Part shown: positions 1 through 64,000 of the stretch, in pieces | Numbering within the stretch: position 1 is the first letter of the stretch | Layout: every line of letters starts with the position of its first letter | IMG/VR virus record: IMGVR_UViG_3300021399_000002 | Location: 64,001-128,000 of that record | Source of the DNA: a virus | Lineage: Duplodnaviria; Caudoviricetes | DNA length: 64,000 nucleotides | Reading direction: 5' to 3' (one strand) | The notes under the pieces: generated by a model | What the model was told of the DNA's origin: nothing | Database searches by the model: none | Seen by the model: only the letters and a program-made list of their open reading frames with translations | Position numbers and translations under genes: made by a program

Positions 1-26
1 AATAAATAAGTTTCAATATGAATAAT

Positions 27-114
27 GGTAGCTAAACCGGACAAGCGTGCCGGCTCCGCCTCGAAAGCGGTAGGCACTGAAAGGTGTGGGGTGCAAGTCC
101 TCTGGCTATCGCCA
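27..114 (+). tRNA. tRNA-Ser(CGA)
   Basis: Acceptor GGTAGCT/GGCTATC, anticodon loop CT-CGA-AA, long variable arm, G discriminator, encoded CCA. Confidence 0.85.
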
Positions 115-162
115 TATATTGAAAAAATTTGGATAGCCTAAACATTATATTAGACGGAGTTG

Positions 163-450
163 ATGCATATGAGAAATCGTGCAGAAAAGCGTCATAATGA
201 TTGGCGCAAAGCAATTCGTAAAAGAAAAATTGTTGAAGAAGTTTATCGGTGGCCCGAAGGTTGGTATGATAACCTTCATCAATATAGTAAAAATAAAATT
301 TTTTGTAGCTGTCCAATGTGCCGAAGAAAAACTAGTAAAATTAAAATGAAAGATAGTTATGGGCCTGGCGGGAAAAATTGGCCTATTGCAGATGAAAAAC
401 GAATTGAAGAAATGAATGATCAAATATTTGACAATGAAGAAGAAATCTGA
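163..450 (+). CDS. hypothetical phage protein (CxCxxC motif)
   Basis: GGAG RBS, ATG to TGA. Confidence 0.7.
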   Translation: MHMRNRAEKRHNDWRKAIRKRKIVEEVYRWPEGWYDNLHQYSKNKIFCSCPMCRRKTSKIKMKDSYGPGGKNWPIADEKRIEEMNDQIFDNEEEI

Positions 451-456
451 TATAAT
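428..456 (+). promoter_or_regulatory. sigmaA-type promoter for the tRNA/ncRNA cluster
   Basis: TTGACA-17-TATAAT with extended TG. Confidence 0.8.
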
Positions 457-548
457 TATTATAGAAAAAGGGAGATAAGATATACATAAGAGGCAATTTG
501 ATAAAATTTGTTGCAAAAGAATTTTAAAGAAAATCTCCTTTCAAAAGA

Positions 549-627
549 GTCCTGTACCCTTGAGAAACTCGTATCAGATTCCTTTAAAGAATCATGGATA
601 AGCAGGACCGCGCGAAATAAAAGGGTA
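549..627 (+). ncRNA. candidate pseudoknotted small RNA
   Basis: GTCCTG(549)/CAGGAC(603) crossed by TACCCTT(555)/AAGGGTA(621); inner hairpin GATTC-CTTTAAA-GAATC. Confidence 0.45.
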
Positions 628-646
628 AGAGAATAAACGCATTTAT

Positions 647-718
647 CGAGGATGTAGTGTAGCGGTTAACACGGTTGATTTGGGATCAACAATGGCAGTT
701 CGACTCTGACATCTTCGA
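647..718 (+). tRNA. tRNA-Pro(TGG), slightly atypical
   Basis: GTTGA-TT-TGG-GA-TCAAC anticodon arm, GTTCGAC T-loop; 8-bp acceptor and one T-stem mismatch. Confidence 0.75.
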
Positions 719-723
719 CTGGA

Positions 724-815
724 TAGGCCATTACAGCAAATTATTTATAAAAGTAAAAGAAATGTCTGTAAAACATAACTGAGAAGGTTCGATCCCTTCA
801 AATTTAAATGGCCTA
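724..815 (+). ncRNA. tRNA-Tyr mimic closed by an ACAGCAA-bearing terminal stem (copy 1)
   Basis: TAGGCCATT/AATGGCCTA stem, ACAGCAA at 733, ATGT-CTGTAAA-ACAT arm, GAAGG-TTCGATC-CCTTC T-arm; no D-arm or CCA. Confidence 0.65.
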
Positions 816-824
816 GTTTTTTAT

Positions 825-931
825 TAGACCAAACAGCAATTAGGCTCGCTCTTAGCGAGGGTGGTATAAGTGGTAGTACATTTACTGTAAAGTAAAAAAT
901 TGGAGTTCGAATCTCCACCTAATTTGGTCTA
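825..931 (+). ncRNA. tRNA-Tyr mimic closed by an ACAGCAA-bearing terminal stem (copy 2)
   Basis: TAGACCAAA/TTTGGTCTA stem, ACAGCAA at 833, D-arm with TGGTA, CTGTAAA loop, TGGAG-TTCGAAT-CTCCA T-arm; no CCA. Confidence 0.65.
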
Positions 932-1050
932 GTTTGAATATTCGCTCTATCTTGGAGCTAGTAGATTGCCGCGTTGGATTGTTCCTATTTGAAAGAGGTA
1001 GAGTAGTATCTACAACTCTTCCGCGGCGTTTTATAGGAGAAATAAGAATA

Positions 1051-1311
1051 ATGAAAAATATAGATGGATATATCAATAGAATACAGACACCAGATGGTAA
1101 AATATATGCACTTACCTGTGAACCACTTGAAAATTTAAAATTAAATGAAGTTTATAATTGTCTAAAAGTAATGGATATGCTATTATATAAATATGCTTAT
1201 GAGCCAAAAACAGTTGTAGAATTTAATTCTACGGAAGAGATGGCAAAATATTTTCATATGTTTCTTTCAATAATCCTTCCAGAAGAATACAGGTATGATA
1301 AAGAAAAATGA
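1051..1311 (+). CDS. hypothetical protein
   Basis: AGGAG upstream of ATG 1051; TGA overlaps the tRNA start. Confidence 0.6.
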   Translation: MKNIDGYINRIQTPDGKIYALTCEPLENLKLNEVYNCLKVMDMLLYKYAYEPKTVVEFNSTEEMAKYFHMFLSIILPEEYRYDKEK

Positions 1312-1394
1312 CACTATGGCAGAGTGGTAATGCGTCAGATTGCTAATCTGTAGCCATCTTCACGGGTGCCGAGGTTCGAATCCTCGTAGTGTCG
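1310..1394 (+). tRNA. tRNA-Ser(GCT)
   Basis: GACACTA/TAGTGTC acceptor, CAGA-TT-GCT-AA-TCTG, long variable arm, GTTCGAATC. Confidence 0.9.
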
Positions 1395-1396
1395 CT

Positions 1397-1548
1397 GATG
1401 CGGTGGCGGAATAGGTAGACGCTATGGGCAAGACAGATATTCGAGGAGAACAGCTATTAAGTTAGCAGTATTGCTAAATAATACTAAGGCAATATCTTAG
1501 GTCATTGGGTCTGTCATGTGAGGTGCAAGCAAATCCTCACCCGCATTT
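1397..1548 (+). ncRNA. tRNA-like RNA with a ~95-nt domain replacing the anticodon and variable arms
   Basis: GATGCGG/CCGCATT acceptor, Leu-type D-arm GCGGAATAGGTAGACGC, GTGAGG/CCTCAC T-stem with expanded loop. Confidence 0.6.
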
Positions 1549-1550
1549 AT

Positions 1551-1584
1551 AGTCCCTTAGCGTAATGGTAGCGCAAGGAGTTGA
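1551..1584 (+). pseudogene. 5' half of an interrupted tRNA-Gln
   Basis: AGTCCCT acceptor strand, D-arm GCGTAATGGTAGCGC, then GGAG-TTGA; pairs with 2070-2108. Confidence 0.75.
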
Positions 1585-1588
1585 TTTA

Positions 1589-1990
1589 ATGGAAACTAAA
1601 ATATGTACAAAATGTGGTATAGAAAAATCTATAGATGATTTTGCTTGGCGTGATAAAGCAAAAGGAACTAGGCGTTCTGAATGTAAAACTTGTCATAGTA
1701 ATTATATGAAAGAAAAATATAAAGAAAAACGACAAGCAATAGGAGAAATTAAATAGGATTTATCTTGTGCTAAATGTGGATATAATGAATATCCAACAGC
1801 TTTAGATTTTCATCATTTAGATCCAAGTCAAAAAGATACCACAGTCGCACGAATGATCGCAGCTAAATATAGTTTAGAGCGTGCCTTATCTGAAATTGAT
1901 AAATGTGTATGCTTATGTGCTAATTGCCATCGTGTATTTCATTTCCTTGAAAAAGAAGAAGGAATTACAATTGATGAGTTTCTAAAATAA
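1589..1990 (+). CDS. HNH homing endonuclease (one in-frame TAG=Gln)
   Basis: CxxC Zn finger; reading through TAG 1754 gives CAKCG..ALDFHH..LCANCHRVFH, ends TAA; 133 aa. Confidence 0.85.
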
Positions 1991-2064
1991 TGGGGTGTCG
2001 CCAAGTTGGTCGAAGGCACAGGACTTTGACTCCTGCATCGTTGGTTCGAATCCAACCACCCCAG
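1991..2064 (+). tRNA. tRNA-Gln(TTG)
   Basis: TGGGGTG/CACCCCA, CAGGA-CT-TTG-AC-TCCTG, GTTCGAATC. Confidence 0.92.
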
Positions 2065-2069
2065 CTTAA

Positions 2070-2108
2070 TTGACTCCACATGTGATGGTCCGATTCCATC
2101 AGGGACTG
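2070..2108 (+). pseudogene. 3' half of an interrupted tRNA-Gln
   Basis: TTGACTCC, GATGG-TCCGATT-CCATC T-arm, AGGGACT-G complementary to 1551-1557. Confidence 0.75.
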
Positions 2109-2136
2109 CTTAAATAAAGAAAGGAAGCATCTAAAA

Positions 2137-2475
2137 ATGGAAATTATGTATAATCGTAAGAATGGTAAACGCTATGAAGTATATCAGTATATAATGGTTG
2201 ACAACCATAGTTATGCACTATGCTATGATACAGATCAAGCGGGTCAGTGTGGTCAGGGATGGTGTAGGATGCGGCTAAAAGATCTCGTACCTGAAACACA
2301 TGCCGATCCTGTAACAGGACAATTTATGTCTAATACTGAACGCAGTAAAATTAAGCGTAATTTAAAACTTATCGCCGCAACCTGGGAATGCACCGATGGT
2401 ACTACATATGATCATTCTCATATTGAAGATGCAATTCAGCATCAAAAAATGCTTATAGAAATGAATAATAAATAA
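2137..2475 (+). CDS. hypothetical protein
   Basis: AAGGA RBS, 112-aa ORF. Confidence 0.7.
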   Translation: MEIMYNRKNGKRYEVYQYIMVDNHSYALCYDTDQAGQCGQGWCRMRLKDLVPETHADPVTGQFMSNTERSKIKRNLKLIAATWECTDGTTYDHSHIEDAIQHQKMLIEMNNK

Positions 2476-2484
2476 TTTTAATAT

Positions 2485-2513
2485 TTGACTTTAAATAAAA
2501 TTTATGATATAAT
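2485..2513 (+). promoter_or_regulatory. sigmaA-type promoter upstream of large ncRNA
   Basis: TTGACT-17-TATAAT with TG. Confidence 0.8.
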
Positions 2514-2546
2514 AAATATGTTGAAAAGGGAAACCTTGAACAAAAT

Positions 2547-3137
2547 AAAAGATGCTTAATTCAGTAAATTAGAACCCAGTGAAGAAATGTTGACCGCATT
2601 GCTGGGGACATCTGAATGTCATCCAAAACCTTGATGGGATACTTTCAAGTATTGGGCGCAAAATCGGTAACGATTAGCGATAAGGGAGAAACTCCAAATG
2701 ACAAGGATGGGCGCTTTTATATCTAGTTGTAAATGCATGATTCCTTACGGCGGGATAATAGAAAGCTTAGTGAATAGCTAAGCCGAATCCTAATAAGGGT
2801 TTTAGTTGGTGACTGTAATCAAACTTAGGAAGAACCATAACTCGCTACTGCTGTTGAAAGTCAGAAATGACATATAAGTAAGGTTTACAGTAGTTATAGT
2901 TCAAATTGGCAGCAATTTAATATATAGAAGATTGAAAATTCTTTCAAATAAAATTGCTGAATGGTTGAATTAAACTTTGAGGTAGTCAATCCTCATCTAG
3001 CTTAGACCGAAAGGTAAGCATTAAAAGTGATCGGGTCGCGCCCGGCGCTCAGCGTAATGTTTCTAGATAGCATAATATACAATGGGGATATAAAAGTACG
3101 GAGAAAGACCGCGAATTTATTGAATTAAGCATCTTTT
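2547..3137 (+). ncRNA. large (~590 nt) structured ncRNA, ROOL/GOLLD-class candidate
   Basis: No ORF of 60 aa or more, own promoter, closed by a ~23-bp helix (2548-2570/3114-3136), many hairpins including GAAA-type loops. Confidence 0.65.
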
Positions 3138-3153
3138 TATTAGGAGGAATATT

Positions 3154-3462
3154 ATGCCTACTCCGATTTATGAAATTTATGTAATGAGCGAACCTTGGCA
3201 TTTAGATGATAAAAAATTTCCAACTTGCGGTATTAGGGAAAGAGTTGGTTTTTATTATGATAAAAAGGATGCTATTCGCGCAGTAGAAGAAAATTGGTGC
3301 GATCTTCAAGACCATTATGCTCAGGCCGCGGAAATTTGTAAATTAACTCCTGGGTTGTATTCGTCTCCTTCTTATTCCGAATATTGGTATTATTTATGGA
3401 ATCAAAAAGAAAAAAAGTTTGAAATAACACGAAAGCCTAAATTTGAAGGATGGGATTGTTAA
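3154..3462 (+). CDS. hypothetical protein
   Basis: AGGAGG RBS. Confidence 0.75.
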   Translation: MPTPIYEIYVMSEPWHLDDKKFPTCGIRERVGFYYDKKDAIRAVEENWCDLQDHYAQAAEICKLTPGLYSSPSYSEYWYYLWNQKEKKFEITRKPKFEGWDC

Positions 3463-3465
3463 ATA

Positions 3466-3936
3466 ATGGAAGAAATTATTTATTTAGAATTTAATAATTG
3501 GTTCGGCGGTAGAGATTATCCAGAAATTCCTAATATTGAAGAATGGGTTGGTGGATGTGATAGGTTAGGATATAATTCACCACTTTTAAATGATGAGTGG
3601 TGTAAAGCACAAAAAATTTGTGTAAAAGTTGGGAATATTGATATGTCAATTAATTTTTGTATTACCGCCCTTCGTAGTTGGGTAGAGCAAAATTGTCCCG
3701 AATGTCTTACTGACGATACCTACACAGAAAATTTTTGTTATTCTAATGGACAAGAACAATGGACTAAGACTGAAAAATATTCTTTTGATCGATTTAGAAG
3801 AATGCCAGAAGATGGTGATGAGACAGTTTATGGCCGCTTTGGTTGGCGTTTTCTTGAATACAAAGAAGAAAACTTCGGGTGTATTTGGCGCGATGAAGAA
3901 GATAATATTATTGAAGAAGAGGATGAAGAAGAATGA
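3466..3936 (+). CDS. hypothetical acidic protein
   Basis: ORF in operon, ATGA overlap with next gene. Confidence 0.75.
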   Translation: MEEIIYLEFNNWFGGRDYPEIPNIEEWVGGCDRLGYNSPLLNDEWCKAQKICVKVGNIDMSINFCITALRSWVEQNCPECLTDDTYTENFCYSNGQEQWTKTEKYSFDRFRRMPEDGDETVYGRFGWRFLEYKEENFGCIWRDEEDNIIEEEDEEE

Positions 3937-4391
3937 AACTTTATACTTCATACTTCGCTCAATTAAGAAAATTTCCAACTAATTTGGTGGGCCTTTCAAC
4001 TGCAATATGGAATCCTAAATGGCGGCCAATGGGTAAAGATGCGCGTGGAGTAATATGTGTAGATTGTCCTCCATTTAAGCCTGGGAAGCAATGTGAAGGG
4101 TTGTGTCAAGGGCCACAAATATGCAATGAAATGCATCCAGATAGAACTCCAGAAAATTGTCCATTTTTAAAGGAATATAAAGCGCAGTTAGATAAGATAA
4201 ATATTATAAGTATTCAAAATAGTTTAGGCACTTTAGCAACTCGCATTGCTAAGGATGAAGGCTTGAAAGATATAGATTTTGCATTTTTAGTTTATGAAAC
4301 TCCTACAAATCCATGCTCTGAACGAATCGCAATTCAGCAATATTTTAAAGAGCATGGAATTGAATGTAAAGAATGGCAACCTAATATTTGA
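3933..4391 (+). CDS. DUF488-like protein
   Basis: N-terminal KLYTSYF and C-terminal YE.P..CSER pattern. Confidence 0.5.
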   Translation: MKLYTSYFAQLRKFPTNLVGLSTAIWNPKWRPMGKDARGVICVDCPPFKPGKQCEGLCQGPQICNEMHPDRTPENCPFLKEYKAQLDKINIISIQNSLGTLATRIAKDEGLKDIDFAFLVYETPTNPCSERIAIQQYFKEHGIECKEWQPNI

Positions 4392-4416
4392 CTTTATCTA
4401 AATTTTCTGTTATAAT
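4388..4416 (+). promoter_or_regulatory. sigmaA-type promoter
   Basis: TTGACT-17-TATAAT with TG. Confidence 0.8.
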
Positions 4417-4441
4417 ATAATTACAGAAAGGGGAGATAGAG

Positions 4442-4804
4442 ATGCGTAAGTATAGTATGAAATCTCATAAGCGTAAGAATCATCAGCATTGGTTTAATCA
4501 GTATTGCCGTTATGTAAATAAAACCATTGAAGAAGATGAACTTTGGCTTGGACGCTTTTGTGTTAAACAGAAGCGTACTCAAATGGAATGGTTTGAAGAT
4601 GGAAGTGGCGGCCTGATGCGTGCAGAACTGATCATGTTTGATAAAAAAACTAAGATTACTCGCGTAGGCTGGTATGATGGTCTTGATATGGATTGGAAAT
4701 TTTGGCACGATTTTAATGATTTTATCATTGATGATTGTAAAGTATGGGAAGAAGTTCCAGATGTGCGTATAAATCGTATTGATTATAGGAAGGAATATAA
4801 ATAA
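4442..4804 (+). CDS. hypothetical protein
   Basis: GGGAG RBS. Confidence 0.75.
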   Translation: MRKYSMKSHKRKNHQHWFNQYCRYVNKTIEEDELWLGRFCVKQKRTQMEWFEDGSGGLMRAELIMFDKKTKITRVGWYDGLDMDWKFWHDFNDFIIDDCKVWEEVPDVRINRIDYRKEYK

Positions 4805-5031
4805 TGTTTTATAAATATAAAGTCGGTTGGTATGATTCTTATAAAGATGAAGAAATTTATAGCGAAGGTATTGTAAGCGCATCTGATTATAGCATCGCCG
4901 CGGATCGAGTAGTAGATAGTTATGGAAAAGATTCTGTATTTGAAATACAGTTACGAGAAATTTTATGTGACGATGACAATGATTATTGTCTTTCCAAGGA
5001 AGATATTGATTATGCTTTCAAGGAAGATTGA
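4804..5031 (+). CDS. hypothetical protein
   Basis: TAATG overlap with previous gene. Confidence 0.7.
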   Translation: MFYKYKVGWYDSYKDEEIYSEGIVSASDYSIAADRVVDSYGKDSVFEIQLREILCDDDNDYCLSKEDIDYAFKED

Positions 5032-5039
5032 TAAGATAC

Positions 5040-5678
5040 CGCAGAAAGGATGATGCGGGATAAAAATATCAACCATCCTTATATGGTCAAGAACTTGAAA
5101 TTAGTTACAGTCATATATTGAGTCCTGAAGCCGTTAATGTGAGAACGACTATGCGTGAATGCTTGTGAAGTAAAGTAACAATGCTAAAACACATTTAAAA
5201 CGCTAGGCACTGGAAACTCCATACGAAGATAGGAGGCCCACTGGAGAATAGCAGGTGTAGGTCTTTATATGCGATAGACCAACTTAGTACATAATGTGGC
5301 TAAACTTGGAATATTAAGTATAATGTAAAGGAACCTCAAGTGTTAAGGTGAGTGACCAGGGACATCAGCATATAAGTGACAGCGAGAACTCCTTTGACTT
5401 ATATGTTCGCCCGAAGACTAGACTATGCTGAAAGGTCGCAGGCATGTGGAAGTATGGAATGGCATCCAAGTTAGATGTACACGAGAATTGGGTTAAAGGA
5501 TGCTAATTGAGTACGCGGCCAGCTCGTTAAATCGGCCTCAGAGGTACCAGTCACTCTGTATAATAACGACTGTGTATCATAGGTGTGATGGCGGCGGCAC
5601 CTAAAATCGCCACCGTGCGGCGCCAGTGGGATAATGTTTAAAGCAAAAGTCGCCCCTTAAGACTGGCAAATTTACTTC
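5040..5678 (+). ncRNA. second large (~640 nt) structured ncRNA candidate
   Basis: No ORF of 60 aa or more, GC above background, long-range pairs CCCACTGG(5237)/CCAGTGGG(5623), GAGTGAC(5350)/GTCACTC(5550), ACAGTC(5107)/GACTGT(5568); ends at a terminator. Confidence 0.55.
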
Positions 5679-5706
5679 GGGACAGCATTTGCTGTCCCAC
5701 TTTTTT
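5679..5706 (+). terminator. intrinsic terminator
   Basis: GGGACAGC-ATTT-GCTGTCCC then T-tract. Confidence 0.8.
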
Positions 5707-5708
5707 AT

Positions 5709-5737
5709 TTGACTTTTAATTAAAATTAATGTATAAT
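5709..5737 (+). promoter_or_regulatory. sigmaA-type promoter
   Basis: TTGACT-17-TATAAT. Confidence 0.75.
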
Positions 5738-5765
5738 TTTTATATAAGAAAGAGAGGTATTAAGA

Positions 5766-6557
5766 ATGAATTTGAATATTTACACAACCGAAATGGCAAA
5801 ATCAATATGGGATAAAGCTTTTTTTATGGATAAAATTATAGGAGCTAAATGCGTAATTGATTTTGGATGTGCAAATGGCGCAATGACTCGTTATCTTTCT
5901 GACCTTCATCCAGATATAACATTTGTAGGATATGATATTTCACATGAATTAATTGATCAAGCCATAATTAATGCACGCTTGTGTCCAAATAATAATCTTT
6001 TATATTATTGTGGCATTTGGGATGGATTACAAGATATGGAAGATTATGTTATAAACCATTTTGCACCAGAAGAAATCTGTATTAATTTCTCTTCTGTTCT
6101 ACATGAAGTATATTCATCAACAGGTGGCATTGAAACAATTAAAGAATTAGTTGATAAACTTAATCCGCGTTATATTACAATTCGTGATATGTATTGTGAT
6201 GAACATTTGCCTTTTACCAAGCCTACATTTAGTGAAATTTGGGGACCACTTCCCTATCAATGCTGCGTTGAATTTGTGGATAAATTTGGTATGATTACAG
6301 ATTGGCGTAGTATGACGCATCTTTTAATGAAACTTCAATGGAAAGATAATGGCTGGGAAGAAGAATTAAAAGAAGATTATTATTCTTGGGATATTGATAA
6401 GTTTATTAAGGATATTAGTATTGGCGGTGAGTATATCCCTAGCTTTGATTGCCGCTACCAGCTTCCATATCTTGGAGAGAAATGGAAGAAGGAATATGGG
6501 TGGTATAATCCTGATATTCATACTCATGCTCAATTTATTCTTAGGAGGGATGATTAA
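5766..6557 (+). CDS. class I SAM-dependent methyltransferase
   Basis: VIDFGCANG motif I, VGYDIS, SSVLHE. Confidence 0.8.
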   Translation: MNLNIYTTEMAKSIWDKAFFMDKIIGAKCVIDFGCANGAMTRYLSDLHPDITFVGYDISHELIDQAIINARLCPNNNLLYYCGIWDGLQDMEDYVINHFAPEEICINFSSVLHEVYSSTGGIETIKELVDKLNPRYITIRDMYCDEHLPFTKPTFSEIWGPLPYQCCVEFVDKFGMITDWRSMTHLLMKLQWKDNGWEEELKEDYYSWDIDKFIKDISIGGEYIPSFDCRYQLPYLGEKWKKEYGWYNPDIHTHAQFILRRDD

Positions 6558-7024
6558 TGCCAATTTTGTATATTCTTTGCGGGCCGAGTGGCTGCGGAAA
6601 AACTACTTGGGCTAACGATTTTATTAAAGAGCATCATGATATTCGTTATGTATCTCGGGATGAAATTCGTTTTCAGTTGGTAAATCCTGATGAAAGTTAT
6701 TTTTCACGCGAAAAGGAAGTCTTTCGGCGCTTTGCCAATACTATTCGGCACACTCTTGTAGATGGCTTTGATTGTATTGCCGATGCCACTCATTTGAATG
6801 AATTTTCCCGTCGTAAGCTTACACAAGCAATTGACATGTATTTTAAAGACTATGAAATTGTTTATGTCAGTTTTAATGTAAATGTAGATACATGTATTGA
6901 ACATAATGCTAATCGTGAAGGCAGAGCTAATGTTCCTGAAACTGTAATTCGTAATATGTGCAGAGACTTTCGTACTCCATCTATTGATGAAGATGAGCGT
7001 GTAAAGGAGATTATTAATGTATAA
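6557..7024 (+). CDS. polynucleotide 5'-kinase-like P-loop protein (AAA_33, Pnkp kinase domain)
   Basis: GPSGCGKTT, SRDEIR, IADATHL, R..VPE.VI. Confidence 0.8.
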   Translation: MPILYILCGPSGCGKTTWANDFIKEHHDIRYVSRDEIRFQLVNPDESYFSREKEVFRRFANTIRHTLVDGFDCIADATHLNEFSRRKLTQAIDMYFKDYEIVYVSFNVNVDTCIEHNANREGRANVPETVIRNMCRDFRTPSIDEDERVKEIINV

Positions 7025-7217
7025 TATAGAAAAAATTAAAAACGCAGCTATTGCTGCAGATATTTATAATTACCTTAAAACAGCATATTATGGGACAACT
7101 CAAGAAGAAATTGATTTTAGAGTAAATTACGGTTCAAATGGCGTAGTGAATAAAGTACTAAATTATATTTATAATAAATATCTAAAAGAACCATTTAGTG
7201 AAACAGATAGGAAGTGA
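7017..7217 (+). CDS. hypothetical protein
   Basis: AAGGAG RBS, overlaps both neighbours. Confidence 0.6.
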   Translation: MYNIEKIKNAAIAADIYNYLKTAYYGTTQEEIDFRVNYGSNGVVNKVLNYIYNKYLKEPFSETDRK

Positions 7218-7852
7218 TTACAGTGAGCGAGATTTTCTTTACCAGCGACACCCACTTTGGGCACCAGCCTGAGTTCCTTTGGAAACCCAGAGGTTTTTCT
7301 TCTGTCGAAGAAATGGATGAAGCTATTATTGAAAATTGGAATAAAGTAGTTAAGCCCACAGATATTGTATACCATCTTGGAGATACGATGCTTAACGATA
7401 ATGTACATGGACTTGAATGTTTCAGGCGGCTAAATGGGCAGATTTTTCTTATTTATGGAAATCATGAAAGCGACGCTAGAAAGAACCTACTTTTCACTGA
7501 GCTTCCTGGTAAAATGCTCGGTGGCTGGTATGCCTGGCTTATCAAGTATGGTAAACTTTCTATCTACATGAGCCATTATCCTTCGATTACAAGTAATTAT
7601 GACCAGAAACATTTTAACCAGCATGTATTGAGCCTTCATGGACATACTCATCAGAGAACTAATTGGCTTGATCCGAAAAATCCTTTCCTCTATCATGTCG
7701 GTCTAGATTCTCATAATAATACTCCCGTCCATATTGATGAAGTAATCACAGATATTCGTCAGCGTTGGGATGAAATTGGCCGTCTACCAGTACCAGTTCA
7801 GCCACAAGACACCTATCCATATGGAGGGCTTATAAATGAAAATAGAGCGTGA
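7214..7852 (+). CDS. calcineurin-like metallophosphoesterase
   Basis: SDTHFGH, LGD, GNHE, HYP, HGHTH. Confidence 0.9.
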   Translation: MITVSEIFFTSDTHFGHQPEFLWKPRGFSSVEEMDEAIIENWNKVVKPTDIVYHLGDTMLNDNVHGLECFRRLNGQIFLIYGNHESDARKNLLFTELPGKMLGGWYAWLIKYGKLSIYMSHYPSITSNYDQKHFNQHVLSLHGHTHQRTNWLDPKNPFLYHVGLDSHNNTPVHIDEVITDIRQRWDEIGRLPVPVQPQDTYPYGGLINENRA

Positions 7853-8249
7853 ACTTGTTCCTGTTAAAAAATATGAAACCGTTTATGTCGCTCAAGATGG
7901 TACTCGCTTTTATAATAGAGCCAGCGCAATTAGGCATGATGCTATAACTTTCGCAGGTACTCGTTGTGTTAAACAAGATAGCATAAAATTGCCAGATAAT
8001 GAAACTTGGATGAGAGTTTTTAATATTACATGCCAAGAAGATTGGGATTATTTATACTATACAGAATGGGAACAAAATATTTTTTGTGATCAATATACTG
8101 GCCCTAGTTGGTATGGCTCTATTAAGCATGAAGGCATTGATGATGCTGATAGTTATGAAATTATAAAAATTGATTCTAACTATTTAAAGAAATATGAAGA
8201 TTATATTAAAGAACTTAAAGATTTGACTTTATCCAAATCTATGGTATAA
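7836..8249 (+). CDS. hypothetical protein
   Basis: GGAGG RBS. Confidence 0.7.
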   Translation: MKIERELVPVKKYETVYVAQDGTRFYNRASAIRHDAITFAGTRCVKQDSIKLPDNETWMRVFNITCQEDWDYLYYTEWEQNIFCDQYTGPSWYGSIKHEGIDDADSYEIIKIDSNYLKKYEDYIKELKDLTLSKSMV

Positions 8250-8250
8250 T
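8223..8250 (+). promoter_or_regulatory. sigmaA-type promoter (gives a ~120-nt leader)
   Basis: TTGACT-16-TATAAT with TG. Confidence 0.7.
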
Positions 8251-8375
8251 AATTATGTTAGAAGATAATAAGTGCTTAATTGGGTCACCATGCAAGCATT
8301 GTAATCCTTTAATATGCACATTTTATAAACACTCTTACAGTCGTGTCAACGACCAAGATGAAAAGGAGAATGAAA

Positions 8376-9884
8376 ATGAACGAACTGCTAAAGAATCTAA
8401 AGGAACATGAAAATGTAACTTATACTGCTAATGGCGCGAAAGCCTATCATTCTACCATGTCTAAGGTATATGACCTTTTCGCGCAAGGCGGAGCTATGCG
8501 TGGTGCATCCGATAGTGATTGCGTTGCTCTATTCGCGGCCGCTTATAAGGAAGATCCTTCCCTGGCCCTAAAATGCCTATTCTGGCTTCGTGATATTCGC
8601 GGCGGCCAAGGAGAACGGCGCTTTTTCCGTATTTGTCTGCAATGGCTGGCAATGAACCATAAAGATGAGGCATGTCATCTAATTCCGCTTGTATCTGAAT
8701 ATGGGCGTTATGATGACCTATTCGAGCTATTCAATACTCCATGTGAGTCTGAAATGCTTGGATATATTAAGTATGTAATTGATAAGAATGAAGATCATCT
8801 TGTATATAAATGGATGCCTTCTATCAATACATCTTCTAAGAATACACAAGCTCGTGGACGCAAGATTGCTTATGAATTTGGAATGACTGAACGCGAGTAT
8901 CGTAAGATGCTTTCTGAAGGGCGTAAAGCCTGTAATCTTGTTGAAACTCTAATGAGTCAAAATCGTTGGGATGAAATTGCTTTTAATAAGCTTCCTTCTC
9001 GCGCTGGTATTCTGTATTCAAAGGCATTCGCACACAGAGAAGAAACTAAAGAACGCTATGCTGCTTTTATGTCTTCTGATAAGACTAAGGTAAATGCCGG
9101 AACTCTATATCCTTATGATGTAGTAAAGAAAGCGCGCGAAGTTATGGGCAATTATTATGGTTGGTATAGCCCTAGGCCTAATGTGTCTCTAAATGATACT
9201 AATCGTCTCGCCGCAAACAAGTATTGGGACAATCTAACCGATTATTTCAATGGCGCAACGCTAAATGCACTATGTGTCTGTGATACAAGTAGCAGTATGC
9301 TAAGTGGTTATGGCAGTGTAGCTCCTATTGATGTAGCTATTTCTCTATCTCTATATACAGCCGAGCGGGCAAAAGGCCCATTCCATAATCACTTTATTAG
9401 CTTTAGCTCGCGGCCGCAGCTTATTGAAGTTGAAGGCGCAGATTTCTGCGATAAAGTATATCGTATTTATCGTCGGAATCTATGTGAAAATACGAATATT
9501 GAAGCTACTTTTGATCTAATTCTACAAACTGCTATTAATAATCATCTTTCTCAGGATGATCTACCAGAAACACTAATTGTAGTGAGTGATATGCAGTTTG
9601 ATTATGGGCGTACAAGTACACGCTATAGCGGAACTACGCTTATGGAAAAGATTGAAAGTAAGTGGAACTCTTATGGATACAAGATGCCAAAGCTTATTTA
9701 TTGGAATGTTAATGCGTCCGGCGATGGAAATATTCCAATGAAGGATAAAGATGGCATTACATTCGTGAGCGGCGCATCTCCTTCTATTTTTACTCAAATT
9801 ATGACTGGAAAAACAGGTGTTGATCTTATGTTTGAGGCACTCCTAAGTGAACGCTATAAGCCTGTATATTCCATTATTACATAA
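8376..9884 (+). CDS. DUF2828-family TROVE/Ro60-like protein with C-terminal vWA domain
   Basis: LRDIRGGQGERR, YGRYDDL, KWMP; vWA motifs CDTSSSM, VSDMQFD, IYWNV, VSG.SP. Confidence 0.8.
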   Translation: MNELLKNLKEHENVTYTANGAKAYHSTMSKVYDLFAQGGAMRGASDSDCVALFAAAYKEDPSLALKCLFWLRDIRGGQGERRFFRICLQWLAMNHKDEACHLIPLVSEYGRYDDLFELFNTPCESEMLGYIKYVIDKNEDHLVYKWMPSINTSSKNTQARGRKIAYEFGMTEREYRKMLSEGRKACNLVETLMSQNRWDEIAFNKLPSRAGILYSKAFAHREETKERYAAFMSSDKTKVNAGTLYPYDVVKKAREVMGNYYGWYSPRPNVSLNDTNRLAANKYWDNLTDYFNGATLNALCVCDTSSSMLSGYGSVAPIDVAISLSLYTAERAKGPFHNHFISFSSRPQLIEVEGADFCDKVYRIYRRNLCENTNIEATFDLILQTAINNHLSQDDLPETLIVVSDMQFDYGRTSTRYSGTTLMEKIESKWNSYGYKMPKLIYWNVNASGDGNIPMKDKDGITFVSGASPSIFTQIMTGKTGVDLMFEALLSERYKPVYSIIT

Positions 9885-9905
9885 CCTTTTCTTCCTCTTC
9901 ATAAT

Positions 9906-9951
9906 GTCAAGCAATTTATTGCTTGACTTTTTTCTTAATTTCATGTATAAT
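9906..9951 (+). promoter_or_regulatory. fused terminator and promoter
   Basis: GTCAAGCAAT/ATTGCTTGAC hairpin plus T-tract; its TTGACT is 17 bp from TATAAT. Confidence 0.75.
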
Positions 9952-9974
9952 TATTATAGTAAGGAGGTAAGAGT

Positions 9975-10733
9975 ATGGAAATTATGCAAGTAGTTAAAAT
10001 GCATCATGATTTTATTAAAGAATTAGGTTATGAAGTTGTTATGACCGTTTTGATCGGGTCACAAAATTATGCATTAGATAATGATAATAGTGATTATGAT
10101 ACATTTACTTTTATTCTTCCTTCTGAACGCGATTTATATCTTGGAAATGATCCAATAAGTGGAGAATTTGAAGTATACGATGGTAAATGTGTGTATAAAG
10201 ATATTCGGCTTGCTCTTAACTTACTTAAAAAAACTTCTCCTAATAGTCTTGAATGTTTTGTTAGTAAGTATCATTATTATGAACCAAAATATGCTAACAT
10301 TTTAACAAAGTATTTAGATAATGAGAATACATTAAATAAAATGCTTCATTGTAATTATGAGCATATGTTATATGCTATGGCCGGCATGGCACATCAACTT
10401 ACTAAGCGTAATATGTCCGCTGGTAAGCGTTATTCACATGCATTGCGGCTTTATAGTATGAAAGATAGTTTCTTAGATTTCGTTAAAACTGATCAATTAC
10501 TTAAACTATTACCACGCGATTATCAAGAAGCACTTCATGCAAAGCGTGATACTTTGGAATCACATGATGCATACTATAATAATGGATGTGTAAGTATCGC
10601 AAATATTTTAGATAGCTGTCGTGATGAATTTAAAAAGACTCTTATTCAGCACGCAATTGAAGTAGAAGGGTTTAAACTAATTGAAGAAATGCAGCAAGAA
10701 TTGATGCATTATTATATTAAATATATTTTATAA
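9975..10733 (+). CDS. Pol-beta-type nucleotidyltransferase (YcgL/RlaP-like)
   Basis: GSQNYALD...SDYD motif, K.SPN.LE. Confidence 0.75.
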   Translation: MEIMQVVKMHHDFIKELGYEVVMTVLIGSQNYALDNDNSDYDTFTFILPSERDLYLGNDPISGEFEVYDGKCVYKDIRLALNLLKKTSPNSLECFVSKYHYYEPKYANILTKYLDNENTLNKMLHCNYEHMLYAMAGMAHQLTKRNMSAGKRYSHALRLYSMKDSFLDFVKTDQLLKLLPRDYQEALHAKRDTLESHDAYYNNGCVSIANILDSCRDEFKKTLIQHAIEVEGFKLIEEMQQELMHYYIKYIL

Positions 10734-10744
10734 AAGGAGACATA

Positions 10745-11149
10745 ATGGATCTAAAAATTCACAATGGGATGCGCGTCCTATATAAACACAATGGACAATG
10801 GTGCGTTGGGAAACTTACAAATCAAATGCCGCCAAAACTTACTGAAAAGGGATTGTTTGTATTTGTTATTCCTAAAGATTATATGGATGCTGAAGAAGTA
10901 CCATATTTACATGATGTAGAAATTAATGATTTGTTTCTAGAAGCGATCCCAGTAGAAGATTGGATGGCGCAATATGGCTATCTAATGCCGAAAGAAGAAT
11001 ATATTAAATTCATTCAAAGCGATGAATTTGATAAAAACATTGAGCACGCATATGTATCAGATGGAGAATATTATTACTATAATGTCAATAAATACTCAGA
11101 ACAATGGTTAAATAAACAGCCATTTGACTATATTGTACGAGAAGAATAA
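10745..11149 (+). CDS. hypothetical protein
   Basis: AAGGAG RBS. Confidence 0.7.
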   Translation: MDLKIHNGMRVLYKHNGQWCVGKLTNQMPPKLTEKGLFVFVIPKDYMDAEEVPYLHDVEINDLFLEAIPVEDWMAQYGYLMPKEEYIKFIQSDEFDKNIEHAYVSDGEYYYYNVNKYSEQWLNKQPFDYIVREE

Positions 11150-11367
11150 TGTGGAATAAAAAAAGAATAGAAGAAAAAGATATCCCTCTAATTATTTCAC
11201 AAGGAATGGAAATGGTTAAACAGGGTAATGAATTAGTAGAACAAATTCGATGTATATATAAGCTTGAAAATGATAATATAATTTATATGATGTCACTTTT
11301 AGATTATATAGATAATCTTCCTCAAAATAAAATTATAGAATTTTGGCTTTGTCAAATGGTTAATTAA
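11149..11367 (+). CDS. hypothetical protein
   Basis: TAATG overlap. Confidence 0.6.
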   Translation: MWNKKRIEEKDIPLIISQGMEMVKQGNELVEQIRCIYKLENDNIIYMMSLLDYIDNLPQNKIIEFWLCQMVN

Positions 11368-11402
11368 TAACCATTTGACTTTTTTTTAATTTATGATATA
11401 AT
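11351..11402 (+). promoter_or_regulatory. fused terminator and promoter
   Basis: GTCAAATGGTTA/TAACCATTTGAC hairpin plus T8; TTGACT-16-TATAAT. Confidence 0.75.
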
Positions 11403-11420
11403 TTAATAAAAGGAGGGAAG

Positions 11421-12140
11421 ATGATGCCTACTGCAAAAACATATGAAAATTTTCCTTTGGATGGTGAACCTTTTAAAGAAAATGGTCGTATGTATGTTAA
11501 TATTACCACGCCCAAAGGAATTAAAAAAGTAAGATGGTATTCTGATGCTGAATATCAAAAAATGTATCCAGAAGTTACAGCAATTAATGATTTTAATGCT
11601 AATTATGCTTTTGGCTTTAGGGAAGAAGGATTTATTACTTTATATAAAGGCGATGAAGATGCAATTCGTAATTGGGCACAAGCAGAGTGGCCGCCGAAGG
11701 CTTGGTATAATACTTTATTTCATTTTTATACTCCAGGCTTTATGCCAATTACTAATCTTCCAAATACTATAACTCCTATTAAATTAACTTGGGATGAAGT
11801 TAAATTAAATGAAACACAAATGAAAGATGATAATGAAATAGAAAAATATGTTATGGCACGCATTACTGGTTTGGATCATTTTACAAGTGAGTTTCAGGGA
11901 GAAAAAGATACATGGTTGGAAAAAGAAGTTACTATTAGTAAAAATACAAAAAGTGAAAACTATTTTGGTGAAAAGCATACGCATATTATGCATGATGCCG
12001 AAGGTAATATATATGTATGGGAAACAGGCGCCAAAAATTTTGAAGTTGGTATGGTTATTAAATTAAAGATGAAAGTAAAAGCGCACAAAGAAATTAATGG
12101 AGAGAAATGTACTGTTGTTTGGTACTGTAAAGAAATATGA
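11421..12140 (+). CDS. hypothetical protein (possible C-terminal OB fold)
   Basis: AGGAGG RBS, 239 aa. Confidence 0.7.
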   Translation: MMPTAKTYENFPLDGEPFKENGRMYVNITTPKGIKKVRWYSDAEYQKMYPEVTAINDFNANYAFGFREEGFITLYKGDEDAIRNWAQAEWPPKAWYNTLFHFYTPGFMPITNLPNTITPIKLTWDEVKLNETQMKDDNEIEKYVMARITGLDHFTSEFQGEKDTWLEKEVTISKNTKSENYFGEKHTHIMHDAEGNIYVWETGAKNFEVGMVIKLKMKVKAHKEINGEKCTVVWYCKEI

Positions 12141-12346
12141 AACTATTAAATCAACGGTATTTTGGCCTGATTGCTCGATGTAATTTTGGATGCGGAGCAT
12201 TAATTGGATATGAGCCAAAAGATGTTTCAGATAATCAAACTATTACATGCCCACAATGCGGTGCGCGATTATGGGTACCATTTAATCCAACTTATGATGG
12301 CATAATTAAAGAAGAGGAGAAAAAGAAAGATGAAACTGTGGTTTGA
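12137..12346 (+). CDS. small Zn-ribbon protein
   Basis: CxxxC...CPQCG. Confidence 0.6.
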   Translation: MKLLNQRYFGLIARCNFGCGALIGYEPKDVSDNQTITCPQCGARLWVPFNPTYDGIIKEEEKKKDETVV

Positions 12347-12560
12347 AAATCGCTTTGGTGAACAACGAGAAATTGCTATTTGCGCTACTAATGAAGATAT
12401 ATATAAAGCTATTAATGCCTTTATTAATCGGGCTAATGCCGCAAAACCAAAAGGATCTACTCCATTTAAAAGTCATTATATTAGAACTTGGGAGCAAGAT
12501 GGAAAAACTTGGTATGATGTAGGAAGTCATGCAGAATTCTTTTTTACGACTAATAATTAA
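12330..12560 (+). CDS. hypothetical protein
   Basis: ORF with YDVGSH.EFF C-terminus. Confidence 0.7.
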   Translation: MKLWFENRFGEQREIAICATNEDIYKAINAFINRANAAKPKGSTPFKSHYIRTWEQDGKTWYDVGSHAEFFFTTNN

Positions 12561-12570
12561 AGAGGTTAAG

Positions 12571-12837
12571 ATGATTACTTCTGCTGCAGTTCGTATTTAT
12601 GATAAACGACAAAATAAAGAAATTATTTTACCTGTACATCGCCATTGTGATGTATTTTATATCCTAAAAGAACTTGGCTATTCTAAAAATGATTTTATAA
12701 GTAATCTAAATGACCAAGGTTTTCTTGATGAAAATGGAAATTTTTATAATAGGATTGATGCGAAACTTCACGCTCTTATGTGTAAACAAATTGAACATAC
12801 TGAATATGCAGAATTATATTCGGAGGATTTATATTAA
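12571..12837 (+). CDS. hypothetical phage protein
   Basis: GAGGT RBS; QGFL..G.F..R..A and LYSEDL pattern. Confidence 0.7.
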   Translation: MITSAAVRIYDKRQNKEIILPVHRHCDVFYILKELGYSKNDFISNLNDQGFLDENGNFYNRIDAKLHALMCKQIEHTEYAELYSEDLY

Positions 12838-13052
12838 TGAGTAATGAATTTAAAGATTATTTATATGATAAGATATGCGAAGTTGTCCTTGACTCTGGCG
12901 CGATGGATAAAATTGAACAAGTTTGCGGCATTTCATACTCTATTCGCAATTATGTTTACGGACGCAAGAATGGGCAGAAAGTGGCCCTAATGGTTTGGTT
13001 TGATAATGATACTGGCGAATGGCGAATTGAACATAGGGAGACGGATAAATGA
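12837..13052 (+). CDS. hypothetical protein
   Basis: GGAGG RBS, TAATG overlap. Confidence 0.65.
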   Translation: MSNEFKDYLYDKICEVVLDSGAMDKIEQVCGISYSIRNYVYGRKNGQKVALMVWFDNDTGEWRIEHRETDK

Positions 13053-13294
13053 AGAGAATTATCGCTATTATACTTTGTTTTATGTTATGTATTTTACTTG
13101 CAGGATGTACTCAAGTAAGTAAATCTGAAAATTCTACTATTCATAGTTATGCTATGATTATAATGCCCAATGGTTCAATTATTGAAGGCGAGTGTATCGC
13201 TTTTACTCGTATTTCTAGCGGTTATGCAATGGTAAAAATTGATGGAGTTAAATATTATACTAATGAATGGCGTATTGTGATTTGGGAAAAGTAA
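13049..13294 (+). CDS. lipoprotein
   Basis: Signal peptide with LLAGC lipobox. Confidence 0.75.
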   Translation: MKRIIAIILCFMLCILLAGCTQVSKSENSTIHSYAMIIMPNGSIIEGECIAFTRISSGYAMVKIDGVKYYTNEWRIVIWEK

Positions 13295-13297
13295 TAT

Positions 13298-13325
13298 TTG
13301 ACAATTCTTAAATTTATGATATAAT
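13298..13325 (+). promoter_or_regulatory. sigmaA-type promoter
   Basis: TTGACA-16-TATAAT with TG. Confidence 0.75.
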
Positions 13326-13358
13326 TATTACATAAGAAAAAGAGAAAGGATGATTTAA

Positions 13359-14612
13359 ATGCTGAATAAAAATCAAGAGCGTGAACTTGCCTATGTAGTT
13401 TTGATTGATGGCATTGAACCAATCCCCGGCTATGACCGTGTAGAACATGCAATTGTTGGCGGCTGGCGAGTAATCGTTCAGAAAGGTCAATTTAATGTTG
13501 GAGACCCTGCTATTTATTTTGAAATTGATTCTCGTGTTCCTTCTGATAAGGAATGTTTTGCTTTCCTTGAGAAGCGTAATTATAAAGTTAAGACCTTGAA
13601 GATGTGTAAAACTATTTCTCAAGGCTTGCTTATGCACGCAAGTGATTTTGGATGGACTATTGAAAATAAAATTACTCCGGACGCTTATGGAACTCGCGCA
13701 ATTGATACTAGCGTTGCAATTATTGATGATGAAGGTCAAATTCATCGCGCAACCGATGAATCCCGCTTCCTGACTAAGAAACTGGGAATAACTTATGCTG
13801 ATGATGAAGATAACCAGCGTAAAGCCGCACCTGTAGATAAATATAAGAAAATGGCTTCACGCCATCAGAAACTCTTTAAGAAGCCTTTCATTCGCTGGAT
13901 GATGCATCGTGAATGGGGTCGTAAGGTTATGTTCTTCTTCTTTGGAAAGAAAAAGGATAAGAAAAATGGATGGCCTTCTTGGGTATCTAAAACTGACGAA
14001 GAACGCGTGCAGAATATGCCTTGGATTCTTACCAATGATGAAAAGTGGATTGCTACTGAAAAGATTGATGGCACCTCAACTACCTTTACTATGAAGCGTA
14101 GCAAGTTTGGTAAGAAAGAACTATATGTATGCTCGCGTAATGTATGCTTTGATAGCATTGAGAAGCCTTGCTTCTACGATAGCAATGTATATTGGGAAAT
14201 GGCACAAAAGTATGATATTTTCAATGTACTTGCTCAAATGCTTAATGAGCATCCACAGGAAGAGTGGATTACTATTCAGGGCGAAACTTACGGTGCTGGC
14301 GTACAGCAGCGTGAATACTCTATTCCTGATCACGATTTTGCCGCTTTCAACCTAATCTTCTCAACTCAGGGAAGAGTTGGAACGAAGCAGATGATTGGTA
14401 CACTTACTCCTTGTGGAATTCCATGTGTTCCTGTGATTGAAGATGAAATGTATATCAATCAATTTGAAAATGTTGATGCTATTCTTGCATATGCTGAAGG
14501 TAATTCACAGCTGGACGGTCAACCACGCGAAGGCATTGTATTCCGTACTCTTGATGGCACCAAGTCTTTTAAGGCGGTGAGCAACAGCTTTTTGCTGAAA
14601 TATCATGGCTAA
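13359..14612 (+). CDS. ATP-dependent RNA ligase, DRB0094/Rnl5-like, with N-terminal OB domain
   Basis: I.PIPG.DR.E and YFEIDS N-domain; KTDEERVQN, EKIDGTS, QGE, REGIVF, FKAVSN. Confidence 0.85.
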   Translation: MLNKNQERELAYVVLIDGIEPIPGYDRVEHAIVGGWRVIVQKGQFNVGDPAIYFEIDSRVPSDKECFAFLEKRNYKVKTLKMCKTISQGLLMHASDFGWTIENKITPDAYGTRAIDTSVAIIDDEGQIHRATDESRFLTKKLGITYADDEDNQRKAAPVDKYKKMASRHQKLFKKPFIRWMMHREWGRKVMFFFFGKKKDKKNGWPSWVSKTDEERVQNMPWILTNDEKWIATEKIDGTSTTFTMKRSKFGKKELYVCSRNVCFDSIEKPCFYDSNVYWEMAQKYDIFNVLAQMLNEHPQEEWITIQGETYGAGVQQREYSIPDHDFAAFNLIFSTQGRVGTKQMIGTLTPCGIPCVPVIEDEMYINQFENVDAILAYAEGNSQLDGQPREGIVFRTLDGTKSFKAVSNSFLLKYHG

Positions 14613-14622
14613 GGAGTAAATA

Positions 14623-14889
14623 ATGAAAATTACTTTTGACAGTTTGCCAGATATTATTTGGGGTACGATGTATGGAGAGCATTGTACAGATAAAGATGCT
14701 ATTATTTTACCTATTAAGAAATCACAGCTTCATAAAACAGTCTCTGATGATAGCGTTATTTATATTTGGGGATGGCCTGGCCCAGATAGTAATATATATA
14801 ATTATAGTGACTATGGGGAGACTTGGGCCTTTACTCCAGAAGAATTATCTCCTGCTAGAAAATACGAGGATGTATATGGAAAAGGCTGA
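14623..14889 (+). CDS. hypothetical protein
   Basis: AAGGAG RBS; DYG.TWA.T.EEL. Confidence 0.7.
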   Translation: MKITFDSLPDIIWGTMYGEHCTDKDAIILPIKKSQLHKTVSDDSVIYIWGWPGPDSNIYNYSDYGETWAFTPEELSPARKYEDVYGKG

Positions 14890-15079
14890 AGTAATTAAAT
14901 ATCTCAAAATTGAACGCGAATGCATTAGCCGTGATTGTGATCGCAATTGCGGCCAATGCGACTTAGTTCAAGAACAAGAAACACTATTGGACGCATATGA
15001 TAGCGCAATTTCGCTATTAAGTATAAACCCAGAAGATAAAGATGATAATACTAAATGGAATAAGGAGTGGATTAAGTGA
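14876..15079 (+). CDS. small Cys-rich protein
   Basis: GAGG RBS; C..RDCDRNC..CDL. Confidence 0.6.
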   Translation: MEKAEVIKYLKIERECISRDCDRNCGQCDLVQEQETLLDAYDSAISLLSINPEDKDDNTKWNKEWIK

Positions 15080-15405
15080 TAGAAAAATTACTAGGAAAAA
15101 TATCGAATGTTAGGTTTGGTTTTATTCCAGATTATCCTTTTCTATTTGGATTAGATTTAACATTTAAATTATCTGATAACACCGTCATAGGTACAGGTGG
15201 AAAATATACTGTTAATATATCTGAGGCTTGCAAATGGTCAGAAGAAGAGAAAAATGCTGCATTAATTGATATGATAAATCAAATCATAAAAGTTATGGAA
15301 GATGCTAAGATAATTAATATAAGTGATTTAAAAAATAAACCTGTTGAAGTTACTATTGATCGGAATACTTTTAAAGATTTTAGAATTTTAATTGAAGTAC
15401 TATAA
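15076..15405 (+). CDS. hypothetical protein
   Basis: AAGGAG RBS, GTGA overlap. Confidence 0.7.
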   Translation: MIEKLLGKISNVRFGFIPDYPFLFGLDLTFKLSDNTVIGTGGKYTVNISEACKWSEEEKNAALIDMINQIIKVMEDAKIINISDLKNKPVEVTIDRNTFKDFRILIEVL

Positions 15406-15417
15406 GGAGTGGATAAA

Positions 15418-15558
15418 ATGAGCGAGCATACTAAATACCTAAGATAGTTATATCGTTGTAATCTACTAAAAGCACGAGGAGAAGAAGTAAATCGTGGTAT
15501 TATTGGAAAGCTAAATAGAAAAATTCGTAAATATGAGGAGAATGTAAAATATGTCTAA
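15418..15558 (+). CDS. small basic protein (one TAG=Gln)
   Basis: AAGGAG RBS; fills the gap only under code 15. Confidence 0.55.
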
Positions 15559-16489
15559 ATTAATTATTGGAATTATTATTTTAATTGGCGGTTTAATTCT
15601 ATCAAATATTTTAAAAAATGAGTATGGCGGACGACCATTCGCAATTATTGAACGATTAATTAGTTGTGTTTTAGGTATAGCTTTTATTTGTGCATCATGT
15701 ATTTCATATGTACCTACTGGCTATACAGGAATTGTAACTACATTTGGTAAAGTCCATAATGAGACACTTGATGCTGGTATTAATTTTCATGCCCCATGGG
15801 ATACTGTAATTAAGATGGATAATCGTGAACAGCGTGAATCTTTTACACTTGAAGCTTTTTCTAAAGATATTCAGCAAGTCGGGGTTCAAGGTAGTGTAAA
15901 CTATAATATTGATAAGGTTACCGCAATGAATCTTTATAGGGATGTTGGAGCAGAATATCCTACTATTTTAATTAAGCCTCGTATTCAAGAAGATGTAAAG
16001 ATTGTAATTGCTAAATATACTGCCGAAAATCTTATTGAAAATCGGCAGGCTATGTCTGATACTATTTTTGAGCTATTAAAGGCAGAACTCGCGCCAAAGG
16101 GTATTAATATGATTTCTTTGGCTATTGAAAATGTAGATTTTACAGATGTATTTGAAGCAGCGGTAGAAGCTAAACAGGTCGCTACTCAGGAGAAACAGCG
16201 TGCTCAAACTCTACAGGAACAGCAAACTATGGAAGAAGAGCAGAAAGCTGAGCGTGCTCGCATCGCCGCTCAAGCCGAAGCTGATGTAAAGAAAATCGAA
16301 GCTGATGCAGAAGCCTATGCTATTCGCGCAAAAGCAGAAGCAGAATCAGAAGCTAATACAAAATTAAATGCTTCTCTTACTTCTGAATTGATTGAATATA
16401 ATAAAATTCTCAAATGGACTGGTGAACTACCACGCTTCTTTGGTGGAGGAAATACGCTACCAATTCTAAATATGGCCGAGGCTGAATAA
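15551..16489 (+). CDS. SPFH/Band-7/prohibitin-family membrane protein
   Basis: Two N-terminal TM helices, VPTG..GIV..FGKV, SKDIQ, Ala/Glu coiled coil. Confidence 0.9.
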   Translation: MSKLIIGIIILIGGLILSNILKNEYGGRPFAIIERLISCVLGIAFICASCISYVPTGYTGIVTTFGKVHNETLDAGINFHAPWDTVIKMDNREQRESFTLEAFSKDIQQVGVQGSVNYNIDKVTAMNLYRDVGAEYPTILIKPRIQEDVKIVIAKYTAENLIENRQAMSDTIFELLKAELAPKGINMISLAIENVDFTDVFEAAVEAKQVATQEKQRAQTLQEQQTMEEEQKAERARIAAQAEADVKKIEADAEAYAIRAKAEAESEANTKLNASLTSELIEYNKILKWTGELPRFFGGGNTLPILNMAEAE

Positions 16490-16505
16490 GCCTCGGTTTT
16501 TTATT

Positions 16506-16533
16506 TTGACTTTTTTTTAATTTATGATATAAT
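16506..16533 (+). promoter_or_regulatory. sigmaA-type promoter
   Basis: TTGACT-16-TATAAT with TG. Confidence 0.7.
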
Positions 16534-16556
16534 TATAATAGAGGAGGGGAGAGATA

Positions 16557-17390
16557 ATGAAAGATATCCATTGTTTTTCAGATATTCATGGAGTATGGGC
16601 TTTATATAAAGCTATTATGGATTATTGTCAGAAACAAGACTCAGAAGGAACAATTTTATTCTTAGGTGACGCTATTGACCGTGGCCCCGATGGTTATAGG
16701 ATTATGAAAGAATTGCTTAATAATCCACGCGTAATATACTTAATGGGCAATCATGAAGATATGTTTACAAAAGCCGCACGACAAATTAAAGAAATGTTTA
16801 ATTTTGAAAATGCAGAACGAGCTAAAGTAAAAACTGTACTTTCCGCATGTAAAAATTTTGATTATAAATACGCAGCTATTCAAGATTCACTTTATAATGG
16901 CGGTATGCCCACTCTACTAGATTGGGTTATGGACGGAATGCCAATGGATCTAATTGAACGTATTGAAAAATTACCTCATACTTTTAGTTATGAAAATTTG
17001 GATTTTTGCCATAGTGGTGGATTATATACTACTTTTAAACGAGTGGCAGATTGTGAATATGATATGTCTCCTATAGATCAATATGATGCAGATGCAATTA
17101 TTTGGAATAGATCTGCTTTAGATATCGGATGGGCGCCGGATCGTACTGTAATTTTTGGTCACACTCCAGTACCATACTTACCGGATTTTGCTAATGTTAA
17201 AGTGGATAAAATCTGTCCAATAAAATATGCTCCAACTACTAATCCTGTATATACTGGAGATAAATTGGATATAGATACTGGTGCAGTATTTACTGGAATT
17301 GCTTATGTTTTGAATATTTTAACTATGAAAGCACAAGGGTTTGAATTGAAAGATAATCAGGTTGAAAAAATTGAAGTGATTCAATTTTAA
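16557..17390 (+). CDS. Ser/Thr protein phosphatase-like metallophosphoesterase
   Basis: SDIHG, GDAIDRG, GNHE, FGHTP, IDTGA. Confidence 0.9.
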   Translation: MKDIHCFSDIHGVWALYKAIMDYCQKQDSEGTILFLGDAIDRGPDGYRIMKELLNNPRVIYLMGNHEDMFTKAARQIKEMFNFENAERAKVKTVLSACKNFDYKYAAIQDSLYNGGMPTLLDWVMDGMPMDLIERIEKLPHTFSYENLDFCHSGGLYTTFKRVADCEYDMSPIDQYDADAIIWNRSALDIGWAPDRTVIFGHTPVPYLPDFANVKVDKICPIKYAPTTNPVYTGDKLDIDTGAVFTGIAYVLNILTMKAQGFELKDNQVEKIEVIQF

Positions 17391-17416
17391 TTGAAATACA
17401 TATTGATGAAGAGAAG

Positions 17417-17442
17417 GCCATCTATTTTAGATGGCTATTTTT
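17417..17442 (+). terminator. probable intrinsic terminator
   Basis: GCCATCTA/TAGATGGC then TATTTTT. Confidence 0.55.
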
Positions 17443-17457
17443 ATTGGAGGTGAGAAG

Positions 17458-20355
17458 ATGGGACAAAATTTATTTAAATCTATTGGTAATCTAGCTTATT
17501 ATCATGGATGGAGTCCAAATTATTTTTATTTTAATTCATTAACTGCAATTTCAAATATTAATACTGCATAGACTGGATTTGGTAGTCCCACCGCTGCAGC
17601 AGTCCGAGCAAAATAGGCCATACGAGATGCTGAATCTCACGCCAATTTCAATAATTTATCAGAAGATGATGCGACAACTCAAATGCTATCTCGTTTTTAG
17701 AATATTATTACTTTTTTACGAATGGCTTATAATATGGAATTATAGAATGAATAGGCTTTTTTTAAACGTAAATATACTGAATTTAAATCTCAATTTAGTT
17801 CAGATGCAGATAAAATTGCTCCATTAACAGAATTGTTAGATATGTTTAAAGACTATAAAGAAGATTCTTTTGATTATGCTAAATTTATTACTTTAATTAA
17901 TATTATTATGATGGGTTTAGATAAAACTAAAACAATTGCTTTTCATGAACAATAGCATATTAAATCTATTAATAGTCAAATTGAAGAAATGATTAAAAGT
18001 AGATAGCAGCAAGTTAGCGGTTTAGCAGATAAGTAGAAAGTAAGTGCAGAAAAAAAAGCTAAAATGATAGAAAACGCTACTCAAAAAGTAAAGAAAAATA
18101 TTACAGTTGAATACCTTAATAGTGCTAATTTAACTAGTGGTAAATGGCAAAATGGAAAGTTTAAATATCATTTATGGGGAGCAAAAAAATATTTTGGTAA
18201 TATAGAAAAAACTATAGATTAGGAAGTAGCTAAATGGGTCACAGATACTGTCAATATTGTTATTAATGATAAAAAAATGTTATAGGCATTAGCCACCTAT
18301 TTATAGACAGCTTATCCTCAAGCTACACAATTTTCTGAATTAGAAGCAGAAATCAAACGAATGATAATTACCTCTATTTAGGAATATGGACTAAGAAATT
18401 TAAGTAAAATATTGTCGGCCAATATTACAAAAAAAGCTACAAAAGAAATTGTAAAAGAGATAATTAATGATCCTAATATATTTGATACTATTCATAATTA
18501 TAGAATTGACGGTTTATATAATAATTATGGACAATTAGGAAAAGTATCTAAATTATTAGAAAATGCTACTACAATTAAAGATTTAGAAGACCCTAAAAAT
18601 AAAGGCGATGGATTATTCCAAGCAATTTCTGATATAATTGCTTGGTCAAAACAAAAATCTAAATAGGCAACTTTAACAGAAGAATAGACTTTATTATAGC
18701 AAGTATTAGAAGCCAGCGGGTCATGGGATAAAATTACTGAATTAGATAATATGATTCATAGACTTTTAACATTGGATGCTGAAATGCGTAAACGATAGAA
18801 CGCAGTAGACCAATAGTTTACTGATATAGAAACGGCTATTTTAGAAGAAGATGGTATATTTTTAGGAAAAGATGCAGAAGGCTCTTCTGTATATATAACT
18901 TTTGAAATTAAAGATGGACAAGTACAAGTTAAAGGAGATATAAAAGAACTAGTTAGTCGTACTAAAGCTTTTTAGGAACTAGGTATAAAACAACTAAATA
19001 CAAATAAAATTAATAGTATTACTGGCGTATTAAAACGTAAAGCTACAGCCAATTTACGTACTGCTTTAATTAATGGATTAAATGCCACAATGGAAGGAGC
19101 TTTACAAAGAAAGTTTGAAGATGAGGGAGTACTATTAAGACAAATTAAATAGGGGCTAGAAAATATGCATATTTCTATAGGTGGCCCAAAATTATCTGAG
19201 TTAGCAAGTGCATTAGAATTTCGGCGAGTGGGGAATGATTTAATTGTAGACTGGACCGGTGCAGCAAATGGAAAAAATGACGTTATTACTATTTCTGTAA
19301 ATACTGATAATGTATCTAAAAATTTAAATTTAGATATGAATACTATTATATCTGATTCTTTAGATCTTAATATAGAAGAATCATTAATAAATGCTCGTAA
19401 TAATTTTATTAGAGAATGGCATACTAGTGTTACTAAAGCTATTGGACAATTTGGTACAAGTACTGATAGATAGCGTTATAAAAAAATTGCCCAATAGTTT
19501 TTAACTATGTCAAGAAAACGATTAGAAAGAGATGAAAAAATCAATACTGCTTATGATGATTTAAAAAAAGCCTGGCTTAAATATAAAAAATATTTATAGG
19601 AAACTTTAAATGATGAAACGAAAATAGCCGAACTAGAGAAAAAATTTCTAGACGCATTAAGTGATTCTTTTTATGTTTCTACTACAGTAAAAACATATTA
19701 GACATATGTAAATGATATAGGATTTCACGGTGGTAGTCTAGGTGGTAATTTAGATGACTAGCTCGCGCGTATAGCTAGTATTTTTGCTATGGGAGGAATT
19801 TCAATTAAAGATGATTTAAAATGGTTACGTTCCGCTATTCTTAACTGTTCTCCTGTAAGTATTGTTAAAGAAAAAAATAAAAATTTAATTGAAGATTATT
19901 TAGGAAGCGTCGCTGCTTTAGCATTATTTGATGAAGGTGGTGCAGAAGCAAAAATTGTATCAGCAATTTTAAAGTAGACATAGAATAGCGTTAATAAAAT
20001 TGCTACTACACCAGATATTTTACATTTATATCGAACTAATACATTGTATGTCCCAGGTTCATATATTTTATAGTAGATATTATTACATCTTGAAAATGAC
20101 GTTATTCCTAATATACAAAAAATCCCTACGGTTATGAAACGTGGCGCAGGAGTTGTTATTATTAATAAAGCAAACGAGTCTATGATTGGTAATCGTCCAA
20201 TTCATACGACAGAGCACCCTTCAAAAAGTGTATGGACAATAACAGGCTAGACAGTAGCAGATAGTATTGATATTTAGATTTTATTTTTAGCTGGCTTACT
20301 AGATATTGTTAAAGGAATAAATGAATCTTTAGGAAATCTTGAATTCGCTGGATAA
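17458..20355 (+). CDS. 965-aa hypothetical protein with about 30 in-frame TAG=Gln codons
   Basis: GGAGG RBS; no TAA/TGA in frame for 965 codons; track fragments 18412, 19165 and 19789 share this frame. Confidence 0.9.
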
Positions 20356-20407
20356 AAATATAACCGTAATACGGTTTAAATAAAATTTTCCCAAGGAGGT
20401 GATACCA

Positions 20408-20839
20408 ATGGGGTGGATTGTAGATTTTTTTAAAAATTTTAAAAATCGTTATGAAAGCCAAATTATTCGTAATCAAAAAATGGATGAATTCCTTTCTGGC
20501 GCGAGAGATAATTGCATAAATATAGAACGCATTAGTCATAATATGAATACCATGCAAAACTCTATTGAAAAAATAGATAATAAAGTAAATAAAATTACAG
20601 ATGATATTGATCATATTAATGGGCGTTTAGAAGTCATTGGAAAAGGCACTAAAATGGAATTATTTGATACGCTATATAATTGGAAAAAAATTTTAGTCGA
20701 TGATCGGGGTTGGGCTAGTCCAGCAGAAAAAAAAGAAATAACTCATATTTATGAAGTATACCATGATGAATTAGGTGGTAATGGTCAAGGAGAATTATAC
20801 TATCAATAGATTATGAAATTACCAGAAGAAAAGATTTGA
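20408..20839 (+). CDS. coiled-coil protein with LGGNG motif (often found near lysis genes); one TAG
   Basis: AAGGAGGT RBS; Y..LGGNG...QIMKLP completed by TAG read-through. Confidence 0.65.
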
Positions 20840-20864
20840 CTTTTTACTTAAATTCATGTATAAT
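20836..20864 (+). promoter_or_regulatory. sigmaA-type promoter
   Basis: TTGACT-17-TATAAT. Confidence 0.75.
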
Positions 20865-20892
20865 TAATTTAAGTAAAAAGGAGGATATTATA

Positions 20893-21408
20893 ATGCAAGA
20901 GAAAAGAAGCAAAGCACAAATTTCACAATTAGAGATTTATACAGATGGTTCCTGCAAAAAAATTGGGAACACTATGACATTTGGTGGCTGGAGCTTCATT
21001 GCTCTTCGTGGTGGTGAAAGAATCTATGAAGTTGCCGGTAGTGAATATGGGACCACTAATCAGCGTATGGAGTTATTAGCGATACGCAATGCCTTAGAAT
21101 TTGCACAAAAAAATCGGCACATTAATGAAAGCGTTGTAATTTATAGTGATTCTGCTTATGCAATCAATTGCTACTCTCAAGGATGGTATGTAAATTGGGA
21201 AAAAAATGGTTGGACTACTTCTAAAGGAGAAGATGTAGCTAATCAAGATCTTTGGATAGATATTGTTCCTTATTTTGATAATTTTTGGTATCACTTTTCT
21301 AAAGTAAAAGGACATGGTAATAATTTTTGGAATAATGAATGTGATAGATTAGCACAATTACAATCACAAACATTAAAAGAAAATTTTAAAGGAGAACAAA
21401 ATGAATAA
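20893..21408 (+). CDS. rnhA: ribonuclease HI
   Basis: IYTDGS, TTNQRMEL, SDSAY, NQDLW, KVKGH, NECDRLA. Confidence 0.95.
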   Translation: MQEKRSKAQISQLEIYTDGSCKKIGNTMTFGGWSFIALRGGERIYEVAGSEYGTTNQRMELLAIRNALEFAQKNRHINESVVIYSDSAYAINCYSQGWYVNWEKNGWTTSKGEDVANQDLWIDIVPYFDNFWYHFSKVKGHGNNFWNNECDRLAQLQSQTLKENFKGEQNE

Positions 21409-21721
21409 TGACATATATGAAGTCAGTAGAGATGAATATGCTGGATTTATAGCTTAGTTAAATAAAGATAAATGCACAGTTGAACAGTTATATGAAGATA
21501 ATAAAACATTATTTAAAATTTTTAGTAAATCAACTGGCACGCATCTTACAACTAGAATTATTTCTGATAACGGACTAGAACATTATTATATTTTTAATAT
21601 GCCTCTAGATGAAGAAAGGATACCAGCTAAACCAGTATAGAAAATTACTCTAGAGACAAAAGAAGAAGTTTAGGCATTTTTTAATATATTAAATAAACTT
21701 TAGGAGAAAAAACATGATTGA
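21401..21721 (+). CDS. hypothetical protein (4 TAG=Gln)
   Basis: AAGGAG RBS; open only under code 15, overlaps both neighbours. Confidence 0.75.
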
Positions 21722-21923
21722 AGTATTTAAAGATATTAAAAAAGAAGTTAAACAAGCGGCAGAAACTGCTTGGTTTATTGCTTTAAAACAAAATAATCCA
21801 GCTACTGCCGCTACTTTTTTAAATACTGTAACAAATTATTATAATAAAATTCTTTCTAAAGAAGAAAGAGAATATTTACAGTTTTATTTTAATCTTAAAA
21901 TGATGGAGGAACAAAACAAGTGA
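21714..21923 (+). CDS. hypothetical protein
   Basis: AGGAG RBS. Confidence 0.65.
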   Translation: MIEVFKDIKKEVKQAAETAWFIALKQNNPATAATFLNTVTNYYNKILSKEEREYLQFYFNLKMMEEQNK

Positions 21924-22480
21924 ATTGTACTTTAGTTCTTAGCGGCAAATCTGGTTGCGGAAAAGATTAGTTTGCTAATTTTATAAAAGAAATATTAACA
22001 GCACATAATAAGCGTACTATTGTTATACATTATGCTGATGTATTAAAATTTTTTTTAAAAGAATTTTATAACTGGGATGGACAAAAAGATGCTATAGGGC
22101 GATCCTTACTATAGGGAGTAGGAACAGATCAAGTGCGCGCGCATAATCCTGATTACTGGACACATGTCGTAGTTGATTTTCTAAAAGCTATTGAAGATTA
22201 TAGTGATTTTGATGTCGCTATTATTCCAGATGGAAGGTTTGAAAATGAAATTAACATTGCGCTTTCTACTCTAAATAATTGTTATAGTATTAGAATTGAA
22301 AGAACTAATGAAGATGGAACTCCTTGGGTTAATCCAACGCTTACCGAAGATTAGTTAAAGCATCCTAGTGAAACATCTTTAGATATATTCGGATGGGATT
22401 ATATTATACATAATGATAAAGATTTAGAATAGCTAAAATCAAGTGCTGAAACATTATTAAAAGATTTAAAGTTGATTTAA
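21920..22480 (+). CDS. deoxynucleoside monophosphate kinase (TAG=Gln)
   Basis: SGKSGCGKD, R.LL(TAG)GVGTD = LLQ..GT motif, D.RF.NE, H.SE. Confidence 0.85.
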
Positions 22481-22499
22481 TAAATATAAGGAGAATAAT

Positions 22500-23684
22500 A
22501 TGTTATTAAGAGAATTAGAGCCAGAAAAGTATTGGAGTTTTCCATCTTCCTATACTCGTGAAAAACGAGAACTAGAACTTAATAATATGATTACTTCAGG
22601 TCTTTATAGTTTTCAATTGAAAACTGATGGCAATTATTCAGCTTTTATTTGTGATATGGATGGCGATAAAAGAATTATTAGCCGCGGCATAAGCACTACT
22701 ACTAAAGAGTATGGCCGTATAGAAGATCGTTTATTCTTTTTTGATGCAGTTGCTTCTGCTTTTGATAAGCCAACACGCATTATGGCAGAAGTATATTATG
22801 ATACAGGTATTGATAGAAATGTTGGTTCGGTTTTACGCGCAAGTCCAATTAAATCCAAAAGTATTCAAGATGAAAAGTTTTATATGGAAGCAATGAAGAC
22901 TACTAAATTTTCCGCAAAAGATCGCCGTGATGTTGAAAATAATGAATTTTATAATAAAAAATTAAAATGGCGAATTTTTGACATATGGTATTATGATGGA
23001 GAAAGCTTAATGAATACTCCTTGGATTGAGCGTCAAAAATATGTTGAAGCCGCCGCAAAACGCATCAATCATCCTTTAGTTACATATGTTCATTCTTATC
23101 CTATGGATGAATCTTTTTATGATAAACTTAATATGATATTCGCGGCAAATGGAGAAGGAGTAGTATGCTATAAAAATTCAAGTTTACCAGAGCCTGGTAA
23201 ACGCACAGCTCATAAAACATTAAAAGTAAAGCGTGAATTAGAGCATTTAATTGATTGCGTCATTACCGGGATTGAACCAGCTACTATAGATTATACAGGT
23301 AAAGATGTAGGAAATTGGCAATATTGGCAAGATACTCGCACTGGAGAAAAAATTATTGGACAATTTTTTGGAGATTACCAAAGTGGCAAATCTATTAAAC
23401 CTATTAGTAGAGGCGCGTATATGGGATGGCCCGGCGCAATTTATGTAAGCGTATATAATGATAGCCAGCAACTAATACAATTGTGTAAGGTAGCTAATCT
23501 TACTGATGATTTTAAAGAAAGTTTAAAAAATAATTTTAATGATTGGTATCTATGCCCCGTAACTATTGGAGGTATGGCTATTAGTGAAGCTACAGGATTA
23601 AGTATTCGTCATCCATACTTAAAATCTATCCGTAAAGGCGATTTAAATCCTGAAGATTGTACCCTATCAAAAATTTATAACTAA
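22500..23684 (+). CDS. ATP-dependent DNA ligase
   Basis: KTDGN adenylation motif, FDI, EGVV, LKVK, SIRHP. Confidence 0.8.
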   Translation: MLLRELEPEKYWSFPSSYTREKRELELNNMITSGLYSFQLKTDGNYSAFICDMDGDKRIISRGISTTTKEYGRIEDRLFFFDAVASAFDKPTRIMAEVYYDTGIDRNVGSVLRASPIKSKSIQDEKFYMEAMKTTKFSAKDRRDVENNEFYNKKLKWRIFDIWYYDGESLMNTPWIERQKYVEAAAKRINHPLVTYVHSYPMDESFYDKLNMIFAANGEGVVCYKNSSLPEPGKRTAHKTLKVKRELEHLIDCVITGIEPATIDYTGKDVGNWQYWQDTRTGEKIIGQFFGDYQSGKSIKPISRGAYMGWPGAIYVSVYNDSQQLIQLCKVANLTDDFKESLKNNFNDWYLCPVTIGGMAISEATGLSIRHPYLKSIRKGDLNPEDCTLSKIYN

Positions 23685-23715
23685 GCCCTATTTTTATAGG
23701 AGCTGAGGAGGAATT

Positions 23716-24330
23716 ATGGATTTAGAAGAATTATTAGCAGATATTTGGGATAAAGTTCATACAACTGAATTAAGTCCGGCTATGTATTAGTATTATAATC
23801 AATTATTAAATCATAGGACAATTTTATTAAACGATGATATTACGGAAAATATTATAGAGTATGTATATTTGCCTCTTCGTGATTTTGAACAAGATGAGTC
23901 TAATGAACCTGTGACACTTATTCTAAATAGTAGCGGTGGTTCTGTATCAGATGGCTTTTTCCTTGCTCATTATATTTCTCATTACTCTAAACCATTAAAT
24001 ATTATTGTATTAGGATATGCTTGTTCTATGGCTACATTATTACTCGCCGCTGGCGGAAAAAATGAAAATATAATACGTAGTTGTTATCCATGTTCATATT
24101 GTCTGATTCATGATGGATATGTAGCTCTTGCTGCAGCAGAAGCAAAAACTGCTAATGATATTATGGCTTTTAATAATGAAGTAGATAAATAGATTTGTTA
24201 GTTTTTTTTAGATAATACTAATATTACTAAAGAGGAATATGATACTCATGCTCGTCATCAATGGTTTCTATTCGCAAAAGAAATGAAAGAGAAAAATTTA
24301 ATGGATACTATTATCGGGCAAGAGGAGTGA
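23716..24330 (+). CDS. ClpP-like serine protease (TAG=Gln)
   Basis: LNSSGGSV, ACSMA, LIHD; 204 aa under code 15. Confidence 0.8.
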
Positions 24331-24335
24331 TATTT

Positions 24336-25574
24336 ATGATAACTCACTGGGCAGATACTTCAGCTATTTTACATTAGCCAGAATTATTAAAAACGCTAGA
24401 AACAATAGCAATTAGTACTATTACATTATCTGAATTAGAACATATCAAAACTTCTACAACAGAGCATGATAATATAAAATTCCTCGCTAGAGAAACAATT
24501 AGAGAAATATTACTTACTAATAAAGTACAAGTTATTATGAACGATAATAAAAAAATTGATAAGTTATTAAAAAAATATTCTTTTTTAAGTGATATTAATG
24601 ACCATCGAATTTTATGTTCTGCAGAATTAACTGCAATAGAGCAAGGTAATAGTATTAATTTTTACACTAATGATGCTATACAATATTTATTTGCATAGAA
24701 ATTACCTCATTTACACGCCATTTGTACATTAAATTATAATATAAAAACTAATATAATGGATGATTGGGCAGGATGGAGTAAATACTGGCCTGATGAAAAT
24801 GAAATGAATCTTTTATATAGCGATCCTAAAATAAATGTATTAAAAGCAAAAACCAATGAATTTTGTAAAATTTATGAAGGAGCTGACTTAAAAGATGTAT
24901 TATTTTGGTCAGGAAGTGAGTATCGTCCTTTAAAATATAAAGAATTTTCTTCTCCGACCGGAGAGCGTATAGTGCCTAGAAATATTGAACAAAAAATATA
25001 TTTAGATATATTACAAAATGATGCTATTCCTATTAAATTATGTATAGGAAGATTTGGGACTGGAAAATCTATGTTTGCTGAAACCTGGGCCGCGCATCAA
25101 TTACAATATGGAAAATTTGATAAAATTGTCTTTGTTAAAAATAATCTAGAAGTTAAAGGCGCGGGAAAGTTAGGTATTTTACCAGGGGATGAAATTGATA
25201 AGTAGTATCCATGGCTGCGTCAAATTGAAGATCATTTAGGGCCTCAACTATTTGAAGAATATTTAAATGAAGGACGCTTAGAACCAGCGCATCTTTCTAC
25301 ATTAAGAGGACGAGATTTAAAAAATTCAATTATTTTAGTAGATGAAGCAGAAAACTTATTAACAACAAATATCTAGCTATTACTCGGTCGAGTCGCATCG
25401 GGCAGCTAGATTATTTTTTGTGCTGATATTAAATAGTGTGATTATAAAAATATTGAAATGAGTGGTATTCCACGACTTATAAACAGCCTTGCTGGGAATC
25501 CATTATTTGGAATGGTTAAATTAATTAAAACTGAACGCAGCGCCGTTGCGGCAACAGCTGACCTTTTAGATTAA
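24336..25574 (+). CDS. phoH: PIN-PhoH (PhoH2-like) protein (TAG=Gln)
   Basis: PIN motifs DTS, ELE, ND..I, TND; GRFGTGKS, G.LPG, RGR, DEAEN, AD.K(TAG)CD. Confidence 0.85.
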
Positions 25575-25593
25575 TAAATAAGAAGGTGATAAA

Positions 25594-26694
25594 ATGCATA
25601 TTATAACTAAATAGGGCAATTTAGATAATGTATTAACTTATGAACATATATGTGATACAGCATCTGATATGAATTCAATTGATAAATAGTATATAACACT
25701 TGGCTCAGTTTGTATTGTTCTTACTGGCGAAAATGGCAGTATGGAAGTATATATGGCTGATTCAAATCAGTAGTGGCATGATATTATGGTAGCGACTGGC
25801 GGCGAAGGTAGCGGCAGTAGTAGCATCGACACTAGTACACTTACGACTCTTCTCGCGCCAATGCGTGTCTCTTCTTTAGAGCCATCTAAACTCCTATCTA
25901 GCAACATAATCGAGGCTATTGGTACTCCAACCTATGTAGAAGATATTACACAATATTCCGCCTACGGAATAATAGATACTGGATGGTATGTCTTTAGCCG
26001 CATTAGCGCGCCTGAAAGTACCACCGTTAGTGCTTCTACTACTATAACCGGCGCGGATGGATATATACTAACAACTGGCGCGAATTATATTGACATTGCA
26101 ATTCGCTTTGATGTTGCTGCAACTTCTAAAACTGTTACTATCAATTGGGGTTCAAAAGAAGAAACTTTTATCTTTAAAGCTACAGATTTAGCTATTAACA
26201 ATTTAGATTATCGTGTTACTTTTTACGTATATGATGTAGATGACTATCTTACTTGGGAATATGGCTTAACTACTGATACAACTTTTGTTGCAGACAAAGC
26301 CTATTACACTCTATCTGGCACAGAATATGTCGCAGCAGAGGTTATCGCAGGAGAAGCAATTCCAGAAAATACATATTATAATCATACTAAAGTAATCTTT
26401 TAGGGCCTTACGCCTAATATTACATATAAATGTAATACAATTATTGACTGTCCGATGGAGTTCATCTTACCTACTGTAGATAATGATACACACGGTTGTT
26501 GGTTTGAGATAAGATGCCGTCATAATGGCTCTTATAGTATGACCTTAACACCACCTGATGATACTGTTAAAATTGCAACTGAGCATACGCAAGCAGAAAC
26601 TAAAGGTTTAAACATGATAAATTTACACTATACTAATGTATGTGGCGTAAAGCTATGGCGCTTTATGAATACACACTCTACTATTCCAGCATAA
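25594..26694 (+). CDS. Thr/Ser-rich, probably virion-associated protein (4 TAG=Gln)
   Basis: Joins track fragments 25786 and 26455 into 366 aa; beta-rich composition. Confidence 0.65.
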
Positions 26695-26707
26695 GGGGTG
26701 ATAATTA

Positions 26708-27073
26708 ATGACTTGGGTATATGAAAAACAAAGAGAAGATGGCACTATTGAACATTGCCCTATGAATGATATGGATGGTTCCATTACTGGGAAAATTATT
26801 TTAGGCGTTAAACAATGGTTTGATGAAAATCCAGATGAATATAAGGCGCGAGGATGGATTAAACATATTTAGCATACAAATGAGGAAATAAAAGAAATCG
26901 TAGGAAATTATAATCCTTAGACGCAATATATTACTACAACACAAAAAATGATTGATGAATATACAATAGAAGATACTTATAGTGTTAGAGATAAAAGTGA
27001 AGAAATGTTATTATTTGAAGAACTAGCCAATACTTTAGGAATAGGCAGCAGTATTTTTAACTGGGAGGTTTAA
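26708..27073 (+). CDS. hypothetical protein (2 TAG=Gln)
   Basis: GGGGTGA RBS; 121 aa under code 15. Confidence 0.7.
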
Positions 27074-27077
27074 CAAT

Positions 27078-27248
27078 ATGATACGAGAAATAAATATGAT
27101 GGCGCATATTTAGGCTGAAAAAGAAAAAGAGATTGAGCGCAAACTAGAAGGTAATTCATTAGATTTAAATGAAGAAAGTAATGCTCTCGCCGCAGGTAAG
27201 CGTTTTACGTTCGATATTATTGATACTCCAGTTGACCCGCTACGATAA
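27078..27248 (+). CDS. small hypothetical protein (1 TAG=Gln)
   Basis: GGAGG RBS; 56 aa. Confidence 0.55.
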
Positions 27249-27260
27249 GGGGGAATGTAA

Positions 27261-27734
27261 ATGTTTAATATTACACCTGTAGTTTCTTCACATCCCTCTG
27301 ATTGCGGTGCAACATGTTTAAAAATGTTATTGTCTTATTATAATATTGAGGCAGACTTAGCTACTTTAATTGAAGAGTGTAATACTACTTTGATAGGATG
27401 TAGTGCAAAAGATATAAATACAGCTGGAAGAAAATATGGACTTAATATGAAGGCATTTAAAATGGATGCTGAAGAAGTTGTGCGGCAAGACCGTCCCAGT
27501 GTCATATGGTGGAAGCATAACCACTTTGTTATATGTTGCGGTCGAGATTCAAATGATAAAATAGTTGTTATTAATCCAGATTTGGGACAATATCGTATGA
27601 CATTTGGCACGTTTAAAAGTCTATATTCTAATATAGCTTTATATAATGGTGACCCTGAAGATATAATAGAATCAGCTGATGCTTCATCAGAAGATTATAT
27701 TGAAGCACTTCAAATGTTGGGGGTGGAAGTATGA
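27261..27734 (+). CDS. stand-alone peptidase C39-like protein
   Basis: DCGATCL.M, HFVI, INPD.G. Confidence 0.8.
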   Translation: MFNITPVVSSHPSDCGATCLKMLLSYYNIEADLATLIEECNTTLIGCSAKDINTAGRKYGLNMKAFKMDAEEVVRQDRPSVIWWKHNHFVICCGRDSNDKIVVINPDLGQYRMTFGTFKSLYSNIALYNGDPEDIIESADASSEDYIEALQMLGVEV

Positions 27735-28132
27735 CACGAGAAGAACTTATCACTGCAGTTCGTTCACGAATTGCATAGATGAATACTATACTTACTACTC
27801 TTACAGATGAAACTGCATTAGAGAGTGCAGTACTTTTCCCTGTATGGCATCAGGGTGAGACCTATGAAATGGGCGCACGAATGCGATATAATGATAAATT
27901 ATATCGTGTAGTACAAACACATACTTCTCAACTTGGCTGGGAGCCAGATATTACTCCTGCATTATTTACTGAAATTACTATGCCAGGTACTATTGCTGAA
28001 TGGAAGCAGCCTACAGGTGCACAAGACGCTTATAATACAGGAGATAAAGTAATGTATAATAATCAAATTTGGGAGTCAACCGTGGATAATAATGTGTGGC
28101 AACCCGGAGTATATGGATGGATAGTTATTTAA
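27731..28132 (+). CDS. CBM5/12-like carbohydrate-binding domain protein (1 TAG=Gln)
   Basis: W..G..Y..G..Y...LY...Q.HTS and W.QPTGA.DAY..GDKV...DNNVW.PG.YGW. Confidence 0.75.
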
Positions 28133-28137
28133 TTTAA

Positions 28138-28161
28138 GGGCGCGAAAGCGCCCATTTTTTT
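28138..28161 (+). terminator. intrinsic terminator
   Basis: GGGCGC-GAAA-GCGCCC then T7. Confidence 0.85.
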
Positions 28162-28163
28162 AT

Positions 28164-28192
28164 TTGACTTTTTTTCAAACTCATGATATAAT
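28164..28192 (+). promoter_or_regulatory. sigmaA-type promoter
   Basis: TTGACT-17-TATAAT with TG. Confidence 0.8.
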
Positions 28193-28220
28193 AAAGAAAA
28201 AAGTTATAGGAGGAATTTAT

Positions 28221-28394
28221 ATGTCCGAACAACATACAATTTATGACGATATGATTGATGAGTACTTCAATCGTCATCCAGATGCAGGACTCGCTTGGTG
28301 GATGCTGCCACTAAAAGAGCAGCCCGAAGGTTTTAAGCTAGAGATGTATGATATTCTATGGGATTTAACACATAAGGAGAATAAAGATGAATAA
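28221..28394 (+). CDS. hypothetical protein
   Basis: AGGAGG RBS. Confidence 0.65.
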   Translation: MSEQHTIYDDMIDEYFNRHPDAGLAWWMLPLKEQPEGFKLEMYDILWDLTHKENKDE

Positions 28395-28446
28395 AGAACC
28401 TCTTGGATATTTGGGTGGAGATAGTTATGATAAAACAATAGCATAA
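28387..28446 (+). pseudogene. orphaned original 5' end of the deoxyribosyltransferase-like gene
   Basis: MNKEPLGYLGGD versus MEQKRPLGYLAGG at 29145; has its own AAGGAG RBS. Confidence 0.75.
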
Positions 28447-29143
28447 TTCTATTATTATACGCGAAGCTACAATAGAAGATATTTTACAATATAAACGTGG
28501 TAAAAAAGAAGTTAATCCAAAAGATTATTATTTATGTCAATGTGATTGCGGAAATTATTGGTGTCCATCTAAATTAAATTATAGAAAAGGAAAGTCTACT
28601 AGTTGTGGAAAACATTCTAATGATGATAGAATAATAAATGAAATCGGTAATATATATGGAGAATTAACTGTTATAAGCGAAGCGCCCACTCCAAATAAAA
28701 ACACTGACCATCATAAATATTGGCTTTGTTTATGTTCATGCGGCAACACAACCGTTGTCGCAGGAAGGGATTTAAGAGCAGGAAAAGTTAATAGCTGCGG
28801 ATGTATTAGGTCAAAAGGTATGTTAAAAATAACAAACATATTATCTGATAATAACATTCAATTTATTTCAGAATATAAGTTCCCAGATTTTCTTACAGAT
28901 AAATTATCTCCATATAGATTTGATTGGGGCATCATAAAAAATCATAAATTATTCTGTTTATTAGAGTATGACGGTGAACAACATTTCGATAAAACAAATA
29001 CTTGGTATAGAGAAGGAATAGATGAAATTAAAAATGAATATTGTAAAACTTATAATATTCCGCTATATCGTATTTCCTATAAAGAATATAATCAATTAAA
29101 TATTGATTATATAAAAAATCTTATACATTATGAGGAGAAATAA
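28427..29143 (+). CDS. putative homing endonuclease: Cys-rich repeats plus DUF559/Vsr-like nuclease (TAG at codon 5)
   Basis: Two C.C.CG...SCG repeats; RFD, EYDGEQH, D..KN.YC, L.RI.Y. Confidence 0.8.
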
Positions 29144-29144
29144 T

Positions 29145-29822
29145 ATGGAACAGAAAAGACCTTTAGGTTATCTCGCGGGTGGAATTATGACGCACGGAGA
29201 AAATCTTGCGCGCCAAGAAGAATATGATAAGTTCAAGGCCGCCGGAATTCCGGGTGAAGTATATAGCCCTGTTCAAAATAAGTCAATTAATGATAAGTCT
29301 AATATGACTGAAGAAGAAAATAATCAACTCGCGGAAAAAATTGTCGCAGCAGATGTTGAAAGATTATGGAATAGTGATTATACTGTTCTATGCCCAGAAC
29401 AGAGTGCTATTGGCACTATGTGCGAGATGGGAGTATTGTATGGATGGAAGTATATGGTTGATAAATTATGGGATATTGTTGTAAAATGTAAAATAGAAGG
29501 GCAACAGAAATACTTTGATCAAGGGCTTCATCAATGGGAAATTGATGAACATATTGAACTAGATCAATGTAAAGCTATTAAGGAAGAACTTATGCGGATT
29601 TCTAGACAAAAGAATTACGCTCATTACTTCGATATTCGCACCAATCATCTTAATGAGAAGGATTGGCGCCGCAGTTTCAGTATCAATTAGATGTTATATG
29701 GAATGATTTTATACGCTACGGAAGATCATATGCTGCATAATTCATTTGATGAAATTTTGCCCCTACTACAAAAAGAATATGGCAAGAAAGATGCAGATGA
29801 ACCAGTATCAGATTGGAGGTAA
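29145..29822 (+). CDS. nucleoside 2-deoxyribosyltransferase / nucleotide N-hydrolase-like protein (1 TAG=Gln)
   Basis: YLAGG, YSP, D...L..SD, GT.CEMG, SIN(TAG)MLYG. Confidence 0.7.
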
Positions 29823-29829
29823 AATAGAA

Positions 29830-30189
29830 ATGGATAATACAACTTCAACAACAACTAGTACCTCTTATACATATAAATCTCCTTCTAGCTACTAGAGTGA
29901 AAAAGGATGGGAATGCCCTCGTTGCGGCCGCATTAATGCTCCGTGGGTAAGGTAGTGTGATTGTTCTAGAAATAATTGGACTATCACTTGTGATGACAAT
30001 GAGTGGTGGAAAAAATATACAACTTGTACAAGTGATACTTTTAAAATTCATCCTGATGAAATAGTATATACTACACCCCATGTCGGCGGTAGTGATTATT
30101 GGGATTCAAACTCAAATTCCTATAAAAATACAACTACATATACCACAAATACAATTCATGATGGAAAACTTAAATATAAGGAGAAATAA
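29830..30189 (+). CDS. Zn-ribbon protein (2 TAG=Gln)
   Basis: GWECPRCGRINAPWVR(Q)CDC; GGAGG RBS. Confidence 0.7.
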
Positions 30190-30191
30190 TT

Positions 30192-31496
30192 ATGCTTTAT
30201 AATATTAATGACAAACTTCCTGCAAAGCGACTAATAGTTGCAGCACTTCAGCAGGTTGTTGCTTGTTTTGTTGCTACAGTACTAATTCCACAGATTTGTG
30301 GAGTGCCTATCGCGCCTGCAATGCTAGGAGCATGTCTAGGTACTCTATGTTATCAATTGGTTACTCGCGGTCAAAGTCCAATGTTTATTAGTTCAAGTGG
30401 TGCATTTGTAGCCGCTGTGATCGGCGCGCTCGCACTGGGAACTGCACCTAATTATCTTGCAGTATTTATCGGCGGTGGTATTGTATGTATTGTATATCTT
30501 GCCGTTGGGCTTGCCATCAATACATTTGGTACTGCTTGGATAAATAAGCTTTTACCGCCCGTTGTAATTGGCCCAATTGTTGCTGTAATTGGTTTGAATC
30601 TCGCAACATTTATTCCTACATACTTCCAAGTCAATGGTGAATATAGTCTAATTGGCTTTGGTCTTGGTATACTAACGCTACTTATTACTGCAATTATTTC
30701 ACATTATGGAAAAGGATTTATCAAAAATCTGCCATTCCTTATAGCAATTCTAATTGTGTATGGTTTCGCAGCAATTCTTACTGTATGCGGAGTAAAAATT
30801 ATTGACTTTAGCGTATTTAATAATGTAAAAATTGTACAAGTACCTGATTTTGCCTTTATGCACGCAAGTAATTGGGATTGGGCATGGTTACCACAAATTT
30901 TACTTCTATTCCTACCACTATCTCTTGTGACCATTGCTGAGCATACAAGCGACCACAAGGCGTTGAGTGCGGTTATTGGCACCGATTTAACACAAAAGCC
31001 AGGCCTTGGCTACACTCTTATTGGTGATGGCATAGCAACTGCTATTGGTACATTTATTGGTGCGATGCCAAATACAAGCTACGGCGAGAGCGTTGGAACT
31101 ACTGGTTTCAGTAAGATTTGTTCTAAATATGTAATTACACTAGCTGCTATAATTATGGGTATCGCCGCATTCATCGGCCCCTTACAAGCTTTCCTTGTAA
31201 GTATTCCTAGTGCTATTTTTGGAGGATGTGCGGCTATTCTCTATGGATATATTACTTTATCAGGTATTCGTACTATTAAAGATAATAATATTGATTTAAA
31301 TAATAATAAAAATGTTACTATTATCGCGGCTGTTCTTACACTAGGAGTAAGCGGCGCAGTATGTAATTTTGGCATTGTAAGTATTGGAACCACGGCATTA
31401 GCAATGATCGTGGGAATTGTCTTGAATCTGATTCTTAAAGATCAAACACCGCCAATACGAGGACTCCGCGCAAAAATTAATTATATTGATGATTAA
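30192..31496 (+). CDS. uracil/xanthine permease (NCS2, UraA/PyrP-like)
   Basis: Multiple TM helices, SSGAF, EH..D, GDG, PNTSYGE signature. Confidence 0.92.
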   Translation: MLYNINDKLPAKRLIVAALQQVVACFVATVLIPQICGVPIAPAMLGACLGTLCYQLVTRGQSPMFISSSGAFVAAVIGALALGTAPNYLAVFIGGGIVCIVYLAVGLAINTFGTAWINKLLPPVVIGPIVAVIGLNLATFIPTYFQVNGEYSLIGFGLGILTLLITAIISHYGKGFIKNLPFLIAILIVYGFAAILTVCGVKIIDFSVFNNVKIVQVPDFAFMHASNWDWAWLPQILLLFLPLSLVTIAEHTSDHKALSAVIGTDLTQKPGLGYTLIGDGIATAIGTFIGAMPNTSYGESVGTTGFSKICSKYVITLAAIIMGIAAFIGPLQAFLVSIPSAIFGGCAAILYGYITLSGIRTIKDNNIDLNNNKNVTIIAAVLTLGVSGAVCNFGIVSIGTTALAMIVGIVLNLILKDQTPPIRGLRAKINYIDD

Positions 31497-31542
31497 TGTG
31501 ATATCCCGCCAGAAACGATTACTAAATTAACTAAATAAGATT

Positions 31543-31599
31543 AGAGGAGTTCAATTTTGAACTCCTCTTATTTGACTTTTCTTAAATTTATGTTATAAT
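31543..31599 (+). promoter_or_regulatory. terminator hairpin followed by sigmaA-type promoter
   Basis: AGAGGAGTTCAA/TTGAACTCCTCT; TTGACT-16-TATAAT. Confidence 0.7.
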
Positions 31600-31761
31600 T
31601 TTTATAGAAAGTGAGGTAGAGTTATGGATATTAAATGTTATATTGGTATTCTTGCTTTTATTATTTTTATATTGATTATTCTTTGTAGTGATTTTAATAT
31701 AGATAATGATGATAAACCTACTGATTTCTAATATGTAAGAGAGGAGACGATTAAAATCGGG

Positions 31762-32094
31762 ATGGATTGTTATATTTTTGAGGCGCCAAACCATAGAATT
31801 TTTAAGGATGAAAATTGGTATTCCTCAGGAATGGTATCAGAACGTATGTATTGGCGTAAGAATTGGGACATGGTAGATAACTGGTCGTTCATGCCCAAAG
31901 ATTATGAATCTGGTGATTTTATTGAAATTGGAAGCAAGGAACTTGAGGAAATGATTAGGGTTGCTTGTACCTATCGTGATTACTTCGGAACCTATGATAC
32001 TGTACCTCGATTATGTGAATTGCGCGATGAGGTATTAGAATGGGAACAGAATGAAGTTAAAAATAAAAAACTATTTGTAGAATATGATTGGTAA
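31762..32094 (+). CDS. hypothetical protein
   Basis: 110-aa ORF with YWRK.W motif. Confidence 0.7.
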   Translation: MDCYIFEAPNHRIFKDENWYSSGMVSERMYWRKNWDMVDNWSFMPKDYESGDFIEIGSKELEEMIRVACTYRDYFGTYDTVPRLCELRDEVLEWEQNEVKNKKLFVEYDW

Positions 32095-32147
32095 TTTAAC
32101 GCCTATCATTAAGATAGGCATTTTTATATATTGGAGGTGTGTGCTTT

Positions 32148-32333
32148 TTGATACAGACTATTATTGATAAATTTAAAAAATATATGGCAGATAATAGCCT
32201 GACTCAAGGGCAGGCCGCCGCACAAGTAAATATTAGTAGAACACATTTAAATAAAGTATTGAATGGTAAAGAGACACCTTCTATTGCCCTTCTAATGCGA
32301 ATCGAAAAAGCAATGGAGGGGTACAATGGCTAA
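32148..32333 (+). CDS. XRE/Cro-family HTH protein
   Basis: LTQ..AA..V.ISR..L..V.NG...PS. Confidence 0.85.
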   Translation: MIQTIIDKFKKYMADNSLTQGQAAAQVNISRTHLNKVLNGKETPSIALLMRIEKAMEGYNG

Positions 32334-32775
32334 TTATGCGAATCAAAAAACAATAGAAATAAAAAAAGAATCTGTTGATAAGGTTGCTCATGTGACTGGG
32401 AGTAATGAAAGTTTTCTCCGTGCTATTGATTGGAAATATATAGAACAAGCACAACAGGTATTAACTGGAAATGAATTTATGTTACTTGTATATATATTAA
32501 AATGGGCGGGAAAAGGTGAATTTGATTTTTCACCCGCGGCAGTAGAAATAGCAACACAAATGTCTGATAGTACAGCAACTCGTGCAAGAACAACCTTGGA
32601 ACAATTAGGTTTTATTAAACAAAAAGAAGACAGTGCTAATAGATATGAAATAGATTTAAATCCGCCTGGACTAGAAGCATTGGCAATTCAAAAGCGTGCA
32701 GAAAATATTGTGAACCGTCAAAATAAAAAGAAAGTTGTACCTAAAATGGATGAAACTTTCATAACCGAAGTTTAA
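32326..32775 (+). CDS. winged-helix protein, candidate replication initiator
   Basis: MS.ST..RA...L..LGFI wHTH pattern; directly followed by iteron-like repeats. Confidence 0.55.
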   Translation: MANYANQKTIEIKKESVDKVAHVTGSNESFLRAIDWKYIEQAQQVLTGNEFMLLVYILKWAGKGEFDFSPAAVEIATQMSDSTATRARTTLEQLGFIKQKEDSANRYEIDLNPPGLEALAIQKRAENIVNRQNKKKVVPKMDETFITEV

Positions 32776-32950
32776 CTCAAAATGAGTACAACTCAATACC
32801 TCCAATTTGAAAGAAGGTTTAACTCAATTTGAGTTAAGGTTTAACCCAAAATGAGTGAAGGGTTCACTCAAATTGAGTTAAGGTTTAACCCATTTTGGGG
32901 TAAGTATATAAGGATATAAGGATATAAGAATAATAAGAATATAAGGATAT
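32768..32950. repeat. 22-bp iteron-like tandem repeats plus AT-rich 8-mer repeats (candidate origin)
   Basis: Units at 32815, 32837, 32859, 32881 (plus 32768), consensus AGGTTTAACTCAAWWTGAGTTA; then ATAAGRAT x5. Confidence 0.8.
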
Positions 32951-32976
32951 GGCGCATTCGCGCATAAGGAGTAAAA

Positions 32977-33183
32977 ATGAAACTAAAAATTAAAATTTCA
33001 TATGAGTGGGAAGAAGATTTAACTGAAGCTTGGAAAGAATGGGAAGCAGATGGCTATACTATTGAAGAATTTAAGAATAATGAAATAAGTTTTCACCATG
33101 CAATTGAGCGCCTTGATGCTGCCGCGGATAATCATATCTGTTATGACTATAAAAGAAATTTAGAGGTAAAATGGAATGAGTAA
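32977..33183 (+). CDS. hypothetical protein
   Basis: AAGGAG RBS. Confidence 0.65.
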   Translation: MKLKIKISYEWEEDLTEAWKEWEADGYTIEEFKNNEISFHHAIERLDAAADNHICYDYKRNLEVKWNE

Positions 33184-33580
33184 AACAAATTGTTGTAATT
33201 GTGGTGCTGCTCTTGATATCTTCGCGCCAAAATGTGAATTCTGTGGCACAAAAAATATCAACATGACAGAGATAGACTTAGCTTCTGGCGAAGCCGCAAA
33301 TTTCATCTTTAAATTACCAAATAATACTACTATCAATGGTAATATGTATATGTCTATGCTTGCCGTACCAGAACTAAAAACATTAGAAATGACAAGTGAA
33401 CCAACTTATATATATGGAGATTGGAATAATACTAGATTAGCCTATATGAATAATTATTCATTAGAAATGGGATTAAATTTACGCGCTGTTCCTCATGCAG
33501 ATAATTCACTTTATTGTTTGACAAAACAAGAAAATCATATTATAATAAAAGAAAAAGGGGAATGTAAAGATGATACATAA
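33176..33580 (+). CDS. Zn-ribbon protein
   Basis: CCNCGA...CEFCG. Confidence 0.65.
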   Translation: MSKTNCCNCGAALDIFAPKCEFCGTKNINMTEIDLASGEAANFIFKLPNNTTINGNMYMSMLAVPELKTLEMTSEPTYIYGDWNNTRLAYMNNYSLEMGLNLRAVPHADNSLYCLTKQENHIIIKEKGECKDDT

Positions 33581-33791
33581 GCAACAAATTGGACTTTATA
33601 GCACAAATGAGCCAACTGTACGCAGGGAAGAGAGCCGTGAACTACGAACAATTGAACATCCATTTGGAGACGATGAAGTATATAGGGCTACTATAGTTAG
33701 ATATTACTGTAAGAACTGTGGCGAGCAAGTTGATTCTGATGATAAGTACTGCGCAAAATGTGGCACTGAGCTAATTTTTGAGGAGAGATAA
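33570..33791 (+). CDS. Zn-ribbon protein
   Basis: CKNCG...YCAKCG; sigmaA-type promoter at 33518-33546. Confidence 0.65.
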   Translation: MIHKQQIGLYSTNEPTVRREESRELRTIEHPFGDDEVYRATIVRYYCKNCGEQVDSDDKYCAKCGTELIFEER

Positions 33792-33793
33792 GT

Positions 33794-34030
33794 ATGGTAC
33801 TAAGTCCTAATAAATGGATAAAGACAAATAAGAAAGCGCAACCATGTCCAAAATGTCAATCCTCCAATCTTTGGTTGGCTCGTTCTAATCGTAAAGTAAT
33901 GCGATGGAGTGTTTGGTGCCCAGACTGCCACTTGCGCGGAGCAAGAAGACGAACAATGGAATCAGCCGTCCACATTTGGAAGAGAACGTACAAAAACTTT
34001 AATTAGAGGAAAGGTGATCAATTTGTTTAA
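33794..34030 (+). CDS. Lar-like (restriction alleviation) Zn-ribbon protein (1 TAG=Gln)
   Basis: PCPKC...V.CPDC...A...W; read-through of TAG 34004 ends at a TAA overlapping the next start. Confidence 0.55.
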
Positions 34031-34619
34031 AATAAAGAGTCTTGGTGATATTATACCAGCAAAAATTGATTGGCATGACGCTAAATATTTATGGCGAAAC
34101 ATAATGATAAAACAATGTGGACAAGACTATTATGAAGATCATTTTCTTCACAGTGCTGTCGAAATGGCGCCATTGCTGACATTGTTGGAAACTATTGAAA
34201 CTTACCCAGAACCATATAGTTTGTATATTCCAACAAACTATCAGCAAGAATGGAGTCATATTCATCCGTCATTTACATCTATCGGGATGATGTTAAAATG
34301 CTGTGAACAATGTAATTGTCGACTTGCAACATATGAGGAATATTGGTTCTATATGCTGGATCAAATAATTAACGAAAAACGAAACATAAAAGAATTATTA
34401 GTGGAAAAAAGTAGTCCTGACGAGCCTTCTTTGGCATTTATTAGTAGTGATAAACAGCATCTTGCGTTGGCAGGCAGCAAAGCTGGCGGATTTGCGGGCC
34501 GTGAAATGAGATGGAGAAACTCGAGAATTCATGTTTTTGAATCACCATACATAACTTTGGATTTTGTTAGAGCACTTATAGTTAGTAATACAATTCCACT
34601 TATGGTAAAACTAACATAA
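34023..34619 (+). CDS. hypothetical protein
   Basis: AAGGTGA RBS before TTG. Confidence 0.6.
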   Translation: MFKIKSLGDIIPAKIDWHDAKYLWRNIMIKQCGQDYYEDHFLHSAVEMAPLLTLLETIETYPEPYSLYIPTNYQQEWSHIHPSFTSIGMMLKCCEQCNCRLATYEEYWFYMLDQIINEKRNIKELLVEKSSPDEPSLAFISSDKQHLALAGSKAGGFAGREMRWRNSRIHVFESPYITLDFVRALIVSNTIPLMVKLT

Positions 34620-34636
34620 TAGGAGAAATGTAAAGT

Positions 34637-34825
34637 ATGACATACGGTGAAATTTATCAAAAAGCAAAAGGCGTTTTAGGAGAAGAAAATATATTGGATT
34701 ATCGCCCAGCTGTATTTGAAATGATGCCAGAATCTATGCTTGACGGAGTTCGTATGTGCATACCAAATACAATTATGATTTGGTTAAAGAATGGTGATTG
34801 TATTTGGTATAGAGCTGAAAACTAA
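34637..34825 (+). CDS. hypothetical protein
   Basis: AGGAG RBS. Confidence 0.65.
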   Translation: MTYGEIYQKAKGVLGEENILDYRPAVFEMMPESMLDGVRMCIPNTIMIWLKNGDCIWYRAEN

Positions 34826-34839
34826 TAGGAGAACTACGA

Positions 34840-35112
34840 ATGATTGATAGAGAGAAAATTATAGAAAATATGAATATCGCAAAAGCGGTATTGTGTAATC
34901 AAAATATAATTACTCCAGAAATGTGTATTAAGATTGGGCAAACTATTTCGGATGTTCTTTCTTTACTTAAAGAGCAGGAACCACAGCAAGTAGTAATTAC
35001 AACAAACTCCTATGGAACAAAGTTTTACCATTGTCCGAAATGTAATCATGATCTTTATGCCTATCCACGACAAAATTATTGTAGTAATTGCGGACAGGCG
35101 GTGAAGTATTGA
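34840..35112 (+). CDS. Zn-ribbon protein
   Basis: CPKC...YCSNCGQ. Confidence 0.7.
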   Translation: MIDREKIIENMNIAKAVLCNQNIITPEMCIKIGQTISDVLSLLKEQEPQQVVITTNSYGTKFYHCPKCNHDLYAYPRQNYCSNCGQAVKY

Positions 35113-35369
35113 TGACCGGAAAAGAAGCAATATCCAGAATAAAGACTGGAAATTTTAATAATGATTTTGGGTTTGATATGCAAATTTTAATTGATACAGT
35201 CGGAATTCTCGGAGAAATGTTTAGAAGCGGGCAAATTCATGAGGTTATCTATTGCAAGGAATGTCGGTGATATGATGAAAAAATTTCTTTTTGCAATAAT
35301 TGTAATCTGCCACGAGAGCAAACATTTTTCTGCGCTGACGGGAAACACAGGGAGGATGGAGGAAAATGA
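35112..35369 (+). pseudogene. Cys-rich protein interrupted by an in-frame TGA (35268)
   Basis: CKECR*YD...C...FCADG continues to a stop with ATGA overlap at 35366. Confidence 0.55.
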
Positions 35370-35614
35370 GAATGACGAAATATGGATGGGAATTGTTTGC
35401 TGAAAAATGTTTTTGTGCAAGAGATGACTGGGAAGAAGGTCTTGATTCTATCCCTGGAACATGGGATGAAAAAAATGGATGTTGGTATGAATTTAGACAT
35501 AGATGTTCATATTGCGAACGTGAAAATGAAAGTAATAGCTATACACGATATTGTCCTCATTGCGGAAAAGAAATGACATTTATTGAAAACATAACAAAAA
35601 CGGCGGTGAAATAA
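35366..35614 (+). CDS. Zn-ribbon protein
   Basis: CSYC...YCPHCGK.M. Confidence 0.7.
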   Translation: MRMTKYGWELFAEKCFCARDDWEEGLDSIPGTWDEKNGCWYEFRHRCSYCERENESNSYTRYCPHCGKEMTFIENITKTAVK

Positions 35615-35616
35615 AA

Positions 35617-35904
35617 ATGCGCGAACTAATTTATCGTGATGATTGTAATCTTAATGCGCCGTCCCTCGGCCGCGATGAAATGCTTTGGGATTTAATTTAT
35701 GAAATGCATATGCCAGATACAGAAGAAATGTTTAATTTTGCTAAAGTAGTTATGGAGAAGGCGCAAGCAGTTATTGATACTGCGCCAACTATTACCACTG
35801 ACGAAGTTCTTGCTTATAAATGCCCAGAGTGTAAGGTAGTAAGTATTCTTTATAATCCTGAAGAAGAGTATTATTGTCCAAACTGCGGATGTGCGAGGAA
35901 ATAA
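35617..35904 (+). CDS. Zn-ribbon protein
   Basis: CPEC...YCPNCG. Confidence 0.7.
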   Translation: MRELIYRDDCNLNAPSLGRDEMLWDLIYEMHMPDTEEMFNFAKVVMEKAQAVIDTAPTITTDEVLAYKCPECKVVSILYNPEEEYYCPNCGCARK

Positions 35905-35905
35905 T

Positions 35906-36400
35906 ATGGAAGCAAAAGAAGCAAGAGAACTTATGAAAGGTTCTATTAAACATAAGGGGTTGTGGTTTAAAGCAAGATTAAACTGGTTTTGCGGCCGCAT
36001 TAATAAACAAATAGAAGACGCCGCGGAACGCGGAGAATCATATATACAATTTACAGTAAGAAGTGATAATACTGCAAAGCGATACTTTTCAATAATAACG
36101 CAATTTTATGAAGATTTAGGATATTATGTAGCTTTTGCCTATCATAATAATACACTTGAAATATATTGGGATTTATCTGATCTTAGCCAATATACAATTG
36201 AACGTTTATGTACTAACAGTTATTATTATCATCATATAAAATTGGAGGAATCTGAAAATGAAAGTAATTGCACGTCCAGTAGGAACAGGGAAAACGAAAG
36301 AACTCCTAGCAGAAGTTCAAAAGACAAACGGAATCGTACTAACCCTAAACAAAAGAGCCCTTCAGGAAAAGGCTCGGACATACGGAATTTTCGGTCTTGA
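35906..36400 (+). CDS. hypothetical protein (tail overlaps next gene)
   Basis: GAGG RBS; last ~47 codons overlap the 36258 ORF. Confidence 0.6.
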   Translation: MEAKEARELMKGSIKHKGLWFKARLNWFCGRINKQIEDAAERGESYIQFTVRSDNTAKRYFSIITQFYEDLGYYVAFAYHNNTLEIYWDLSDLSQYTIERLCTNSYYYHHIKLEESENESNCTSSRNRENERTPSRSSKDKRNRTNPKQKSPSGKGSDIRNFRS

Positions 36401-36548
36401 GATAGTAGATTGGAATGATTTGCTATATGGAAATTTTTCACAGGAAAAGCCATTATATGTTCATAAATTAGATGATGTAATGAAAGAATATTTTTGGGAT
36501 GATTTTGGCGTGAATTTAGAAGGTTATAGTATCGCAATGGAGGATTAA
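36258..36548 (+). CDS. small P-loop-containing protein
   Basis: RPVGTGKT; GGAGG RBS. Confidence 0.7.
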   Translation: MKVIARPVGTGKTKELLAEVQKTNGIVLTLNKRALQEKARTYGIFGLEIVDWNDLLYGNFSQEKPLYVHKLDDVMKEYFWDDFGVNLEGYSIAMED

Positions 36549-36549
36549 A

Positions 36550-36795
36550 ATGGCCCAGTGGTTAACTTGGGAAGAAATTATCCAACTTCCAAAAGATAAA
36601 AAAGTTTGGATTCAATATGATAATTATTCATTAGAATATGATAGTCTAAGATACAATAAAGAGACTGGTAATATATATCAAGACTATACAATAACTATAT
36701 ATACAAACGCGATTAAAACCTATCGTCATAATTGGGTAGTTTGGGATAAATTACCAACGGAAGAACAATTTTTTAAAGAAGAATGGAGATTATAA
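36550..36795 (+). CDS. hypothetical protein
   Basis: GGAGG RBS. Confidence 0.65.
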   Translation: MAQWLTWEEIIQLPKDKKVWIQYDNYSLEYDSLRYNKETGNIYQDYTITIYTNAIKTYRHNWVVWDKLPTEEQFFKEEWRL

Positions 36796-37217
36796 GAATG
36801 TTTCAAGTACACGATACAGATACTAATAAAACCTCTCAAATTTATGATGAAGAAGAACTTGCCACTGCGATAACCGATACTATTCAATATTATAAAGATA
36901 AATGTGAACATCTTAGAGAAGAAAATCAACAACTCATTCAAAATGCTCAAGAAGTTGTAAAAAAGAATTATGAGCAAACTATTACAAATTTGCGCGAACG
37001 CCTTAATCTATCTTATGGAGAATTTGCTTCTCAAAAAGAAAAAGATGCATATAATCAATTTACAATAGAACACATGCATGACAGATTAAGTTCAAGATAT
37101 AATGGCGGCCGCGCGCCTTACTTAATCCCAACTGGAGGTGGTATTGGTACTATCCTTAAAGTTGTATGTCCAATTTGTGGAGAATCAAAGGATATTACTG
37201 ATAATTCAGTTTGGTAA
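36783..37217 (+). CDS. hypothetical protein with C-terminal CPICG
   Basis: Coiled coil plus G.GIG...CPICG..KDITD..W. Confidence 0.7.
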   Translation: MEIIRMFQVHDTDTNKTSQIYDEEELATAITDTIQYYKDKCEHLREENQQLIQNAQEVVKKNYEQTITNLRERLNLSYGEFASQKEKDAYNQFTIEHMHDRLSSRYNGGRAPYLIPTGGGIGTILKVVCPICGESKDITDNSVW

Positions 37218-37220
37218 TTG

Positions 37221-37267
37221 AAGAAGTCAATTAAATAATTGACTTCTTTTTTAATTCATGATATAAT
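37221..37267 (+). promoter_or_regulatory. fused terminator and promoter
   Basis: AAGAAGTCAATT/AATTGACTTCTT hairpin plus T-tract; TTGACT-17-TATAAT. Confidence 0.75.
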
Positions 37268-37295
37268 ATATTGTAAGAAAGAAAGGGGTGAGAGA

Positions 37296-39161
37296 ATGGC
37301 ATATAACGCAGACTCAATACAAGTACGAGATTTTCGTACCGCGGCAAGATCGACTCCTGGCATGTATATTGGTGCAGATGGACAAGATGCTATGTTTAAT
37401 TGCTTTCTAGAAATATTAAACAATGCCTGTGATGAAGCAATTATGGGTCGCGGTAATGAAATTACTGTAGAAGTTAATGATAATGATATTAAAGTCACTG
37501 ATAAAGGTGCGGGGGTGCCACATGGAAAAAATAAAGATACAGAAGAAGTACTCATCGAAATATATACTTCTGCTCATTCTTCTGGTAAATTTGATTCAAC
37601 TAATTATAAAAGAGTTCGTGGTATGCACGGTATTGGGTCAAGTACAGTGTGCGTTTGCTCGGAAATCTTTGAAGTCTGGACACGCAGAGACGGAGCAGAA
37701 TGGAACATTGTATTCAAAGACGGTATACCACAATCTTCTACTGCGAACAGAATACGAAGTACAAAAGAAACAGGTACAACAGTGTATTTTAAGCCTGATA
37801 AGACCATATTCCATTTAAATGAAGATACTCCTTCATTTGATAAAGAGCGTATTAGAAAAGAACTACAATTAACTAGCTATTTTATTCCAAATGTTAGTTT
37901 TGTATATAAAGTAGATGAAAAAGAAGAAAAATTTCTATCTAAAAATGGATTGAAAGATTTTGCAGCGAATAATATTTCTAAGCCACTTCATAAACAATAT
38001 ATTTATGCTAATAAACATTTTGATGGCGATATTGATATTGAAGTTTTCGCGCAATGGACAGGTGGAAAAGAGAAAAGTTATGTATTTTCTAATGGTGCTT
38101 TAAATGCGAATGGTGGTACTCCAATTGCAGGCATGAAAGCAGCTTTTACTCGTACAATTAATGATTTAGCTAAAGAATCATTTGATGGTGATATGATTCG
38201 TAAGGGATTAGTCACTATAATTAATATTAAACACCCACATCCTGTATATCAGAATCAGGTAAAAGATAAGATTCAAAATACTGAATTGCGTGGTTATACA
38301 CAAACAGTGTTTACTGAAGCAATTAAAGATTGGGCGATAAATAATAGAGATGATCTTGATAGAATACTAACAGTATTATCTAAAGAAGCAAAAGCCGATG
38401 AGGCCGCAGAACGCGCAAGAAATGCTATCCTTTCAATGGAGAAGAAAGAAACTGAACAGCGCAAGCGTAAAGTGACTTCTTCTGATAAGTTTAAAGATTG
38501 CGAGAAGCATGGTGCTGATTCCATGCTTATTATTTGTGAGGGTAATTCTGCTTTAGGTGGACTAATGCCAGCGCGAGATGTAAAGACAGAAGCACTTTAT
38601 GCTGTGCGTGGTAAAGTAAAGAATCTAATGAAACATCCTCTAGAAGAATGTCTAGAAAATCAAGAAGTATCTGATATTATTATGGCACTTGGATGTGGTA
38701 TTCAAGAGCGTTATAATGAGAAGAAACTTAATTATGGAAAAGTTGCAATTGCTACAGATGCTGATGTAGATGGATATTCTATTATGTGTCTAATTGCAAC
38801 TCTCTTCTATGTATTAATGCCAAAATTTATTGAAGAAGGACGGCTTGGCTGGCTGCGCGCGCCTCTTTATAGATTAAGTAAAGGCAAACAGCATGTATAT
38901 GCTTATGATGAAGATGAACTTTCTGAACTAAAGAAAACTCATAGTGGATGGGAACAGAGTCGCTATAAGGGATTAGGTGAAATGGTAGCAGAAGATATGG
39001 AAGAATCTATGCTACATCCGGTAAATCGGCGTCTAGATATTCTTACCATTAATGATGCTGAACTGGCGGCGGAATCACTAAAGATGCTAATGGGCACTGA
39101 GGTTGAAGGACGCAGAGACTTTTTGTTTGAGAATGTGGATTTTAATATTATAAATAATTGA
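37296..39161 (+). CDS. gyrB: type IIA topoisomerase subunit B (GyrB/ParE-like)
   Basis: PGMYIG, N..DE, D.G.G.P, HSSGKF, EG.SA, RGK, TDADVDG, RYKGLGEM. Confidence 0.95.
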   Translation: MAYNADSIQVRDFRTAARSTPGMYIGADGQDAMFNCFLEILNNACDEAIMGRGNEITVEVNDNDIKVTDKGAGVPHGKNKDTEEVLIEIYTSAHSSGKFDSTNYKRVRGMHGIGSSTVCVCSEIFEVWTRRDGAEWNIVFKDGIPQSSTANRIRSTKETGTTVYFKPDKTIFHLNEDTPSFDKERIRKELQLTSYFIPNVSFVYKVDEKEEKFLSKNGLKDFAANNISKPLHKQYIYANKHFDGDIDIEVFAQWTGGKEKSYVFSNGALNANGGTPIAGMKAAFTRTINDLAKESFDGDMIRKGLVTIINIKHPHPVYQNQVKDKIQNTELRGYTQTVFTEAIKDWAINNRDDLDRILTVLSKEAKADEAAERARNAILSMEKKETEQRKRKVTSSDKFKDCEKHGADSMLIICEGNSALGGLMPARDVKTEALYAVRGKVKNLMKHPLEECLENQEVSDIIMALGCGIQERYNEKKLNYGKVAIATDADVDGYSIMCLIATLFYVLMPKFIEEGRLGWLRAPLYRLSKGKQHVYAYDEDELSELKKTHSGWEQSRYKGLGEMVAEDMEESMLHPVNRRLDILTINDAELAAESLKMLMGTEVEGRRDFLFENVDFNIINN

Positions 39162-39186
39162 CAAATAATAAAAACTATAATATAAT
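39158..39186 (+). promoter_or_regulatory. sigmaA-type promoter of the R-M-like pair
   Basis: TTGACA-17-TATAAT overlapping the gyrB stop. Confidence 0.75.
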
Positions 39187-39216
39187 TATTATAGAAAAAT
39201 ATGAAAGGATGTTTTT

Positions 39217-40026
39217 ATGATTAATAAGAAAGAAGATAATCAATGGTATGGTAAAGGATTTGAAATTGCTATATATATAATGTTTAATAAATTACCTCAG
39301 ACCAACCCTTTTCCTGAACATGTAGAAGATAAAGAATGGCAGCATTTACTTAATGATGCTCAATTATTTATTAATTATTATAATAAGAATGAAAAAATTA
39401 TTTCTATTGAATGGATTGGAAATCATACGTGTACGATGGATGGAGATTTAATTATTAATAAAGAAAAAGTAGAAATTAAAAGGGTATCTAAAGGATTGGG
39501 CACATGGGGCAATTTCACTATTAATCATATTTATAAATATCTTTCTAATGATTTTAAGCCACATACTGATTTTATGAAAAAAGTTGGATTATATGATAAA
39601 TTCACAACTATTTCAAAAAATCATAATTGGATGAAAGATCCATATACAACCAATCCTCTTTCTGTTGAAGAAGCTAAACAGTACGGAGATAATCTTATTA
39701 TATTAGATGAAGAGTGGCGTAAATTATTTGTTCAAGCAATATATCAAGATCTATTAAATCATCCTAAAAATATTCAAAAACTTATTAATGATTGTATTAC
39801 AAAAGAAATTAGTCCAAAAAAGAAAATGCCTAAAAAATTAATTGTTTATAATTATACTACTAATACCATTACTAATTTTGCTGACATAGATTTGATTAAG
39901 AATGAATATGATAATTTTATTAAAGCAAATGAATTTGGTATTATACTTGATAGCATAAGAATTAATTTTAGTTGGAAAAATCATTGTGGACATAATTTGG
40001 CTATGTATGTCTTTCTCAGGAGATGA
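39217..40026 (+). CDS. putative PD-(D/E)XK restriction endonuclease-like protein
   Basis: GDL...VEIK motif; lower GC; directly upstream of a DNA methyltransferase. Confidence 0.45.
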   Translation: MINKKEDNQWYGKGFEIAIYIMFNKLPQTNPFPEHVEDKEWQHLLNDAQLFINYYNKNEKIISIEWIGNHTCTMDGDLIINKEKVEIKRVSKGLGTWGNFTINHIYKYLSNDFKPHTDFMKKVGLYDKFTTISKNHNWMKDPYTTNPLSVEEAKQYGDNLIILDEEWRKLFVQAIYQDLLNHPKNIQKLINDCITKEISPKKKMPKKLIVYNYTTNTITNFADIDLIKNEYDNFIKANEFGIILDSIRINFSWKNHCGHNLAMYVFLRR

Positions 40027-40030
40027 TTAA

Positions 40031-40876
40031 ATGGCAAATTTAGATAAATTTTATACTAAACCTGAAATAGCAATTCAATGCTATAATTTCTTAAAACAAT
40101 TTTATCCTTCATTAGATAATGAAATGTTTCTGGAACCATCTGCGGGTTCTGGAAACTTTTTGCCTCTATTAAAACATTATGAAGCCTATGATATTGCTCC
40201 TGAGGGAGAGAATATTACCAAAGCAGATTTTTTATCTCTAACATTAAATAAAAATGATTATATAACAATAGGAAATCCGCCATTTGGAAAACGTTCAAAA
40301 TTAGCTATAGATTTTTTTAATCATGCAGCAAAATTTAGTAAAATTATTGCTTTTATTGTCCCAGTATCATTTATGAAATGGGGCGTTCATAAAGAATTAG
40401 ATTCAAGATTTAAATTACAAGCATATATGTATATACCAGAAAATAGTTTTACCGATAAGGATAAAGACTTTTCAGTACGTTGCGTATTTCAAATTTGGAC
40501 TAGAGAAAATATTTCAGAAGATTTGAGAATTTTAAAAGCTCCGCCAATTAAACACGAAGATTTTAATATTTGGCAATATAATGCTACTCCAGAAGCAATG
40601 AAGTATATAAATGAAAATTGGAAATATGCTATCTATAGACAAGGATATAAAGATTATCATCGACTTTTTACTAGAGAAGAATATGATATTGTGAAGGAAC
40701 AAATGGAAAAGAATATACAATTCTTTTTTATTGAACCATTATGCTAGCGAGCAGAACAATTTATTTGTAAAGCTGATTTTGAAGAATTAGCAGAAAGAAA
40801 TACGTCAACGCCCGGATTTGGAAAAGCAGATTTTATATCATACTATTTACAATGGATACGAGATTTTAATAATTGA
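40031..40876 (+). CDS. N6-adenine DNA methyltransferase (1 TAG=Gln)
   Basis: FYT, EPSAGSG, GNPPFG, FIVP; extends past TAG 40745 to TGA. Confidence 0.85.
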
Positions 40877-40901
40877 CCAATTCTAAAATTTATATTATAA
40901 T
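40873..40901 (+). promoter_or_regulatory. sigmaA-type promoter for topoisomerase subunit A
   Basis: TTGACC-17-TATAAT. Confidence 0.65.
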
Positions 40902-40925
40902 AAATGAAAAGAAAGGAGTTAGAAC

Positions 40926-42998
40926 ATGATTAAGAATGTAGACTTTCAAAAGACAACCGAAGAAGCATTTCTAAAATATGCAGCATCAGTAGCTCAAGAG
41001 CGTGCTCTTCCAGATGTACGGGATATGCTGAAAATCGGTTTGCGGCAAGGTCTATATGCTCAATTTACGAATAAGCTCACTCACAAGGATAAATTTCAGA
41101 AGGCACAAAAGAGCGTAGCTTCAGCTATGTCCCAATCATATGTTCATGGCGATGTAGCAATGTATGATGCACTCATTCGTGCAGCAAGGCCATGGTCAAG
41201 TCGTTATCCACTAGAAGATGTACAGGGTAGCTATGGTAATCCTTCATCTCCCGATAGCCATGCGGCTGCCCGTTATGTAGAAATGAAGTCCAGTGAAATT
41301 TCAGACTTCATATTTGATGGCCTAAAGAAAAATGCCATTACAGAATGGTATTGGAATTATGATGATTCAGAACAAATTCCATCTGTATTTCCATCCATTG
41401 GATATTGGAATATTGTAAATGGCTGTCAAGGTATTGCGGTTGCGATGGCAACTTCTGTGCCTCAGTTTAACCTTAAAGAAGTTAATGATGCACTTATTAA
41501 AATCATCAAAGATCCTTCAGTTGATTTTGATCAAATTTATTGTGCTCCTGATTTTGCTACAGGTGGTATTCTTACAAATGCTACTGAAGTAAAAGATAGT
41601 TTGCGAGTTGGACGAGGTAAATCTATACGCCTGCGCGCAAAAATAACTTATCAGCCTAAAGAACATATGCTTCAAGCAACAGAACTTCCATATGGAGTAT
41701 TTACCAATACTGTAATGGATCAGCTTGCATCATTAGTAAATGAAAACCCAGATTATGGTATTGATAAAGTTATTGACCATACAAAGAAAACTGCGGATAT
41801 TCGTATTTATCTTTCTAAAGGACAAAATCCAGATAAAATGATTGCAAAGTTATATCATGATACTTCACTTGAAAATCATTTCTCTGTAAATATGATTCTT
41901 TTGGATAAAGGACGATTCCCAAAAATATTTGGATGGCGTGAAGCATGTGATGCTTATATTGCTCATATTAGAGAATGTAAGCGTAATATAATTGAATTTG
42001 ATTTAAATAAAGCACTTGCGCGTGAAAACATCATTAATGGATTACTGATTGCCTTGGCAAATATTGATGATATTGTTGCTATTATTAAAGGTAGTGATAA
42101 CCCAAAGGATGCCGCAACAGCCTTGATAGCAAAATACAAATTCAATAAAGAGCAGGTTGATGCGATTCTAGCTATGAAGCTATCCTCTTTATGCCGACTT
42201 GACGGTGTAAAATTAAATGATGAGCTAGCAGAACTTACTAGGTTTATTGCGGATTGTCATTACCTATTATCTGAACCTACCGCTTTAGATGAAAAATTAA
42301 TTGAAATACTAAATCTAGTATCTCAAAAATTTGGTGACGCCAGACGCACGCAAATTACTGATACACTTGGTGATGAAGAAGAACCTGAAGAAATTAAAGA
42401 ACAAGATATTGCTGTTATTTATAATGGAAAAACAATTAAACTTGTTGAAAAAGGCAAAGAAGCTAAATTTAAACAGATTATTATATATACAACAAATCTT
42501 GGTTCCCTTACATTGATTACTGATGCAGGAAAAATGTATAATATTTCTCTTAGTAAGTTGAAGCTGGATAAAGAATATAAGATAACTGATATAGCTGATA
42601 TTGGAGGAGAACATCCGCGCCTACTAATTGATACTATGAGTTTTAATGCTTATAAGTCTTTAACTTGTATTACAAAGAAAGGTTTCATTAAAAAGAGTCA
42701 TATTGGTGAATATATTGCTCGCGCGAAAAAAGGTGTAGCAATTAATAAGATGGATGATGATGATAGTATTGTAGAAGTTATTTTAAGTAGTGATGATGAT
42801 GATAAAATTGTTATTATTGGAAATAATGATTATTATAATTGTTATCCATTAAGTGAAATTAGTTATACTGGGCGTATGACAAAAGGCGTTAAAGCAATTA
42901 AACTTGAAGCCGAAGGATTTGTAAAAGAAGCTAAATGGATAGGAGATTCTGAATATAAAATTACCGGTCGAGCGGTAAAAGGAGTAAAGAATGGATAA
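40926..42998 (+). CDS. gyrA: type IIA topoisomerase subunit A (GyrA/ParC-like)
   Basis: RALPDVRD.LK, HGD, AAARY catalytic Tyr, GIAV.MAT, PDF.TGG; short CTD. Confidence 0.93.
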   Translation: MIKNVDFQKTTEEAFLKYAASVAQERALPDVRDMLKIGLRQGLYAQFTNKLTHKDKFQKAQKSVASAMSQSYVHGDVAMYDALIRAARPWSSRYPLEDVQGSYGNPSSPDSHAAARYVEMKSSEISDFIFDGLKKNAITEWYWNYDDSEQIPSVFPSIGYWNIVNGCQGIAVAMATSVPQFNLKEVNDALIKIIKDPSVDFDQIYCAPDFATGGILTNATEVKDSLRVGRGKSIRLRAKITYQPKEHMLQATELPYGVFTNTVMDQLASLVNENPDYGIDKVIDHTKKTADIRIYLSKGQNPDKMIAKLYHDTSLENHFSVNMILLDKGRFPKIFGWREACDAYIAHIRECKRNIIEFDLNKALARENIINGLLIALANIDDIVAIIKGSDNPKDAATALIAKYKFNKEQVDAILAMKLSSLCRLDGVKLNDELAELTRFIADCHYLLSEPTALDEKLIEILNLVSQKFGDARRTQITDTLGDEEEPEEIKEQDIAVIYNGKTIKLVEKGKEAKFKQIIIYTTNLGSLTLITDAGKMYNISLSKLKLDKEYKITDIADIGGEHPRLLIDTMSFNAYKSLTCITKKGFIKKSHIGEYIARAKKGVAINKMDDDDSIVEVILSSDDDDKIVIIGNNDYYNCYPLSEISYTGRMTKGVKAIKLEAEGFVKEAKWIGDSEYKITGRAVKGVKNG

Positions 42999-43386
42999 GA
43001 AATATGTAACATTATTTAAGGATTTAGCGCAGGCTACTGCAGCTTCCGCCGAATAGGTAATGGATTATAATAGAAATCAGAATGATGAAAAAGGTCTGTC
43101 TACTGCTACTATTATACGTGATGATTTCCAAGCATTAGTAGATGTTATTAATGAAGCAGGAGATGATTATGCTCCTACTCATCCTGAAGCTGCACGATTA
43201 TTGGTGGGTGCAATGGTGATGGTAAATCAGCTACAAGATAAAGTAAATACACTTCGTAAAGCTATTACCGGCTATCAGACAGATGTGATTCCAAAGCTAC
43301 AAGAGATTGTAGACAAAGCAGGTTCAGATGATGAACTCACGCGAAAAATGGCAAACGAAAAATTTATTATTGAAGAAAAAGAATAA
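42991..43386 (+). CDS. hypothetical helical protein (1 TAG=Gln)
   Basis: AAGGAG RBS before ATG 42991. Confidence 0.7.
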
Positions 43387-43390
43387 TTGT

Positions 43391-43419
43391 TTGACATTCT
43401 GTAAAATTTAATATATACT
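43391..43419 (+). promoter_or_regulatory. sigmaA-type promoter
   Basis: TTGACA-17-TATACT. Confidence 0.7.
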
Positions 43420-43519
43420 ATATATAGAAAAAGAAAGTAGCCCGTGTGCGGGATGAAGTAATTTAAAGTACAATTGAATAAAATAACAAATAAATCTATA
43501 CAAGATATAAAAAGGAGAA

Positions 43520-43894
43520 ATGTATATGACAGTTAATAGTGAGCGTGTGCTAAATTTTTTAAAGGAACATTATGGTAATGAGTATAGCAAGAAGGAAATC
43601 TCTGAAGCACTAGGAATTTCTCTAAGTGCGGTAATCGGTTCTATTAATCCACTAGAAAAGAATGGATATACTCGTATTACTCGTGAAGAAACCGTTGAAC
43701 TAGAACCAGCTACGGAGACTCGTAAGGCTAAGACAAAGGTAGTTAAGTATCATACTCTAACTGAAGCTGGTCTAACTTATGACCCGGTAGCTGAAGAACA
43801 GGCTAAACTCGCCGTGAAGCAGGTAGAAAAGGAACGCAAGGCCGCAGAAAAGGCAGCTGCAAAAGCCGCAAAGGAAGCAGAAACAGAATTTTAA
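43520..43894 (+). CDS. winged-helix DNA-binding protein with Ala/Lys tail
   Basis: EISEALGIS..AV...I..L.K.G...LTEAG. Confidence 0.7.
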   Translation: MYMTVNSERVLNFLKEHYGNEYSKKEISEALGISLSAVIGSINPLEKNGYTRITREETVELEPATETRKAKTKVVKYHTLTEAGLTYDPVAEEQAKLAVKQVEKERKAAEKAAAKAAKEAETEF

Positions 43895-43931
43895 TTAAAA
43901 ATAAAATAACGAAGCAAAGGAGAAATGTAAA

Positions 43932-44828
43932 ATGAAAAGTATTAGTATTCAGGCAACAAATAAGTTAAATCTAGCGGGCACTCTAATGGATGTATCTTTT
44001 GGTGATGGGAAACTATCTGATGGGCGTTCATACCAGCGCGCAACAGTAACAGTTCGTGTTACTCAGACTTATGGCGGAAAGGAAGAAACTAGTGATGTAC
44101 AGGTTAGTATGTTTGCGACCGAGCATACATCTACTGGTAAAAATAATCCCGCGTGGAAGAGTCTAAATGATCTAAAGCTAATGAAGACAGCACAGAATGT
44201 GGGTATTGATCATGCATCTCATGTACGTCTGTCTGGTGCTTCTCTGCAGGAAAATAATTTTGTATCTCGTACCGGACAGTTAATTAATGGATGGCAGATT
44301 CGTGGTTCATTTATTAATGAGGCTCGCGTTGCAGATGTAGCATCTTTTGTAACTGATATCTTTATTATGGATATGCATGATGAAGTAGATCGTGAAGGTG
44401 ATACTACTGGTCGTCTAGTGATTAAGGGTGGCATTGTACAGTATGGCGGAAAGCTCGATGTAGTTGAATTTATTGTTGAAGCTCCCGATACTGTTGAATA
44501 TATTTCTCGTAATTGGGAAACTAATGGTACAGTAACTGTTAAGGGCCGTATTCGTGTTCTTTCTCAGGAAGAAGAAGTACAGTCTAGCGGCTGGGGTGAA
44601 GATGTACCAGAAACCACAACTAAGTTTGTGCGTGAACTAATTATTACTACTGGCGATGATGAATGCAAGGAAGAAGATTTTGCATATGACCCAGTAGAAA
44701 TTAAGAAGGCATTTAATGAGCGTAAGGCGGCAATTGAACAAATGCAAATTAATGCACGCAATAGTACGACTGCAAAGTCTAGTGCTAATGCCGCGGAAGC
44801 TTCCTCTAAGAAGTATGATTGGGAGTAA
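43932..44828 (+). CDS. putative single-stranded DNA-binding protein (two OB folds)
   Basis: Beta-rich repeats, aromatic/acidic C-terminus, replication-cluster context. Confidence 0.6.
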   Translation: MKSISIQATNKLNLAGTLMDVSFGDGKLSDGRSYQRATVTVRVTQTYGGKEETSDVQVSMFATEHTSTGKNNPAWKSLNDLKLMKTAQNVGIDHASHVRLSGASLQENNFVSRTGQLINGWQIRGSFINEARVADVASFVTDIFIMDMHDEVDREGDTTGRLVIKGGIVQYGGKLDVVEFIVEAPDTVEYISRNWETNGTVTVKGRIRVLSQEEEVQSSGWGEDVPETTTKFVRELIITTGDDECKEEDFAYDPVEIKKAFNERKAAIEQMQINARNSTTAKSSANAAEASSKKYDWE

Positions 44829-44960
44829 TTGTAAGTCAAACCAGTGGCAGGAGTGATTAAAAGCATACCTGGCAATTGAATACTTACAATGTGATAGAGT
44901 GTTTGGGCATAGAAATAGGTCTATGCCCTACCTCGGACCATTATATGAAGGAGGATTAAA

Positions 44961-45956
44961 ATGGCAGATATTGATATTTTTTCTCTTGAGCCTTCTAAGA
45001 TTTCAAGAGATTTAAAGGGAAAATTCCTATTAATTTATGGCCAACCGAAAACAGGAAAATCTACATTTGGTAGTCAGCTTCCACGTGCGCTATTTATGAA
45101 TTTTGAGCAGGGCACTAATGCTCTTGCTGGTATCCGTAGTGCTCCTATTCTTCGTTGGACAGATGCAAAGAAAGTTCTAACACAGCTTCGTAAGCCACAG
45201 GCAAAAGAAATGTATGATTCGATTGTCGTAGATACAGCCTCGATTGCTTGGCAGCTATGCGAGAAGTATATTTGTCAGCGTGAAAATGTAGACAGTATTA
45301 GAGATGTGCCTTGGGGTCAAGGTTGGAATATGCTAAAAACTGAGTTTTCTGAATTTTGGCGTGAAATTACACTATTAGGTTTTGGTATCTTATTTATTGC
45401 TCATAGTAAAGATAAGCCAACCGAAATGCGTAATGAAGATGGCGAAGCTATTACTGCAGTTTGCCCCGATCTACCAAATCAGTGTTATACAATTATTAAT
45501 TCTATTGTAGATATTATTGGTTATCTGCAAGTACAGATGAATCCAGATGGGACTTCGGAAAGATATTTATACACACGGTCAACCCCATATATATTTGCCG
45601 GTAGTCGTTATCAATATCTTGCTCCAAAGATTAAATTTGGATATAAAGAATTGGTAGATGCAATTGGCGATGCTATTGATAAAGCAGTAGAACTTGATGG
45701 CGCGCAGGTAACTGACCATACAGAAATTGCACAGGTTAAGGATCGTCCATTTGCTGAGGTCATGGCTGAAGCTAAAGAAATTTGGATTAAGTATCTTGAA
45801 CTTGGCGGTGAAGATAATAAAGATCAGCATTTGATGATTATGAAGGATATTATTAAGAAGGTATTTGGTTCTGAAGACTTTAAACTAAGTCAAGCAGTTC
45901 CTTCGCAGTCTTCATTGGTTGAATACTTTATTGACGAAGTAAAACAGTTGATGTAA
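44961..45956 (+). CDS. AAA_24/Sak4-like ATPase
   Basis: LIYGQPKTGKST, E.GT, IVVDT, FIAH, DIIGY. Confidence 0.8.
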   Translation: MADIDIFSLEPSKISRDLKGKFLLIYGQPKTGKSTFGSQLPRALFMNFEQGTNALAGIRSAPILRWTDAKKVLTQLRKPQAKEMYDSIVVDTASIAWQLCEKYICQRENVDSIRDVPWGQGWNMLKTEFSEFWREITLLGFGILFIAHSKDKPTEMRNEDGEAITAVCPDLPNQCYTIINSIVDIIGYLQVQMNPDGTSERYLYTRSTPYIFAGSRYQYLAPKIKFGYKELVDAIGDAIDKAVELDGAQVTDHTEIAQVKDRPFAEVMAEAKEIWIKYLELGGEDNKDQHLMIMKDIIKKVFGSEDFKLSQAVPSQSSLVEYFIDEVKQLM

Positions 45957-45963
45957 TATATAT

Positions 45964-45989
45964 AAAAAGAGCCGAAAGGCTCTTTTTTT
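45964..45989 (+). terminator. intrinsic (possibly bidirectional) terminator
   Basis: AAAAAGAGCC-GAAA-GGCTCTTTTTTT. Confidence 0.9.
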
Positions 45990-45991
45990 AT

Positions 45992-46020
45992 TTGACTTTT
46001 TCTGGAAATCATGATATACT
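45992..46020 (+). promoter_or_regulatory. sigmaA-type promoter
   Basis: TTGACT-17-TATACT with TG. Confidence 0.75.
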
Positions 46021-46051
46021 TTATATAGAATAAAATATAGGAAGTGATGGT

Positions 46052-46537
46052 ATGCAGATAACTAGAAAATGTGCAGGATGTAAAGGTGAATTTTATAAAG
46101 ATGAATTAATTCAATATGCATCTCTTAGCGGAAAAACTACATATTGGTATTGCCCAACTTGTTATGAAGAGAAATTGGCGCGAGAAAGATTTTCAAATAA
46201 AGTTTGTGAAATATTTGGAATTAAGAGTCCTGGACCGCGTATTTGGACAGAGAGAAAGCGCTTGAAAAATGAATACGGATATACTGATGATGCAATTGTA
46301 GATTGTCTTGATTATATTTATAATGTATCAAAGAAAGATAAATTATCTGAATCATTGGCACTAGTTGGTCCGCGTAGTATGGCAAATATGAAAGCTTGGC
46401 GTGCAGATAGACAAGCCAGAGCAGGTAGTATTGCGGCAGCAATTGCAAATACAGAAACACATGAATATGTAGTCCCTATTAAAGAAAACACTTCTAAGAA
46501 AAAAGAAATAAATCTTGATGATGCACTATTAGATTAA
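46052..46537 (+). CDS. Zn-finger protein upstream of the helicase
   Basis: CAGC...CPTC. Confidence 0.7.
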   Translation: MQITRKCAGCKGEFYKDELIQYASLSGKTTYWYCPTCYEEKLARERFSNKVCEIFGIKSPGPRIWTERKRLKNEYGYTDDAIVDCLDYIYNVSKKDKLSESLALVGPRSMANMKAWRADRQARAGSIAAAIANTETHEYVVPIKENTSKKKEINLDDALLD

Positions 46538-46554
46538 AGTAAAGGAGGAATTAT

Positions 46555-47676
46555 ATGACGCTATCCGACACTCAGGCTTATCGCCAGATTATCGGTTGCT
46601 TAATGTATAAACCTCTATTATTTTTGGAATATCCAGACATACGTCCGCAAGACTTTGATTTTAAGTCAGCAAAAGTATGTCTAATGGCAATTAAAAAATT
46701 ATATGAGGCGGGCGCCACGGCATTGACGCCGATGGAGATAGACCAAGAGATTGAACGAAGCGGTGGTTTGGCCGCATCAACATATAAAAATGAAAACGGT
46801 CTTGACTTTCTTAAAAACGCATATGAGTACGCCCAGTTAGGCAACTTTGAAGTATATTATAAAAGATTAAAAAAGAATTCATTATTAAGAAAGTTACAGC
46901 AAGAACATTATGATATTAGTGAGTATTTTATTGATGATAAAGATGTAAAAGATCCGAAATTAGAAGTATCTTTAATTAATAAGTTAGAAGCAGCAACGCT
47001 AGATGAAATATTAAATAGTGTTGAAAAAAAGTATAATGAAATTCGTAGTGAATTTACGAATGGTAATAGTAGGCAGGGAAATCCCGCAGAAGGGGTTATG
47101 ACATTAATTGAAGAATTAAGAAGTTCTCCAAGTATTGGGCCTTCAATGGAAGGAAAGATTTTTAGTTCAGTGTGCAGAGGCGCGCGAGAAGGGTGTTTTT
47201 TCTTAAAAAGCGCAAGTACAAGCGCGGGTAAATCTCGTACAAGTATATTTGATGCATGTCATTTGGCTTATCCGAAGCGATGGTCGCATAAAAAGAATTC
47301 ATTTATTGAAGAATTGGATTCTGAAGGTAATGTACGAATGCCAAGAAAAGTATTATTCATTGTAACAGAAATGGATAAAGAAGAATTGCAAACAATTATG
47401 TTAGCATATCTTTCCGGAGTAGATGAAGATCATATTTTAACAGGGCATTATGATACTCCGATGGAATTGGCACGAGTTAAAGCCGCGGCGAGAATCATGG
47501 AGGAATATAGTGGATACTTTATTATTGAAGAAATAAGTGATCCAAACTTGCAGAATGTTCAGTCAACGATTCGTAAATATGCGACAGTTGACGAAGTTAA
47601 GTATGTATTCTTTGATTATATTCATTCGACAGCAAGCATGATTGGACAGTTTACAAAAAATAATGTACGCGAGGAT
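46555..47676 (+). CDS. dnaB: DnaB-like replicative helicase, exon 1
   Basis: SASTSAGKSR, VLFI.TEM, FFDYI; ends at RED. Confidence 0.85.
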
Positions 47677-48771
47677 GAACAATTAAAGGTTATGTCCTCT
47701 AACACTACTTTTCCGCTAATCAGCGGGGTCATAGAAATATGGCTAACGAGGAACACTGACTGTCAATGATAAATTATTGGCGAATAATTTTGAGAAAAAA
47801 GTGAATCTCGTGGGAAAATTTTACTAAAGTTATTTATCATTAAAATCACATATCCTATGGAGGTGATATCAATGATATTTAATTATTATAAAATCACAAA
47901 TAAAATAAACAATAGAGTTTATATCGGCATTACTGAATTGCCAGTAGAAAAACGATTTATTTAGCATAAAAAGATGTTAAATAATAACACACATCCTAAT
48001 TATCATTTACAACCAGATTGGAATAAATATGGTGAAAGTAATTTCTCATTTGAATTATTAGAAACAAGAGAATATGATAATTTAGAAGATGGTTATTATC
48101 ATGAATATGAATTAATTTCAAATTCAACTCTGGAATTATATAATATATAGCCCGGTGGAATAGTGAATCCAATAAAGAATATAGAATCATATGAAAAAAT
48201 GGTTCAGACTAAGCAAGCGGCAGTTCCAAATGTATATTGCTTAGAAGAAATTTCAGAAAATTGTTTTAAAATTATTGGAATTTATCCTTCACAAAAAGCC
48301 GCGGCAAAAGAAAACTCTAATTGGCATCAAGGTACTATAAATAAAGCTATTAAAGGGCATATAAAAGGGTCAGGTTATTATTGGGTATTAGAATAGGATA
48401 TTCAAGATGGACTAAAAAATTGGCGGCCAATTAGAACAAAAATGCGCCCAACTGCTTTATTAGATGATAAAGGAAATATTATAGAAGTTCATCATAATGC
48501 CAGAGAATTTGAAAAAATAAATGAATACAAGCCAGGAGTTATTTCTGCAAGTATATGTCATGGTAATAAATGTTTTGGAAAACAATACAAATATATTTCA
48601 GAAGAATTATATTATGAATTAATGCCAATAACTTTAGTAAAATAAACCTGTAACGACTATCTCCTTTCAACGGAGAGTACAACTTCTATTGATACGAAGT
48701 TGGAAAGAGTAGTGGCCCTCTTGCAAAGGGTTAAAAAATAGTCTACACCATTAGAAATAATGGATAAAGTG
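47677..48771 (+). mobile_element. group I intron
   Basis: Exon GAGGAU pairs IGS GUCCUC (47694) with U.G wobble; P3 CACTACTTTT/AAGAGTAGTG; P7 GACTAT/ATAGTC; terminal G; splicing restores RED|VILMM in frame. Confidence 0.9.
47872..48645 (+). CDS. intron-encoded GIY-YIG homing endonuclease (3 TAG=Gln)
   Basis: NYYKITN..N..VYIG.T...RF.(Q)H, LQ.DWNKYG; NUMOD-like C-terminal repeats; GGAGG RBS. Confidence 0.88.
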
Positions 48772-49251
48772 GTAATCTTAATGATGATGGCGAATCAGTT
48801 AAAACAACTTGCAAAAGATTATAATATCTTTATCTCATCAGCAACTCAGGTAAATGCACTTGGAATGGAGAATGATGAGATGGAGTTTAAAGATGAAAAA
48901 AGTATTCGTGGCGCAAAAAGCATAGCTGATAAAGCAGATATGGGATATGTAATGACTCGTATTTCAGAAAAAGGATGGCTATCATTAAAAGCTGGTTTGA
49001 AAGTGGCAGTTCGTGATGGCACAATTAAACCAGAGTGTATTGAAGATTCAACTCGTCCAACTCATGTATTAGATATTTATAAAATGCGGCGTGGCCGCTA
49101 TAAAATGATAAGAATTTGGATAAGATTACATTTAGGTACAGGAGAAAGAGAAGATTTATTTATTACAAATGCTTTGAATCAGCCTATTCCAGAACCGATT
49201 GATTTATTCTCAAGTGCAAGTGAACGAGCAATTAGTATGGAGAAAGGATAA
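48772..49251 (+). CDS. dnaB: DnaB-like helicase, exon 2
   Basis: LKQLAK, ATQVN, IRGAKSIADKAD, K.RRG. Confidence 0.85.
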   Translation, partial: VILMMMANQLKQLAKDYNIFISSATQVNALGMENDEMEFKDEKSIRGAKSIADKADMGYVMTRISEKGWLSLKAGLKVAVRDGTIKPECIEDSTRPTHVLDIYKMRRGRYKMIRIWIRLHLGTGEREDLFITNALNQPIPEPIDLFSSASERAISMEKG

Positions 49252-49256
49252 TATAA

Positions 49257-50378
49257 ATGACAGCATCATTACAAGGACTTGATCCAGAACTAGATTTGTT
49301 GGATGTAAGTATTCAAGATATAATAGATTCTATTACTCTAGATGATGTAAAAACATTTTTGGAAAGTTTAGGCGTAGATCAAATTGCGGTATATGAAGAT
49401 AAAGGATATTTAGTTTGTCCAACAATTTGTCATAATCCACTGGATGAAGCCGAATCAATGAAGTTATATTGGTATCAGAATAATAAAATATTTAGATGTT
49501 ATACAGAATGTAATGAAGCGATGTCAATCTTTACTTTATATCAAAAGTTTATGAGAATAAATTATCATAGAGTAGAGTTTGAAGAAGCAGTAGATTATGT
49601 AAAGAAATGTATTAAGCATATTACAATTTCTAACCATAAGAAATATAAATCCGATATTAACTTTGAACAATATAAGTTTGATTCTTCTATTCCTCAATTA
49701 ACTGAATATCCAAAGGAAATGTTAAGTTATTTTCTTCCTTATCATCATCCTTTGTGGCTTAAAGATGGAATCAAACCTGAAGTCATGGATAAATTCCATA
49801 TTGGATTTTTGAATGCTCAAAATAAGATAACGATTCCACATTTTGATATTAATGGCCGATTGGTAGGTATTCGCGCGCGAACACTTAATCCCGAAGAAGC
49901 GGAAGAATATGGAAAATATCGGCCAGTACAAATTGGTCAAACATTATATGCACATCCATTACATTTTAACTTATATGGTATATATGAACATCAAGATGCA
50001 ATTAGAAAGCGCAGAAGTGCAATAATTGCAGAAGGTGAAAAATCAGTATTATTGGATGAAGGATATTATGGTGAATACGCAAATGCAGTGGCATGTTGCG
50101 GATCAATGATAAATAAATTTCATGTGAGCTTGTTAACTAATATTCTCGGCGCAAATGAAATTACAATTGCTTTTGATAAAGAATATGAAGATTGGCGCTC
50201 AAATGAGGCACGAGAATATCGTACAAAAATAGAGAATATGTGTAGAAAATTTCAAGGGCAAGCAACATTTTATTATATATGGGATATGGATAATCTTTTA
50301 GGATATAAGGATTCTCCATTTGATAGAGGTAAAGAAGTTTTTGAAGAACTTTATAAACATAGAATAAAAGTAAGATAA
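49257..50378 (+). CDS. dnaG: DNA primase
   Basis: Zn-binding CH...CYTEC, IPH.D..G.LVGIR.R, TOPRIM EGEKS, AFD. Confidence 0.85.
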   Translation: MTASLQGLDPELDLLDVSIQDIIDSITLDDVKTFLESLGVDQIAVYEDKGYLVCPTICHNPLDEAESMKLYWYQNNKIFRCYTECNEAMSIFTLYQKFMRINYHRVEFEEAVDYVKKCIKHITISNHKKYKSDINFEQYKFDSSIPQLTEYPKEMLSYFLPYHHPLWLKDGIKPEVMDKFHIGFLNAQNKITIPHFDINGRLVGIRARTLNPEEAEEYGKYRPVQIGQTLYAHPLHFNLYGIYEHQDAIRKRRSAIIAEGEKSVLLDEGYYGEYANAVACCGSMINKFHVSLLTNILGANEITIAFDKEYEDWRSNEAREYRTKIENMCRKFQGQATFYYIWDMDNLLGYKDSPFDRGKEVFEELYKHRIKVR

Positions 50379-50390
50379 GGAGAACAGAAA

Positions 50391-50600
50391 ATGAAATGGG
50401 ATGAATTTAATAAAATGATATCTATTGATGCATAGGAAATGAAACCACGCTCACAAGTAAACATTGAATGTCCGAGATGCGGGGCAAAACTATTTCGTAG
50501 AAATGATATAATTTTAACTTCGAACCCTCCACAATATCAATATGAATGTGATAAGTGTAATTGGGTAGGATATTCTCATAACGCGGGTGATATGCTATGA
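50391..50600 (+). CDS. small Zn-ribbon protein (1 TAG=Gln)
   Basis: CPRCG...LTS.PPQY.YECDKC; AAGGAG RBS, ATGA overlap. Confidence 0.7.
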
Positions 50601-52369
50601 GATATAGATTAAGAAAAGAATATAGTACAAATCCAGATAAAGCACTAAAAGAACTCCTACAAGATAGAGGAGTTCAAGATATAGAACAATTTATGAATCC
50701 TAGTATATTATGTGAAAACGATCCATATCAATTAAAGAATATTGATACCGCCGCGGAGATGCTACTTCATCATTTGCGCGAAAAGCATAAAATTCTCTTT
50801 ATTGTAGACGCTGATACAGATGGATTTACATCAAGTGCAATTCTCTGGCTATATATTAAACATATTTTTCCAGAAATAGAATTAGAGTTTACTGTACATG
50901 ATCATAAGCAACATGGACTTAATGATAAAGTAGATTGGATTACAGATGAAGCACGTTGGGATTTAGTAATTTTACCAGATGCGGGTTCATATGATGTGAA
51001 AGAGCATCGTTTACTTGGCGAAATGGGTATGGATGTTATTTGTTTAGACCATCATGAACAGTTATATGATGACAAAGGTAATCCAGTTACTTCTAATCTT
51101 CCAACGACTATTGTAGTAAATAATCAGTTATCACCAGACTATCCAAATAAGTCATTATGTGGTGCAGGTGTTGTCTATAAGTTCTGTGAAGTTCTAGATG
51201 CAAAATTAGGAATAGATCAAGCACATAATTATATAGATTTAGCTGCACTTGGGGAAATTGCGGATGTAATGGATAGAACGAATATAGAGACTAACTATAT
51301 TATGATGGAAGGATTAAAGAACATCCATAATGAGGGCTTTAAAACACTTATCGAATCTCAAGCATATTCATTAAAAGATAAAGCCGTCTCGCCTTATAAT
51401 GGCTTAACTCCTATTGATATTGCCTTCTATATTGCTCCACTTATTAATGCTATTACACGTGTAGGAACACTTGCAGAAAAAGAAGCAATGTTTTATTGTT
51501 TTATTGAGCCGAATAGAGCAATGCAGAGTACTAAACGTGGTGCGCGTCCAGGAGATATTGAATATGCAGCTGAGCAGACCGCACGAGTAGGTAAGAATGC
51601 TAAAGCACGGCAAGATAGATTAAAAGAGCAGGCTATGGGTATTGTAGATTTTAAGATTCAGAAAGATGGCTTAGATGATAATAATATTATTCTTGTAGAA
51701 TTAGACGCTATGGATAATATTCCACAAGAGCTTACTGGCTTAATTGCAATGAATGTAGTAAGTAAATATCATAAACCTGTTATGATTGGTCGCCGCAATA
51801 ATGATAATGAAATTCAAGGTAGTATTCGTTCTGATGGGAATTTTGCTGGACTACCCAGCTTTAAGAAGTTCTTGGAAGATAGTGGATTAGTGACATATAC
51901 CGCTGGACATGATAATGCCGCAGGCTGGGGATTAAATGGCGATAAATTAGATTCTCTATTAAATTATGCTAATACGCATCTAAGCGCAAAAGACTTTGAA
52001 AATTGTTATATTGTAGATTATGTTCTAGATGGTAATGATTATAATGATGAATTACTTAGTTGTCTTGCTTCACATCCAGAATATTTTGGTAATCATATTG
52101 AAGAGCCAATGATTGTTATTAAGGATATCCCATTAATGAATGTTATGGTTATGGGAGCAAGTAAAGATAGTATTAAGATTTCATATAATGGTATTGACTA
52201 TGTGAAGTTTAAAGATACAGATTTCATTGAAGAGGTTATGAATAATAGAACTAAGAAATTAACTGTATATGGACGCGCGAACCTTAATGAATGGATGGGC
52301 AAACAATCAGTCTAGATTTTCATTAGTGATTATGAGCTAACGGAAGACAGCAGTAAATATGACTTTTGA
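50597..52369 (+). CDS. recJ: RecJ-like DHH ssDNA exonuclease (1 TAG=Gln near the C-terminus)
   Basis: DADTDG, DHH, LCGAGV, IADVM, GS.R, GH..AAG; (TAG)IFISDYE tail. Confidence 0.9.
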
Positions 52370-52394
52370 CAAATGTTGAATTTTATGATATAAT
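52366..52394 (+). promoter_or_regulatory. sigmaA-type promoter
   Basis: TTGACA-17-TATAAT with TG. Confidence 0.8.
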
Positions 52395-52419
52395 AGATAT
52401 AGATAAAGGAAGTGAGTAA

Positions 52420-55400
52420 ATGTCGAAATATCCAGGTAGTATGCATAATCACACGATGTATAGTAACGAAACTCTTCGTGATTGTATTAATCGTGTTGAA
52501 GGCCTAATTGATTTAGCAATTGAACTCGGACACGAATGTATTGCAATCACTGACCATGAAACTATATCAAGTTATATTAAGGCAGAAAAGTATTATAAGA
52601 AAATTAAAGAAACACATCCAGATTTTAAGTTAATTCGCGGTAATGAAATATATCTTACTCGTAATGGTTTAACTGCGAAAAACTTTGATAAAACGAAGGA
52701 TAAATATTTTCACTTTATTCTTCTTGCAAAAGATAAGATTGGATATAAACAAATTTGTCAATTATCTACAAGGGCATGGCAGCGTTCATATATGAGTCGG
52801 CGCCAGCGCAGACGGCCAACTTATTATCAAGATTTAAAAGATATTGTAAAGCCAAATCCAGGGCACTTGATAGCATCAAGTGCTTGTTTGGGTTCTCAAT
52901 TAGATAAATTCTTACTTCAATATATGGATACGGGTGATGAAGAATTTTATGAAACTGCAAAGCGTTGGTGTTTATATATTGAAGATATCTTTGGGAAAGG
53001 TAATTTCTATTTGGAGATGCAACCTTCAAATGGAAAAGAACAAATATTTGTTAATAAGCAATTATTAAAGATTTCAAAAGAACTTGGAATTAAATATATT
53101 ATAACAACTGATAGTCATTATGGGCGGCCGGAAGAAGCTAAAATTCATGAAGCGTTTCTTAATTCACAAGATGGTGATAGAGAAGTTCGTTCATTTTATG
53201 CGACAACATATATGATGAATGACGAAGAAATTCATAGTTTCTTCCCATATTTATCTGAAGAAGAAATTGAAGTCGCGTATGATGCAATTAGAGAGATAAA
53301 AGATAAGTGTGAAGATTTTAGTGTATTGAAACCATTGAAAATCCCAAGTCTTCCATGGCGCGAGTTTGATATGTTTGAAGAAGAAGATTATGAATATTAT
53401 TTTTCAGTAATACCGGAATTAGAAAAATTCTCTTCTTCACTATATAAAGCAGATAGGATATTGGTAGATGCGGTTATCACTGGTATTAAAAAGCATGAAG
53501 ATTTACAAAATGAAGAAGCTTATGCCGCATTAAATGAATGTCTAGAAATGACTTGGATTTCTTCAGAAGTAAATAAAGCACAATGGTCAGCATATTTCTT
53601 AAATCTACAAAAGATTATAGATGAATGTTGGAATGCGGGAACGATTGTATTGCCAGCACGCGGGTCTGGTATGGGATTCGTATTACTTTATGCGCTTGAT
53701 ATTATTCAGATTGATTGCTTGCGTGAGAAAACCCGAACCTACCCTTGGCGCTTTCTTAATCCAGCTCGTGTTTCCGTGCTTGACATTGATGTTGATATTG
53801 AGGGCGTTCGTAGAGCACAGACTTTGGAGCATTTGAGAAAGGTGTATGGAGAAAATCGAGTATCAAATGTTGCTACTTTTAAGACAGAAAAGTCAAAGTC
53901 AGCTATTCAAACTGCTTGTCGCGGTTTAGGTATAGATAATGATGAAGCATCTTATATTTCTAATCTTATTCAGGCAGAGCGCGGTCAGGTTTATACATTA
54001 AAGCAAACTTATTATGGTGATGAAGAAAATGGAATTCCACCAAATCAGACTTTTGTAAATGAAGTTAATAAACATCCTGGACTTTGGGAAGTTGCTCAAA
54101 GAATTGAAGGCTTGATTTGTGGTCAGGGTATTCATGCAGGCGGTGTTGTATTTACAGATGAAGATTTTACAGAATCTAGCGCATTAATGCGCGCGCCCGA
54201 TGGTACAATCATTACACAGTTTGAATTACATGACCTTGAAGATGTTTCAATGATTAAGATGGACTTGTTAAGTGTTGAAGCAGCCGATAAGATTCATACA
54301 TGTTTGGATTTGTTAGTAGAACAGGGATATATTAAGGCTGGTAAAAATCTTAGAGAAACATATGAAAATGCGCTTGGCGTTTATAAAATAAATCGTGATG
54401 ACGAGAAAATGTGGGATATGGTTCAAAATCATGAAATTGTATCTTTGTTTCAAATGGAACAACAGAGTGGCGTGCGCGGTATTTCATTAACACATCCACG
54501 AAGTGTAGACGAACTTGCAGTTCTTAATTCAGTTATTCGTCTAATGGCCACTGAAAAAGGTGCAGAAAGTCCATTGGATAAGTATGCACGATTTAGGGAA
54601 AGGCCGCAAGATTGGGATAAAGAAATGATTCAGATGGGCCTTACAGATGAAGAGCGTAAGATTATGCATCGTGAATTAGATATCTCAGATGGTATGTCAA
54701 TCACACAAGAGCAGTTTATGCAGTTAGTACAATTGCCGGAATGCGGTGGTTGGGACTTACAGTTTGCGGATAAATTAAGAAAGTCTATAGCAAAGAAAAA
54801 TCCTAAAGAGTATGATGCATTAACAAAACAATTCTTTGATAATGTAAAAGAAAAAGGATTGAGCGAAAAGTTTTGTAATTATGTATGGAATATTGAGATT
54901 GCATTGAGCCGTGGATATGGATTTAATGCGGCGCATACATATTCATATTCAATGGTCGCATTACAAGAAATGAATCTTGCACGCTTCTTCCCTATTATAT
55001 TCTGGAATACCGCAAATCTTATTGTAGATAGTGGTGGCATTCAAACTGTTGAATATGATGAAGATGGTGAGGCATCTTTAGTAGTTGAAGCAGAACCAGA
55101 TGAAGATCCAGATGAAGAAGAAGAAGAACAAGAAGAATGGGAAGAAGAGAATGAAGTAACCGAGGGTGAAAAAGAAGATAAGAAAAAAGAGAAAACCAAG
55201 AGTATGGATTATGGTAAGGTTGCATCAGCAATCGGCCGATTTAGTACTTATGGAATTAAAGTTTCGCCGCCGAATATTAATGACTCTTCTTATACTTTCA
55301 CGCCTGTTGTTTCAAAAAATGAAATCTTATATGGACTTCGTGGTATAACAAGGTTATCAATCTCAATTATAAAAGATATTATGGATAAGCGTCCATTTAC

Positions 55401-56391
55401 TTCTATGGATGATTTCTTAGAAAGAGTTAAATTAAATAAGATTCAAATGTCTAACTTAATTAAATGTGGAGCATTTGATGAATTAGTAGGTTTACCTCGT
55501 GAAGAAATTATGGCAAAATATATTGATATGATTGCCGATAAAAAACAGAGATTGACATTACAGAATATGCAAATGCTTATTAATTATGATTTAATTCCAG
55601 AAGAACTTATCTTTTGTAAAAAGTTATTCTTATTTAATAAGTTTTTAAAGCAACAAAAGAAAGTTGAAAATTATCAATTAAATGATGCGGCAATTAACTT
55701 TATTGCGAATAACTTTAGTGCCGATTATATCTCAAATGGTGTAAGTATTTCTGCGGCGGTATGGGATAATCTATACCAGCGTGGTATGGATCCAATGCGT
55801 ATGTACTTAAAGAAAAATAAAGATGAGGTACTGAATAAATTAAACAAAGCATTATATGATGAGATGTTTAATAAATATGCGGCGGGAAATATATCACATT
55901 GGGAAATGGAATCTGTTTCATTTTATAGTCATCCACATGAATTAGCAGATTCTCAATATTTATATGATGATTTCTTTAAATTGCCAGAAGAACCAGAAAT
56001 CGATTATACATTCACTGGCAAAGATGGCAATGAAGTTAGAATATATAAATTAAGACGAATTATTGGCACAGTTATTGATAAAAATAAGATGAAGAATACT
56101 ATAACATTGTTGACGCCAACTGGCGTAGTTAATGTTAAAGTATATAAGAATCAATATGCAATGTTTGATAAACGACTATCTCAGAAAGGTGTTGATGGGC
56201 GCAAACATGTAATAGAAAATAGTTGGTTCTCCAGAGGTACATTATTAATGGTTCAGGGAATCCGGCGCGAAAGCGATTTCATTCCTAAAAAACGAAAAGA
56301 TAGTTTTTATCCTGTAATTTCTAAAATTACAGCAATACATGATGATGGAACTTTAGAGTTCCAGACAGAACGAGTTGAGGTGAATGAATGA
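52420..56391 (+). CDS. dnaE: DNA polymerase III alpha subunit
   Basis: PHP HNHT.YS, AITDH; RGSG, DIDVD, HAGG, KMDLL, GYGFN.AH. Confidence 0.95.
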   Translation: MSKYPGSMHNHTMYSNETLRDCINRVEGLIDLAIELGHECIAITDHETISSYIKAEKYYKKIKETHPDFKLIRGNEIYLTRNGLTAKNFDKTKDKYFHFILLAKDKIGYKQICQLSTRAWQRSYMSRRQRRRPTYYQDLKDIVKPNPGHLIASSACLGSQLDKFLLQYMDTGDEEFYETAKRWCLYIEDIFGKGNFYLEMQPSNGKEQIFVNKQLLKISKELGIKYIITTDSHYGRPEEAKIHEAFLNSQDGDREVRSFYATTYMMNDEEIHSFFPYLSEEEIEVAYDAIREIKDKCEDFSVLKPLKIPSLPWREFDMFEEEDYEYYFSVIPELEKFSSSLYKADRILVDAVITGIKKHEDLQNEEAYAALNECLEMTWISSEVNKAQWSAYFLNLQKIIDECWNAGTIVLPARGSGMGFVLLYALDIIQIDCLREKTRTYPWRFLNPARVSVLDIDVDIEGVRRAQTLEHLRKVYGENRVSNVATFKTEKSKSAIQTACRGLGIDNDEASYISNLIQAERGQVYTLKQTYYGDEENGIPPNQTFVNEVNKHPGLWEVAQRIEGLICGQGIHAGGVVFTDEDFTESSALMRAPDGTIITQFELHDLEDVSMIKMDLLSVEAADKIHTCLDLLVEQGYIKAGKNLRETYENALGVYKINRDDEKMWDMVQNHEIVSLFQMEQQSGVRGISLTHPRSVDELAVLNSVIRLMATEKGAESPLDKYARFRERPQDWDKEMIQMGLTDEERKIMHRELDISDGMSITQEQFMQLVQLPECGGWDLQFADKLRKSIAKKNPKEYDALTKQFFDNVKEKGLSEKFCNYVWNIEIALSRGYGFNAAHTYSYSMVALQEMNLARFFPIIFWNTANLIVDSGGIQTVEYDEDGEASLVVEAEPDEDPDEEEEEQEEWEEENEVTEGEKEDKKKEKTKSMDYGKVASAIGRFSTYGIKVSPPNINDSSYTFTPVVSKNEILYGLRGITRLSISIIKDIMDKRPFTSMDDFLERVKLNKIQMSNLIKCGAFDELVGLPREEIMAKYIDMIADKKQRLTLQNMQMLINYDLIPEELIFCKKLFLFNKFLKQQKKVENYQLNDAAINFIANNFSADYISNGVSISAAVWDNLYQRGMDPMRMYLKKNKDEVLNKLNKALYDEMFNKYAAGNISHWEMESVSFYSHPHELADSQYLYDDFFKLPEEPEIDYTFTGKDGNEVRIYKLRRIIGTVIDKNKMKNTITLLTPTGVVNVKVYKNQYAMFDKRLSQKGVDGRKHVIENSWFSRGTLLMVQGIRRESDFIPKKRKDSFYPVISKITAIHDDGTLEFQTERVEVNE

Positions 56392-57491
56392 TGATTGGCT
56401 TAGTAGATCTTTAGTTACAGAGTTGGCCAAAATCTCAACTTTGTCCTCCTAATCTTGAGATAATGAAGTTAGCTAATTATTATCAAACAGAAGAAAATAA
56501 GTTTTGTCGTTTAATAAATTTAGATGAAACTGAATTAACTAATTATGAAAAAATTTATATATTTAGTGAATCTAAAGAATATACTACGGTGCCCGAGGCT
56601 TTTCTTCGGGCGCCTAATGTGGTATACGGCGGTACTGCTTTTACAAATGGTATATATGTACCATTTAAAAATAAATTAATTGACTTTACATTACCACGCA
56701 CTCGTATATATCAAAATTTTCTTAAAGATAAGCGTATTGCAGGATTAGATGATAAAGAAATTGGAAAATTATTAGACAATTCTTATTATAGATGGCACGC
56801 GGGCAATGAAGTATTGCCGCTCCCTGCTGTTCATAAAAGACATAGATTTTATATTTATGATAATGATTTCTTTCAAGAGGGATGGAGAGAAGTTATTGAT
56901 AAAATCATGCAGCGAACTCCATCTTCAATACAATTTATTCATCCAGCACATTATAAGAAAATTTCAGACTTTTTGGAAGTGCGTGAAAATAGTTTAATTG
57001 CTCGCGGAAATGATGCATATTTAGATTTAAAGATTCCATTAAAAGAAACGCCAATTTTAATGAAACATTATAAGAACAGATTACTTGCAGTAATTCCGCC
57101 AAGTTCACAAGTTTACTTATCACTTGGTGGCTCATTCCACTATCAATCAGACTATTTTAAAGATATTATTTATAAACTTAATTTATTGTATGTATTTTGG
57201 AGTTGTGGTATTCCATTGAAAATAAAATATGAAGAGCCATCAATAGAATGCTATAACCCAATTACAGATATATCCAAGCTAATTGCAACTTGGACGCAAG
57301 GTGAAACAAGTAAATCTAAATCTATAGTAGAAAGGATTCCTAAAGACAAACGTATGACTGAAATTCGCCCCGAGCGCGAACAGCTTGAAATTATAATAAA
57401 AAAATATCCTTCTCAAAAGAACTTGTTTTATCAAAGCATGGAAACGGTTAAACAAGGAGGTTTTTGGAAATATGGAAACTACAGAAGTTAA
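56388..57491 (+). CDS. radical-SAM-related protein lacking CxxxCxxC (1 TAG=Gln)
   Basis: MIGLVD...PNL..MKL..YY N-terminus, GGT; no Fe-S triad. Confidence 0.5.
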
Positions 57492-57678
57492 AAAGAAGTA
57501 TGCAGAATTAAGTGCAGAATTAAAAAAAGAATTAAGTAGAATGCAGCGTACTGATAGGGTATTTACTATTAGAAATGAAATTAAAGCATTACAAGCACTA
57601 TGTACACATGATATAGGGAATTATGATTTTTCTAATGCTGATGAATGCCCCTATTGTGGAAAAAAGTTTAAGGGGTGA
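57472..57678 (+). CDS. small coiled-coil/Zn-binding protein
   Basis: C.H...CPYCG; AGGAGG RBS. Confidence 0.65.
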   Translation: METTEVKKKYAELSAELKKELSRMQRTDRVFTIRNEIKALQALCTHDIGNYDFSNADECPYCGKKFKG

Positions 57679-57683
57679 TTCAT

Positions 57684-59975
57684 ATGAAATTACAAATTCG
57701 TAAACGCACTGGGCAATTAGTACCATTTGATAAAGAAAAAATTCAAACAGCCATATGTAAAGCATGGCATGAAATTTATCCAACAGAAAAAGGATTTCCA
57801 CCTTATGCCGAAGAAATTGCAGATGAAGTAGAATATGTTGCTCATGAAATGGATGAACCTTTAGGTGTAGAAGATATTCAAGAATTAGTTGAAGATTATC
57901 TTACAGATTATGATTTAAAAGTTGGTAAAGCATATATTAAGTATCGCTATAAACATGGCATTATGCGCGCAAATTCAACCGAATTCATTCGAGCTATTAG
58001 CGAAAAACTTCAAGCATCCAATGTGCAAAATCAAAATGCAAATATAGATGAACATTCATTTGGCGGCCGCGTTGGCGAAGCATCTGATGAAATGATGAAG
58101 CAATATGCACTTGATTATTGTATGTCAGAAATGGCCCGTAACAATCATTTAAATAATGAGATTTATATTCACGATTTAAGTGCCTATGCAGTAGGTATGC
58201 ATAATTGTTTAAGTATCCCATTTGATGATTTATTAGCAAAGGGCTTTAACACTAGGCAAACAGATGTTCGCCCTGCTAATTCTATTAATACTGCTTTCCA
58301 GCTTGTAGCAGTTATCTTCCAACTACAATCTTTAATGCAGTTTGGCGGCGTTAGTGCTACACATTTGGATTGGACTATGGTTCCTTATGTGAGGAAGAGT
58401 TTTTGGAAACATTTTAAAGATGGATTAAAATGGTTTGATGAAGGAAATGAAGCACATTATTTTGCCAATGTAGATATTAGTAAAATGCCTATTGAACCTT
58501 ATCATAATTTAACAGTTGATGAAGATGTGCTTCCTTTAGTACAAACTGCGCAAGTAACAAAAGCTTATAAATATGCAATAGAAATGACTGAGCGCGAATT
58601 GCAGCAGGCAGTCGAGGGCATGTATCATAACCTTAACACGCTCCAATCCAGAAGCGGAAATCAGTTGCCTTTCACATCTATTAACTATGGCACCTGTACG
58701 CTACCGGAAGGTCGTATGGTAATTAAGGCATTGCTAGAAGGTTCTATTAAAGGCGTTGGTAAATTTCATAAGACTCCGATCTTTCCATGTGGTATTTTTC
58801 AATGTATGAAAGGTGTCAATAGAGCACCTGGGGATCCAAATTATGATCTATTTAGATTAGCCCTAGAATCTACAGCTAAGCGTATTTATCCTAACTATGC
58901 AAATGTTGACTGGAGTAATGCGGCTGGATATGATATAAATGATCCTCGTACTTACTTTTCTACAATGGGTTGTAGAACCGCAAACCTTGCTGATATCAAT
59001 GCAGAACCTGGCACCAATCCTCAAATGAAAGATGGCCGTGGTAATATTTGTCCTGTTACTATTATTATGCCAACATTAGCGATGGAGGCAAAGGAAAAAT
59101 GTAAAAAAGCCACTCTTTCTGATGGCAGCACGATTACATTTGAAGGATATATAATAGACGAATTTATGCAATTATTAGATGAAAAAATTCATGAAGCTAA
59201 AGATATGCTTCTGGAACGTTTTGAATGGATTTGTAAACAGTCTCCCGCATCCGCGAAGTTTATGTATGAAAATAATACTATGCTTGGCTATCATCCAGAA
59301 GAAGGTATTCGCTCTGCATTGAAGCATGGCACCATTGTTATTGGACAACTAGGACTCGCGGAAACCCTTCAAATTCTAATTGGTTGCGATCACACTACTG
59401 AAAAAGGAATGGAACTTGCCAAGAGAATTGAGCAACTATTTAAAGACAGATGCGCAGAGTTTAAGAAAGAATATAAATTAAACTTTGGTGTATATTATAC
59501 CCCTGCCGAAAATCTCTGCTACACCGCAATGAAGAAGTTCAAGGCAAAATATGGCGAAATTCCAAATATTTCCGACCGTGAATATTTTACTAATAGTATT
59601 CATGTCCCAGTATGGCATGATATTTCAATCTTTGACAAAATTGATATTGAGAGTCAATTAACGGGTTATTCTAGCGCCGGATGTATTACATATGTAGAAG
59701 TACCATCTGGAGTAAAGAATAACATTGATGCTCTTGAAATCATTGTAAACTATGCTATGGATCATGATATCCCGTATTTCGCTTTGAACATACCCCTAGA
59801 TATGTGTAATGACTGTGGTTATCAGGATGAAATTGGTGAAAGCTGTCCTGAATGTGGCAGTAAGAATATTTCAAGACTTAGACGCGTAACTGGATATCTT
59901 ACTGGTTCTTATAAAGATGCTTTTAATCTTGGAAAGCAAGCTGAAACAGAAGAAAGAGTAAAACATATTCATTGA
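57684..59975 (+). CDS. nrdD: anaerobic (class III) ribonucleotide reductase with ATP cone
   Basis: IRKR.G...FD..KI ATP cone, YIHDL, MGCR, TPAE, CxxC..CxxC, RRVTGYL. Confidence 0.96.
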   Translation: MKLQIRKRTGQLVPFDKEKIQTAICKAWHEIYPTEKGFPPYAEEIADEVEYVAHEMDEPLGVEDIQELVEDYLTDYDLKVGKAYIKYRYKHGIMRANSTEFIRAISEKLQASNVQNQNANIDEHSFGGRVGEASDEMMKQYALDYCMSEMARNNHLNNEIYIHDLSAYAVGMHNCLSIPFDDLLAKGFNTRQTDVRPANSINTAFQLVAVIFQLQSLMQFGGVSATHLDWTMVPYVRKSFWKHFKDGLKWFDEGNEAHYFANVDISKMPIEPYHNLTVDEDVLPLVQTAQVTKAYKYAIEMTERELQQAVEGMYHNLNTLQSRSGNQLPFTSINYGTCTLPEGRMVIKALLEGSIKGVGKFHKTPIFPCGIFQCMKGVNRAPGDPNYDLFRLALESTAKRIYPNYANVDWSNAAGYDINDPRTYFSTMGCRTANLADINAEPGTNPQMKDGRGNICPVTIIMPTLAMEAKEKCKKATLSDGSTITFEGYIIDEFMQLLDEKIHEAKDMLLERFEWICKQSPASAKFMYENNTMLGYHPEEGIRSALKHGTIVIGQLGLAETLQILIGCDHTTEKGMELAKRIEQLFKDRCAEFKKEYKLNFGVYYTPAENLCYTAMKKFKAKYGEIPNISDREYFTNSIHVPVWHDISIFDKIDIESQLTGYSSAGCITYVEVPSGVKNNIDALEIIVNYAMDHDIPYFALNIPLDMCNDCGYQDEIGESCPECGSKNISRLRRVTGYLTGSYKDAFNLGKQAETEERVKHIH

Positions 59976-60096
59976 GGTGATTATATGACTAAATTAGAAG
60001 ATATTATTGAAACTGATATTGGTACAATAGAAATATGGTCGCAAGATGAATTTGAATATTATCCTCCATATATAAAATCATAGGAGGATGATAATA

Positions 60097-60591
60097 ATGA
60101 GTAAAATCGCAGGAATCTATTGGGATGATACCGCGGCGGCACCAGGTATCTCCCTTTCAGTGTATTTTTCGGGATGTCATTTCCATTGCCCCGGATGTCA
60201 TAATCCCGAAGCACAAGATTTTAATTATGGTAAAGAATTTACCTGGGATTATATTAATGAAATTTTACATAAAATAAAAAAGAATGGCGTAATGCGAACT
60301 TTAAGTATTCTTGGCGGTGAGCCATTAAATAATGAAAATATTGATGCTGTAAAGCAATTAATCGGGTGGTGTAAACATGATTTTCCAGATTTAAAAATTT
60401 ATGTCTGGACTGGTTATACTATAGAAGAATTAGAAAAGCGAGATGATGATGATGTTAGAACGGTCCTCCGAAATATAACCTGTTTAATAGACGGGCGATA
60501 TGAGGAGGATAAAAGAGACACGACGTTGCCGCTACGTGGTTCTTCAAACCAGCGAATCATTATGATGGAGGATTATTTAAATGGCCATTAA
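60097..60591 (+). CDS. nrdG: class III RNR activating enzyme
   Basis: GC.FHCPGCHN, LGGEP, WTGY, RGSSNQR. Confidence 0.95.
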   Translation: MSKIAGIYWDDTAAAPGISLSVYFSGCHFHCPGCHNPEAQDFNYGKEFTWDYINEILHKIKKNGVMRTLSILGGEPLNNENIDAVKQLIGWCKHDFPDLKIYVWTGYTIEELEKRDDDDVRTVLRNITCLIDGRYEEDKRDTTLPLRGSSNQRIIMMEDYLNGH

Positions 60592-61144
60592 ATTATCAAG
60601 AGCAATATTTGCAGGTATGGCTATCGCGCTTGGAGGTTGGGCGTTCTTATCAGCGTCCAATCCTCTTGTAGGCGCAGTAATATTTGCCTGCGGATTACTT
60701 ACTGTAAGAATTTATAATTTACATTTATTTACTGGTAAGGTTCAATTTATGCTTACCAAAGAAAATCCTTGGTATTATTATCCATTGATACTTTTATGTA
60801 ATTTTTTTGGAGTGGCTATAATTGCTAGTTTATCACATATGGTGGTACATGATGCTGCCATAGCAGTAGCAACAGCCAAGAGTGCTCAAACAATATCAGC
60901 AGCATTAGCAAAAGGAATTGGTTGCGGAATGCTAATGTCTTTTGCAACCTATAAGAATACTCCACTTTGGGCGACGGTACTTGGAGTAGCAACTTTTATT
61001 ATAGCTGGCTTTAACCATTGTATTGCCGATTTCTACTATATGTTAGTAGGCGGTCAATTTAGTATAAATCTATTATTTACTATTTCAGGAAATATTATTG
61101 GTGGTATCTTATTTAGCGCACAAAAATTAAAATCTAATATTTGA
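60581..61144 (+). CDS. formate/nitrite transporter (FNT, FocA-like)
   Basis: AG..IALGG, LFTG, N..G, GIGCG.LM, GF.HCIAD, GN..GG. Confidence 0.85.
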   Translation: MAIKLSRAIFAGMAIALGGWAFLSASNPLVGAVIFACGLLTVRIYNLHLFTGKVQFMLTKENPWYYYPLILLCNFFGVAIIASLSHMVVHDAAIAVATAKSAQTISAALAKGIGCGMLMSFATYKNTPLWATVLGVATFIIAGFNHCIADFYYMLVGGQFSINLLFTISGNIIGGILFSAQKLKSNI

Positions 61145-61169
61145 CAAACTCCCAGAAATCTGATATAAT
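61141..61169 (+). promoter_or_regulatory. sigmaA-type promoter
   Basis: TTGACA-17-TATAAT with TG. Confidence 0.8.
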
Positions 61170-61197
61170 TAAGTATAAAAGAAGAGTGGTGATATAA

Positions 61198-62232
61198 ATG
61201 ACATACGCACTTATCGGTTGCTTAATTATAATTGGATTTCTGGGAGTTAAACTTTATTAGAAACAGAAAATTGATAAAGCTGTTTTAGAAAAATATAAAG
61301 CAGATATAGAAACAGTTCGTAATGAATTACATAATGTTGAAGTAGAATCATTGGCTATGATTCAAAAGTCTGTTAAATGTAAAGCAGAATACGAAGATTA
61401 TAAGAAAAAGCGTGAATATGAAGAATATAGACTTGAGGAATGTAAGAAAGATCTTCAAGCAGCACTGGATACTTATCATGATATTACTGATAATAAATTA
61501 AAAGAAATTGATAATTCTATTGAAGAATAGCGGCAAAAGCGCTAGCAAGAATTAGATTTGGCACTAGAAGAAAAATAGAATTATTATAATAAATTGCTTG
61601 AAGATACTATTAATCAATGCAATCTATAGGATGAAACAATTAAAGAAGCTTCAGAAGCTAAATGGCGCGAAGCTATGGAACAAATTGAACAATATAATAA
61701 TTCCATAGCAGAAGTTAAAGAACGATTTGAAAGTATTGAACAAACTTTAGCTTAGTATGAGAAAGATAAACAAGCAAAGTTATTTTATACTATTCAATTG
61801 CCTGATGAATATAAAGATGATATTGAGTTTTTGCTAACGACCGTTTCTATGAAAGTGCAACATCCAGATATCATTTCTAAGTTAGTTTGGGCAGAATATG
61901 TTAAACCAAATTTAGATGATACATTCAAACGAATTGAAATTAAATCAGAGCCGGGAATTTATAAAATAACTAATATAGATACTGGTAAATGCTATATTGG
62001 AAAGAGTACTAATGTAAAGACTCGTATTGCCGACCACTTTAAAAGCGCAATTGGAATTAAGTCAATAGCCGATTAGGCAGTGCATCATGCTATACTAAAA
62101 GAAGGATTTTGGAATTGGTAGATTGAAATTATTACTTATTGTGATAAGGATAAATTAAGTGAATTAGAAAAATATTATATAGAGTTCTTTAAATCATAGG
62201 AATTTGGATATAATAAAAATGCAGGAGGCTAA
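61198..62232 (+). CDS. membrane-anchored coiled-coil GIY-YIG nuclease (9 TAG=Gln)
   Basis: N-terminal hydrophobic helix, long E/K/Q coiled coil, GIYKITN...YIGKS...R...H, E..YI, GYN. Confidence 0.8.
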
Positions 62233-62233
62233 T

Positions 62234-62593
62234 ATGGAATACGCATCAAAAGAAATTCCAAATGTAAGATTAGTTTTCTTAAATAATGGAACTTAGGTTA
62301 GAGTAATTGATATAGAAACTATTGTTGACTATACAGAAGATATAGAAACAAATACAGAATTAGATGGTGCTCAAATTTATTTTGCTACTATTGATACTGA
62401 TGATTTTGATTTTATAGAATCAAAACAATATACAGAAATTTTATTATATCGTTGCTTAATTATGAGGAATTGCGATAACTATGAAGATAAATTATATTTT
62501 CCTCCCACCCTTACTTTTCATAAATTAAATTTTGAATATAGCCTAAATGCAGAAGGAGACCCTACACGATGGATGATAAGATTGAGCAATTAA
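62234..62593 (+). CDS. hypothetical protein (1 TAG=Gln)
   Basis: AGGAGG RBS; 119 aa under code 15. Confidence 0.65.
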
Positions 62594-62973
62594 ATACAGA
62601 AGAGCCTCTAACTTGTCAAGAATTGATTGAACGCTATGCTAAAATACAAAATATCAGTACTGAGGAAGCATATGAACAGGTTGGCGCGGATACACCCGAA
62701 GAGGTACTAAAAAAGATCCAAGACAAAACTATTGAAAAAATTAACTCAACTAGAGTACCAATGAATAGAGCACAGAGGCGCGCATTAAAGAAGAAAGTTG
62801 GCGCGAAAAAGTACGCTGAAATGATTAATGAAAGTGGAGATGCAGTTGGCGCTGTGAGCGAGACTGCAAAGAAACTTAATTATATTGATTTGATACAAAA
62901 ACTAAGAAAATTAAACGAAGAAAAAGAAAAGGAGATTAAAGAAAATGGCGAGACAGCTACTGAAGACAACTGA
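62569..62973 (+). CDS. hypothetical protein (NRAQRR motif)
   Basis: AAGGAG RBS. Confidence 0.7.
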   Translation: MDDKIEQLNTEEPLTCQELIERYAKIQNISTEEAYEQVGADTPEEVLKKIQDKTIEKINSTRVPMNRAQRRALKKKVGAKKYAEMINESGDAVGAVSETAKKLNYIDLIQKLRKLNEEKEKEIKENGETATEDN

Positions 62974-63154
62974 TGTATGGCGTGTGGATACTGAGGAAGA
63001 AGCTATGGAAATGATTGAAGATGCTAAAGATAGCCAGGCAGCCGGCGGATATACACTAACTAAATCTGGATATGTAGTAAAAACAAAGAAATCCAAAGGA
63101 GAAATAGTTGATATGTGGATGGTTGTTACAACAGAAAAAACATTCAGCGATTGA
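62945..63154 (+). CDS. hypothetical protein
   Basis: AAGGAG RBS. Confidence 0.7.
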   Translation: MARQLLKTTDVWRVDTEEEAMEMIEDAKDSQAAGGYTLTKSGYVVKTKKSKGEIVDMWMVVTTEKTFSD

Positions 63155-63165
63155 GGTGAAAGGAA

Positions 63166-63939
63166 ATGAATGAATTACAGACATTAATTGATTCTATTAA
63201 GGGATTAACTGATATAGATGATGAAAATTTAACTGATGATATGATGAAAATTATTCTTGATGGAGTAGAGCAGCAATTCTCAACTGAATTAGTACAGCAG
63301 TCTATTAATCAGATTGTAAATAATATGGAAGACCAAGGTTTAAGTAAGGCAGAAGCACAGGCTGCGATTAAGGCGCTATCTGATACTATGAAAGAAATGA
63401 TTTATAGTGAAGTGTCTTATACTGGAAATAAAAAGTTGCTAGTAGACACAATTATGAATAAAATGTTTAGTATCTTTGATGCCGCTGCGGAAAAGTATCA
63501 TTCCTATGCTATTGAACTTCCTATTCAGCTAGAAGAGGGCGCACAAGTACCAACATACGCGCATGATAGTGATGCTGCCGCTGATATGTATGCAATGGAA
63601 GATACGACAATTTCAGCTCATTCTATCGGAACACCAGTAAAGACTGGAGTACATATTCAATTACCAGAAGGATGGGTTGCATTTGTGCTACCTCGCTCTA
63701 GTATTGGCGCGAAAACTCCTCTTCGTTTAAGCAATAGCGTCGGCGTAATTGATAGTGGCTATCGCGGGGAGGTACGCGCGCTATATGACAATATTAGTGA
63801 TGAGCCTTATCAAATTCATAAGGGAGACCGTATAGCACAGATGCTTGTAATGCCATCTTATAGATTTAAGGCTAATGTAGTGGATTCTTTAGAGGATTCT
63901 GATAGGGGCGAAGCTGGCTTCGGTTCTACAGGAGTATGA
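63166..63939 (+). CDS. dut: trimeric dUTPase with a ~110-aa N-terminal extension
   Basis: AA.D, PRSS, GVIDSGYRGE, RIAQ, RG..GFGSTG. Confidence 0.92.
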   Translation: MNELQTLIDSIKGLTDIDDENLTDDMMKIILDGVEQQFSTELVQQSINQIVNNMEDQGLSKAEAQAAIKALSDTMKEMIYSEVSYTGNKKLLVDTIMNKMFSIFDAAAEKYHSYAIELPIQLEEGAQVPTYAHDSDAAADMYAMEDTTISAHSIGTPVKTGVHIQLPEGWVAFVLPRSSIGAKTPLRLSNSVGVIDSGYRGEVRALYDNISDEPYQIHKGDRIAQMLVMPSYRFKANVVDSLEDSDRGEAGFGSTGV

Positions 63940-64000
63940 GTACTATAAATATTTATTCTGTCTCTAATGCGTTGGAAGCAGAGGGATGGAAACTTATAAG
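63936..64000 (+). CDS. 5' fragment of the next gene (runs off the window)
   Basis: ATGA overlap, AGGAG RBS. Confidence 0.45.
   Translation, partial: MSTINIYSVSNALEAEGWKLI

Follow-up and report, generated by a model that had tools for sequence, protein, structure and literature searches.

The closest published analogue of the locus described here is SegB of bacteriophage T4, whose preferred cut lies within a tRNA gene in relatives lacking the nuclease and with which neighbouring tRNA genes are co-inherited (PMC2330249). Similarly, the tRNA cluster of phage T5 contains the free-standing homing endonucleases F-TflI/II/IV, and control of their expression by tRNA processing has been discussed (PMC2330249). 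As in both of these phages, the nuclease gene studied here lies inside a phage tRNA array. However, SegB is a GIY-YIG enzyme encoded between genes, whereas here a predicted HNH enzyme is found inside the anticodon loop of its presumed target, accompanied by an apparent replacement tRNA of the same isotype. Another reported case is the endonuclease MobE of Aeromonas phage Aeh1, which splits nrdA into pieces that assemble into a working protein (PMC3045599; for fractured genes, PMC2677866). Shared with that case is a free-standing homing endonuclease within a gene that lacks an intron or intein and is left in two pieces. By that account, however, the nrdA pieces work, whereas the pieces found here give no anticodon arm and a passenger copy appears to supply the function. 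Group I introns, with or without homing endonucleases, also occupy the anticodon loops of tRNA genes, as in cyanobacterial and plastid tRNA-Leu(UAA) and in tRNA-fMet. The present locus resembles these introns in its class of insertion site and in its selfish logic but differs in that no ribozyme core was detected, the filling is an ORF plus a tRNA, and the exon has been rewritten such that splicing would not restore it. A search of the open-access literature found no nuclease-plus-spare-tRNA cassette nested in its target tRNA. The arrangement would represent a variation on intronless homing rather than an unprecedented type of system.

The window analyzed here is a stretch of 64,000 nucleotides, bases 64001–128000 of a 182,655-bp rumen phage genome (GC 35%) whose ends overlap by 127 bp. 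Across the whole genome, ARAGORN called 24 tRNA genes in a single array, including one with the anticodon CUA. A previous sequence-only reading had proposed that the halves of one tRNA-Gln flank an HNH gene and a complete tRNA-Gln(UUG), and these elements are indeed present, all on the plus strand. Positions 1551–1576 hold the 5′ half of the outer gene, a resident tRNA-Gln(UUG) of the phage type, with the acceptor strand (1551–1557), the D arm (1560–1574) and nucleotides 26–27. The 3′ half, at 2070–2108, consists of a loop remnant (2070–2074), a stem strand (2075–2079), the variable region (2080–2083), the T arm (2084–2100), the second acceptor strand (2101–2107) and a discriminator G at 2108. 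The two outer acceptor strands pair at 7/7 positions. Between the halves lies a mobile cassette of 493 nt (1577–2069), 476 nt of which are accounted for by an ORF and a tRNA. An AAGGAG Shine-Dalgarno sequence (1575–1580) spans the exon/cassette junction 8 nt upstream of the start codon of the HNH (His-Me finger) endonuclease gene, which has 133 codons (1589–1990) and an in-frame TAG at codon 56 (1754–1756). The insert thus contains the HNH gene as claimed, but the ORF begins at 1589 and not at 1580. The spare (inner) tRNA-Gln(UUG) follows at 1991–2064, and a 5-nt tail (2065–2069), whose limits come from aligning the window to intact alleles and to a second carrier (L002), separates it from the 3′ exon. 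Upstream, a sigma-70-type promoter with a TG extension at 428–456 (+) matches the consensus at 12/12 positions, a consensus match only. No other upstream site reaches 12/12, and the next strong match (11/12) lies at 2485–2513, so that transcription of the tRNA/HNH unit probably starts from 428–456. A ROOL RNA (265.9 bits) is located just downstream of the locus, at 2551–3130.

The spare tRNA is of the canonical bacterial type. It scored 63.5 bits against the Rfam tRNA model (gathering score 29), was called Gln(ttg) by ARAGORN, and displays the features of a tRNA-Gln(UUG): a cloverleaf, UUG in a 7-nt loop, U1–A72 and G73. It is the only tRNA-Gln that ARAGORN called in the 182.7-kb genome. Exact-match searches recovered it only from cassette carriers among viral contigs and from none of the bacterial genomes, yielding no host donor. 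Its 13-nt anticodon stem-loop core is identical to that of the resident tRNA, so that immunity to the nuclease, if the spare tRNA has any, must depend on flanking bases.

The nuclease gene is present in a single copy in the genome. Its product matched phrog_2255 (E 8.8e-37, with the match spanning the TAG) and phrog_3106 (E 3.7e-23) in PHROGs and carries the motifs CxxC...HH...CxxCH. No Pfam match was found at E 0.01, a sequence search of the PDB returned only weak zinc-finger or Rad50-hook noise, and a DNA search of cultured phages gave only generic tRNA-Gln similarity. All of the full-length relatives of the nuclease that were found are located in phage tRNA arrays, three of them beside tRNA-Gln(UUG). 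One (47% identical, L008) is encoded 19 nt upstream of such a gene and has an in-frame TGA where others have Trp, indicating that its phage reads TGA as sense. Another (61%, L007) follows, after ~100 nt, a tRNA-Gln(UUG) that is in turn interrupted by a small insert, an arrangement resembling collaborative homing, in which a free-standing nuclease acts with an intron, as described for mobE and I-TevIII (PMC2790892). Additional relatives are found between two tRNA-Lys genes (35%, L009), in an array with an intact tRNA-Gln (44%, L035) and, as Gp8 of the cultured phage crAss001 (40%), between two tRNA-Gly genes.

This phage reads TAG as sense in some of its genes: the 981-codon ORF at 17410–20355 has 31 in-frame TAGs, and many genes have none. 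The TAG positions of this ORF align mostly with Gln, an assignment that is partly circular because the homologues were possibly translated with code 15. Since the phage recodes TAG, the single TAG in the nuclease gene represents normal coding and is not a sign of decay. A recoded stop in an endonuclease gene has been proposed by Borges et al. to delay the nuclease until late infection (bioRxiv 10.1101/2021.08.26.457843). That enzyme is intron-encoded in a TGA-recoded gut phage, whereas here the HNH enzyme is free-standing in a TAG-recoded phage.

To find related loci, exact-pattern scans with each tRNA half were performed on viral and metagenome contigs, returning about 50. The two halves are contiguous in 19 of these (L004, L005, L034 and L035, for example), where they form a 71-nt tRNA-Gln with the loop CTTTGAC that ARAGORN calls Gln(ttg); the anticodon arm reads A-(C/T)GGA / CTTTGAC / TCC(G/A)T. 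Thus the split halves are not a product of chance, and four covarying strand pairs in the T stem across alleles likewise indicate that the outer gene is a real family. Relatives with an uninterrupted tRNA-Gln were what the sequence-only reading had asked for, and the window matches them at 26/26 positions of the 5′ half (1551–1576, identical to all 19 uninterrupted alleles and to every other allele) and at 38/39 positions of the 3′ half (2070–2108, compared with the L005 allele). That reading named as its refutation HNH-less relatives in which both tRNAs stand intact. Instead, relatives without the nuclease carry the uninterrupted outer tRNA-Gln only, with no copy of the inner type.

Rejoining the halves at 1584 and 2070, as had been suggested, gives the 7/7 acceptor stem; however, the simple join does not produce a tRNA, with only 2/5 pairs in the anticodon-stem register. 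The TTGA reported for both junctions is found at 1581–1584 and 2070–2073. A target-site duplication was considered as its source and set aside: the right copy is the original loop, the left copy lies in the spacer between the Shine-Dalgarno sequence and the start codon, and each copy is the other's partner in a predicted helix.

The 5′ exon of the window lacks nucleotide 28 and loop nucleotides 32–33, and in the canonical register only 2–3 of 5 anticodon-stem pairs can form. Consequently, no cut-and-join of the existing sequence gives a 5-bp stem with a 7-nt loop. In each of the complete copies of the window type (window, L002 and L077) the anticodon-stem strand has been rewritten and all other stems are still perfect. 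Acceptor, T and anticodon stems are all fully paired in 19/19 intact alleles and in 21/23 alleles with small inserts, compared with 0/4 complete nuclease-bearing alleles. ARAGORN did not call the outer gene in intron mode or at relaxed thresholds. We conclude that the outer gene, judged from its sequence, would no longer make a decoding tRNA and that the passenger tRNA would replace it. The locus likewise lacks the hallmarks of known splicing systems. Searches with Rfam found no group I or group II intron at E≤1 in the window, L047 or L083, in agreement with the claim that no group I core is visible; there is neither an Intron_gpI match nor, with nucleotides 28, 32 and 33 missing, a splice context that restores the loop. 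An archaeal bulge-helix-bulge is absent as well, as the junction is one continuous predicted 10-bp helix without two 3-nt bulges, and the exons found here are unable to rebuild the anticodon arm. We assume that the host has no archaeal-type splicing endonuclease.

The cassette itself is nearly invariant. That of the window is identical at 490/493 positions to L002, at 493/493 to L077 and at 266/266 to the L071 fragment, so that cassettes 99.4–100% identical occur in at least three phage backgrounds. The flanks of the carriers, compared over 300 nt upstream, are only about 65% identical, and downstream they are unalignable; the gene after the tRNA encodes a PTH2 peptidyl-tRNA hydrolase in L002 versus an unrelated 112-codon ORF in the window. 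Between window positions 1541 and 2077 the window and L002 have only 3 differences; the first mismatches outside this block are at 1540 (left side) and 2078 (right side). The 3′ halves of the carriers are 85–90% identical, with the first differences at 2078–2079, and comprise three different 3′ exon alleles, each of which is also present in insert-free genes. Complete filled sites of this type are those of the window, L002 and L077, and two contig-end fragments, L001 and L071, match it over 20 and 266 nt. Older cassette lineages are represented by a fragment 87% identical (L075) and by L083, about 70% identical. Related loci are therefore polymorphic for presence or absence at one exact site, with 19 empty sites versus the filled ones. 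An assembly artefact was considered and discarded, as the same arrangement recurs in independent assemblies. The contrast between a cassette of 99.4–100% identity and flanks that are ~65% identical or unalignable argues that the cassette has spread laterally and recently. Taken together, a near-invariant cassette, diverged backgrounds and a crossover a few bases from the edge appear to be the pattern left by homing.

The older version in L083 differs in layout. Its 5′ exon remains intact as far as the loop; next come a leader of ~100 nt and a cassette-borne AAGGAGG, located at the same distance from the HNH start as the Shine-Dalgarno sequence of the window. The HNH protein is 69% identical to that of the window and has its TAG at a different codon, and the gene is followed by an odd tRNA-Gln-like gene ending in CCA. 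In the L083 3′ half the loop remnant has been replaced and mismatches occur in the acceptor stem as well as in the T stem, and the anticodon helix of L083 extends across the junction. The sequence-only reading had taken AAGGAG to be the old anticodon-stem strand put to use as the HNH ribosome-binding site. Its role as the Shine-Dalgarno sequence, 8 nt before the start, holds up; its origin is less secure, because L083 keeps a whole 5′ exon along with its own AAGGAGG and the motif may instead have come with the cassette.

The explanation we favour, and consider probable, is that a free-standing homing-endonuclease cassette carrying a spare tRNA has inserted into the anticodon loop of the resident tRNA-Gln(UUG). 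A non-splicing element that breaks its target and brings a substitute had been put forward from the first inspection, and this proposal is strengthened by empty relatives without the inner tRNA, by a cassette 99.4–100% identical within diverged flanks, by an outer gene that cannot be restored and by the lack of a ribozyme core. During co-infection, the HNH enzyme would cut or nick alleles lacking the insert, at the anticodon-loop sequence or close to it. Repair would then copy the cassette, with the conserved tRNA halves serving as short homology arms; the right-hand crossover falls no more than 8 nt from the cassette edge. The passenger tRNA would compensate for the destroyed gene, so that carriers would pay no cost. 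Synthesis of the nuclease is probably low and late, since the gene lacks its own promoter, is embedded in a tRNA precursor, has its Shine-Dalgarno sequence in a predicted helix and contains the TAG at codon 56, which would need the suppressor tRNA of the phage to be read. Counting against homing, the homology arms are very short, 26–36 nt on the left and 39 nt on the right, and the identical anticodon core of the two tRNAs weighs against immunity of the spare copy.

Mobility by homing would be compatible with a second role for the outer halves. They may have been kept as a tRNA-shaped scaffold for processing or regulating the nuclease mRNA and the spare tRNA, not as a decoder, with the arms and a 10-bp helix offering entry points for RNase P and 3′-processing enzymes and the Shine-Dalgarno sequence held closed. 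In minimum free energy and partition function folding of 1551–2108, the outer acceptor stem forms together with a 10-bp closing helix (1577–1586 paired with 2068–2077, where 2070–2077 is old anticodon-loop and stem sequence), with predicted pair probabilities of 0.61 to 1.0 and 8/10 pairs at ≥0.97. This fold bears out structurally, as a prediction, the earlier suggestion of pairing between the halves across the insert, but the shell so formed lacks an anticodon loop. Burial of the Shine-Dalgarno sequence in the predicted helix may limit translation of the nuclease, or the helix may be a leftover of shared descent. A scaffold of this kind would agree with the high-probability fold, with the preservation of all outer stems but the anticodon stem in the window, L002 and L077, with the L083 helix that likewise extends over the junction, and with the view that expression of SegB and of the T5 nucleases is held down when tRNAs are processed from their transcripts. 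Yet intact stems are expected anyway from insertions so recent that the cassettes are 99.4–100% identical, and the T-stem differences among carriers are alleles of insert-free genes and thus inherited and not compensatory. Moreover, the older L083 copy has lost acceptor and T-stem pairs, and part of the fold follows from the inherited complementarity of the halves. For these reasons we regard a retained scaffold as unlikely to be the explanation of the locus. The perfect outer stems of window-type copies, the anticodon stem excepted, fit recency and would also fit a retained function of the shell.

A second possibility is that the cassette moves by ordinary homologous recombination only, with the HNH protein inert or doing another job, such as that of a general nuclease or nicking enzyme. 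Arrays of tRNA genes are recombination-prone mosaics, and one genome whose tRNA-Gln is intact has a paralogue of 44–47% identity at another place in its array. Additionally, the L002 cassette is present despite a Cys-to-Tyr change at a zinc ligand of its nuclease, in the second CxxC (the CxxCH motif); under homing, this change would be the decay expected in the life cycle of a homing endonuclease once the element is fixed. However, four diverged versions of the nuclease (100%, 69%, 61% and 47%) are linked to tRNA-Gln(UUG) genes, the block of high identity ends a few nucleotides from the right insertion point, as after a local break, and presence or absence at one exact site is a signature of homing. 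Recombination without an active nuclease is therefore improbable. Lastly, an intron-like reading, in which the 493 nt would be excised from the RNA and the phage RNA ligase would join the halves into a second functional tRNA-Gln, can draw on the RNA ligase, P-loop kinase, phosphoesterases and RlaP encoded by the phage and on the tRNA-shaped inserts at the same site in relatives, whose precise removal would restore the loop, but it is very hard to credit for the window given a 5′ exon without nucleotides 28 and 32–33 that no cut-and-join turns into an anticodon arm, an insert beginning with a Shine-Dalgarno sequence and ORF and not with an acceptor strand, no group I or II core, and a complete spare tRNA that would be unnecessary if the outer gene worked.

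The inserts in those relatives form a family of their own. In related rumen phages, inserts of 43–86 nt interrupt this same anticodon loop at 23 other loci, amounting to 17 distinct sequences in eight length classes. Immediately after CTT or CTTT, each opens with a strand paired at 7/7 positions (6/7 in one) with the strand preceding the last 2–4 nt. A T arm adjoins this acceptor stem and is paired at 5/5 positions in 13/17 sequences and at 2–4 of 5 in the remaining four. The 3′ end consists of N73 plus C or T, or of N73 plus CCA, after which the exon resumes with TGAC or GAC, and exact removal of the insert restores a 7-nt loop. All 17 distinct sequences combine these properties (acceptor strand, T arm, end and restored loop); the window insert does not, having a Shine-Dalgarno sequence and ORF first and a 5-nt tail last. 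Compensatory changes occur within classes in both the acceptor and T stems, and tRNA model scores reach 33.8 bits for the L007 insert and 23.3 for the L003 type. The exons of these alleles are as well kept as those of intact genes. Two loci, L045 and L072, resemble recombinants whose crossover fell within the insert.

Two complete genomes with such alleles, G003 and G005, have no tRNA-Gln besides the split one. All of these phages encode an RNA ligase, which in G005 is of the T4 Rnl1 type, and the window, whose RNA ligase gene lies at 13359–14612, also encodes a P-loop kinase, phosphoesterases, RlaP and a DUF2828 protein. RtcB was absent from all five related phage records searched. The small inserts may be excised at the RNA level by tRNA end-processing enzymes, followed by ligation: RNase P would act at the 5′ end and a 3′ endonuclease after N74 or CCA, and the halves would be resealed by the RNA healing and sealing enzymes of the phage. 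No enzyme is an obvious candidate for cutting after N74 or CCA. We tentatively propose, as a possibility with less in its favour than homing of the cassette, that these inserts are a new class of tRNA intron of bacterial viruses, excised by end processing and resealed by the phage, which would protect the gene by breaking the nuclease target, with the window cassette as a non-splicing competitor. A family of tRNA-shaped inserts competing for the same loop would be more unusual than the cassette itself.

For homing endonucleases, the cassette would represent a third route, beside introns and inteins, to invade a gene without cost: breaking the gene and bringing a substitute. The conserved tRNA halves would serve as transferable homology arms for phages with almost no other alignable DNA in common, and such cassettes would drive turnover of the tRNA repertoire in large phages. 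The TAG inside the nuclease gene links control of a selfish element to stop-codon recoding. The allelic series, which comprises intact genes, eight length classes of insert and two nuclease cassette lineages, provides a practical test bed at one locus. Lastly, if the tRNA-shaped inserts are spliced at the RNA level, they would constitute a new intron class in viruses that infect bacteria.

In loci related to that of the phage, the anticodon loop of tRNA-Gln(UUG) is interrupted by tRNA-shaped mini-inserts of 43–86 nt. Such inserts lie at L003:5400-5484 and L007:2299-2363, and further examples occur in the related loci L036, L044-L046, L048, L049, L051, L054, L055, L057, L063, L064, L066, L067, L069, L072, L076, L079, L080, L082 and L084. 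Every mini-insert has a 7-bp acceptor stem and a T arm, with a 3' end consisting of N73 plus C/T or CCA, and comparison among the loci reveals covariation in the stems. Judged from the sequence, precise deletion of the insert would regain the anticodon loop. In two complete genomes, the split tRNA-Gln carrying a mini-insert is the only tRNA-Gln.

Directly upstream of the split tRNA-Gln in the window is a tRNA shell (1399-1547) with a D arm of the Leu type, an acceptor stem and a T arm, the loop of the latter bearing a 4-nt duplication in this genome. The anticodon region of the shell is replaced by a hypervariable middle of 55–150 nt. Its acceptor and T stems covary across the relatives L001, L002, L003, L005, L034 and L036, and the shell is missing from relatives L004 and L035. 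One possibility is that this shell partners the DUF2828 protein in the manner of a Y RNA. That protein (DUF2828/DUF7788, 8343-9884) is encoded within an RNA healing and sealing gene set at 5766-17390, together with a methyltransferase (5766-6557), a P-loop kinase of family AAA_33 (6557-7024), a phosphoesterase (7214-7852), an RlaP nucleotidyltransferase (9975-10733), an RNA ligase with a PHA02142 OB domain (13359-14612), an SPFH protein (15551-16489) and a metallophosphoesterase (16557-17390).

Other RNA elements were also found near the locus. A full-length ROOL RNA (Rfam RF03087, 265.9 bits) occupies 2551-3130 and has a near-consensus promoter of its own at 2485-2513. Two weak tRNA-like elements with Tyr-type GUA loops lie at 737-807 (26 bits) and 854-925 (32.8 bits); the ARAGORN call for the second has an anticodon loop of 6 nt and leaves its isotype undetermined. 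The next gene after tRNA-Gln encodes a PTH2 peptidyl-tRNA hydrolase in L002 (5125-5565; Pfam match) and, as read by eye with Pfam confirmation confined to L002, in L034 and L083. In the window this position is taken by an unrelated 112-codon ORF (2137-2475) that matched no family.

TAG is a sense codon in a subset of the phage's genes, including those at 17410-20355, 24243-25574 and 61198-62232 (31, 6 and 9 in-frame TAGs, respectively), and many other genes have none. The genome encodes a tRNA(CUA) (G000:C1:55157-55242; 86 nt, U1-A72, G73), and alignment to homologues places mostly Gln opposite the TAG positions. The nuclease gene of L083, an older version of the cassette, has its TAG codon at a different position from that of the window. 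A nuclease homologue with 47% identity (L008:2508-2917) contains an in-frame TGA aligning with the family's conserved Trp, so the L008 phage reads TGA as Trp. Each nuclease gene follows the genetic code in local use by its phage.

Additional HNH genes are linked to tRNA genes. A leader common to L047 and L083 also breaks up this tRNA-Gln loop in L047:1-811 (minus strand of the locus), but the HNH-type ORF after it is larger and differs from that of L083; the contig ends within this ORF. The cultured Bacteroides phage crAss001 (L086; NC_049977.1:5164-5712) has an HNH protein, Gp8, with 40% identity to the nuclease; the Gp8 gene is placed between tRNA-Gly(GCC) and tRNA-Gly(UCC), overlapping the second by 14 nt. 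Gp8 of crAss001 is a possible experimental model for the link between this HNH family and tRNA genes.

Follow-up and report, generated by a model that had tools for sequence, protein, structure and literature searches.

A conserved gap in a phage genome probably encodes a tandem of three separate structured RNA modules

Large, intricate RNAs of unknown function are rare in bacteria and phages, and GOLLD, ROOL, OLE and raiA have each brought surprises in their architecture. GOLLD has a conserved 3′ half and a variable 5′ half, with occasional embedded tRNAs. Within the tRNA cluster of phage T4, 'species 1 and 2' (rnaC and rnaD) are small stable RNAs of unknown function that are co-transcribed and released by tRNA-processing enzymes. 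ROOL beside tRNAs is a known phage pattern (PMC5737381), and a catalogue of viral RNAs holds 10,006 candidates, with 8,495 candidate RNAs listed for IMG/VR (PMC10690425). Here we analyse a non-coding gap in the window, a stretch of 64,000 nucleotides (nt) that corresponds to bases 64001-128000 of a 182,655-bp phage record with direct terminal repeats. Our data indicate that the gap probably holds not one giant RNA but three separate non-coding RNA modules (A, B and C; Table 1) that lie in tandem, fold independently and are transcribed together. As part of the same reading, module C is probably the constant part in the lineage, with A and B as optional cassettes between a possible DUF488-like gene and C.

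One of the described families lies close by. Using Rfam 15, we ran cmscan on the whole window at gathering thresholds, and on 4800-5900 also at E ≤ 10. A full-length ROOL (RF03087) was recovered at 2551-3130 on the + strand with 265.9 bits (gathering score 99.1 bits), 1.9 kb upstream of the region, so that the neighbouring RNA at 2547-3137, considered unclassified in the preliminary description, is now assigned. This ROOL has its own consensus promoter (2485-2513), and the RNA is also carried by 6 of 14 related loci. Modules A, B and C, by contrast, match no Rfam 15 family: cmscan of 4800-5900 at E ≤ 10 returned no match at all, as was the case in 14 relatives. The ROOL model was unmatched in the 5035-5706 region even at E ≤ 10, and GOLLD (RF01998) gave no match at E ≤ 10 in the window, nor at E ≤ 5 in a divergent relative. 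The earlier remark that the gap has no tmRNA, RNase P or group I/II hallmarks agrees with the absence of any such match at E ≤ 10 in 4800-5900; consistent with this, RNase P RNA, group I and II introns and known self-cleaving ribozymes were not found at E ≤ 5 in two relatives (L036 5950-6520 and L158 5530-5920).

The likeness to ROOL and GOLLD is one of kind: the array resembles them in being carried by phages close to tRNA genes, in being non-coding and rich in pseudoknots, and in having no assigned function (PMC5737381; PMC12286853). It differs in comprising three separable modules of about 180, 290 and 200 nt, with no sequence or structure match to either family and no sign of multimer-forming contacts. 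Moreover, GOLLD is recognized by a single fold of about 800 nt with a conserved 3′ half, whereas A, B and C occur separately. Bacterial Y RNAs (YrlA/YrlB, in rsr-rtcBA operons) resemble the array in setting, as structured non-coding RNAs among repair genes that include one for a Ro60-like protein, but the modules have neither a terminal 5′/3′ stem with a Ro-binding bulge nor a tRNA-like domain, and no cmscan match; the 3′ end of module C is a terminator hairpin, without a 5′/3′ terminal stem of the Y RNA type. Module A also lies between tRNAs with gaps of 0-1 nt, as the T4 rnaC and rnaD RNAs lie in a tRNA cluster, a comparison made by description and not by sequence. A blastn search of the region and two module-A relatives against 50,697 deposited phages gave no match, and the literature on ROOL/GOLLD-like phage RNAs together with a 2026 preprint on coevolution mining contained no description of A, B or C; the tables of PMC10690425 were not compared.

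Table 1 Features of the RNA region and its flanks (window coordinates unless a contig is named)
Feature	Position	Strand	Basis or remark
Upstream promoter	4388-4416	+	Consensus-like sigma-70 (TTGACT-17-TATAAT with TG); nearest promoter-like site upstream on the same strand
Module A	5035-5213	+	About 180 nt; CM R2 match 5033-5215, 134 bits
Module A, hairpin	5039-5043/5054-5058	+	Loop 5046-5052 pairs with 5074-5080
Module A, helix	5080-5085/5112-5117	+	RNAalifold consensus
Module A, closing helices	5122-5131/5202-5208 and 5136-5141/5190-5195	+	RNAalifold consensus
Module B	5214-5505	+	About 290 nt; alignment A6 and fold
Module B, closing helix	5219-5224/5452-5457	+	
Module B, hairpin	5369-5377/5397-5405	+	
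Module B, 3′ hairpin	5462-5467/5498-5503	+	
Module C	5508-5706	+	About 200 nt; H, core and terminator
Accessory H-type pseudoknot H	5508-5537	+	UGAG 5508-5511/CUCG 5523-5526; GGCC 5517-5520/GGCC 5534-5537
Core	5538-5667	+	CM R1 match 5536-5706, 213 bits
Core, P1 and PK1	P1 5539-5543/5554-5558; PK1 5548-5552/5568-5572	+	P1 loop forms PK1
Core, P2 and PK2	P2 5580-5585/5598-5603; PK2 5590-5597/5607-5614	+	P2 loop forms PK2
Core, three-way junction	P4 5622-5627/5662-5667; P5 5628-5630/5653-5655; P6 5635-5637/5643-5645	+	
Intrinsic terminator	5679-5706 (hairpin 5679-5698)	+	8-bp G+C-rich stem, loop AUUU, U-run; ends the RNA
Promoter of next cassette	5709-5737	+	Consensus TTGACT-17-TATAAT; methyltransferase 5766-6557, kinase 6557-7024 and further genes
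Module A elsewhere (contigs L137-L171)	L158:5623-5835	-	Example
Module A elsewhere	L159:1985-2171	+	Example
Module A elsewhere	L155:638-807	-	Example

The gap between open reading frames (ORFs) measures 734 nt and is bounded by the stop of ORF 4804-5031 and the start of ORF 5766-6557. The longest ORF inside it has at most 47 amino acids (aa) under translation table 11, and likewise when TAG is read as Q, in keeping with the initial view of the gap as non-coding. Its GC content is 0.40-0.50, as against 0.25-0.34 in the flanks; GC, ORF and terminator scans thus agree with the earlier picture of a GC-enriched gap between an ORF and a strong terminator. Starting from 16 syntenic loci collected through the downstream methyltransferase, nhmmer recovered the gap in relatives with E values down to 1e-117, and the DNA proved to be conserved in pieces. 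The stretch 5035-5706 (+) is conserved, ORF-free and strongly covarying. The folding energy of the single sequence is no better than that of shuffles (z = -0.14 on the + strand and -1.62 on the - strand), and the case for structure therefore rests on covariation and not on folding energy.

Transcription of the array would start at the upstream promoter, which would also drive ORFs 4442-4804 and 4804-5031; from 4416 to 5679, the + strand has no strong promoter-like site (at least 10 of 12 matches) and no terminator-like site. The terminator that follows module C is the strongest of the first 9 kb. All eight pairs of its stem covary in relatives; the sequence of the arms is free to change (GGGACAGC, GGCGGCAAG, GGGAUGGUA), each arm covarying with the other arm only. 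The promoter of the next cassette begins about 3 nt past the terminator U-run, and the two are directly adjoining in nearly all aligned relatives. At 5700-5737 of the window, the U-run merges into the -35 box of this promoter (UUUUUUAUUUGACU...), and this seam persists at nearly all loci even as the genes flanking it are gained and lost.

The core of module C was modelled from 20 sequences with a hand-set nested structure (CM R1), which gave 98 matches, 78 of them distinct. Covariation was counted on the covariance-model alignment; MAFFT alone misaligned the P2 variants. With both pseudoknots included, 95.9% of cells in the 78 distinct sequences are paired, compared with 34-46% when the partners are slid, and double changes occur in 22 pairs (3-6 in the slid controls), a value reached by none of 500 shuffles. 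PK2, for example, appears as CG, AU or UA at alignment positions 82/102 and as GC, AU, UA or CG at 83/101, and has a near-invariant C·A at 5592/5612 in its middle. G-U pairs are frequent (such as GU in 54 sequences at core pair 84/100), which fixes the strand as +. The module as a whole consists of three tandem H-type pseudoknots (H, P1/PK1 and P2/PK2), a three-way junction and the terminator. The core loops GGGAUAAUG, CAAAAG, UAAG and AACGAC are invariant or nearly so, and more than 30 unpaired nucleotides are near-invariant. Pseudoknot H is optional, being carried by 43 of the 76 distinct contexts, and shows a compensated A:U to U:A change in two sequences.

A search with the core motif GGGATAATG..CAAAAGNNNCCC..TAAG gave matches in 27 contigs of viral and 85 of metagenome origin, of which 3 were false. 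Module C is seen in about 100 contigs, apparently from the rumen, that belong to one jumbo-phage lineage. The core pattern gave five matches among 185,579 genomes of prokaryote species, all false, so no host or prophage was identified by this route. The phage's own genome carries a single core copy. A weak R1 match in another phage was discarded as just a terminator and AT-rich sequence.

Module B combines long invariant unpaired stretches with variable insertions. In 14 sequences, with the structure taken from the same alignment, the share of paired cells is 98.4%, falling to 26-43% with slid partners, and 15 pairs are doubly changed. Its closing helix covaries, with CCUAAC pairing with GUUGGG or GUUAGG in L007 and L098, and two local stems singled out beforehand, CATATAAGT/ACTTATATG and GCATCC/GGATGC, are the covarying hairpin and 3′ hairpin of this module. 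Module B occurs in 16 contexts, always adjoining C, and a pattern search for it found nothing outside the same lineage.

Module A has the widest distribution. Iterated nhmmer placed it in about 48 of the 76 contexts. A covariance-model alignment of 67 distinct sequences has paired bases in 94.6% of cells, against 27-38% with slid partners; double changes are seen at 19 of its 26 pairs, and it reaches a covariation score of 0.494, as against at most 0.105. The third local stem of the preliminary description, AAGGATG/CATCCTT, turned out to be the hairpin-loop pseudoknot of module A; this pairing of the loop with a downstream CCAUC motif is maintained by compensating changes, such as GAUGU/ACAUC in L097 and L069. 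In L036 and L044, a lone module A lies 5-8 kb upstream of C, directly after tRNA-Cys and directly before a protein gene, which in L036 (1216 onward, +) may encode a nucleoside 2-deoxyribosyltransferase-like protein. An A-specific pattern found 34 further IMG/VR phage contigs (51-290 kb) in which A sits within tRNA arrays on the tRNA strand, often directly adjoining a tRNA; in L158, a tRNA, A and another tRNA follow in order with gaps of 0-1 nt. Module C was absent from 5 of 5 searched records of these 34 phages, and no Rfam family matched at the module A sites in other phages. Module A by itself is thus a widespread RNA of large-phage tRNA arrays.

Taken together, the homologues show compensatory changes in more than 50 base pairs over the modules and conserved module boundaries. 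Relatives gain and lose the modules independently, and the combinations A+C, B+C, A+B+C, C alone and tRNA+B+C all occur. The single knotted RNA of about 640 nt envisaged at first hence gives way to three self-closed modules, of which A stands alone elsewhere and which combine variably with one another. The description of the gap as an unclassified, structured non-coding RNA holds in that it is conserved, covarying and without an Rfam match, but not in its being one large molecule. The same applies to the proposed pseudoknot: pseudoknots exist and are local, whereas the long-range crossing helices are not maintained in relatives.

A rival reading takes the region as one RNA of about 670 nt of the GOLLD/ROOL kind, in which C would form the conserved 3′ half and A and B variable 5′ domains docking by long-range pairing. 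In its favour, A, B and C adjoin one another with neither a strong promoter-like site nor a terminator in between, ROOL lies 1.9 kb upstream, and the layout resembles that of GOLLD (3′ half conserved, 5′ half variable, tRNAs occasionally embedded). The claimed pairs are indeed complementary in the window over 6-8 bp, perfectly so for 5238-5245/5623-5630 and 5349-5355/5550-5556. However, perfect complementary 7-mers more than 100 nt apart number 14 against 9.6 ± 3.6 in shuffled sequence, and 8-mers 5 against 2.3 ± 2.1, so long-range pairs are at chance level. Among the 11 B-bearing relatives tabulated, a perfect 5237/5623 pair is confined to the window, the other 10 having one uncompensated mismatch, and 5350/5550 is perfect in 3 and has one uncompensated mismatch in 8; the mismatches are C·A or G·A. 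The remaining pair, 5107/5568, competes with a covarying core helix: where GACUG of the core becomes GACCG, the change is compensated within the core (CAGUC to CGGUC, 11 sequences) and not in module A. None of the three claimed long-range pairs can thus be upheld. As A and B each close on themselves, as A is also met at a distance from C or in its absence, and with no GOLLD or ROOL match in the region even at E ≤ 10, we regard a single large RNA as rather unlikely.

A cis-acting 3′ UTR element, which would stabilize the upstream mRNA against 3′ exonucleases or insulate cassettes and have no trans function, is less probable again. It would account for the position of C, which always ends the transcription unit of the 152-aa ORF u152 (starting 29-96 nt after the gene in minimal layouts) and invariably has a terminator and a new promoter behind it. 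A simple roadblock would have no use for the more than 30 near-invariant unpaired nucleotides, though; C is fused directly to a tRNA and not to an mRNA in L124 and L111, and module A occurs within pure tRNA arrays. The compact double-pseudoknot fold with its invariant junction, directly before a terminator and upstream of an operon, might also suggest a riboswitch or attenuator in which the core is an aptamer that controls terminator 5679-5698 and read-through into the RNA-repair genes. We consider this very improbable: those genes are served by a consensus promoter of their own, about 3 nt beyond the U-run, the terminator arms vary while the core is fixed, inspection of the alignment revealed no conserved antiterminator pairing, and there is no match to an Rfam riboswitch. 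The three consecutive H-type pseudoknots with an A-rich third loop recall PK2-PK4 of tmRNA, and module C likewise lies near the transcript 3′ end. An origin from tmRNA, or a role as a decoy of its ring of pseudoknots, nevertheless has a very small chance of being correct. Module C is without a tRNA-like domain, a CCA-accepting end or a tag reading frame; in the window ARAGORN reports four tRNAs but no tmRNA, and the RF00023 (tmRNA) model of Rfam is negative here, whereas the same tools do detect a tmRNA in L155. A row of pseudoknots alone does not define the tmRNA family, and the upstream pseudoknot domain of tobamovirus 3′ UTRs, with three tandem H-type pseudoknots and A-rich loops, is a resemblance of form only. 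That the gap is no feature at all, arising by chance as low-coding sequence or from a degraded gene, would fit the unremarkable folding energy of the single sequence, but it is ruled out for all practical purposes by the covariation counts, conservation in about 100 contigs and conserved module boundaries.

The genes around the tandem follow a consistent order. Every relative with enough flank has a homologue of u152 (3933-4391, +) upstream of C, and in minimal layouts C starts 29-96 nt after it. The u152 product has no Pfam, PHROG or NCBIfam match, and its likeness to DUF488-N3a is given by an Atlas feature score of 0.91 only; we regard it as a candidate partner of the RNA. Three small upstream ORFs matched nothing in Pfam, PHROGs or NCBIfam. 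Downstream of C, a phosphoesterase homologue is present in every relative with enough flank, preceded in nearly all of them by a P-loop polynucleotide kinase and followed, where the flank reaches far enough, by a Ro-like DUF2828/DUF7788 gene; the methyltransferase is present in 31 of 66 relatives. C sits just before the promoter of a kinase-phosphoesterase-Ro-like RNA-repair block. In the window, the DUF2828/DUF7788 protein (phrog_850, 'RNA-binding protein') is encoded 2.6 kb downstream, and an RlaP-like nucleotidyltransferase, an RNA ligase and a Band-7 protein lie further on. The C-bearing contigs all belong to one related phage group (kinases 46-91% identical), and the synteny with repair genes, which may reflect shared ancestry and not function, is suggestive only. 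Among the module-A phages, a Ro-like DUF2828 homologue (37-47% identity) was found in 5 of 5 tested (L155, L165, L142, L139 and L138, four of them near-complete); two complete phages with a Ro-like gene (L189 and L192; 252 kb and 360 kb) are without module A. Elsewhere in the window, a 974-aa ORF (17431-20355, +) is open only with 30 in-frame TAG codons read as sense, and a relative carries a tRNA with anticodon CUA (L017:1528-1610); both fit TAG recoding in this phage group.

In relatives, tRNAs lie 0-21 nt from the modules. A tRNA-Thr(CGT) stops at base 1349 of L124 and the core begins with the next base, 1350; tRNA-Thr(CGT) also abuts module B in L036, and in L111, two tRNA-Thr genes lie 21 nt before the core. 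These abutting tRNAs suggest release of the modules by tRNA processing. The module borders of the window itself have no tRNA, so the three modules could here stay joined as one 3′ UTR.

On the preferred reading of three tandem modules, the array would be transcribed from 4388-4416 as the 3′ part of a small mRNA and could be cut apart by tRNA-type or endonucleolytic processing, while the pseudoknot stack and terminator hairpin may shield C from exonucleases. The invariant junction would be the site recognized by a protein from the flanking genes for RNA repair or tRNA maintenance, and the modules might act in trans as stable RNAs, as Y RNAs do within Ro/Rtc repair operons. Given the invariant unpaired nucleotides, the punctuation by tRNAs and the fixed position, the modules most likely function as stable RNAs that act in trans and are linked to the tRNA and RNA-repair biology of the phage, the repair link being drawn from gene association. 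More tentatively, and with a minority share of our confidence, A, B and C may be three new classes of ornate RNA, of which at least one (the core or A) would be the RNA subunit or regulator of a phage machine for RNA repair or tRNA maintenance, made up of the possible DUF488-like protein, the polynucleotide kinase, the phosphoesterase and the Ro-like protein, or else an RNA-only assembly like ROOL and GOLLD. Such a machine, if real, would be a new ribonucleoprotein comparable to Ro-Y RNA. The locus yields three covariation-supported families beyond Rfam 15: a triple-pseudoknot core, a 290-nt module and a 180-nt module. Their fixed place between tRNA/ROOL genes and an RNA-repair toolkit provides a testable hypothesis for a role during infection, and the gain and loss of modules with tRNAs at their borders shows how phages may assemble RNA operons.

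The four tRNAs of the window, found by Rfam scan, lie at 647-2065. ARAGORN reports a tRNA-like gene at 854-925 (+) with a two-base anticodon loop, 'ta', which matches the Rfam tRNA model at positions 6-65 only (32.8 bits). In an unrelated jumbo phage (L155, a 290-kb record; 10977-12451, -), ROOL, a tmRNA, 27 tRNAs and module A occur within 15 kb.

Follow-up and report, generated by a model that had tools for sequence, protein, structure and literature searches.

A candidate early RNA damage-response module in a TAG-recoding rumen phage

Introduction

Do the genes for a polynucleotide kinase, phosphoesterases, a nucleotidyltransferase and an RNA ligase, spread over several transcription units of a rumen phage, form one system for the repair of RNA, and which part is played by the methyltransferase gene at their head? 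The question is raised by a stretch of 64,000 nucleotides (positions 64,001 to 128,000 of IMG/VR record IMGVR_UViG_3300021399_000002), hereafter called the window. An original prediction made from the letters alone had proposed a toolkit of split Hen1-Pnkp-like gene order, which heals, seals and protects RNA early in infection. Here, we arrive at a probability of roughly 0.7 that the region from 5.7 to 17.4 kb is an early-transcribed RNA damage-response module of this TAG-recoding phage.

Results

Gene order and early expression

In the source phage (~183 kb; 182,655 bp), TAG codes for an amino acid, and the genome encodes 24 tRNAs and one ROOL RNA. The tRNA array, which includes a tRNA-CTA, and the ROOL RNA are located directly upstream of the repair genes together with other structured RNAs, the module following directly 3' of them. 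It comprises the following features:

5679-5698, + strand: terminator-like hairpin upstream of the promoter of the MT operon
5709-5737, + strand: strong sigma-70-like promoter of the MT-KIN-s66-MPE-u137 operon (11/12, TTGACT-17-TATAAT)
5766-6557, + strand: MT, class I SAM-dependent methyltransferase, 263 aa (weak Methyltransf_4/25/31/23/12 matches)
6557-7024, + strand: KIN, Pnk/Pnkp-type polynucleotide 5'-kinase, 155 aa (AAA_33 / phrog_505)
7017-7217, + strand: s66, ORF of 66 aa with a good ribosome-binding site
7214-7852, + strand: MPE, aq_1665/PF12850-type binuclear metallophosphoesterase, 212 aa (Metallophos_2 / phrog_547)
7836-8249, + strand: u137, conserved ORF of 137 aa, fifth and last gene of the operon
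8223-8250, + strand: RO promoter, sigma-70-like site
8343-9884, + strand: RO, DUF2828 + DUF7788 Ro-like protein (phrog_850, E 2e-129)
9906-9951, + strand: terminator hairpin overlapping the -35 of the RlaP promoter
9975-10733, + strand: RLAP, RlaP-family Pol-beta nucleotidyltransferase (PF10127)
10745-11367, + strand: u134 and u72, two small conserved ORFs, present after RlaP in most relatives
11351-11402, + strand: terminator and promoter ahead of the 239-aa ORF
up to 13294 (entry 11351-13294), + strand: 239-aa ORF and five small ORFs, between RlaP and ligase
13298-13325, + strand: LIG promoter, full consensus (12/12, with TG)
13359-14612, + strand: LIG, ATP-dependent Rnl5-type RNA ligase (PHA02142 OB domain + RNA_ligase / phrog_968)
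15551-16489, + strand: Band-7/SPFH protein, accompanying repair genes in several relatives
16506-16533, + strand: promoter of the second metallophosphoesterase
16557-17390, + strand: second metallophosphoesterase (d277), lambda-phosphatase/NinI type

The ORF list and family matches place every gene that had been named, and the TAATG overlap between MT and KIN, where the original prediction had them. However, operon and toolkit both extend further than proposed. The first operon does contain the methyltransferase, kinase, small ORF and phosphoesterase genes, but ends with a fifth gene (7836-8249) that had been missed; likewise, the toolkit does not stop at 14612 (the proposed extent was 5766-14612) but runs to 17390, taking in the overlooked Band-7 and second phosphoesterase genes.

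The expected strong promoters and absence of TAG were both borne out. The five best sigma-70-like sites between 4.8 and 15.2 kb (at least 11/12 matches) are all on the + strand and are located directly upstream of MT, RO, RLAP, the 239-aa ORF and LIG. Throughout the window, the motif TTGACW-N16-18-TATAAT occurs 17 times, always on the + strand, as compared to 0.24 expected occurrences. From 5.7 to 17.4 kb, TAG serves neither as sense codon nor as stop in any gene, and genes further downstream carry in-frame TAG. Early expression is therefore suggested, because consensus promoters precede each unit and the genes of the region are free of TAG.

End-healing and sealing enzymes

KIN carries the P-loop GPSGCGKT (residues 9-16) as well as SRDEIR (33-38) and DAT (76-78). 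Its best solved relatives are the kinase domain of CthPnkp (4gp6, E 4e-6) and T4 Pnk (1ly1/1ltq); it also matches the Pnkp1 structure 4xrp (E 0.0017) and the kinase part of TIGR04075 (E 2e-11). MPE displays the motifs DTHFGH, GD, GNHE and GHTH, matches phrog_547 (E 5e-44) and 1xm7 (E 2e-10), and is presumed to heal 2',3'-cyclic-phosphate or 3'-phosphate ends. KIN is directly followed by MPE in 67 of 73 related loci, and the pair is the conserved core of the module. The spot between the two genes is variable: s66 has no homologue in the related loci, and the contig of one relative has 277 other letters in place of 6961-7224. Family searches assigned u137 to no known family, and its model (pLDDT 85.8) resembles no known fold, the best match reaching Z 4.4.

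RO, which probably starts at the ATG at 8376 preceded by AAGGAG, is a putative Ro60/TROVE-like RNA-binding protein. RLAP scores 36 bits against PF10127 (cut-off 23) and has the motifs GS (residues 27-28) and DYD (43-45). RlaP was shown biochemically to add nucleotides to RNA 3' ends, with a preference for damaged RNAs (bioRxiv 10.64898/2025.12.29.696909), and the enzyme of the window presumably adds back one or two nucleotides at damaged 3' ends. LIG, which alone in the genome matches PF09414, combines an OB domain at its N terminus with a nucleotidyltransferase domain; its motif I lysine is K235 (KIDG), and it also carries EGIVFR. Its best solved relative is NgrRnl (5cot, E 2.5e-28), and its match to the DRB0094 model TIGR02306 (E 3e-33) yields 115 bits, short of the equivalog cut-off (151). 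The Rnl5-type ligases DraRnl and NgrRnl are nick sealers acting on duplex RNA, and thus the fit of LIG to breaks in anticodon loops is not self-evident. The second phosphoesterase matches 1g5b (E 3e-4) and also the phosphoesterase part of phrog_8238. It falls into the lambda-phosphatase class, which also includes the phosphatase domain of Pnkp, and its gene directly precedes KIN in loci L016, L121, L122, L130 and L135.

A genome-wide search revealed one kinase and one RNA ligase, both inside the module, and no match for Rnl1 or a CCA-adding enzyme. The fetched flanks of the 73 kinase-bearing loci contain LIG in 44 cases, RO in 37 and RlaP in 34, and module genes are clustered in dozens of related phages. 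The DUF2828, RlaP-type Pol-beta and DRB0094-type ligase assignments agree with the matches to phrog_850, PF10127 and TIGR02306, respectively. Together with catalytic motifs that inspection found intact in the repair enzymes, the Pnk/Pnkp and NgrRnl relatives, the activity of RlaP and the clustering in relatives, this upholds the idea of an early heal-and-seal toolkit. Its derivation from a split Hen1-Pnkp system was not upheld: only the kinase is Pnkp-like, MPE is of the PF12850/aq_1665 type, the ligase is an Rnl5 enzyme and MT is not Hen1.

The methyltransferase

MT belongs to a phage-specific class I SAM-dependent family with generic fold matches. Motif I (DFGCANG) spans residues 32-38, and the predicted structure (pLDDT 88.6) retrieves class I enzymes that are all tied at Z 13.6-15.7, the best being the small-molecule or protein methyltransferases MppJ, NovO, UbiG and BamL. 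The Hen1 methyltransferase domain 3jwi (Z 13.9) is tied with these generic enzymes. Against the Hen1 model TIGR04074, MT reaches 11.4 bits (cut-off 340), with the SAM motif alone covered; it has no ligase-activating domain, and a search for fused forms returned none. Membership in the Hen1 family, with which MT shares the Rossmann fold only, is thereby ruled out, as the original prediction had suspected. Within SSVLHE (residues 109-114), S110, H113 and E114 are invariant across 30 family representatives, and this stretch occupies the structural place of the Hen1 ExxEH motif. D141, H185, E200, E203 and H254 are likewise invariant and could form a metal site. The protein is acidic (pI 4.7), and neither sequence nor fold points to RNA specifically.

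Conserved linkage of MT to repair genes, an expectation of the original prediction, was found in part. MT directly precedes KIN in 15 of the 73 kinase loci, which all represent one MT clade (100/100 support), and the gap is at most 8 nt in 11 of 14 own-clade loci. In the window, the stop codon of MT overlaps the KIN start codon in the sequence TAATG, which is preceded by GGAGG; this overlap suggests co-translation. In L016, MT also adjoins RO and RlaP. Distant homologues from at least four other lineages are found near repair genes, such as a kinase-Metallophos-Rnl1 fusion (cluster 14), LIG and KIN (L080), an MPE (L082) and an RO-LIG-KIN-MPE cluster (L149). Such juxtaposition occurs on at least three separate branches of the MT tree. 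However, in 57 of the 73 kinase loci the fetched flanks lack MT, which implies that repair works without it, and MT is absent from L086 even though the KIN of that locus is 91% identical to that of the window. Record MT835469 contains MT and no match for an AAA_33 kinase, Rnl2/5, Rnl1 or RtcB, a relative of 98% completeness is without a kinase, and more than 100 kb separate MT from the kinase in phages such as Phosso and Atu_ph07. In the first survey, repair genes occurred within 10 kb of MT in 3 of 21 clusters, which is not clearly above chance placement (~1, our estimate for genomes of 170-500 kb). Thus, MT is an accessory gene, set at the operon head by one sub-clade.

Could MT nevertheless replace Hen1 functionally? 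It would then 2'-O-methylate the terminal ribose of the 5' fragment once the phosphoesterase has exposed the 2',3'-diol, making the sealed junction resistant to renewed cleavage. The leading position in the kinase-phosphoesterase operon, the recurrent juxtaposition with repair genes, the invariant residues at the ExxEH place and the presence of 3jwi among the structural matches are in line with this. Yet we consider it unlikely, given the lack of relationship to Hen1, of a ligase-activating domain and of fusions, the many kinase loci devoid of MT, the record with MT but no kinase or ligase match, and the kinase-free relative; moreover, LIG is from a different family than the Hen1-dependent Pnkp/Rnl ligases (PMC4411300). 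It is equally doubtful that MT is unconnected with RNA, its methyl acceptor being a small molecule or protein such as a host factor or signalling nucleotide, and that it was placed here by shuffling of early cassettes at promoter/terminator seams. Its top fold and sequence matches and its acidity would suit such a role, the majority of distant homologues lack any conserved neighbour, and the slot upstream of KIN is occupied in other phages by homing endonucleases, a glycosyltransferase or small ORFs. However, the only neighbour families common to the own clade and distant clusters are repair enzymes, tRNA genes are often nearby (7 of 21 distant clusters have them within 10 kb, and one MT is located inside a tRNA array), and the overlap with KIN speaks for joint synthesis. 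Our best guess is a stand-alone enzyme that methylates RNA, with tRNA as the likeliest target, for protection or tuning; we do not think that MT is an obligate partner of the ligase.

Discussion

Taken together, the enzymes predicted from these genes provide good support for a heal-and-seal function of the module. The Pnk-type kinase would phosphorylate 5'-OH ends, and removal of 2',3'-cyclic or 3'-phosphates would fall to the translationally coupled aq_1665-type MPE and the lambda-phosphatase-type enzyme. RlaP could put back one or two lost 3' nucleotides before the Rnl5-type ligase seals the break, and the DUF2828 Ro-like and Band-7 proteins might act as scaffold or chaperone. Host ribotoxins would probably supply the substrates by cutting tRNAs or other RNAs of the translation machinery. 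Alternatively, the main task of the enzymes might be the maturation of unusual RNAs of the phage itself, through processing of their ends and ligation or circularization, as the location directly 3' of the tRNA array, ROOL and other structured RNAs and the preference of Rnl5-type ligases for structured, nicked substrates could indicate. This is quite improbable, since comparable kinase-phosphoesterase-ligase-RlaP sets are widespread in phages and bacteria without these RNAs, where they are interpreted as serving damage repair (PMC7824862), RlaP prefers damaged RNAs, and ligation junctions were not observed in this phage.

Comparison with known systems

Bacterial Pnkp/Hen1 systems co-encode kinase, phosphatase, ligase and methyltransferase, as does the window, and in the split version (separate Pnkp1, Rnl and Hen1) the kinase is homologous to KIN. 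However, MT shares the Rossmann fold only, without the N-terminal domain that activates the ligase, LIG is of the Rnl5 type and the operon phosphoesterase is from another metallophosphoesterase branch. T4 Pnk and Rnl1, which counteract PrrC, likewise are phage-encoded enzymes that heal and seal cut tRNA, and the kinase clade is common to both. In T4, a HAD-type phosphatase is fused to the kinase and the ligase is Rnl1, whereas the window encodes separate binuclear metallophosphoesterases and an Rnl5-type ligase, and adds RlaP, the Ro-like protein and Band-7. LIG shares its OB and nucleotidyltransferase domains, KxDG and EGxV with the Rnl5 enzymes DraRnl and NgrRnl (5cot), but belongs to the phage PHA02142/phrog_968 branch and has 417 aa rather than 340, with ~100 extra residues between the domains.

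RNA-repair gene sets of jumbo phages were reportedly treated by Burroughs and Aravind in 2016. Iyer et al. (2021) described in such phages an ATP-dependent RNA ligase, a polynucleotide kinase, a calcineurin-like phosphoesterase, RlaP, a ROT/TROVE protein and many tRNAs, interpreted as countermeasures against host defences that cut tRNA; Hen1 has no occurrence in that paper (PMC7824862). Thus, this kind of toolkit is already described for jumbo phages, with the same parts list, and split Pnkp1-Rnl-Hen1 is already known in bacteria. What sets the window apart from the jumbo-phage sets is the arrangement in separate promoter-driven early cassettes of a TAG-recoding rumen phage, the tightly coupled pair of kinase and aq_1665-type phosphoesterase, and the methyltransferase at the operon head in one sub-clade.

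Genomic setting and organization of the RNA repair genes

The phage genome (182,655 bp, assembled with a 127-bp end overlap), of which the window covers bases 64001–128000, carries nearly all of its genes on the plus strand; the GC content is ~33%. When TAG is read as a sense codon, the open frames of the later genes become much longer and the ORF cover of the plus strand of the genome rises from 63.6 to 97.4 kb. At 17.7–26.4 kb and 47.9–48.6 kb, runs of same-frame ORFs are split by TAG alone. The genome encodes 24 tRNAs at genome positions 55–66 kb, among them one with anticodon CTA (genome positions 55157–55242); the last four are within the window (647–2065). The tRNA array is separated from the repair genes by a full-length ROOL RNA with its own consensus promoter (2485–2513). 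Two degenerate tRNA-like elements are visible on the plus strand at 737–807 and 854–925, marked by a tRNA match of 26 bits and by an ARAGORN prediction whose anticodon has, oddly, two bases. Scanning of 5.7–18 kb against Rfam revealed no known RNA, a mir-320 match at 14326–14401 remaining below threshold. Near-identical DNA was detected in one animal gut sample only and fragments of relatives in gut runs from sheep, goat and cattle. A megablast search of phage records returned no near relative of the repair region.

All elements listed in the original prediction were recovered, as the seven ORFs from the methyltransferase to the RNA ligase below; the last two genes lie beyond the range that it had covered.

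Features of the repair region and its surroundings
2551–3130, plus strand: full-length ROOL RNA (Rfam RF03087, 265.9 bits, E 3e-60)
5766–6557, plus strand: methyltransferase, matching generic class I SAM methyltransferase models
6557–7024, plus strand: kinase, matching AAA_33 and phrog_505 polynucleotide kinase
7017–7217, plus strand: 66-aa ORF without family match
7214–7852, plus strand: operon metallophosphoesterase, matching Metallophos_2 and phrog_547
8343–9884, plus strand: Ro-like protein, matching DUF2828, DUF7788 and phrog_850
9975–10733, plus strand: RlaP (PF10127)
13359–14612, plus strand: RNA ligase, matching PHA02142-OB, RNA_ligase, phrog_968 and TIGR02306
15551–16489: Band-7/SPFH protein
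16557–17390: second metallophosphoesterase, lambda-phosphatase/NinI type, with its own consensus promoter at 16506

The operon includes a fifth gene, at 7836–8249, in addition to those named originally. Its product yields a confident structural model, for which no fold match exceeds Z 4.4; matches of residues 1–42 to dsRBD-like folds reach only Z 3–4, which is too weak to use. The genes for methyltransferase and kinase overlap as stated originally, in a TAATG that is common to the stop codon of the former and the start codon of the latter, with GGAGG upstream. For the Ro-like gene, ATG 8376 is a more likely start than 8343. Strong promoters were likewise found where they had been claimed: the five best promoter-like sites of the region are all on the plus strand and precede the genes for the methyltransferase, the Ro-like protein, RlaP, a 239-aa ORF and the ligase. 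The window contains 17 instances of the strict pattern TTGACW-N16-18-TATAAT, all of them on the plus strand, as compared to 0.24 expected occurrences, and three of the promoters are preceded or overlapped by hairpin terminators. At 9906–9927 and 11351–11379, the terminator hairpin ends in TTGAC, which is also the –35 element of the next promoter, i.e. the bases are shared. No gene of the repair region uses TAG, whether as sense codon or as stop, as had been stated before.

In the contig of a sheep-gut relative, positions 6961–7224, comprising the 66-aa ORF together with the 3' end of the gene for the kinase, are replaced by 277 unrelated letters. Since the 66-aa ORF also has no homologue in 160 related loci, this segment represents a variable micro-cassette within the operon. 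Contigs from RNA libraries of sheep and cattle gut, 85–95% alike, cover parts of the genes for the kinase, the operon phosphoesterase, the fifth operon gene and the Ro-like protein, and one of them spans the methyltransferase/kinase junction. Such contigs cannot show transcription, strand or level.

The predicted healing and sealing enzymes have intact motifs

Among solved structures, the kinase is closest to the Clostridium thermocellum Pnkp kinase domain (4gp6, E 4e-6) and to T4 Pnk. The protein has the hallmarks of a polynucleotide 5'-kinase, that is the P-loop GPSGCGKT, the SxDxxR segment SRDEIR with the catalytic Asp and Arg, aligning to SSDFCR of CthPnk, whose catalytic Asp is D38 (PMC3902929), and the lid Arg in NREGR; residues G9, G14, K15, S33, D35, R38 and R120 are invariant across 15 homologues. 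The operon phosphoesterase, with Aquifex aq_1665 as best solved relative, possesses the full metal-ligand set of a binuclear, calcineurin-like metallophosphoesterase (DTHFGH, HLGD, GNHE, SH121 and GHTH). Residues D57, N83, H84, H121, H144 and H146 are invariant and D12 and H14 at least 90% conserved. We infer that this enzyme acts on RNA ends.

The ligase has the layout of the Rnl5 or DRB0094 type, with an N-terminal OB domain (PF21189) followed by a nucleotidyltransferase domain (PF09414). It is best matched by NgrRnl of Naegleria (5cot, E 2.5e-28), to whose KLDG motif K235 (KIDG) aligns. As it scores 115 bits against TIGR02306 (DRB0094), below the equivalog cut-off of 151, it represents a related phage branch of the Rnl5 type rather than an equivalog. 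RlaP exceeds the Pfam cut-off (PF10127, 36 bits versus 23), covering profile positions 12–157 of 249 only, and its Pol-beta signature is intact (GS at 27–28, DYD at 43–45). According to a recent preprint, RlaP enzymes extend damaged RNAs at the 3'-OH by one or two nucleotides, an activity required for restoring badly damaged tRNA (bioRxiv 10.64898/2025.12.29.696909). Directly after RlaP, a 134-aa ORF without family match (10745–11149) is found in nearly all RlaP-bearing relatives; it stays behind the Ro-like gene in L018, a related locus that is without RlaP. The product of this ORF may be a partner of RlaP. The Ro-like protein is a putative Ro60/TROVE-like protein by its matches to DUF2828, DUF7788 and phrog_850; a PDB sequence search returned no match. 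Genome-wide, there is only one kinase and one ligase. Neither Rnl1 nor a CCA-adding enzyme was found in this genome; the Rnl1 model found none in the named control genomes, yet it found Rnl1 in two other phage records. Prediction of a complex of kinase, phosphoesterase and methyltransferase gave a score of 0.01, which is uninformative on binding.

The kinase-phosphoesterase pair is the conserved core

To compare gene order, IMG/VR loci carrying the methyltransferase family (80) or the kinase family (79) were retrieved, and profiles derived from the window's clade were run against their six-frame ORFs. Counts refer to the 73 kinase loci having at least 1.2 kb of upstream sequence. The loci are partly fragments, and 'absent' therefore means absent from up to 8–10 kb of flank.

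Gene content around the kinase in 73 related loci
Phosphoesterase directly after kinase: 67
Ligase within fetched flank: 44
Ro-like gene within fetched flank: 37
RlaP within fetched flank: 34
Lambda-type phosphoesterase within fetched flank: 15
Methyltransferase as immediate upstream neighbour of kinase: 15
Methyltransferase 7.7 kb upstream of kinase, adjoining Ro-like gene: 1 (L149)
No methyltransferase within fetched flanks: 57

These counts (67 versus 15) and the relatives devoid of the methyltransferase identify the kinase-phosphoesterase pair as the core and the methyltransferase as accessory. Among the loci without it is L086, whose kinase is 91% identical to that of the window. In such close relatives, the slot upstream of the kinase contains small ORFs, in more distant phages homing endonucleases, a glycosyltransferase or further phosphoesterases, and in no methyltransferase-less locus another methyltransferase. 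The lambda-type phosphoesterase often immediately precedes the kinase. In L113 (6875–7615) and L140 (4171–5130), the slot just upstream of the kinase is taken by genes for homing endonucleases of the HNH and GIY-YIG types.

The methyltransferases of the window's own clade are monophyletic (100/100), indicating a single origin of their adjacency to the kinase. In L016, the most divergent member of this clade, the trio is broken and the methyltransferase lies between the Ro-like gene and RlaP. Grouping of the distant homologues at 70% identity gave 21 clusters, three of which have repair genes within 10 kb. Cluster 14 has a triple fusion of kinase, Metallophos and Rnl1, L080 has ligase and kinase, and L082/83 has a phosphoesterase. 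The reverse survey from the kinase added L149 as one further neighbourhood, and all these cases are scattered over the methyltransferase tree. In seven distant clusters tRNA genes are located within 10 kb, one methyltransferase even lying inside a tRNA array; the distant clusters share no further recurring neighbour family. In two human-gut phages of ~170–220 kb, a 735-aa kinase-Metallophos-Rnl1 fusion is encoded 5–7 kb upstream of the methyltransferase homologue (L024, 2623–4830; L028, 2247–4451), its architecture resembling Pnkp but its ligase domain being of the T4 Rnl1 type.

Several genomes speak against a strict link of the methyltransferase to repair. MT835469 (176 kb) has the methyltransferase and no match to AAA_33, RNA_ligase, Rnl1 or RtcB. 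More than 100 kb separate kinase and methyltransferase in Phosso, Atu_ph07 and several uncultured genomes, and one 98%-complete genome has no kinase.

The methyltransferase is distinct from Hen1

The methyltransferase belongs to a family with 257 metagenomic homologues, and its look-alike clusters in the Atlas are mostly viral. The model (pLDDT 88.6) depicts a plain class I Rossmann methyltransferase spanning residues 1–263, and the SAM-binding features of this class, the GxGxG-type motif I (DFGCANG at 32–38) and the acidic motif II (D57), are invariant; Methyltransf_23/25 is matched by 23 of 24 family members. The Z scores of the structural matches fall gradually from 15.7 to 13.6 through many class I enzymes, led by small-molecule and protein methyltransferases, the Hen1 domain 3jwi being at rank 39. 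A PDB sequence search retrieved the Hen1 domains 3jwi/3jwg at E 0.16–0.2. Against the Hen1 model TIGR04074, the protein scores 11.4 bits as compared to a cut-off of 340 and aligns only at residues 25–66 (SAM motif I). In Hen1, an N-terminal domain binds and activates the Pnkp/Rnl ligase (PMC4411300). The 263-aa protein has no second domain and hence no ligase-activating domain, and a search among longer proteins, which is weak evidence, found no longer or fused homologues. Given the match confined to the SAM loop and the absence of a second domain and of fused forms, the methyltransferase is not a Hen1 family member.

In agreement with the original prediction, the metal-binding ExxEH...H motif that follows strand 4 in Hen1 is missing, with SSVLHE at 109–114 (S110, H113 and E114 invariant). 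Comparison of 30 representatives, with identities as low as 27%, shows K17, S110, H113, E114, R140, D141, K189, E200, E203, Y205 and H254 as invariant polar residues; H185 is kept in 29. Judged from sequence, this set would suit a metal-assisted reaction. A TrmB-like identity was discarded, as Methyltransf_4 is matched barely at the cut-off (24.1 versus 24 bits) and in only 6 of 24 members. Matches in a viral fold library (cap-N7 and one giant-virus small-RNA 2'-O-methyltransferase) are among the generic ones, all at TM ~0.5, and do not discriminate.

Role of the methyltransferase and implications

Most simply, the methyltransferase is an accessory cassette. We prefer RNA, most likely tRNA, as its substrate, because the gene has repeatedly come to lie next to repair genes and tRNA arrays. 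A substrate other than RNA, to which the leading structural matches could be taken to point, appears unlikely. An obligate Hen1-like partnership with the repair enzymes would fit the adjacency to the kinase, but is doubtful to the same degree, as the methyltransferase occurs without any repair enzymes and many repair clusters do without it. That the whole enzyme set matures the phage's own odd RNAs, given the neighbouring tRNAs and ROOL RNA, is still less probable. One may speculate, with low confidence, that the family comprises metal-assisted RNA methyltransferases unrelated to Hen1, which mark tRNAs or healed ends against (re)cutting by ribotoxins. 'Repair with immunity' would then have been invented independently by large phages, which would have passed it, in cassette form, between tRNA arrays and clusters of repair genes.

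While the toolkit itself is expected, phage RNA repair being a known counter to tRNA-cutting defences, the region provides a clean example, with seven recognisable parts and early promoters in a stop-codon-recoding rumen phage, adjoining tRNAs and a ROOL RNA. Our analysis identifies the kinase and the aq_1665-type phosphoesterase as a conserved core pair in many rumen and gut phages, and delimits an uncharacterised, widespread family of phage methyltransferases recurring beside RNA repair genes and tRNA arrays. If the methyltransferase acts on RNA, it would be a new RNA-protection enzyme that might also serve for end-specific RNA labelling.

Comparison with known systems

In bacterial Pnkp, the kinase, lambda-phosphatase-type phosphoesterase and ligase domains reside on one polypeptide, whereas here they are encoded by separate genes; for bacteria, a version consisting of separate Pnkp1, Rnl and Hen1 proteins has been solved (PMC4411300). 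The idea of a split Pnkp by descent did not hold, as only the kinase is common to both, the operon phosphoesterase and the ligase coming from other branches. TIGR04075 (Pnkp) matches the kinase only at model positions 10–139 of 851, with 42.8 bits versus a cut-off of 750. The true counterpart of the Pnkp phosphatase class is not the operon enzyme but the second phosphoesterase at 16557–17390. The proposed heal-and-seal toolkit is well supported: its enzymes are recognisable, their motifs are intact, and the same parts list has already been described for jumbo phages (PMC7824862), so that the heal-and-seal part of the region is a member of that known kind.

Follow-up and report, generated by a model that had tools for sequence, protein, structure and literature searches.

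How can an endonuclease gene sit inside the coding sequence of a conserved enzyme and leave that gene working? Homing endonucleases are usually described as persisting in genes by means of a self-splicing intron or an intein, or as lying between genes. The locus analyzed here belongs to the 182.7 kb genome of a rumen phage that reads TAG as Gln, and lies in a stretch of 64,000 nucleotides of it (hereafter, the window). A cassette of ~785 bp (28431 to ~29215) is found inside a nucleoside-salvage gene, coding for a nucleoside 2-deoxyribosyltransferase-like protein (NDT), and it contains a gene for a 238-aa endonuclease followed by a new RBS, a new start codon and 13 replacement codons. We consider it highly probable that the cassette is a free-standing homing-endonuclease element which occupies coding sequence by supplying a replacement for the 5′ end of the gene.

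All the features of the locus are on the plus strand. The terminator of the preceding unit (28138-28153), a stem of six GC pairs with a T run, is followed by a near-consensus promoter (28164-28192) composed of TTGACT, a 17 nt spacer and a TG-extended TATAAT. This promoter matches 11 of the 12 consensus positions, with TG before the −10 element, and would place the small gene and the orphan in a single operon with the endonuclease and NDT. The small gene, P0003 (28221-28394), codes for 57 aa with no assigned function and no family match in profile searches; by tblastn we found it upstream of NDT in L001, L006, L025, L040, and L162, and it is the native upstream neighbor of NDT in endonuclease-free relatives. 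Its stop codon overlaps the ATG of an orphan ORF of 19 codons (28387-28446), which has its own RBS (AAGGAG, 7 nt upstream) and reads MNKEPLGYLGGDSYDKTIA before its stop. This orphan is the stranded native start of NDT, MNKEPLGYLGGD; it is target-derived up to 28430, and past the junction its frame continues as SYDKTIA and then stops. At the left junction, GGTGGAGAT-A(G)TTATGA (28414-28430), the old Gly-Gly-Asp codons become a GGAG RBS: GGTGGAG occupies 28414-28420, 6 nt ahead of the endonuclease ATG (28427), and an extra G at 28424 places this ATG out of frame with the orphan. The endonuclease gene, P0002, extends from 28427 to 29143, and its last codons overlap the RBS of the replacement start (GAGGAG, 29132-29137). 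Together with the ATG at 29145 and codons 1-13 (MEQKRPLGYLAGG), this RBS makes up the imported gene start (29132-29183), from which NDT restarts as MEQKRPLGYLAGGIMTHG. The right edge of the mobile unit is a stretch present only in cassette-carrying alleles (29184-29215, IMTHGENLAR...), within which a Ser-to-Glu change falls. The initial annotation had described an orphan start with its own RBS, then an endonuclease and then a restart, and this order was found in full. A 912-nt contig from run X1 covers 28320-29231 with one difference, and the same layout is present in four other independent assemblies, so it is not an assembly artefact.

The interrupted gene, P0001 (29145-29822, 225 aa), matches phrog_1817 over residues 7-213 (E 4.9e-35). 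Its match to PF05014 (E 2.2e-6), at 28.2 bits just below the cut-off of 28.8, begins at residue 9, the Y-L-A-G-type motif. By these profiles P0001 is nucleoside 2-deoxyribosyltransferase-like, with a family match that takes in the N-terminal motif, and it is predicted to be a working NDT gene in which the imported start is joined in frame to the gene body.

Related phages reveal the site in its uninterrupted state. About 75 of 82 alleles are endonuclease-free and run M..PLGYLGGD-IMT..GSN unbroken, and GGD..SN is unbroken in 69 of 81. The continuous reading MNKEPLGYLGGD-IMT that had been anticipated for such alleles is therein present in equivalent form, and exactly in ten loci (L001, L003, L004, L008, L009, L013, L018, L049, L050, and L079), all of them endonuclease-free and beginning with the exact orphan peptide. 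Since these ten alleles share every letter of their start with the orphan, the likeness of the orphan to the restart is not due to chance. When the endonuclease-free L001 was compared to the window using blastn, two matches were obtained, 28138-28430 and 29184-29967, with a 7-bp overlap (ATTATGA). As the first ends at 28430 and the second resumes at 29184, the inserted segment is ~753 bp long, and 717 of these bases are the endonuclease ORF. Within NDT, the insert lies between codons 12-15 and the remainder of the gene. The old GGD and the new AGG align codon for codon, with no indel between the copies. Contigs from runs X1 and X3 skip from 28423 to 29202 and carry TTATGACA[C/T]ATGGCTCT in between; these are an endonuclease-free allele, that is, potential recipients in the same gut samples. 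Summed over contigs, the depth of this allele is 29, compared to ~9.5 across the endonuclease gene, which suggests that fewer of the phages in the samples carry the endonuclease than lack it. Of the metatranscriptome runs, X18 alone shared words with the locus, and its contigs cover only the NDT body and come from relatives. A blastn search of 27700-30200 against 50,697 GenBank phage records returned no match and, consequently, no annotated relative.

The protein encoded in the insert is predicted, from its sequence and its model, to be a DNA-cutting homing endonuclease. P0002 has two zinc-ribbon-like CxCxCG...SCG[CK] repeats (approximately residues 37-62 and 101-126) followed by a nuclease domain (residues 127-238, nt 28805-29140). 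In the AF2 model (mean pLDDT 85.9), residues 129-237 align with the catalytic domain of I-Bth0305I (3r3p) with a Z of 10.7 (94/97 residues, rmsd 3.1), and the nuclease domain also matches Vsr (1cw0, Z 10.0) and NGO0050 (3hrl, Z 9.0); the predicted fold of the C-terminal domain is Vsr-like and closest to that of I-Bth0305I. Foldseek with the whole model gave weak values (best E 8e-3) because two small Cys-rich domains are attached to P0002, and a second look with VIA resolved the nuclease domain. Searched by sequence, the PDB yielded only chance-level matches, both for P0002 (phmmer) and for a profile of 33 sequences. D166, E180, D182, H186, D199, and K202 are invariant in 33 homologues, as is Q185, and D166/E180/D182/H186/D199, candidate residues for the E, D, x, H, D catalytic motif, resemble Vsr D51/H64/H69/D97 by spacing alone. 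The PHROG labels on the matches of P0002 are homing or intron-encoded nuclease. The initial annotation had called the product a Cys-repeat, DUF559-like endonuclease; the Cys repeats were there, but in place of DUF559 we found a Vsr-like fold and a match to Pfam DUF2726 (PF10881) of 20.3 bits, below the cut-off of 24.7. DUF2726 is matched by 22 of the 33 members of the family at E<=0.01 (best 3.1e-8), so by profile the P0002 family is related to DUF2726 and P0002 itself remains below threshold. Among the homologues, one has a match to the Pfam CapR domain (E 9.3e-9). The N-terminus of P0002, with its two Cys-rich repeats, gave no match to NUMOD. The phage genome has no second copy of this endonuclease family at E<=1e-3, hence there are no paralogous cassettes to compare within it.

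We found the same cassette in four further metagenomic phages (L006, L026, L162, and L163). The orphans of the resulting five orphan-type loci are MNKEPLGYLGGD (twice), METKRPLGYLGG, MNNMLIGYLGGD, and MKEPLGYLGGD, and the genes upstream are of the P0003 type, methyltransferase-like, a longer form of P0003, or an unrelated 98-aa gene. Across the five phages the cassette is 85-98% identical, against about 70-80% for the NDT bodies. Taken by parts, identity to the window is 85-93% for the endonuclease and 85-98% for the new 5′ end, and 65-89% for the orphans and 69-71% for the 3′ part of NDT. Compared with one another, the orphan-type carriers are 83-97% identical in the new 5′ end, whereas the median over all alleles is 56%. 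Only over 29148-29215 do the endonuclease-carrying alleles rank 1-5 of 81 in identity to the window, and over 29184-29215 ranks 1-5 of 81 are held by endonuclease-carrying loci and L040. From 29216 on, those loci rank 10-72, so that identity is ordinary again ~30 nt past the junction. A cassette so much more similar than its flanks, and with so sharp a right edge, points to recent, repeated and site-specific transfer. By these comparisons the insert behaves as a single mobile unit, endonuclease plus new 5′ end, that has moved between diverged genomes.

The imported copy also differs from the piece that it replaces, as had been claimed initially. All five orphan-type loci read AGG..EN (AGG..GEN), and the changes from GGD to AGG and from GSN to GEN affect otherwise near-invariant positions. 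A few endonuclease-free alleles vary here too, among them L046 and L077, which read AGD, and L075, which reads GAN. The AGG..EN of the five alleles is shared by descent, which leaves effectively two lineages (AGG..EN and the AGD..AN of L014), and a Fisher-type test of site variant against endonuclease presence was rejected as misleading for this reason. In L014, an orthologous endonuclease (73% aa identity) stands free between a PhoH-like gene and NDT, with its own N-terminus (MNMENL...) and no orphan; from its arrangement, L014 appears to be the ancestor-like form. L040 has no endonuclease and reads an orphan-type MNKEPLGYLG, a G, and then a new-type GIMTHGEN, a hybrid of orphan and new start that is 91% identical to the window over 29184-29215. 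Its sequence marks it as a probable footprint of endonuclease loss or of a short conversion.

The alternative that survives best, which we nevertheless hold to be unlikely, is that the locus is a relic of one old illegitimate recombination that spread, if at all, by ordinary homologous recombination, while the endonuclease is inactive or cuts elsewhere. The site changes could then be hitch-hiking neutral differences, ordinary recombination could yield hybrids of the L040 type, and the low contig depth of the endonuclease-carrying form would be in line with a relic. Against a relic stand a cassette far more similar than its flanks and sharply bounded ~30 nt past the junction, and nonsynonymous changes that are concentrated in the ~8 codons nearest the junction, where other alleles are near-invariant. 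Moreover, none of the six carriers has a broken ORF, and every family-invariant acidic and His residue is kept.

The five loci have the left junctions GAT-AGTTATGA, GAT-AATTATGAC, GAT-AGTTTATGG, GAT-GATTATTATGA, and GGC-AAGAACTTATGA, where the target has GAT-ATTATGAC, and the GAT-A(G)TTATGA of the window matches the GAT-ATTATGA of uninterrupted alleles. The endonuclease ATG, and not only its RBS, looks target-derived, as it would be the Met codon of the target I-M-T. As for the RBS itself, GGTGGAG had been placed initially inside the old GGD codons; this stands for the window, but the GGAG core occurs there only, relatives having GGTGGC or GGCGGT instead, and in L006, L026, L162, and L163 the RBS in the old GG codons is weak. 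All five lineages have small indels that break the frame at the left junction (+1, +1, +4, +2, and +2 nt). We also considered P0003 as the source of the endonuclease tail, since ACATTATGAGGAGAAATAATATG (the last endonuclease codons plus the new RBS) resembles ACATAAGGAGAATAAAGATG (the end of P0003 plus the old RBS), and rejected it because the likeness is too short and is dominated by the RBS.

This junction would also be compatible with an orphan that is a functional upstream ORF or leader controlling endonuclease expression, or a 19-aa peptide with a role of its own, which we judge very improbable. In 5/5 loci the orphan has a strong RBS, an intact ATG and a frame open through GGD, and this frame differs from that of the endonuclease (offsets +1, +1, +1, +2, and +2); because the orphan crosses the RBS and ATG of the endonuclease and stops 15-17 nt later, its translation must interfere with endonuclease initiation. 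However, each orphan is simply the sequence of its own recipient allele, what follows GGD varies (SYDKTIA, NYDKTIA, KNL, SLW, and DYYEARA), and the orphan of L162 is changed at the Pro-Leu positions of the NDT start, which are conserved in 81/81 working alleles. No RNA structure beyond that of shuffled controls was predicted over 28370-28470 (z = 0.19). A leader function could, in any case, coexist with the replacement of the gene start.

Least credible, to the point of being nearly dismissible, is a self-splicing group I/II intron or intein-like element whose exon 1 is the orphan, spliced to ...IMT. In its favor, introns are the typical home of Vsr-like (EDxHD) endonucleases, I-Bth0305I included (PMC3239194), and the orphan, with its good RBS and start codon, ends exactly at a conserved codon boundary. 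Against it, covariance models gave no Rfam match at E<=1 on either strand of 27900-30000, the ~36 bases that the ORF leaves free in the insert are no room for a ribozyme core, the complete RBS, ATG and 13 duplicated codons at the end of the insert would be pointless under splicing, the changed Pro-Leu positions in L162 are as expected of a decaying remnant, and an intein is excluded because orphan and endonuclease are in different frames. The insertion is almost entirely ORF and showed no sign of an intron, in line with the intron-less strategy of the initial annotation.

Under the replacement of the gene start by a free-standing cassette, the mobile unit (~28431-29215) would be the endonuclease gene, the new RBS, the start codon, 13 NDT codons and ~30 nt of gene body. 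During co-infection, the enzyme would cleave NDT alleles that lack the endonuclease, at or close to GGD|IMT, codons for the conserved Y-L-G-G motif of the N-terminus. Some distance can separate the cut of a free-standing phage endonuclease from its insertion point, as with SegG (PMC2988022), so the true cut site may not be GGD|IMT. The break would be repaired from the donor phage, with the NDT body as right-hand homology and the stranded old gene start carried by the donor as left-hand homology; being framed by NDT sequence on both sides, the insertion would not depend on which gene lies upstream. For recombination, a left homology of ~37 nt with 65-89% identity is short, and some invasions may be illegitimate joins instead. 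The recipient's own start would become the new orphan and the imported start would take over translation; with AGG..GEN in place of GGD..GSN, it would presumably no longer be cut. An endonuclease gene of the L014 type, free-standing and directly upstream of NDT, was probably the ancestor. One illegitimate join may have fused the cut target (...GAT ATT ATG ACA) to endonuclease codon 3, after which the enzyme would start at the Met codon of the target, with its RBS in the old Gly-Gly codons.

The strategy of replacing the end of a gene is itself known from fungal mitochondria and from the WHO elements of yeast. In the mORF gene hybrids of Glomus (atp6, atp9, cox2, and nad3; Beaudet et al., 2013, PMC3630166), and in the atp6 mORF gene hybrid of Allomyces macrogynus cited in that paper, an endonuclease ORF is inserted inside a conserved protein gene, as in our cassette. 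There, and by prediction here, a diverged foreign gene end takes over and the native end is left as an unexpressed duplicate; in both, the native end matches close relatives while the imported one does not. However, mORFs replace the 3′ (C-terminal) end, with the ORF downstream of the imported piece, whereas here it is the 5′ end and the ORF is upstream, so that our cassette must also bring an RBS and a start codon. The nucleases differ too, LAGLIDADG or GIY-YIG in an organelle as opposed to Vsr-like in a phage. WHO elements at the yeast FBA1 gene (Coughlan et al., 2020, PMC7282813) are likewise splicing-free homing elements that cleave a conserved gene, replace its end with each integration and leave a resistant allele, as ours would. 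Nevertheless, at FBA1 it is the 3′ end that is replaced, the encoded zinc-finger proteins derive from inteins (LAGLIDADG-type), and the setting is a eukaryotic nucleus; experiments demonstrated their cleavage and allele specificity, whereas those of our cassette are putative. Because it replaces the 5′ rather than the 3′ end, our cassette is a variant, not a plain member, of the gene-end-replacing elements.

Among phages, the closest comparison is with the free-standing endonucleases of intronless homing, SegF, SegG, and MobE, the gene of the latter splitting nrdA in Aeh1 (PMC2988022). Our cassette shares with them a phage endonuclease gene without intron or intein, a presence/absence polymorphism between related phages, co-conversion of flanking markers and a target in a functionally critical region, and L014 has the ordinary intergenic form of the same enzyme, as in T4-type cases. 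Known endonucleases of the T4 type, however, are intergenic or divide a gene into two functional polypeptides, whereas here a short stretch at the end of a gene is duplicated and replaced; the review (PMC2988022) makes no mention of duplication ("duplicat" is absent from its text). I-Bth0305I is an intron-encoded EDxHD (Vsr-like) phage homing enzyme whose family has free-standing members (Hef) (Taylor et al., 2011, PMC3239194). Of the structures compared, it comes closest to the nuclease domain of P0002, with no match at sequence level, and its N-terminal DNA-binding part is NUMOD/HTH where P0002 has Cys-rich repeats. We found no published phage case of an endonuclease cassette replacing a gene start in the literature.

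Tentatively, and with our doubt slightly outweighing our conviction, we propose that gene-end replacement might be a general third way, next to gene splitting and to introns or inteins, in which phage homing endonucleases inhabit essential coding sequence. The stranded start would act as a portable left homology arm, making any phage with the target gene invadable whatever lies upstream; the enzyme would take its RBS and start codon from the target, and the junction indels would be scars protecting against recutting. The locus provides a natural, well-sampled series in phage: a free-standing form (L014), five invasions of different backgrounds, the L040 footprint, and naive alleles in gut samples of the same animals. 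It can explain short orphan gene starts and mosaic gene ends that confuse gene calling and phylogeny, and it describes a selfish element moving sequence between phages with only the target gene in common. For the Vsr-like endonuclease family, it offers a candidate target of ~30 bp with natural, putatively resistant variants.

The initial annotation had extended the same strategy to a second nuclease family in the window. The NDT case fits this strategy; in the tRNA-Gln/HNH case the acceptor halves are visible, but the halves 1551-1584 and 2074 onward gave no ARAGORN call when joined with a single TTGA, and the actual join is probably a different one.

Finally, both genes of the locus contain TAG codons. 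The P0002 frame is open only with TAG as Gln, codon 5 (28439-28441) being TAG in the window and CAA in L026. In P0001, TAG is codon 182 (29688-29690), and position 29688 changes from T to C (CAG) in most related contigs.

Four consecutive frames stand behind a near-consensus promoter (28164-28192), itself preceded by a terminator (28138-28153): a 57-aa gene (P0003, 28221-28394) with no family match, a 19-codon ORF (28387-28446, MNKEPLGYLGGDSYDKTIA and a stop) whose ATG overlaps the preceding stop codon and has AAGGAG 7 nt upstream, an endonuclease ORF of 238 aa (28427-29143), and a gene of 225 aa (29145-29822) that begins MEQKRPLGYLAGGIMTHGEN and is preceded by GAGGAG. The product of the last is nucleoside 2-deoxyribosyltransferase-like (NDT; phrog_1817, E 4.9e-35); its match to PF05014 (E 2.2e-6) falls slightly under the gathering score and starts at the Y-L-A-G motif. 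The initial annotation had read this layout as a stranded native start (the orphan), an endonuclease gene and a restart of the disrupted gene, and each element was found in its place. It is very probable that the endonuclease gene and the second NDT start make up a mobile cassette by which the 5′ end of the target gene is replaced. Querying IMG/VR with the NDT protein gave 80 loci, most of them rumen-type viral contigs, and the uninterrupted ...PLGYLGGDIM[TS]xGSNLAR was present in 69 of the 81 NDT alleles. Ten of the 69 start MNKEPLGYLGGDIMT, which is the orphan peptide running directly into the gene, just as had been predicted. By blastn, the endonuclease-free locus L001 matched the window in two blocks, 28138-28430 and 29184-29967, overlapping by 7 bp (ATTATGA), so that about 753 bp are inserted in the window, and the site is polymorphic for presence or absence of the insert. 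An intron was rejected, as no Rfam model matched at E≤1, 717 of the ~753 inserted bases are ORF, a complete translation start stands at the end of the insert, the orphan frame differs from that of the enzyme, and the orphan of the carrier contig L162 is altered at Pro-Leu positions that are kept in 81 of 81 working alleles.

We found the identical architecture in four other loci, L006 and L026 from IMG/VR and the metagenome contigs L162 and L163. Their orphans differ (MNKEPLGYLGGD, METKRPLGYLGG, MNNMLIGYLGGD and MKEPLGYLGGD), and so do the genes upstream of the cassette, which are P0003-type, methyltransferase-like, a longer form of P0003 and an unrelated 98-aa gene. Identity of these carriers to the window is 85-93% in the endonuclease gene and 85-98% in the new 5′ end, 65-89% in the orphans and 69-71% in the 3′ part of NDT, while the upstream DNA ranges from unalignable up to 82%. 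When 81 other NDT alleles were ranked by identity to the window, segment after segment, the four orphan-type carriers held ranks 1-4 over 29148-29183, shared ranks 1-5 with the locus L040 over 29184-29215, and were spread over ranks 10-72 from 29216 onward. Since their top ranks end at 29215, the segment transferred as a unit comprises the endonuclease, the new start and ~30 nt, roughly 28431-29215. Judged by these alignments, the cassette has moved between otherwise well-diverged phages. Codon-for-codon alignment revealed AGG..GEN in every cassette-linked allele versus GGD..GSN in the naive (endonuclease-free) ones, with GGT/GGC changed to GCG, GAT to GGA and TCT to GAA; each change lies at most 8 codons from the junction and at a position that is near-invariant elsewhere. 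A donor allele immune to cleavage would be expected to show such a pattern, although the five AGG..GEN alleles are not five independent observations because the cassette is shared by descent.

An informative relative, L014, carries an orthologous endonuclease (73% aa identity) with its own N-terminus (MNMENLKQLHNS...), free-standing between a PhoH-like gene and NDT; there is no orphan at this locus, and its NDT allele is AGD..GAN. At the left junction the uninterrupted target reads GAT-ATTATGAC, the window GAT-AGTTATGAT, L006 GAT-AATTATGAC, L162 GAT-AGTTTATGG, L163 GAT-GATTATTATGA and L026 GGC-AAGAACTTATGA. In each of the five loci AAACAA..CATAATTCT (AGCAAGGG in L163) stands 0-2 nt past the junction, which marks the start of homology to the L014 endonuclease (codons K-Q-x-H-N-S of the latter). 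The simplest reading of these junctions would be that the cassette-type enzyme has lost the initial codons of its own and uses the Met of the target's I-M-T as its start. The ribosome-binding site of the endonuclease does reuse old codons, as the initial annotation had noticed: in the window the GGTGGAG of the Gly-Gly codons provides GGAG 6 nt upstream of the ATG, and the reused site is weaker in the other four loci (GGTGGC or GGCGGT). A small indel sets the endonuclease ATG out of the orphan frame in all five (offsets of +1, +1, +1, +2 and +2, mod 3); without it, orphan and enzyme would make a single in-frame fusion. Selection for separate translation could account for these indels, as could protection of the junction, where much of the target is still present, or chance.

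We propose that in a co-infection the enzyme would cut naive NDT alleles near the GGD/IMT boundary and that repair would copy the endonuclease and new start of the donor, with the right crossover ~30 nt or more beyond the junction and the left one inside the first 12-15 codons of the recipient, paired with the orphan of the donor. With the left crossover there, the start of the recipient would be kept as a new orphan. Both homology arms would be NDT sequence, so invasion would need no conserved upstream gene, which would account for the four kinds of upstream context; the L014-type layout needs upstream homology, and this would explain why one locus has it against five with the orphan type. 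The cut site as placed here and the role of the orphan as a homology arm seem to us reasonably likely, though less certain than the cassette itself. The orphan-type layout probably first arose when a cut target was joined illegitimately to an L014-like donor. L040 lacks the endonuclease, and its NDT consists of the orphan-type MNKEPLGYLG, then G, then the new-type GIMTHGEN, with 91% identity to the window over 29184-29215. Recombination of one duplicated start with the other, i.e., element loss, would be expected to leave such a product, and so would a cut repaired off the new copy of the donor without copying of the endonuclease.

The endonuclease belongs to a large family with 481 relatives in IMG/VR (tblastn E≤1e-3), most of which are 30-45% identical and lie at other loci; the phage itself has one copy. 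An alignment of 33 members has two CxCxCG...SCGC repeats N-terminal to the nuclease domain and invariant C60, C103, C124, C126, F165, D166, E180, D182, G183, Q185, H186, D199, K202 and Y218. Pfam DUF2726 is matched by 22 of these 33 and sub-threshold by the window protein, and one member matches the CapR zinc-finger domain, which has been described in repeated form from other phage homing endonucleases (PMC10448857); the PHROGs labels are HNH, homing or intron-encoded nuclease. In the AlphaFold2 model (mean pLDDT 85.9), residues 127-238 superimpose on the I-Bth0305I catalytic domain (3r3p; Z 10.7, rmsd 3.1, 94/97 residues) and likewise on Vsr (Z 10.0) and the DUF559-like NGO0050 (Z 9.0), so the earlier label "DUF559-like" is correct at the level of the predicted fold. 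The Vsr-like 'EDxHD' homing family has I-Bth0305I as its prototype (PMC3239194). We keep this likeness at fold level because PDB sequence searches found no sequence-level link to the EDxHD family proper and the DNA-binding part is different.

Mapping of Logan contigs onto the region placed both allele kinds in the same samples. In X1, a 2013 gut metagenome that probably is the sample from which the window came, a 912-nt contig over 28320-29231 has one difference from the window; contigs of X3, a 2025 goat run, are identical to it over 28911-29230, and X4, a bovine run, yielded diverged contigs spanning the endonuclease-to-NDT junction. Other X1 and X3 contigs skip from 28423 to 29202 with TTATGACA[C/T]ATGGCTCT between, which is the naive GGD-IMT-[HY]GS allele, so donors and potential recipients share samples. 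Summed contig depth, a rough abundance guide only, was 29 for the naive allele versus ~9.5 for the endonuclease form.

Published phage strategies comprise introns, inteins, intergenic free-standing genes with co-conversion, and gene splitting, as by mobE in Aeh1 nrdA and mobA in T4 gene 39/60; a review of T4 mobile DNA nowhere mentions duplication (PMC2988022). In fungal mitochondria, gene ends are replaced by an endonuclease-borne copy in Glomus atp6, atp9, cox2 and nad3 (PMC3630166) and, as cited there, in Allomyces atp6, and yeast WHO elements replace the gene end of FBA1 with demonstrated allele-specific cleavage (PMC7282813). Gene-end replacement is thus a known class; what differs here is the phage host, the Vsr-like nuclease and the 5′ end, whereas the fungal mitochondrial and WHO cases replace 3′ ends. 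Because a 5′ end is replaced, the cassette must carry translation signals. Our literature search found no description of phage gene-end replacement by an endonuclease, an absence that thin coverage of subscription journals leaves short of proof.

The initial annotation had also proposed that a second nuclease family in the window uses the same strategy at a tRNA-Gln. An HNH-motif gene (1589-1990) is indeed flanked by two tRNA-half-like pieces (1551-2108) with complementary acceptor strands (AGTCCCT at 1551, AGGGACT near 2100), and an intact tRNA-Gln(UUG) follows it directly (1991-2065); the simple join of the halves with one TTGA, however, gave no ARAGORN tRNA, and Pfam gave nothing for the HNH protein at E≤0.01. 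The parallel with the NDT cassette is plausible. ARAGORN also called a tRNA-like gene at 854-925, beside a tRNA-Pro, with an undetermined anticodon ('ta').

All frames were translated with TAG as glutamine, and TAG is read as glutamine in this phage, whose parent record (182,655 bp, window at bases 64001-128000) has direct terminal repeats and is rated complete. Endonuclease codon 5 is TAG in the window, L006 and L162 versus CAA in L026; at codon 3 of the new NDT start the window has CAG and L006 has TAG; and at NDT codon 182 (29688) the TAG of the window corresponds to CAG in most of the related contigs from three gut metagenomes. TAG likewise alternates with CAA/CAG at equal positions in close relatives, also in the NDT 'LARqEE' of L002, L028 and L042. 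These in-frame swaps indicate a recoding that is common to this rumen phage group and still shifting codon by codon.

The middle of NDT (~29457-29613) is a replacement hotspot, where many related X1 and X3 contigs skip or swap 153-273 nt and IMG/VR loci align poorly with the window (39-61% identity). P0003 is a separate gene upstream of NDT in the window, L001, L006, L025, L040 and L162, and a P0003-like stretch lies within the variable middle of the NDT ORF in L026 (4322-4462) and L163 (2540-2680; 57-66% aa identity, tblastn); from these sequences, P0003 may be a module either fused into the NDT enzyme or encoded beside it. Just upstream of the locus, a Peptidase_C39 protein (27261-27734, E 2e-26) is followed by one that carries two CBM_5_12 carbohydrate-binding modules and has an in-frame TAG (27731-28132, E 1.7e-16), a pair that is unusual in phage and may be linked to lysis or adsorption. 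Two genes 3′ of NDT lies a 434-aa transporter of the xanthine/uracil permease family (30192-31496; PF00860, E 9.4e-58), which together with NDT looks like a nucleobase/nucleoside salvage module.
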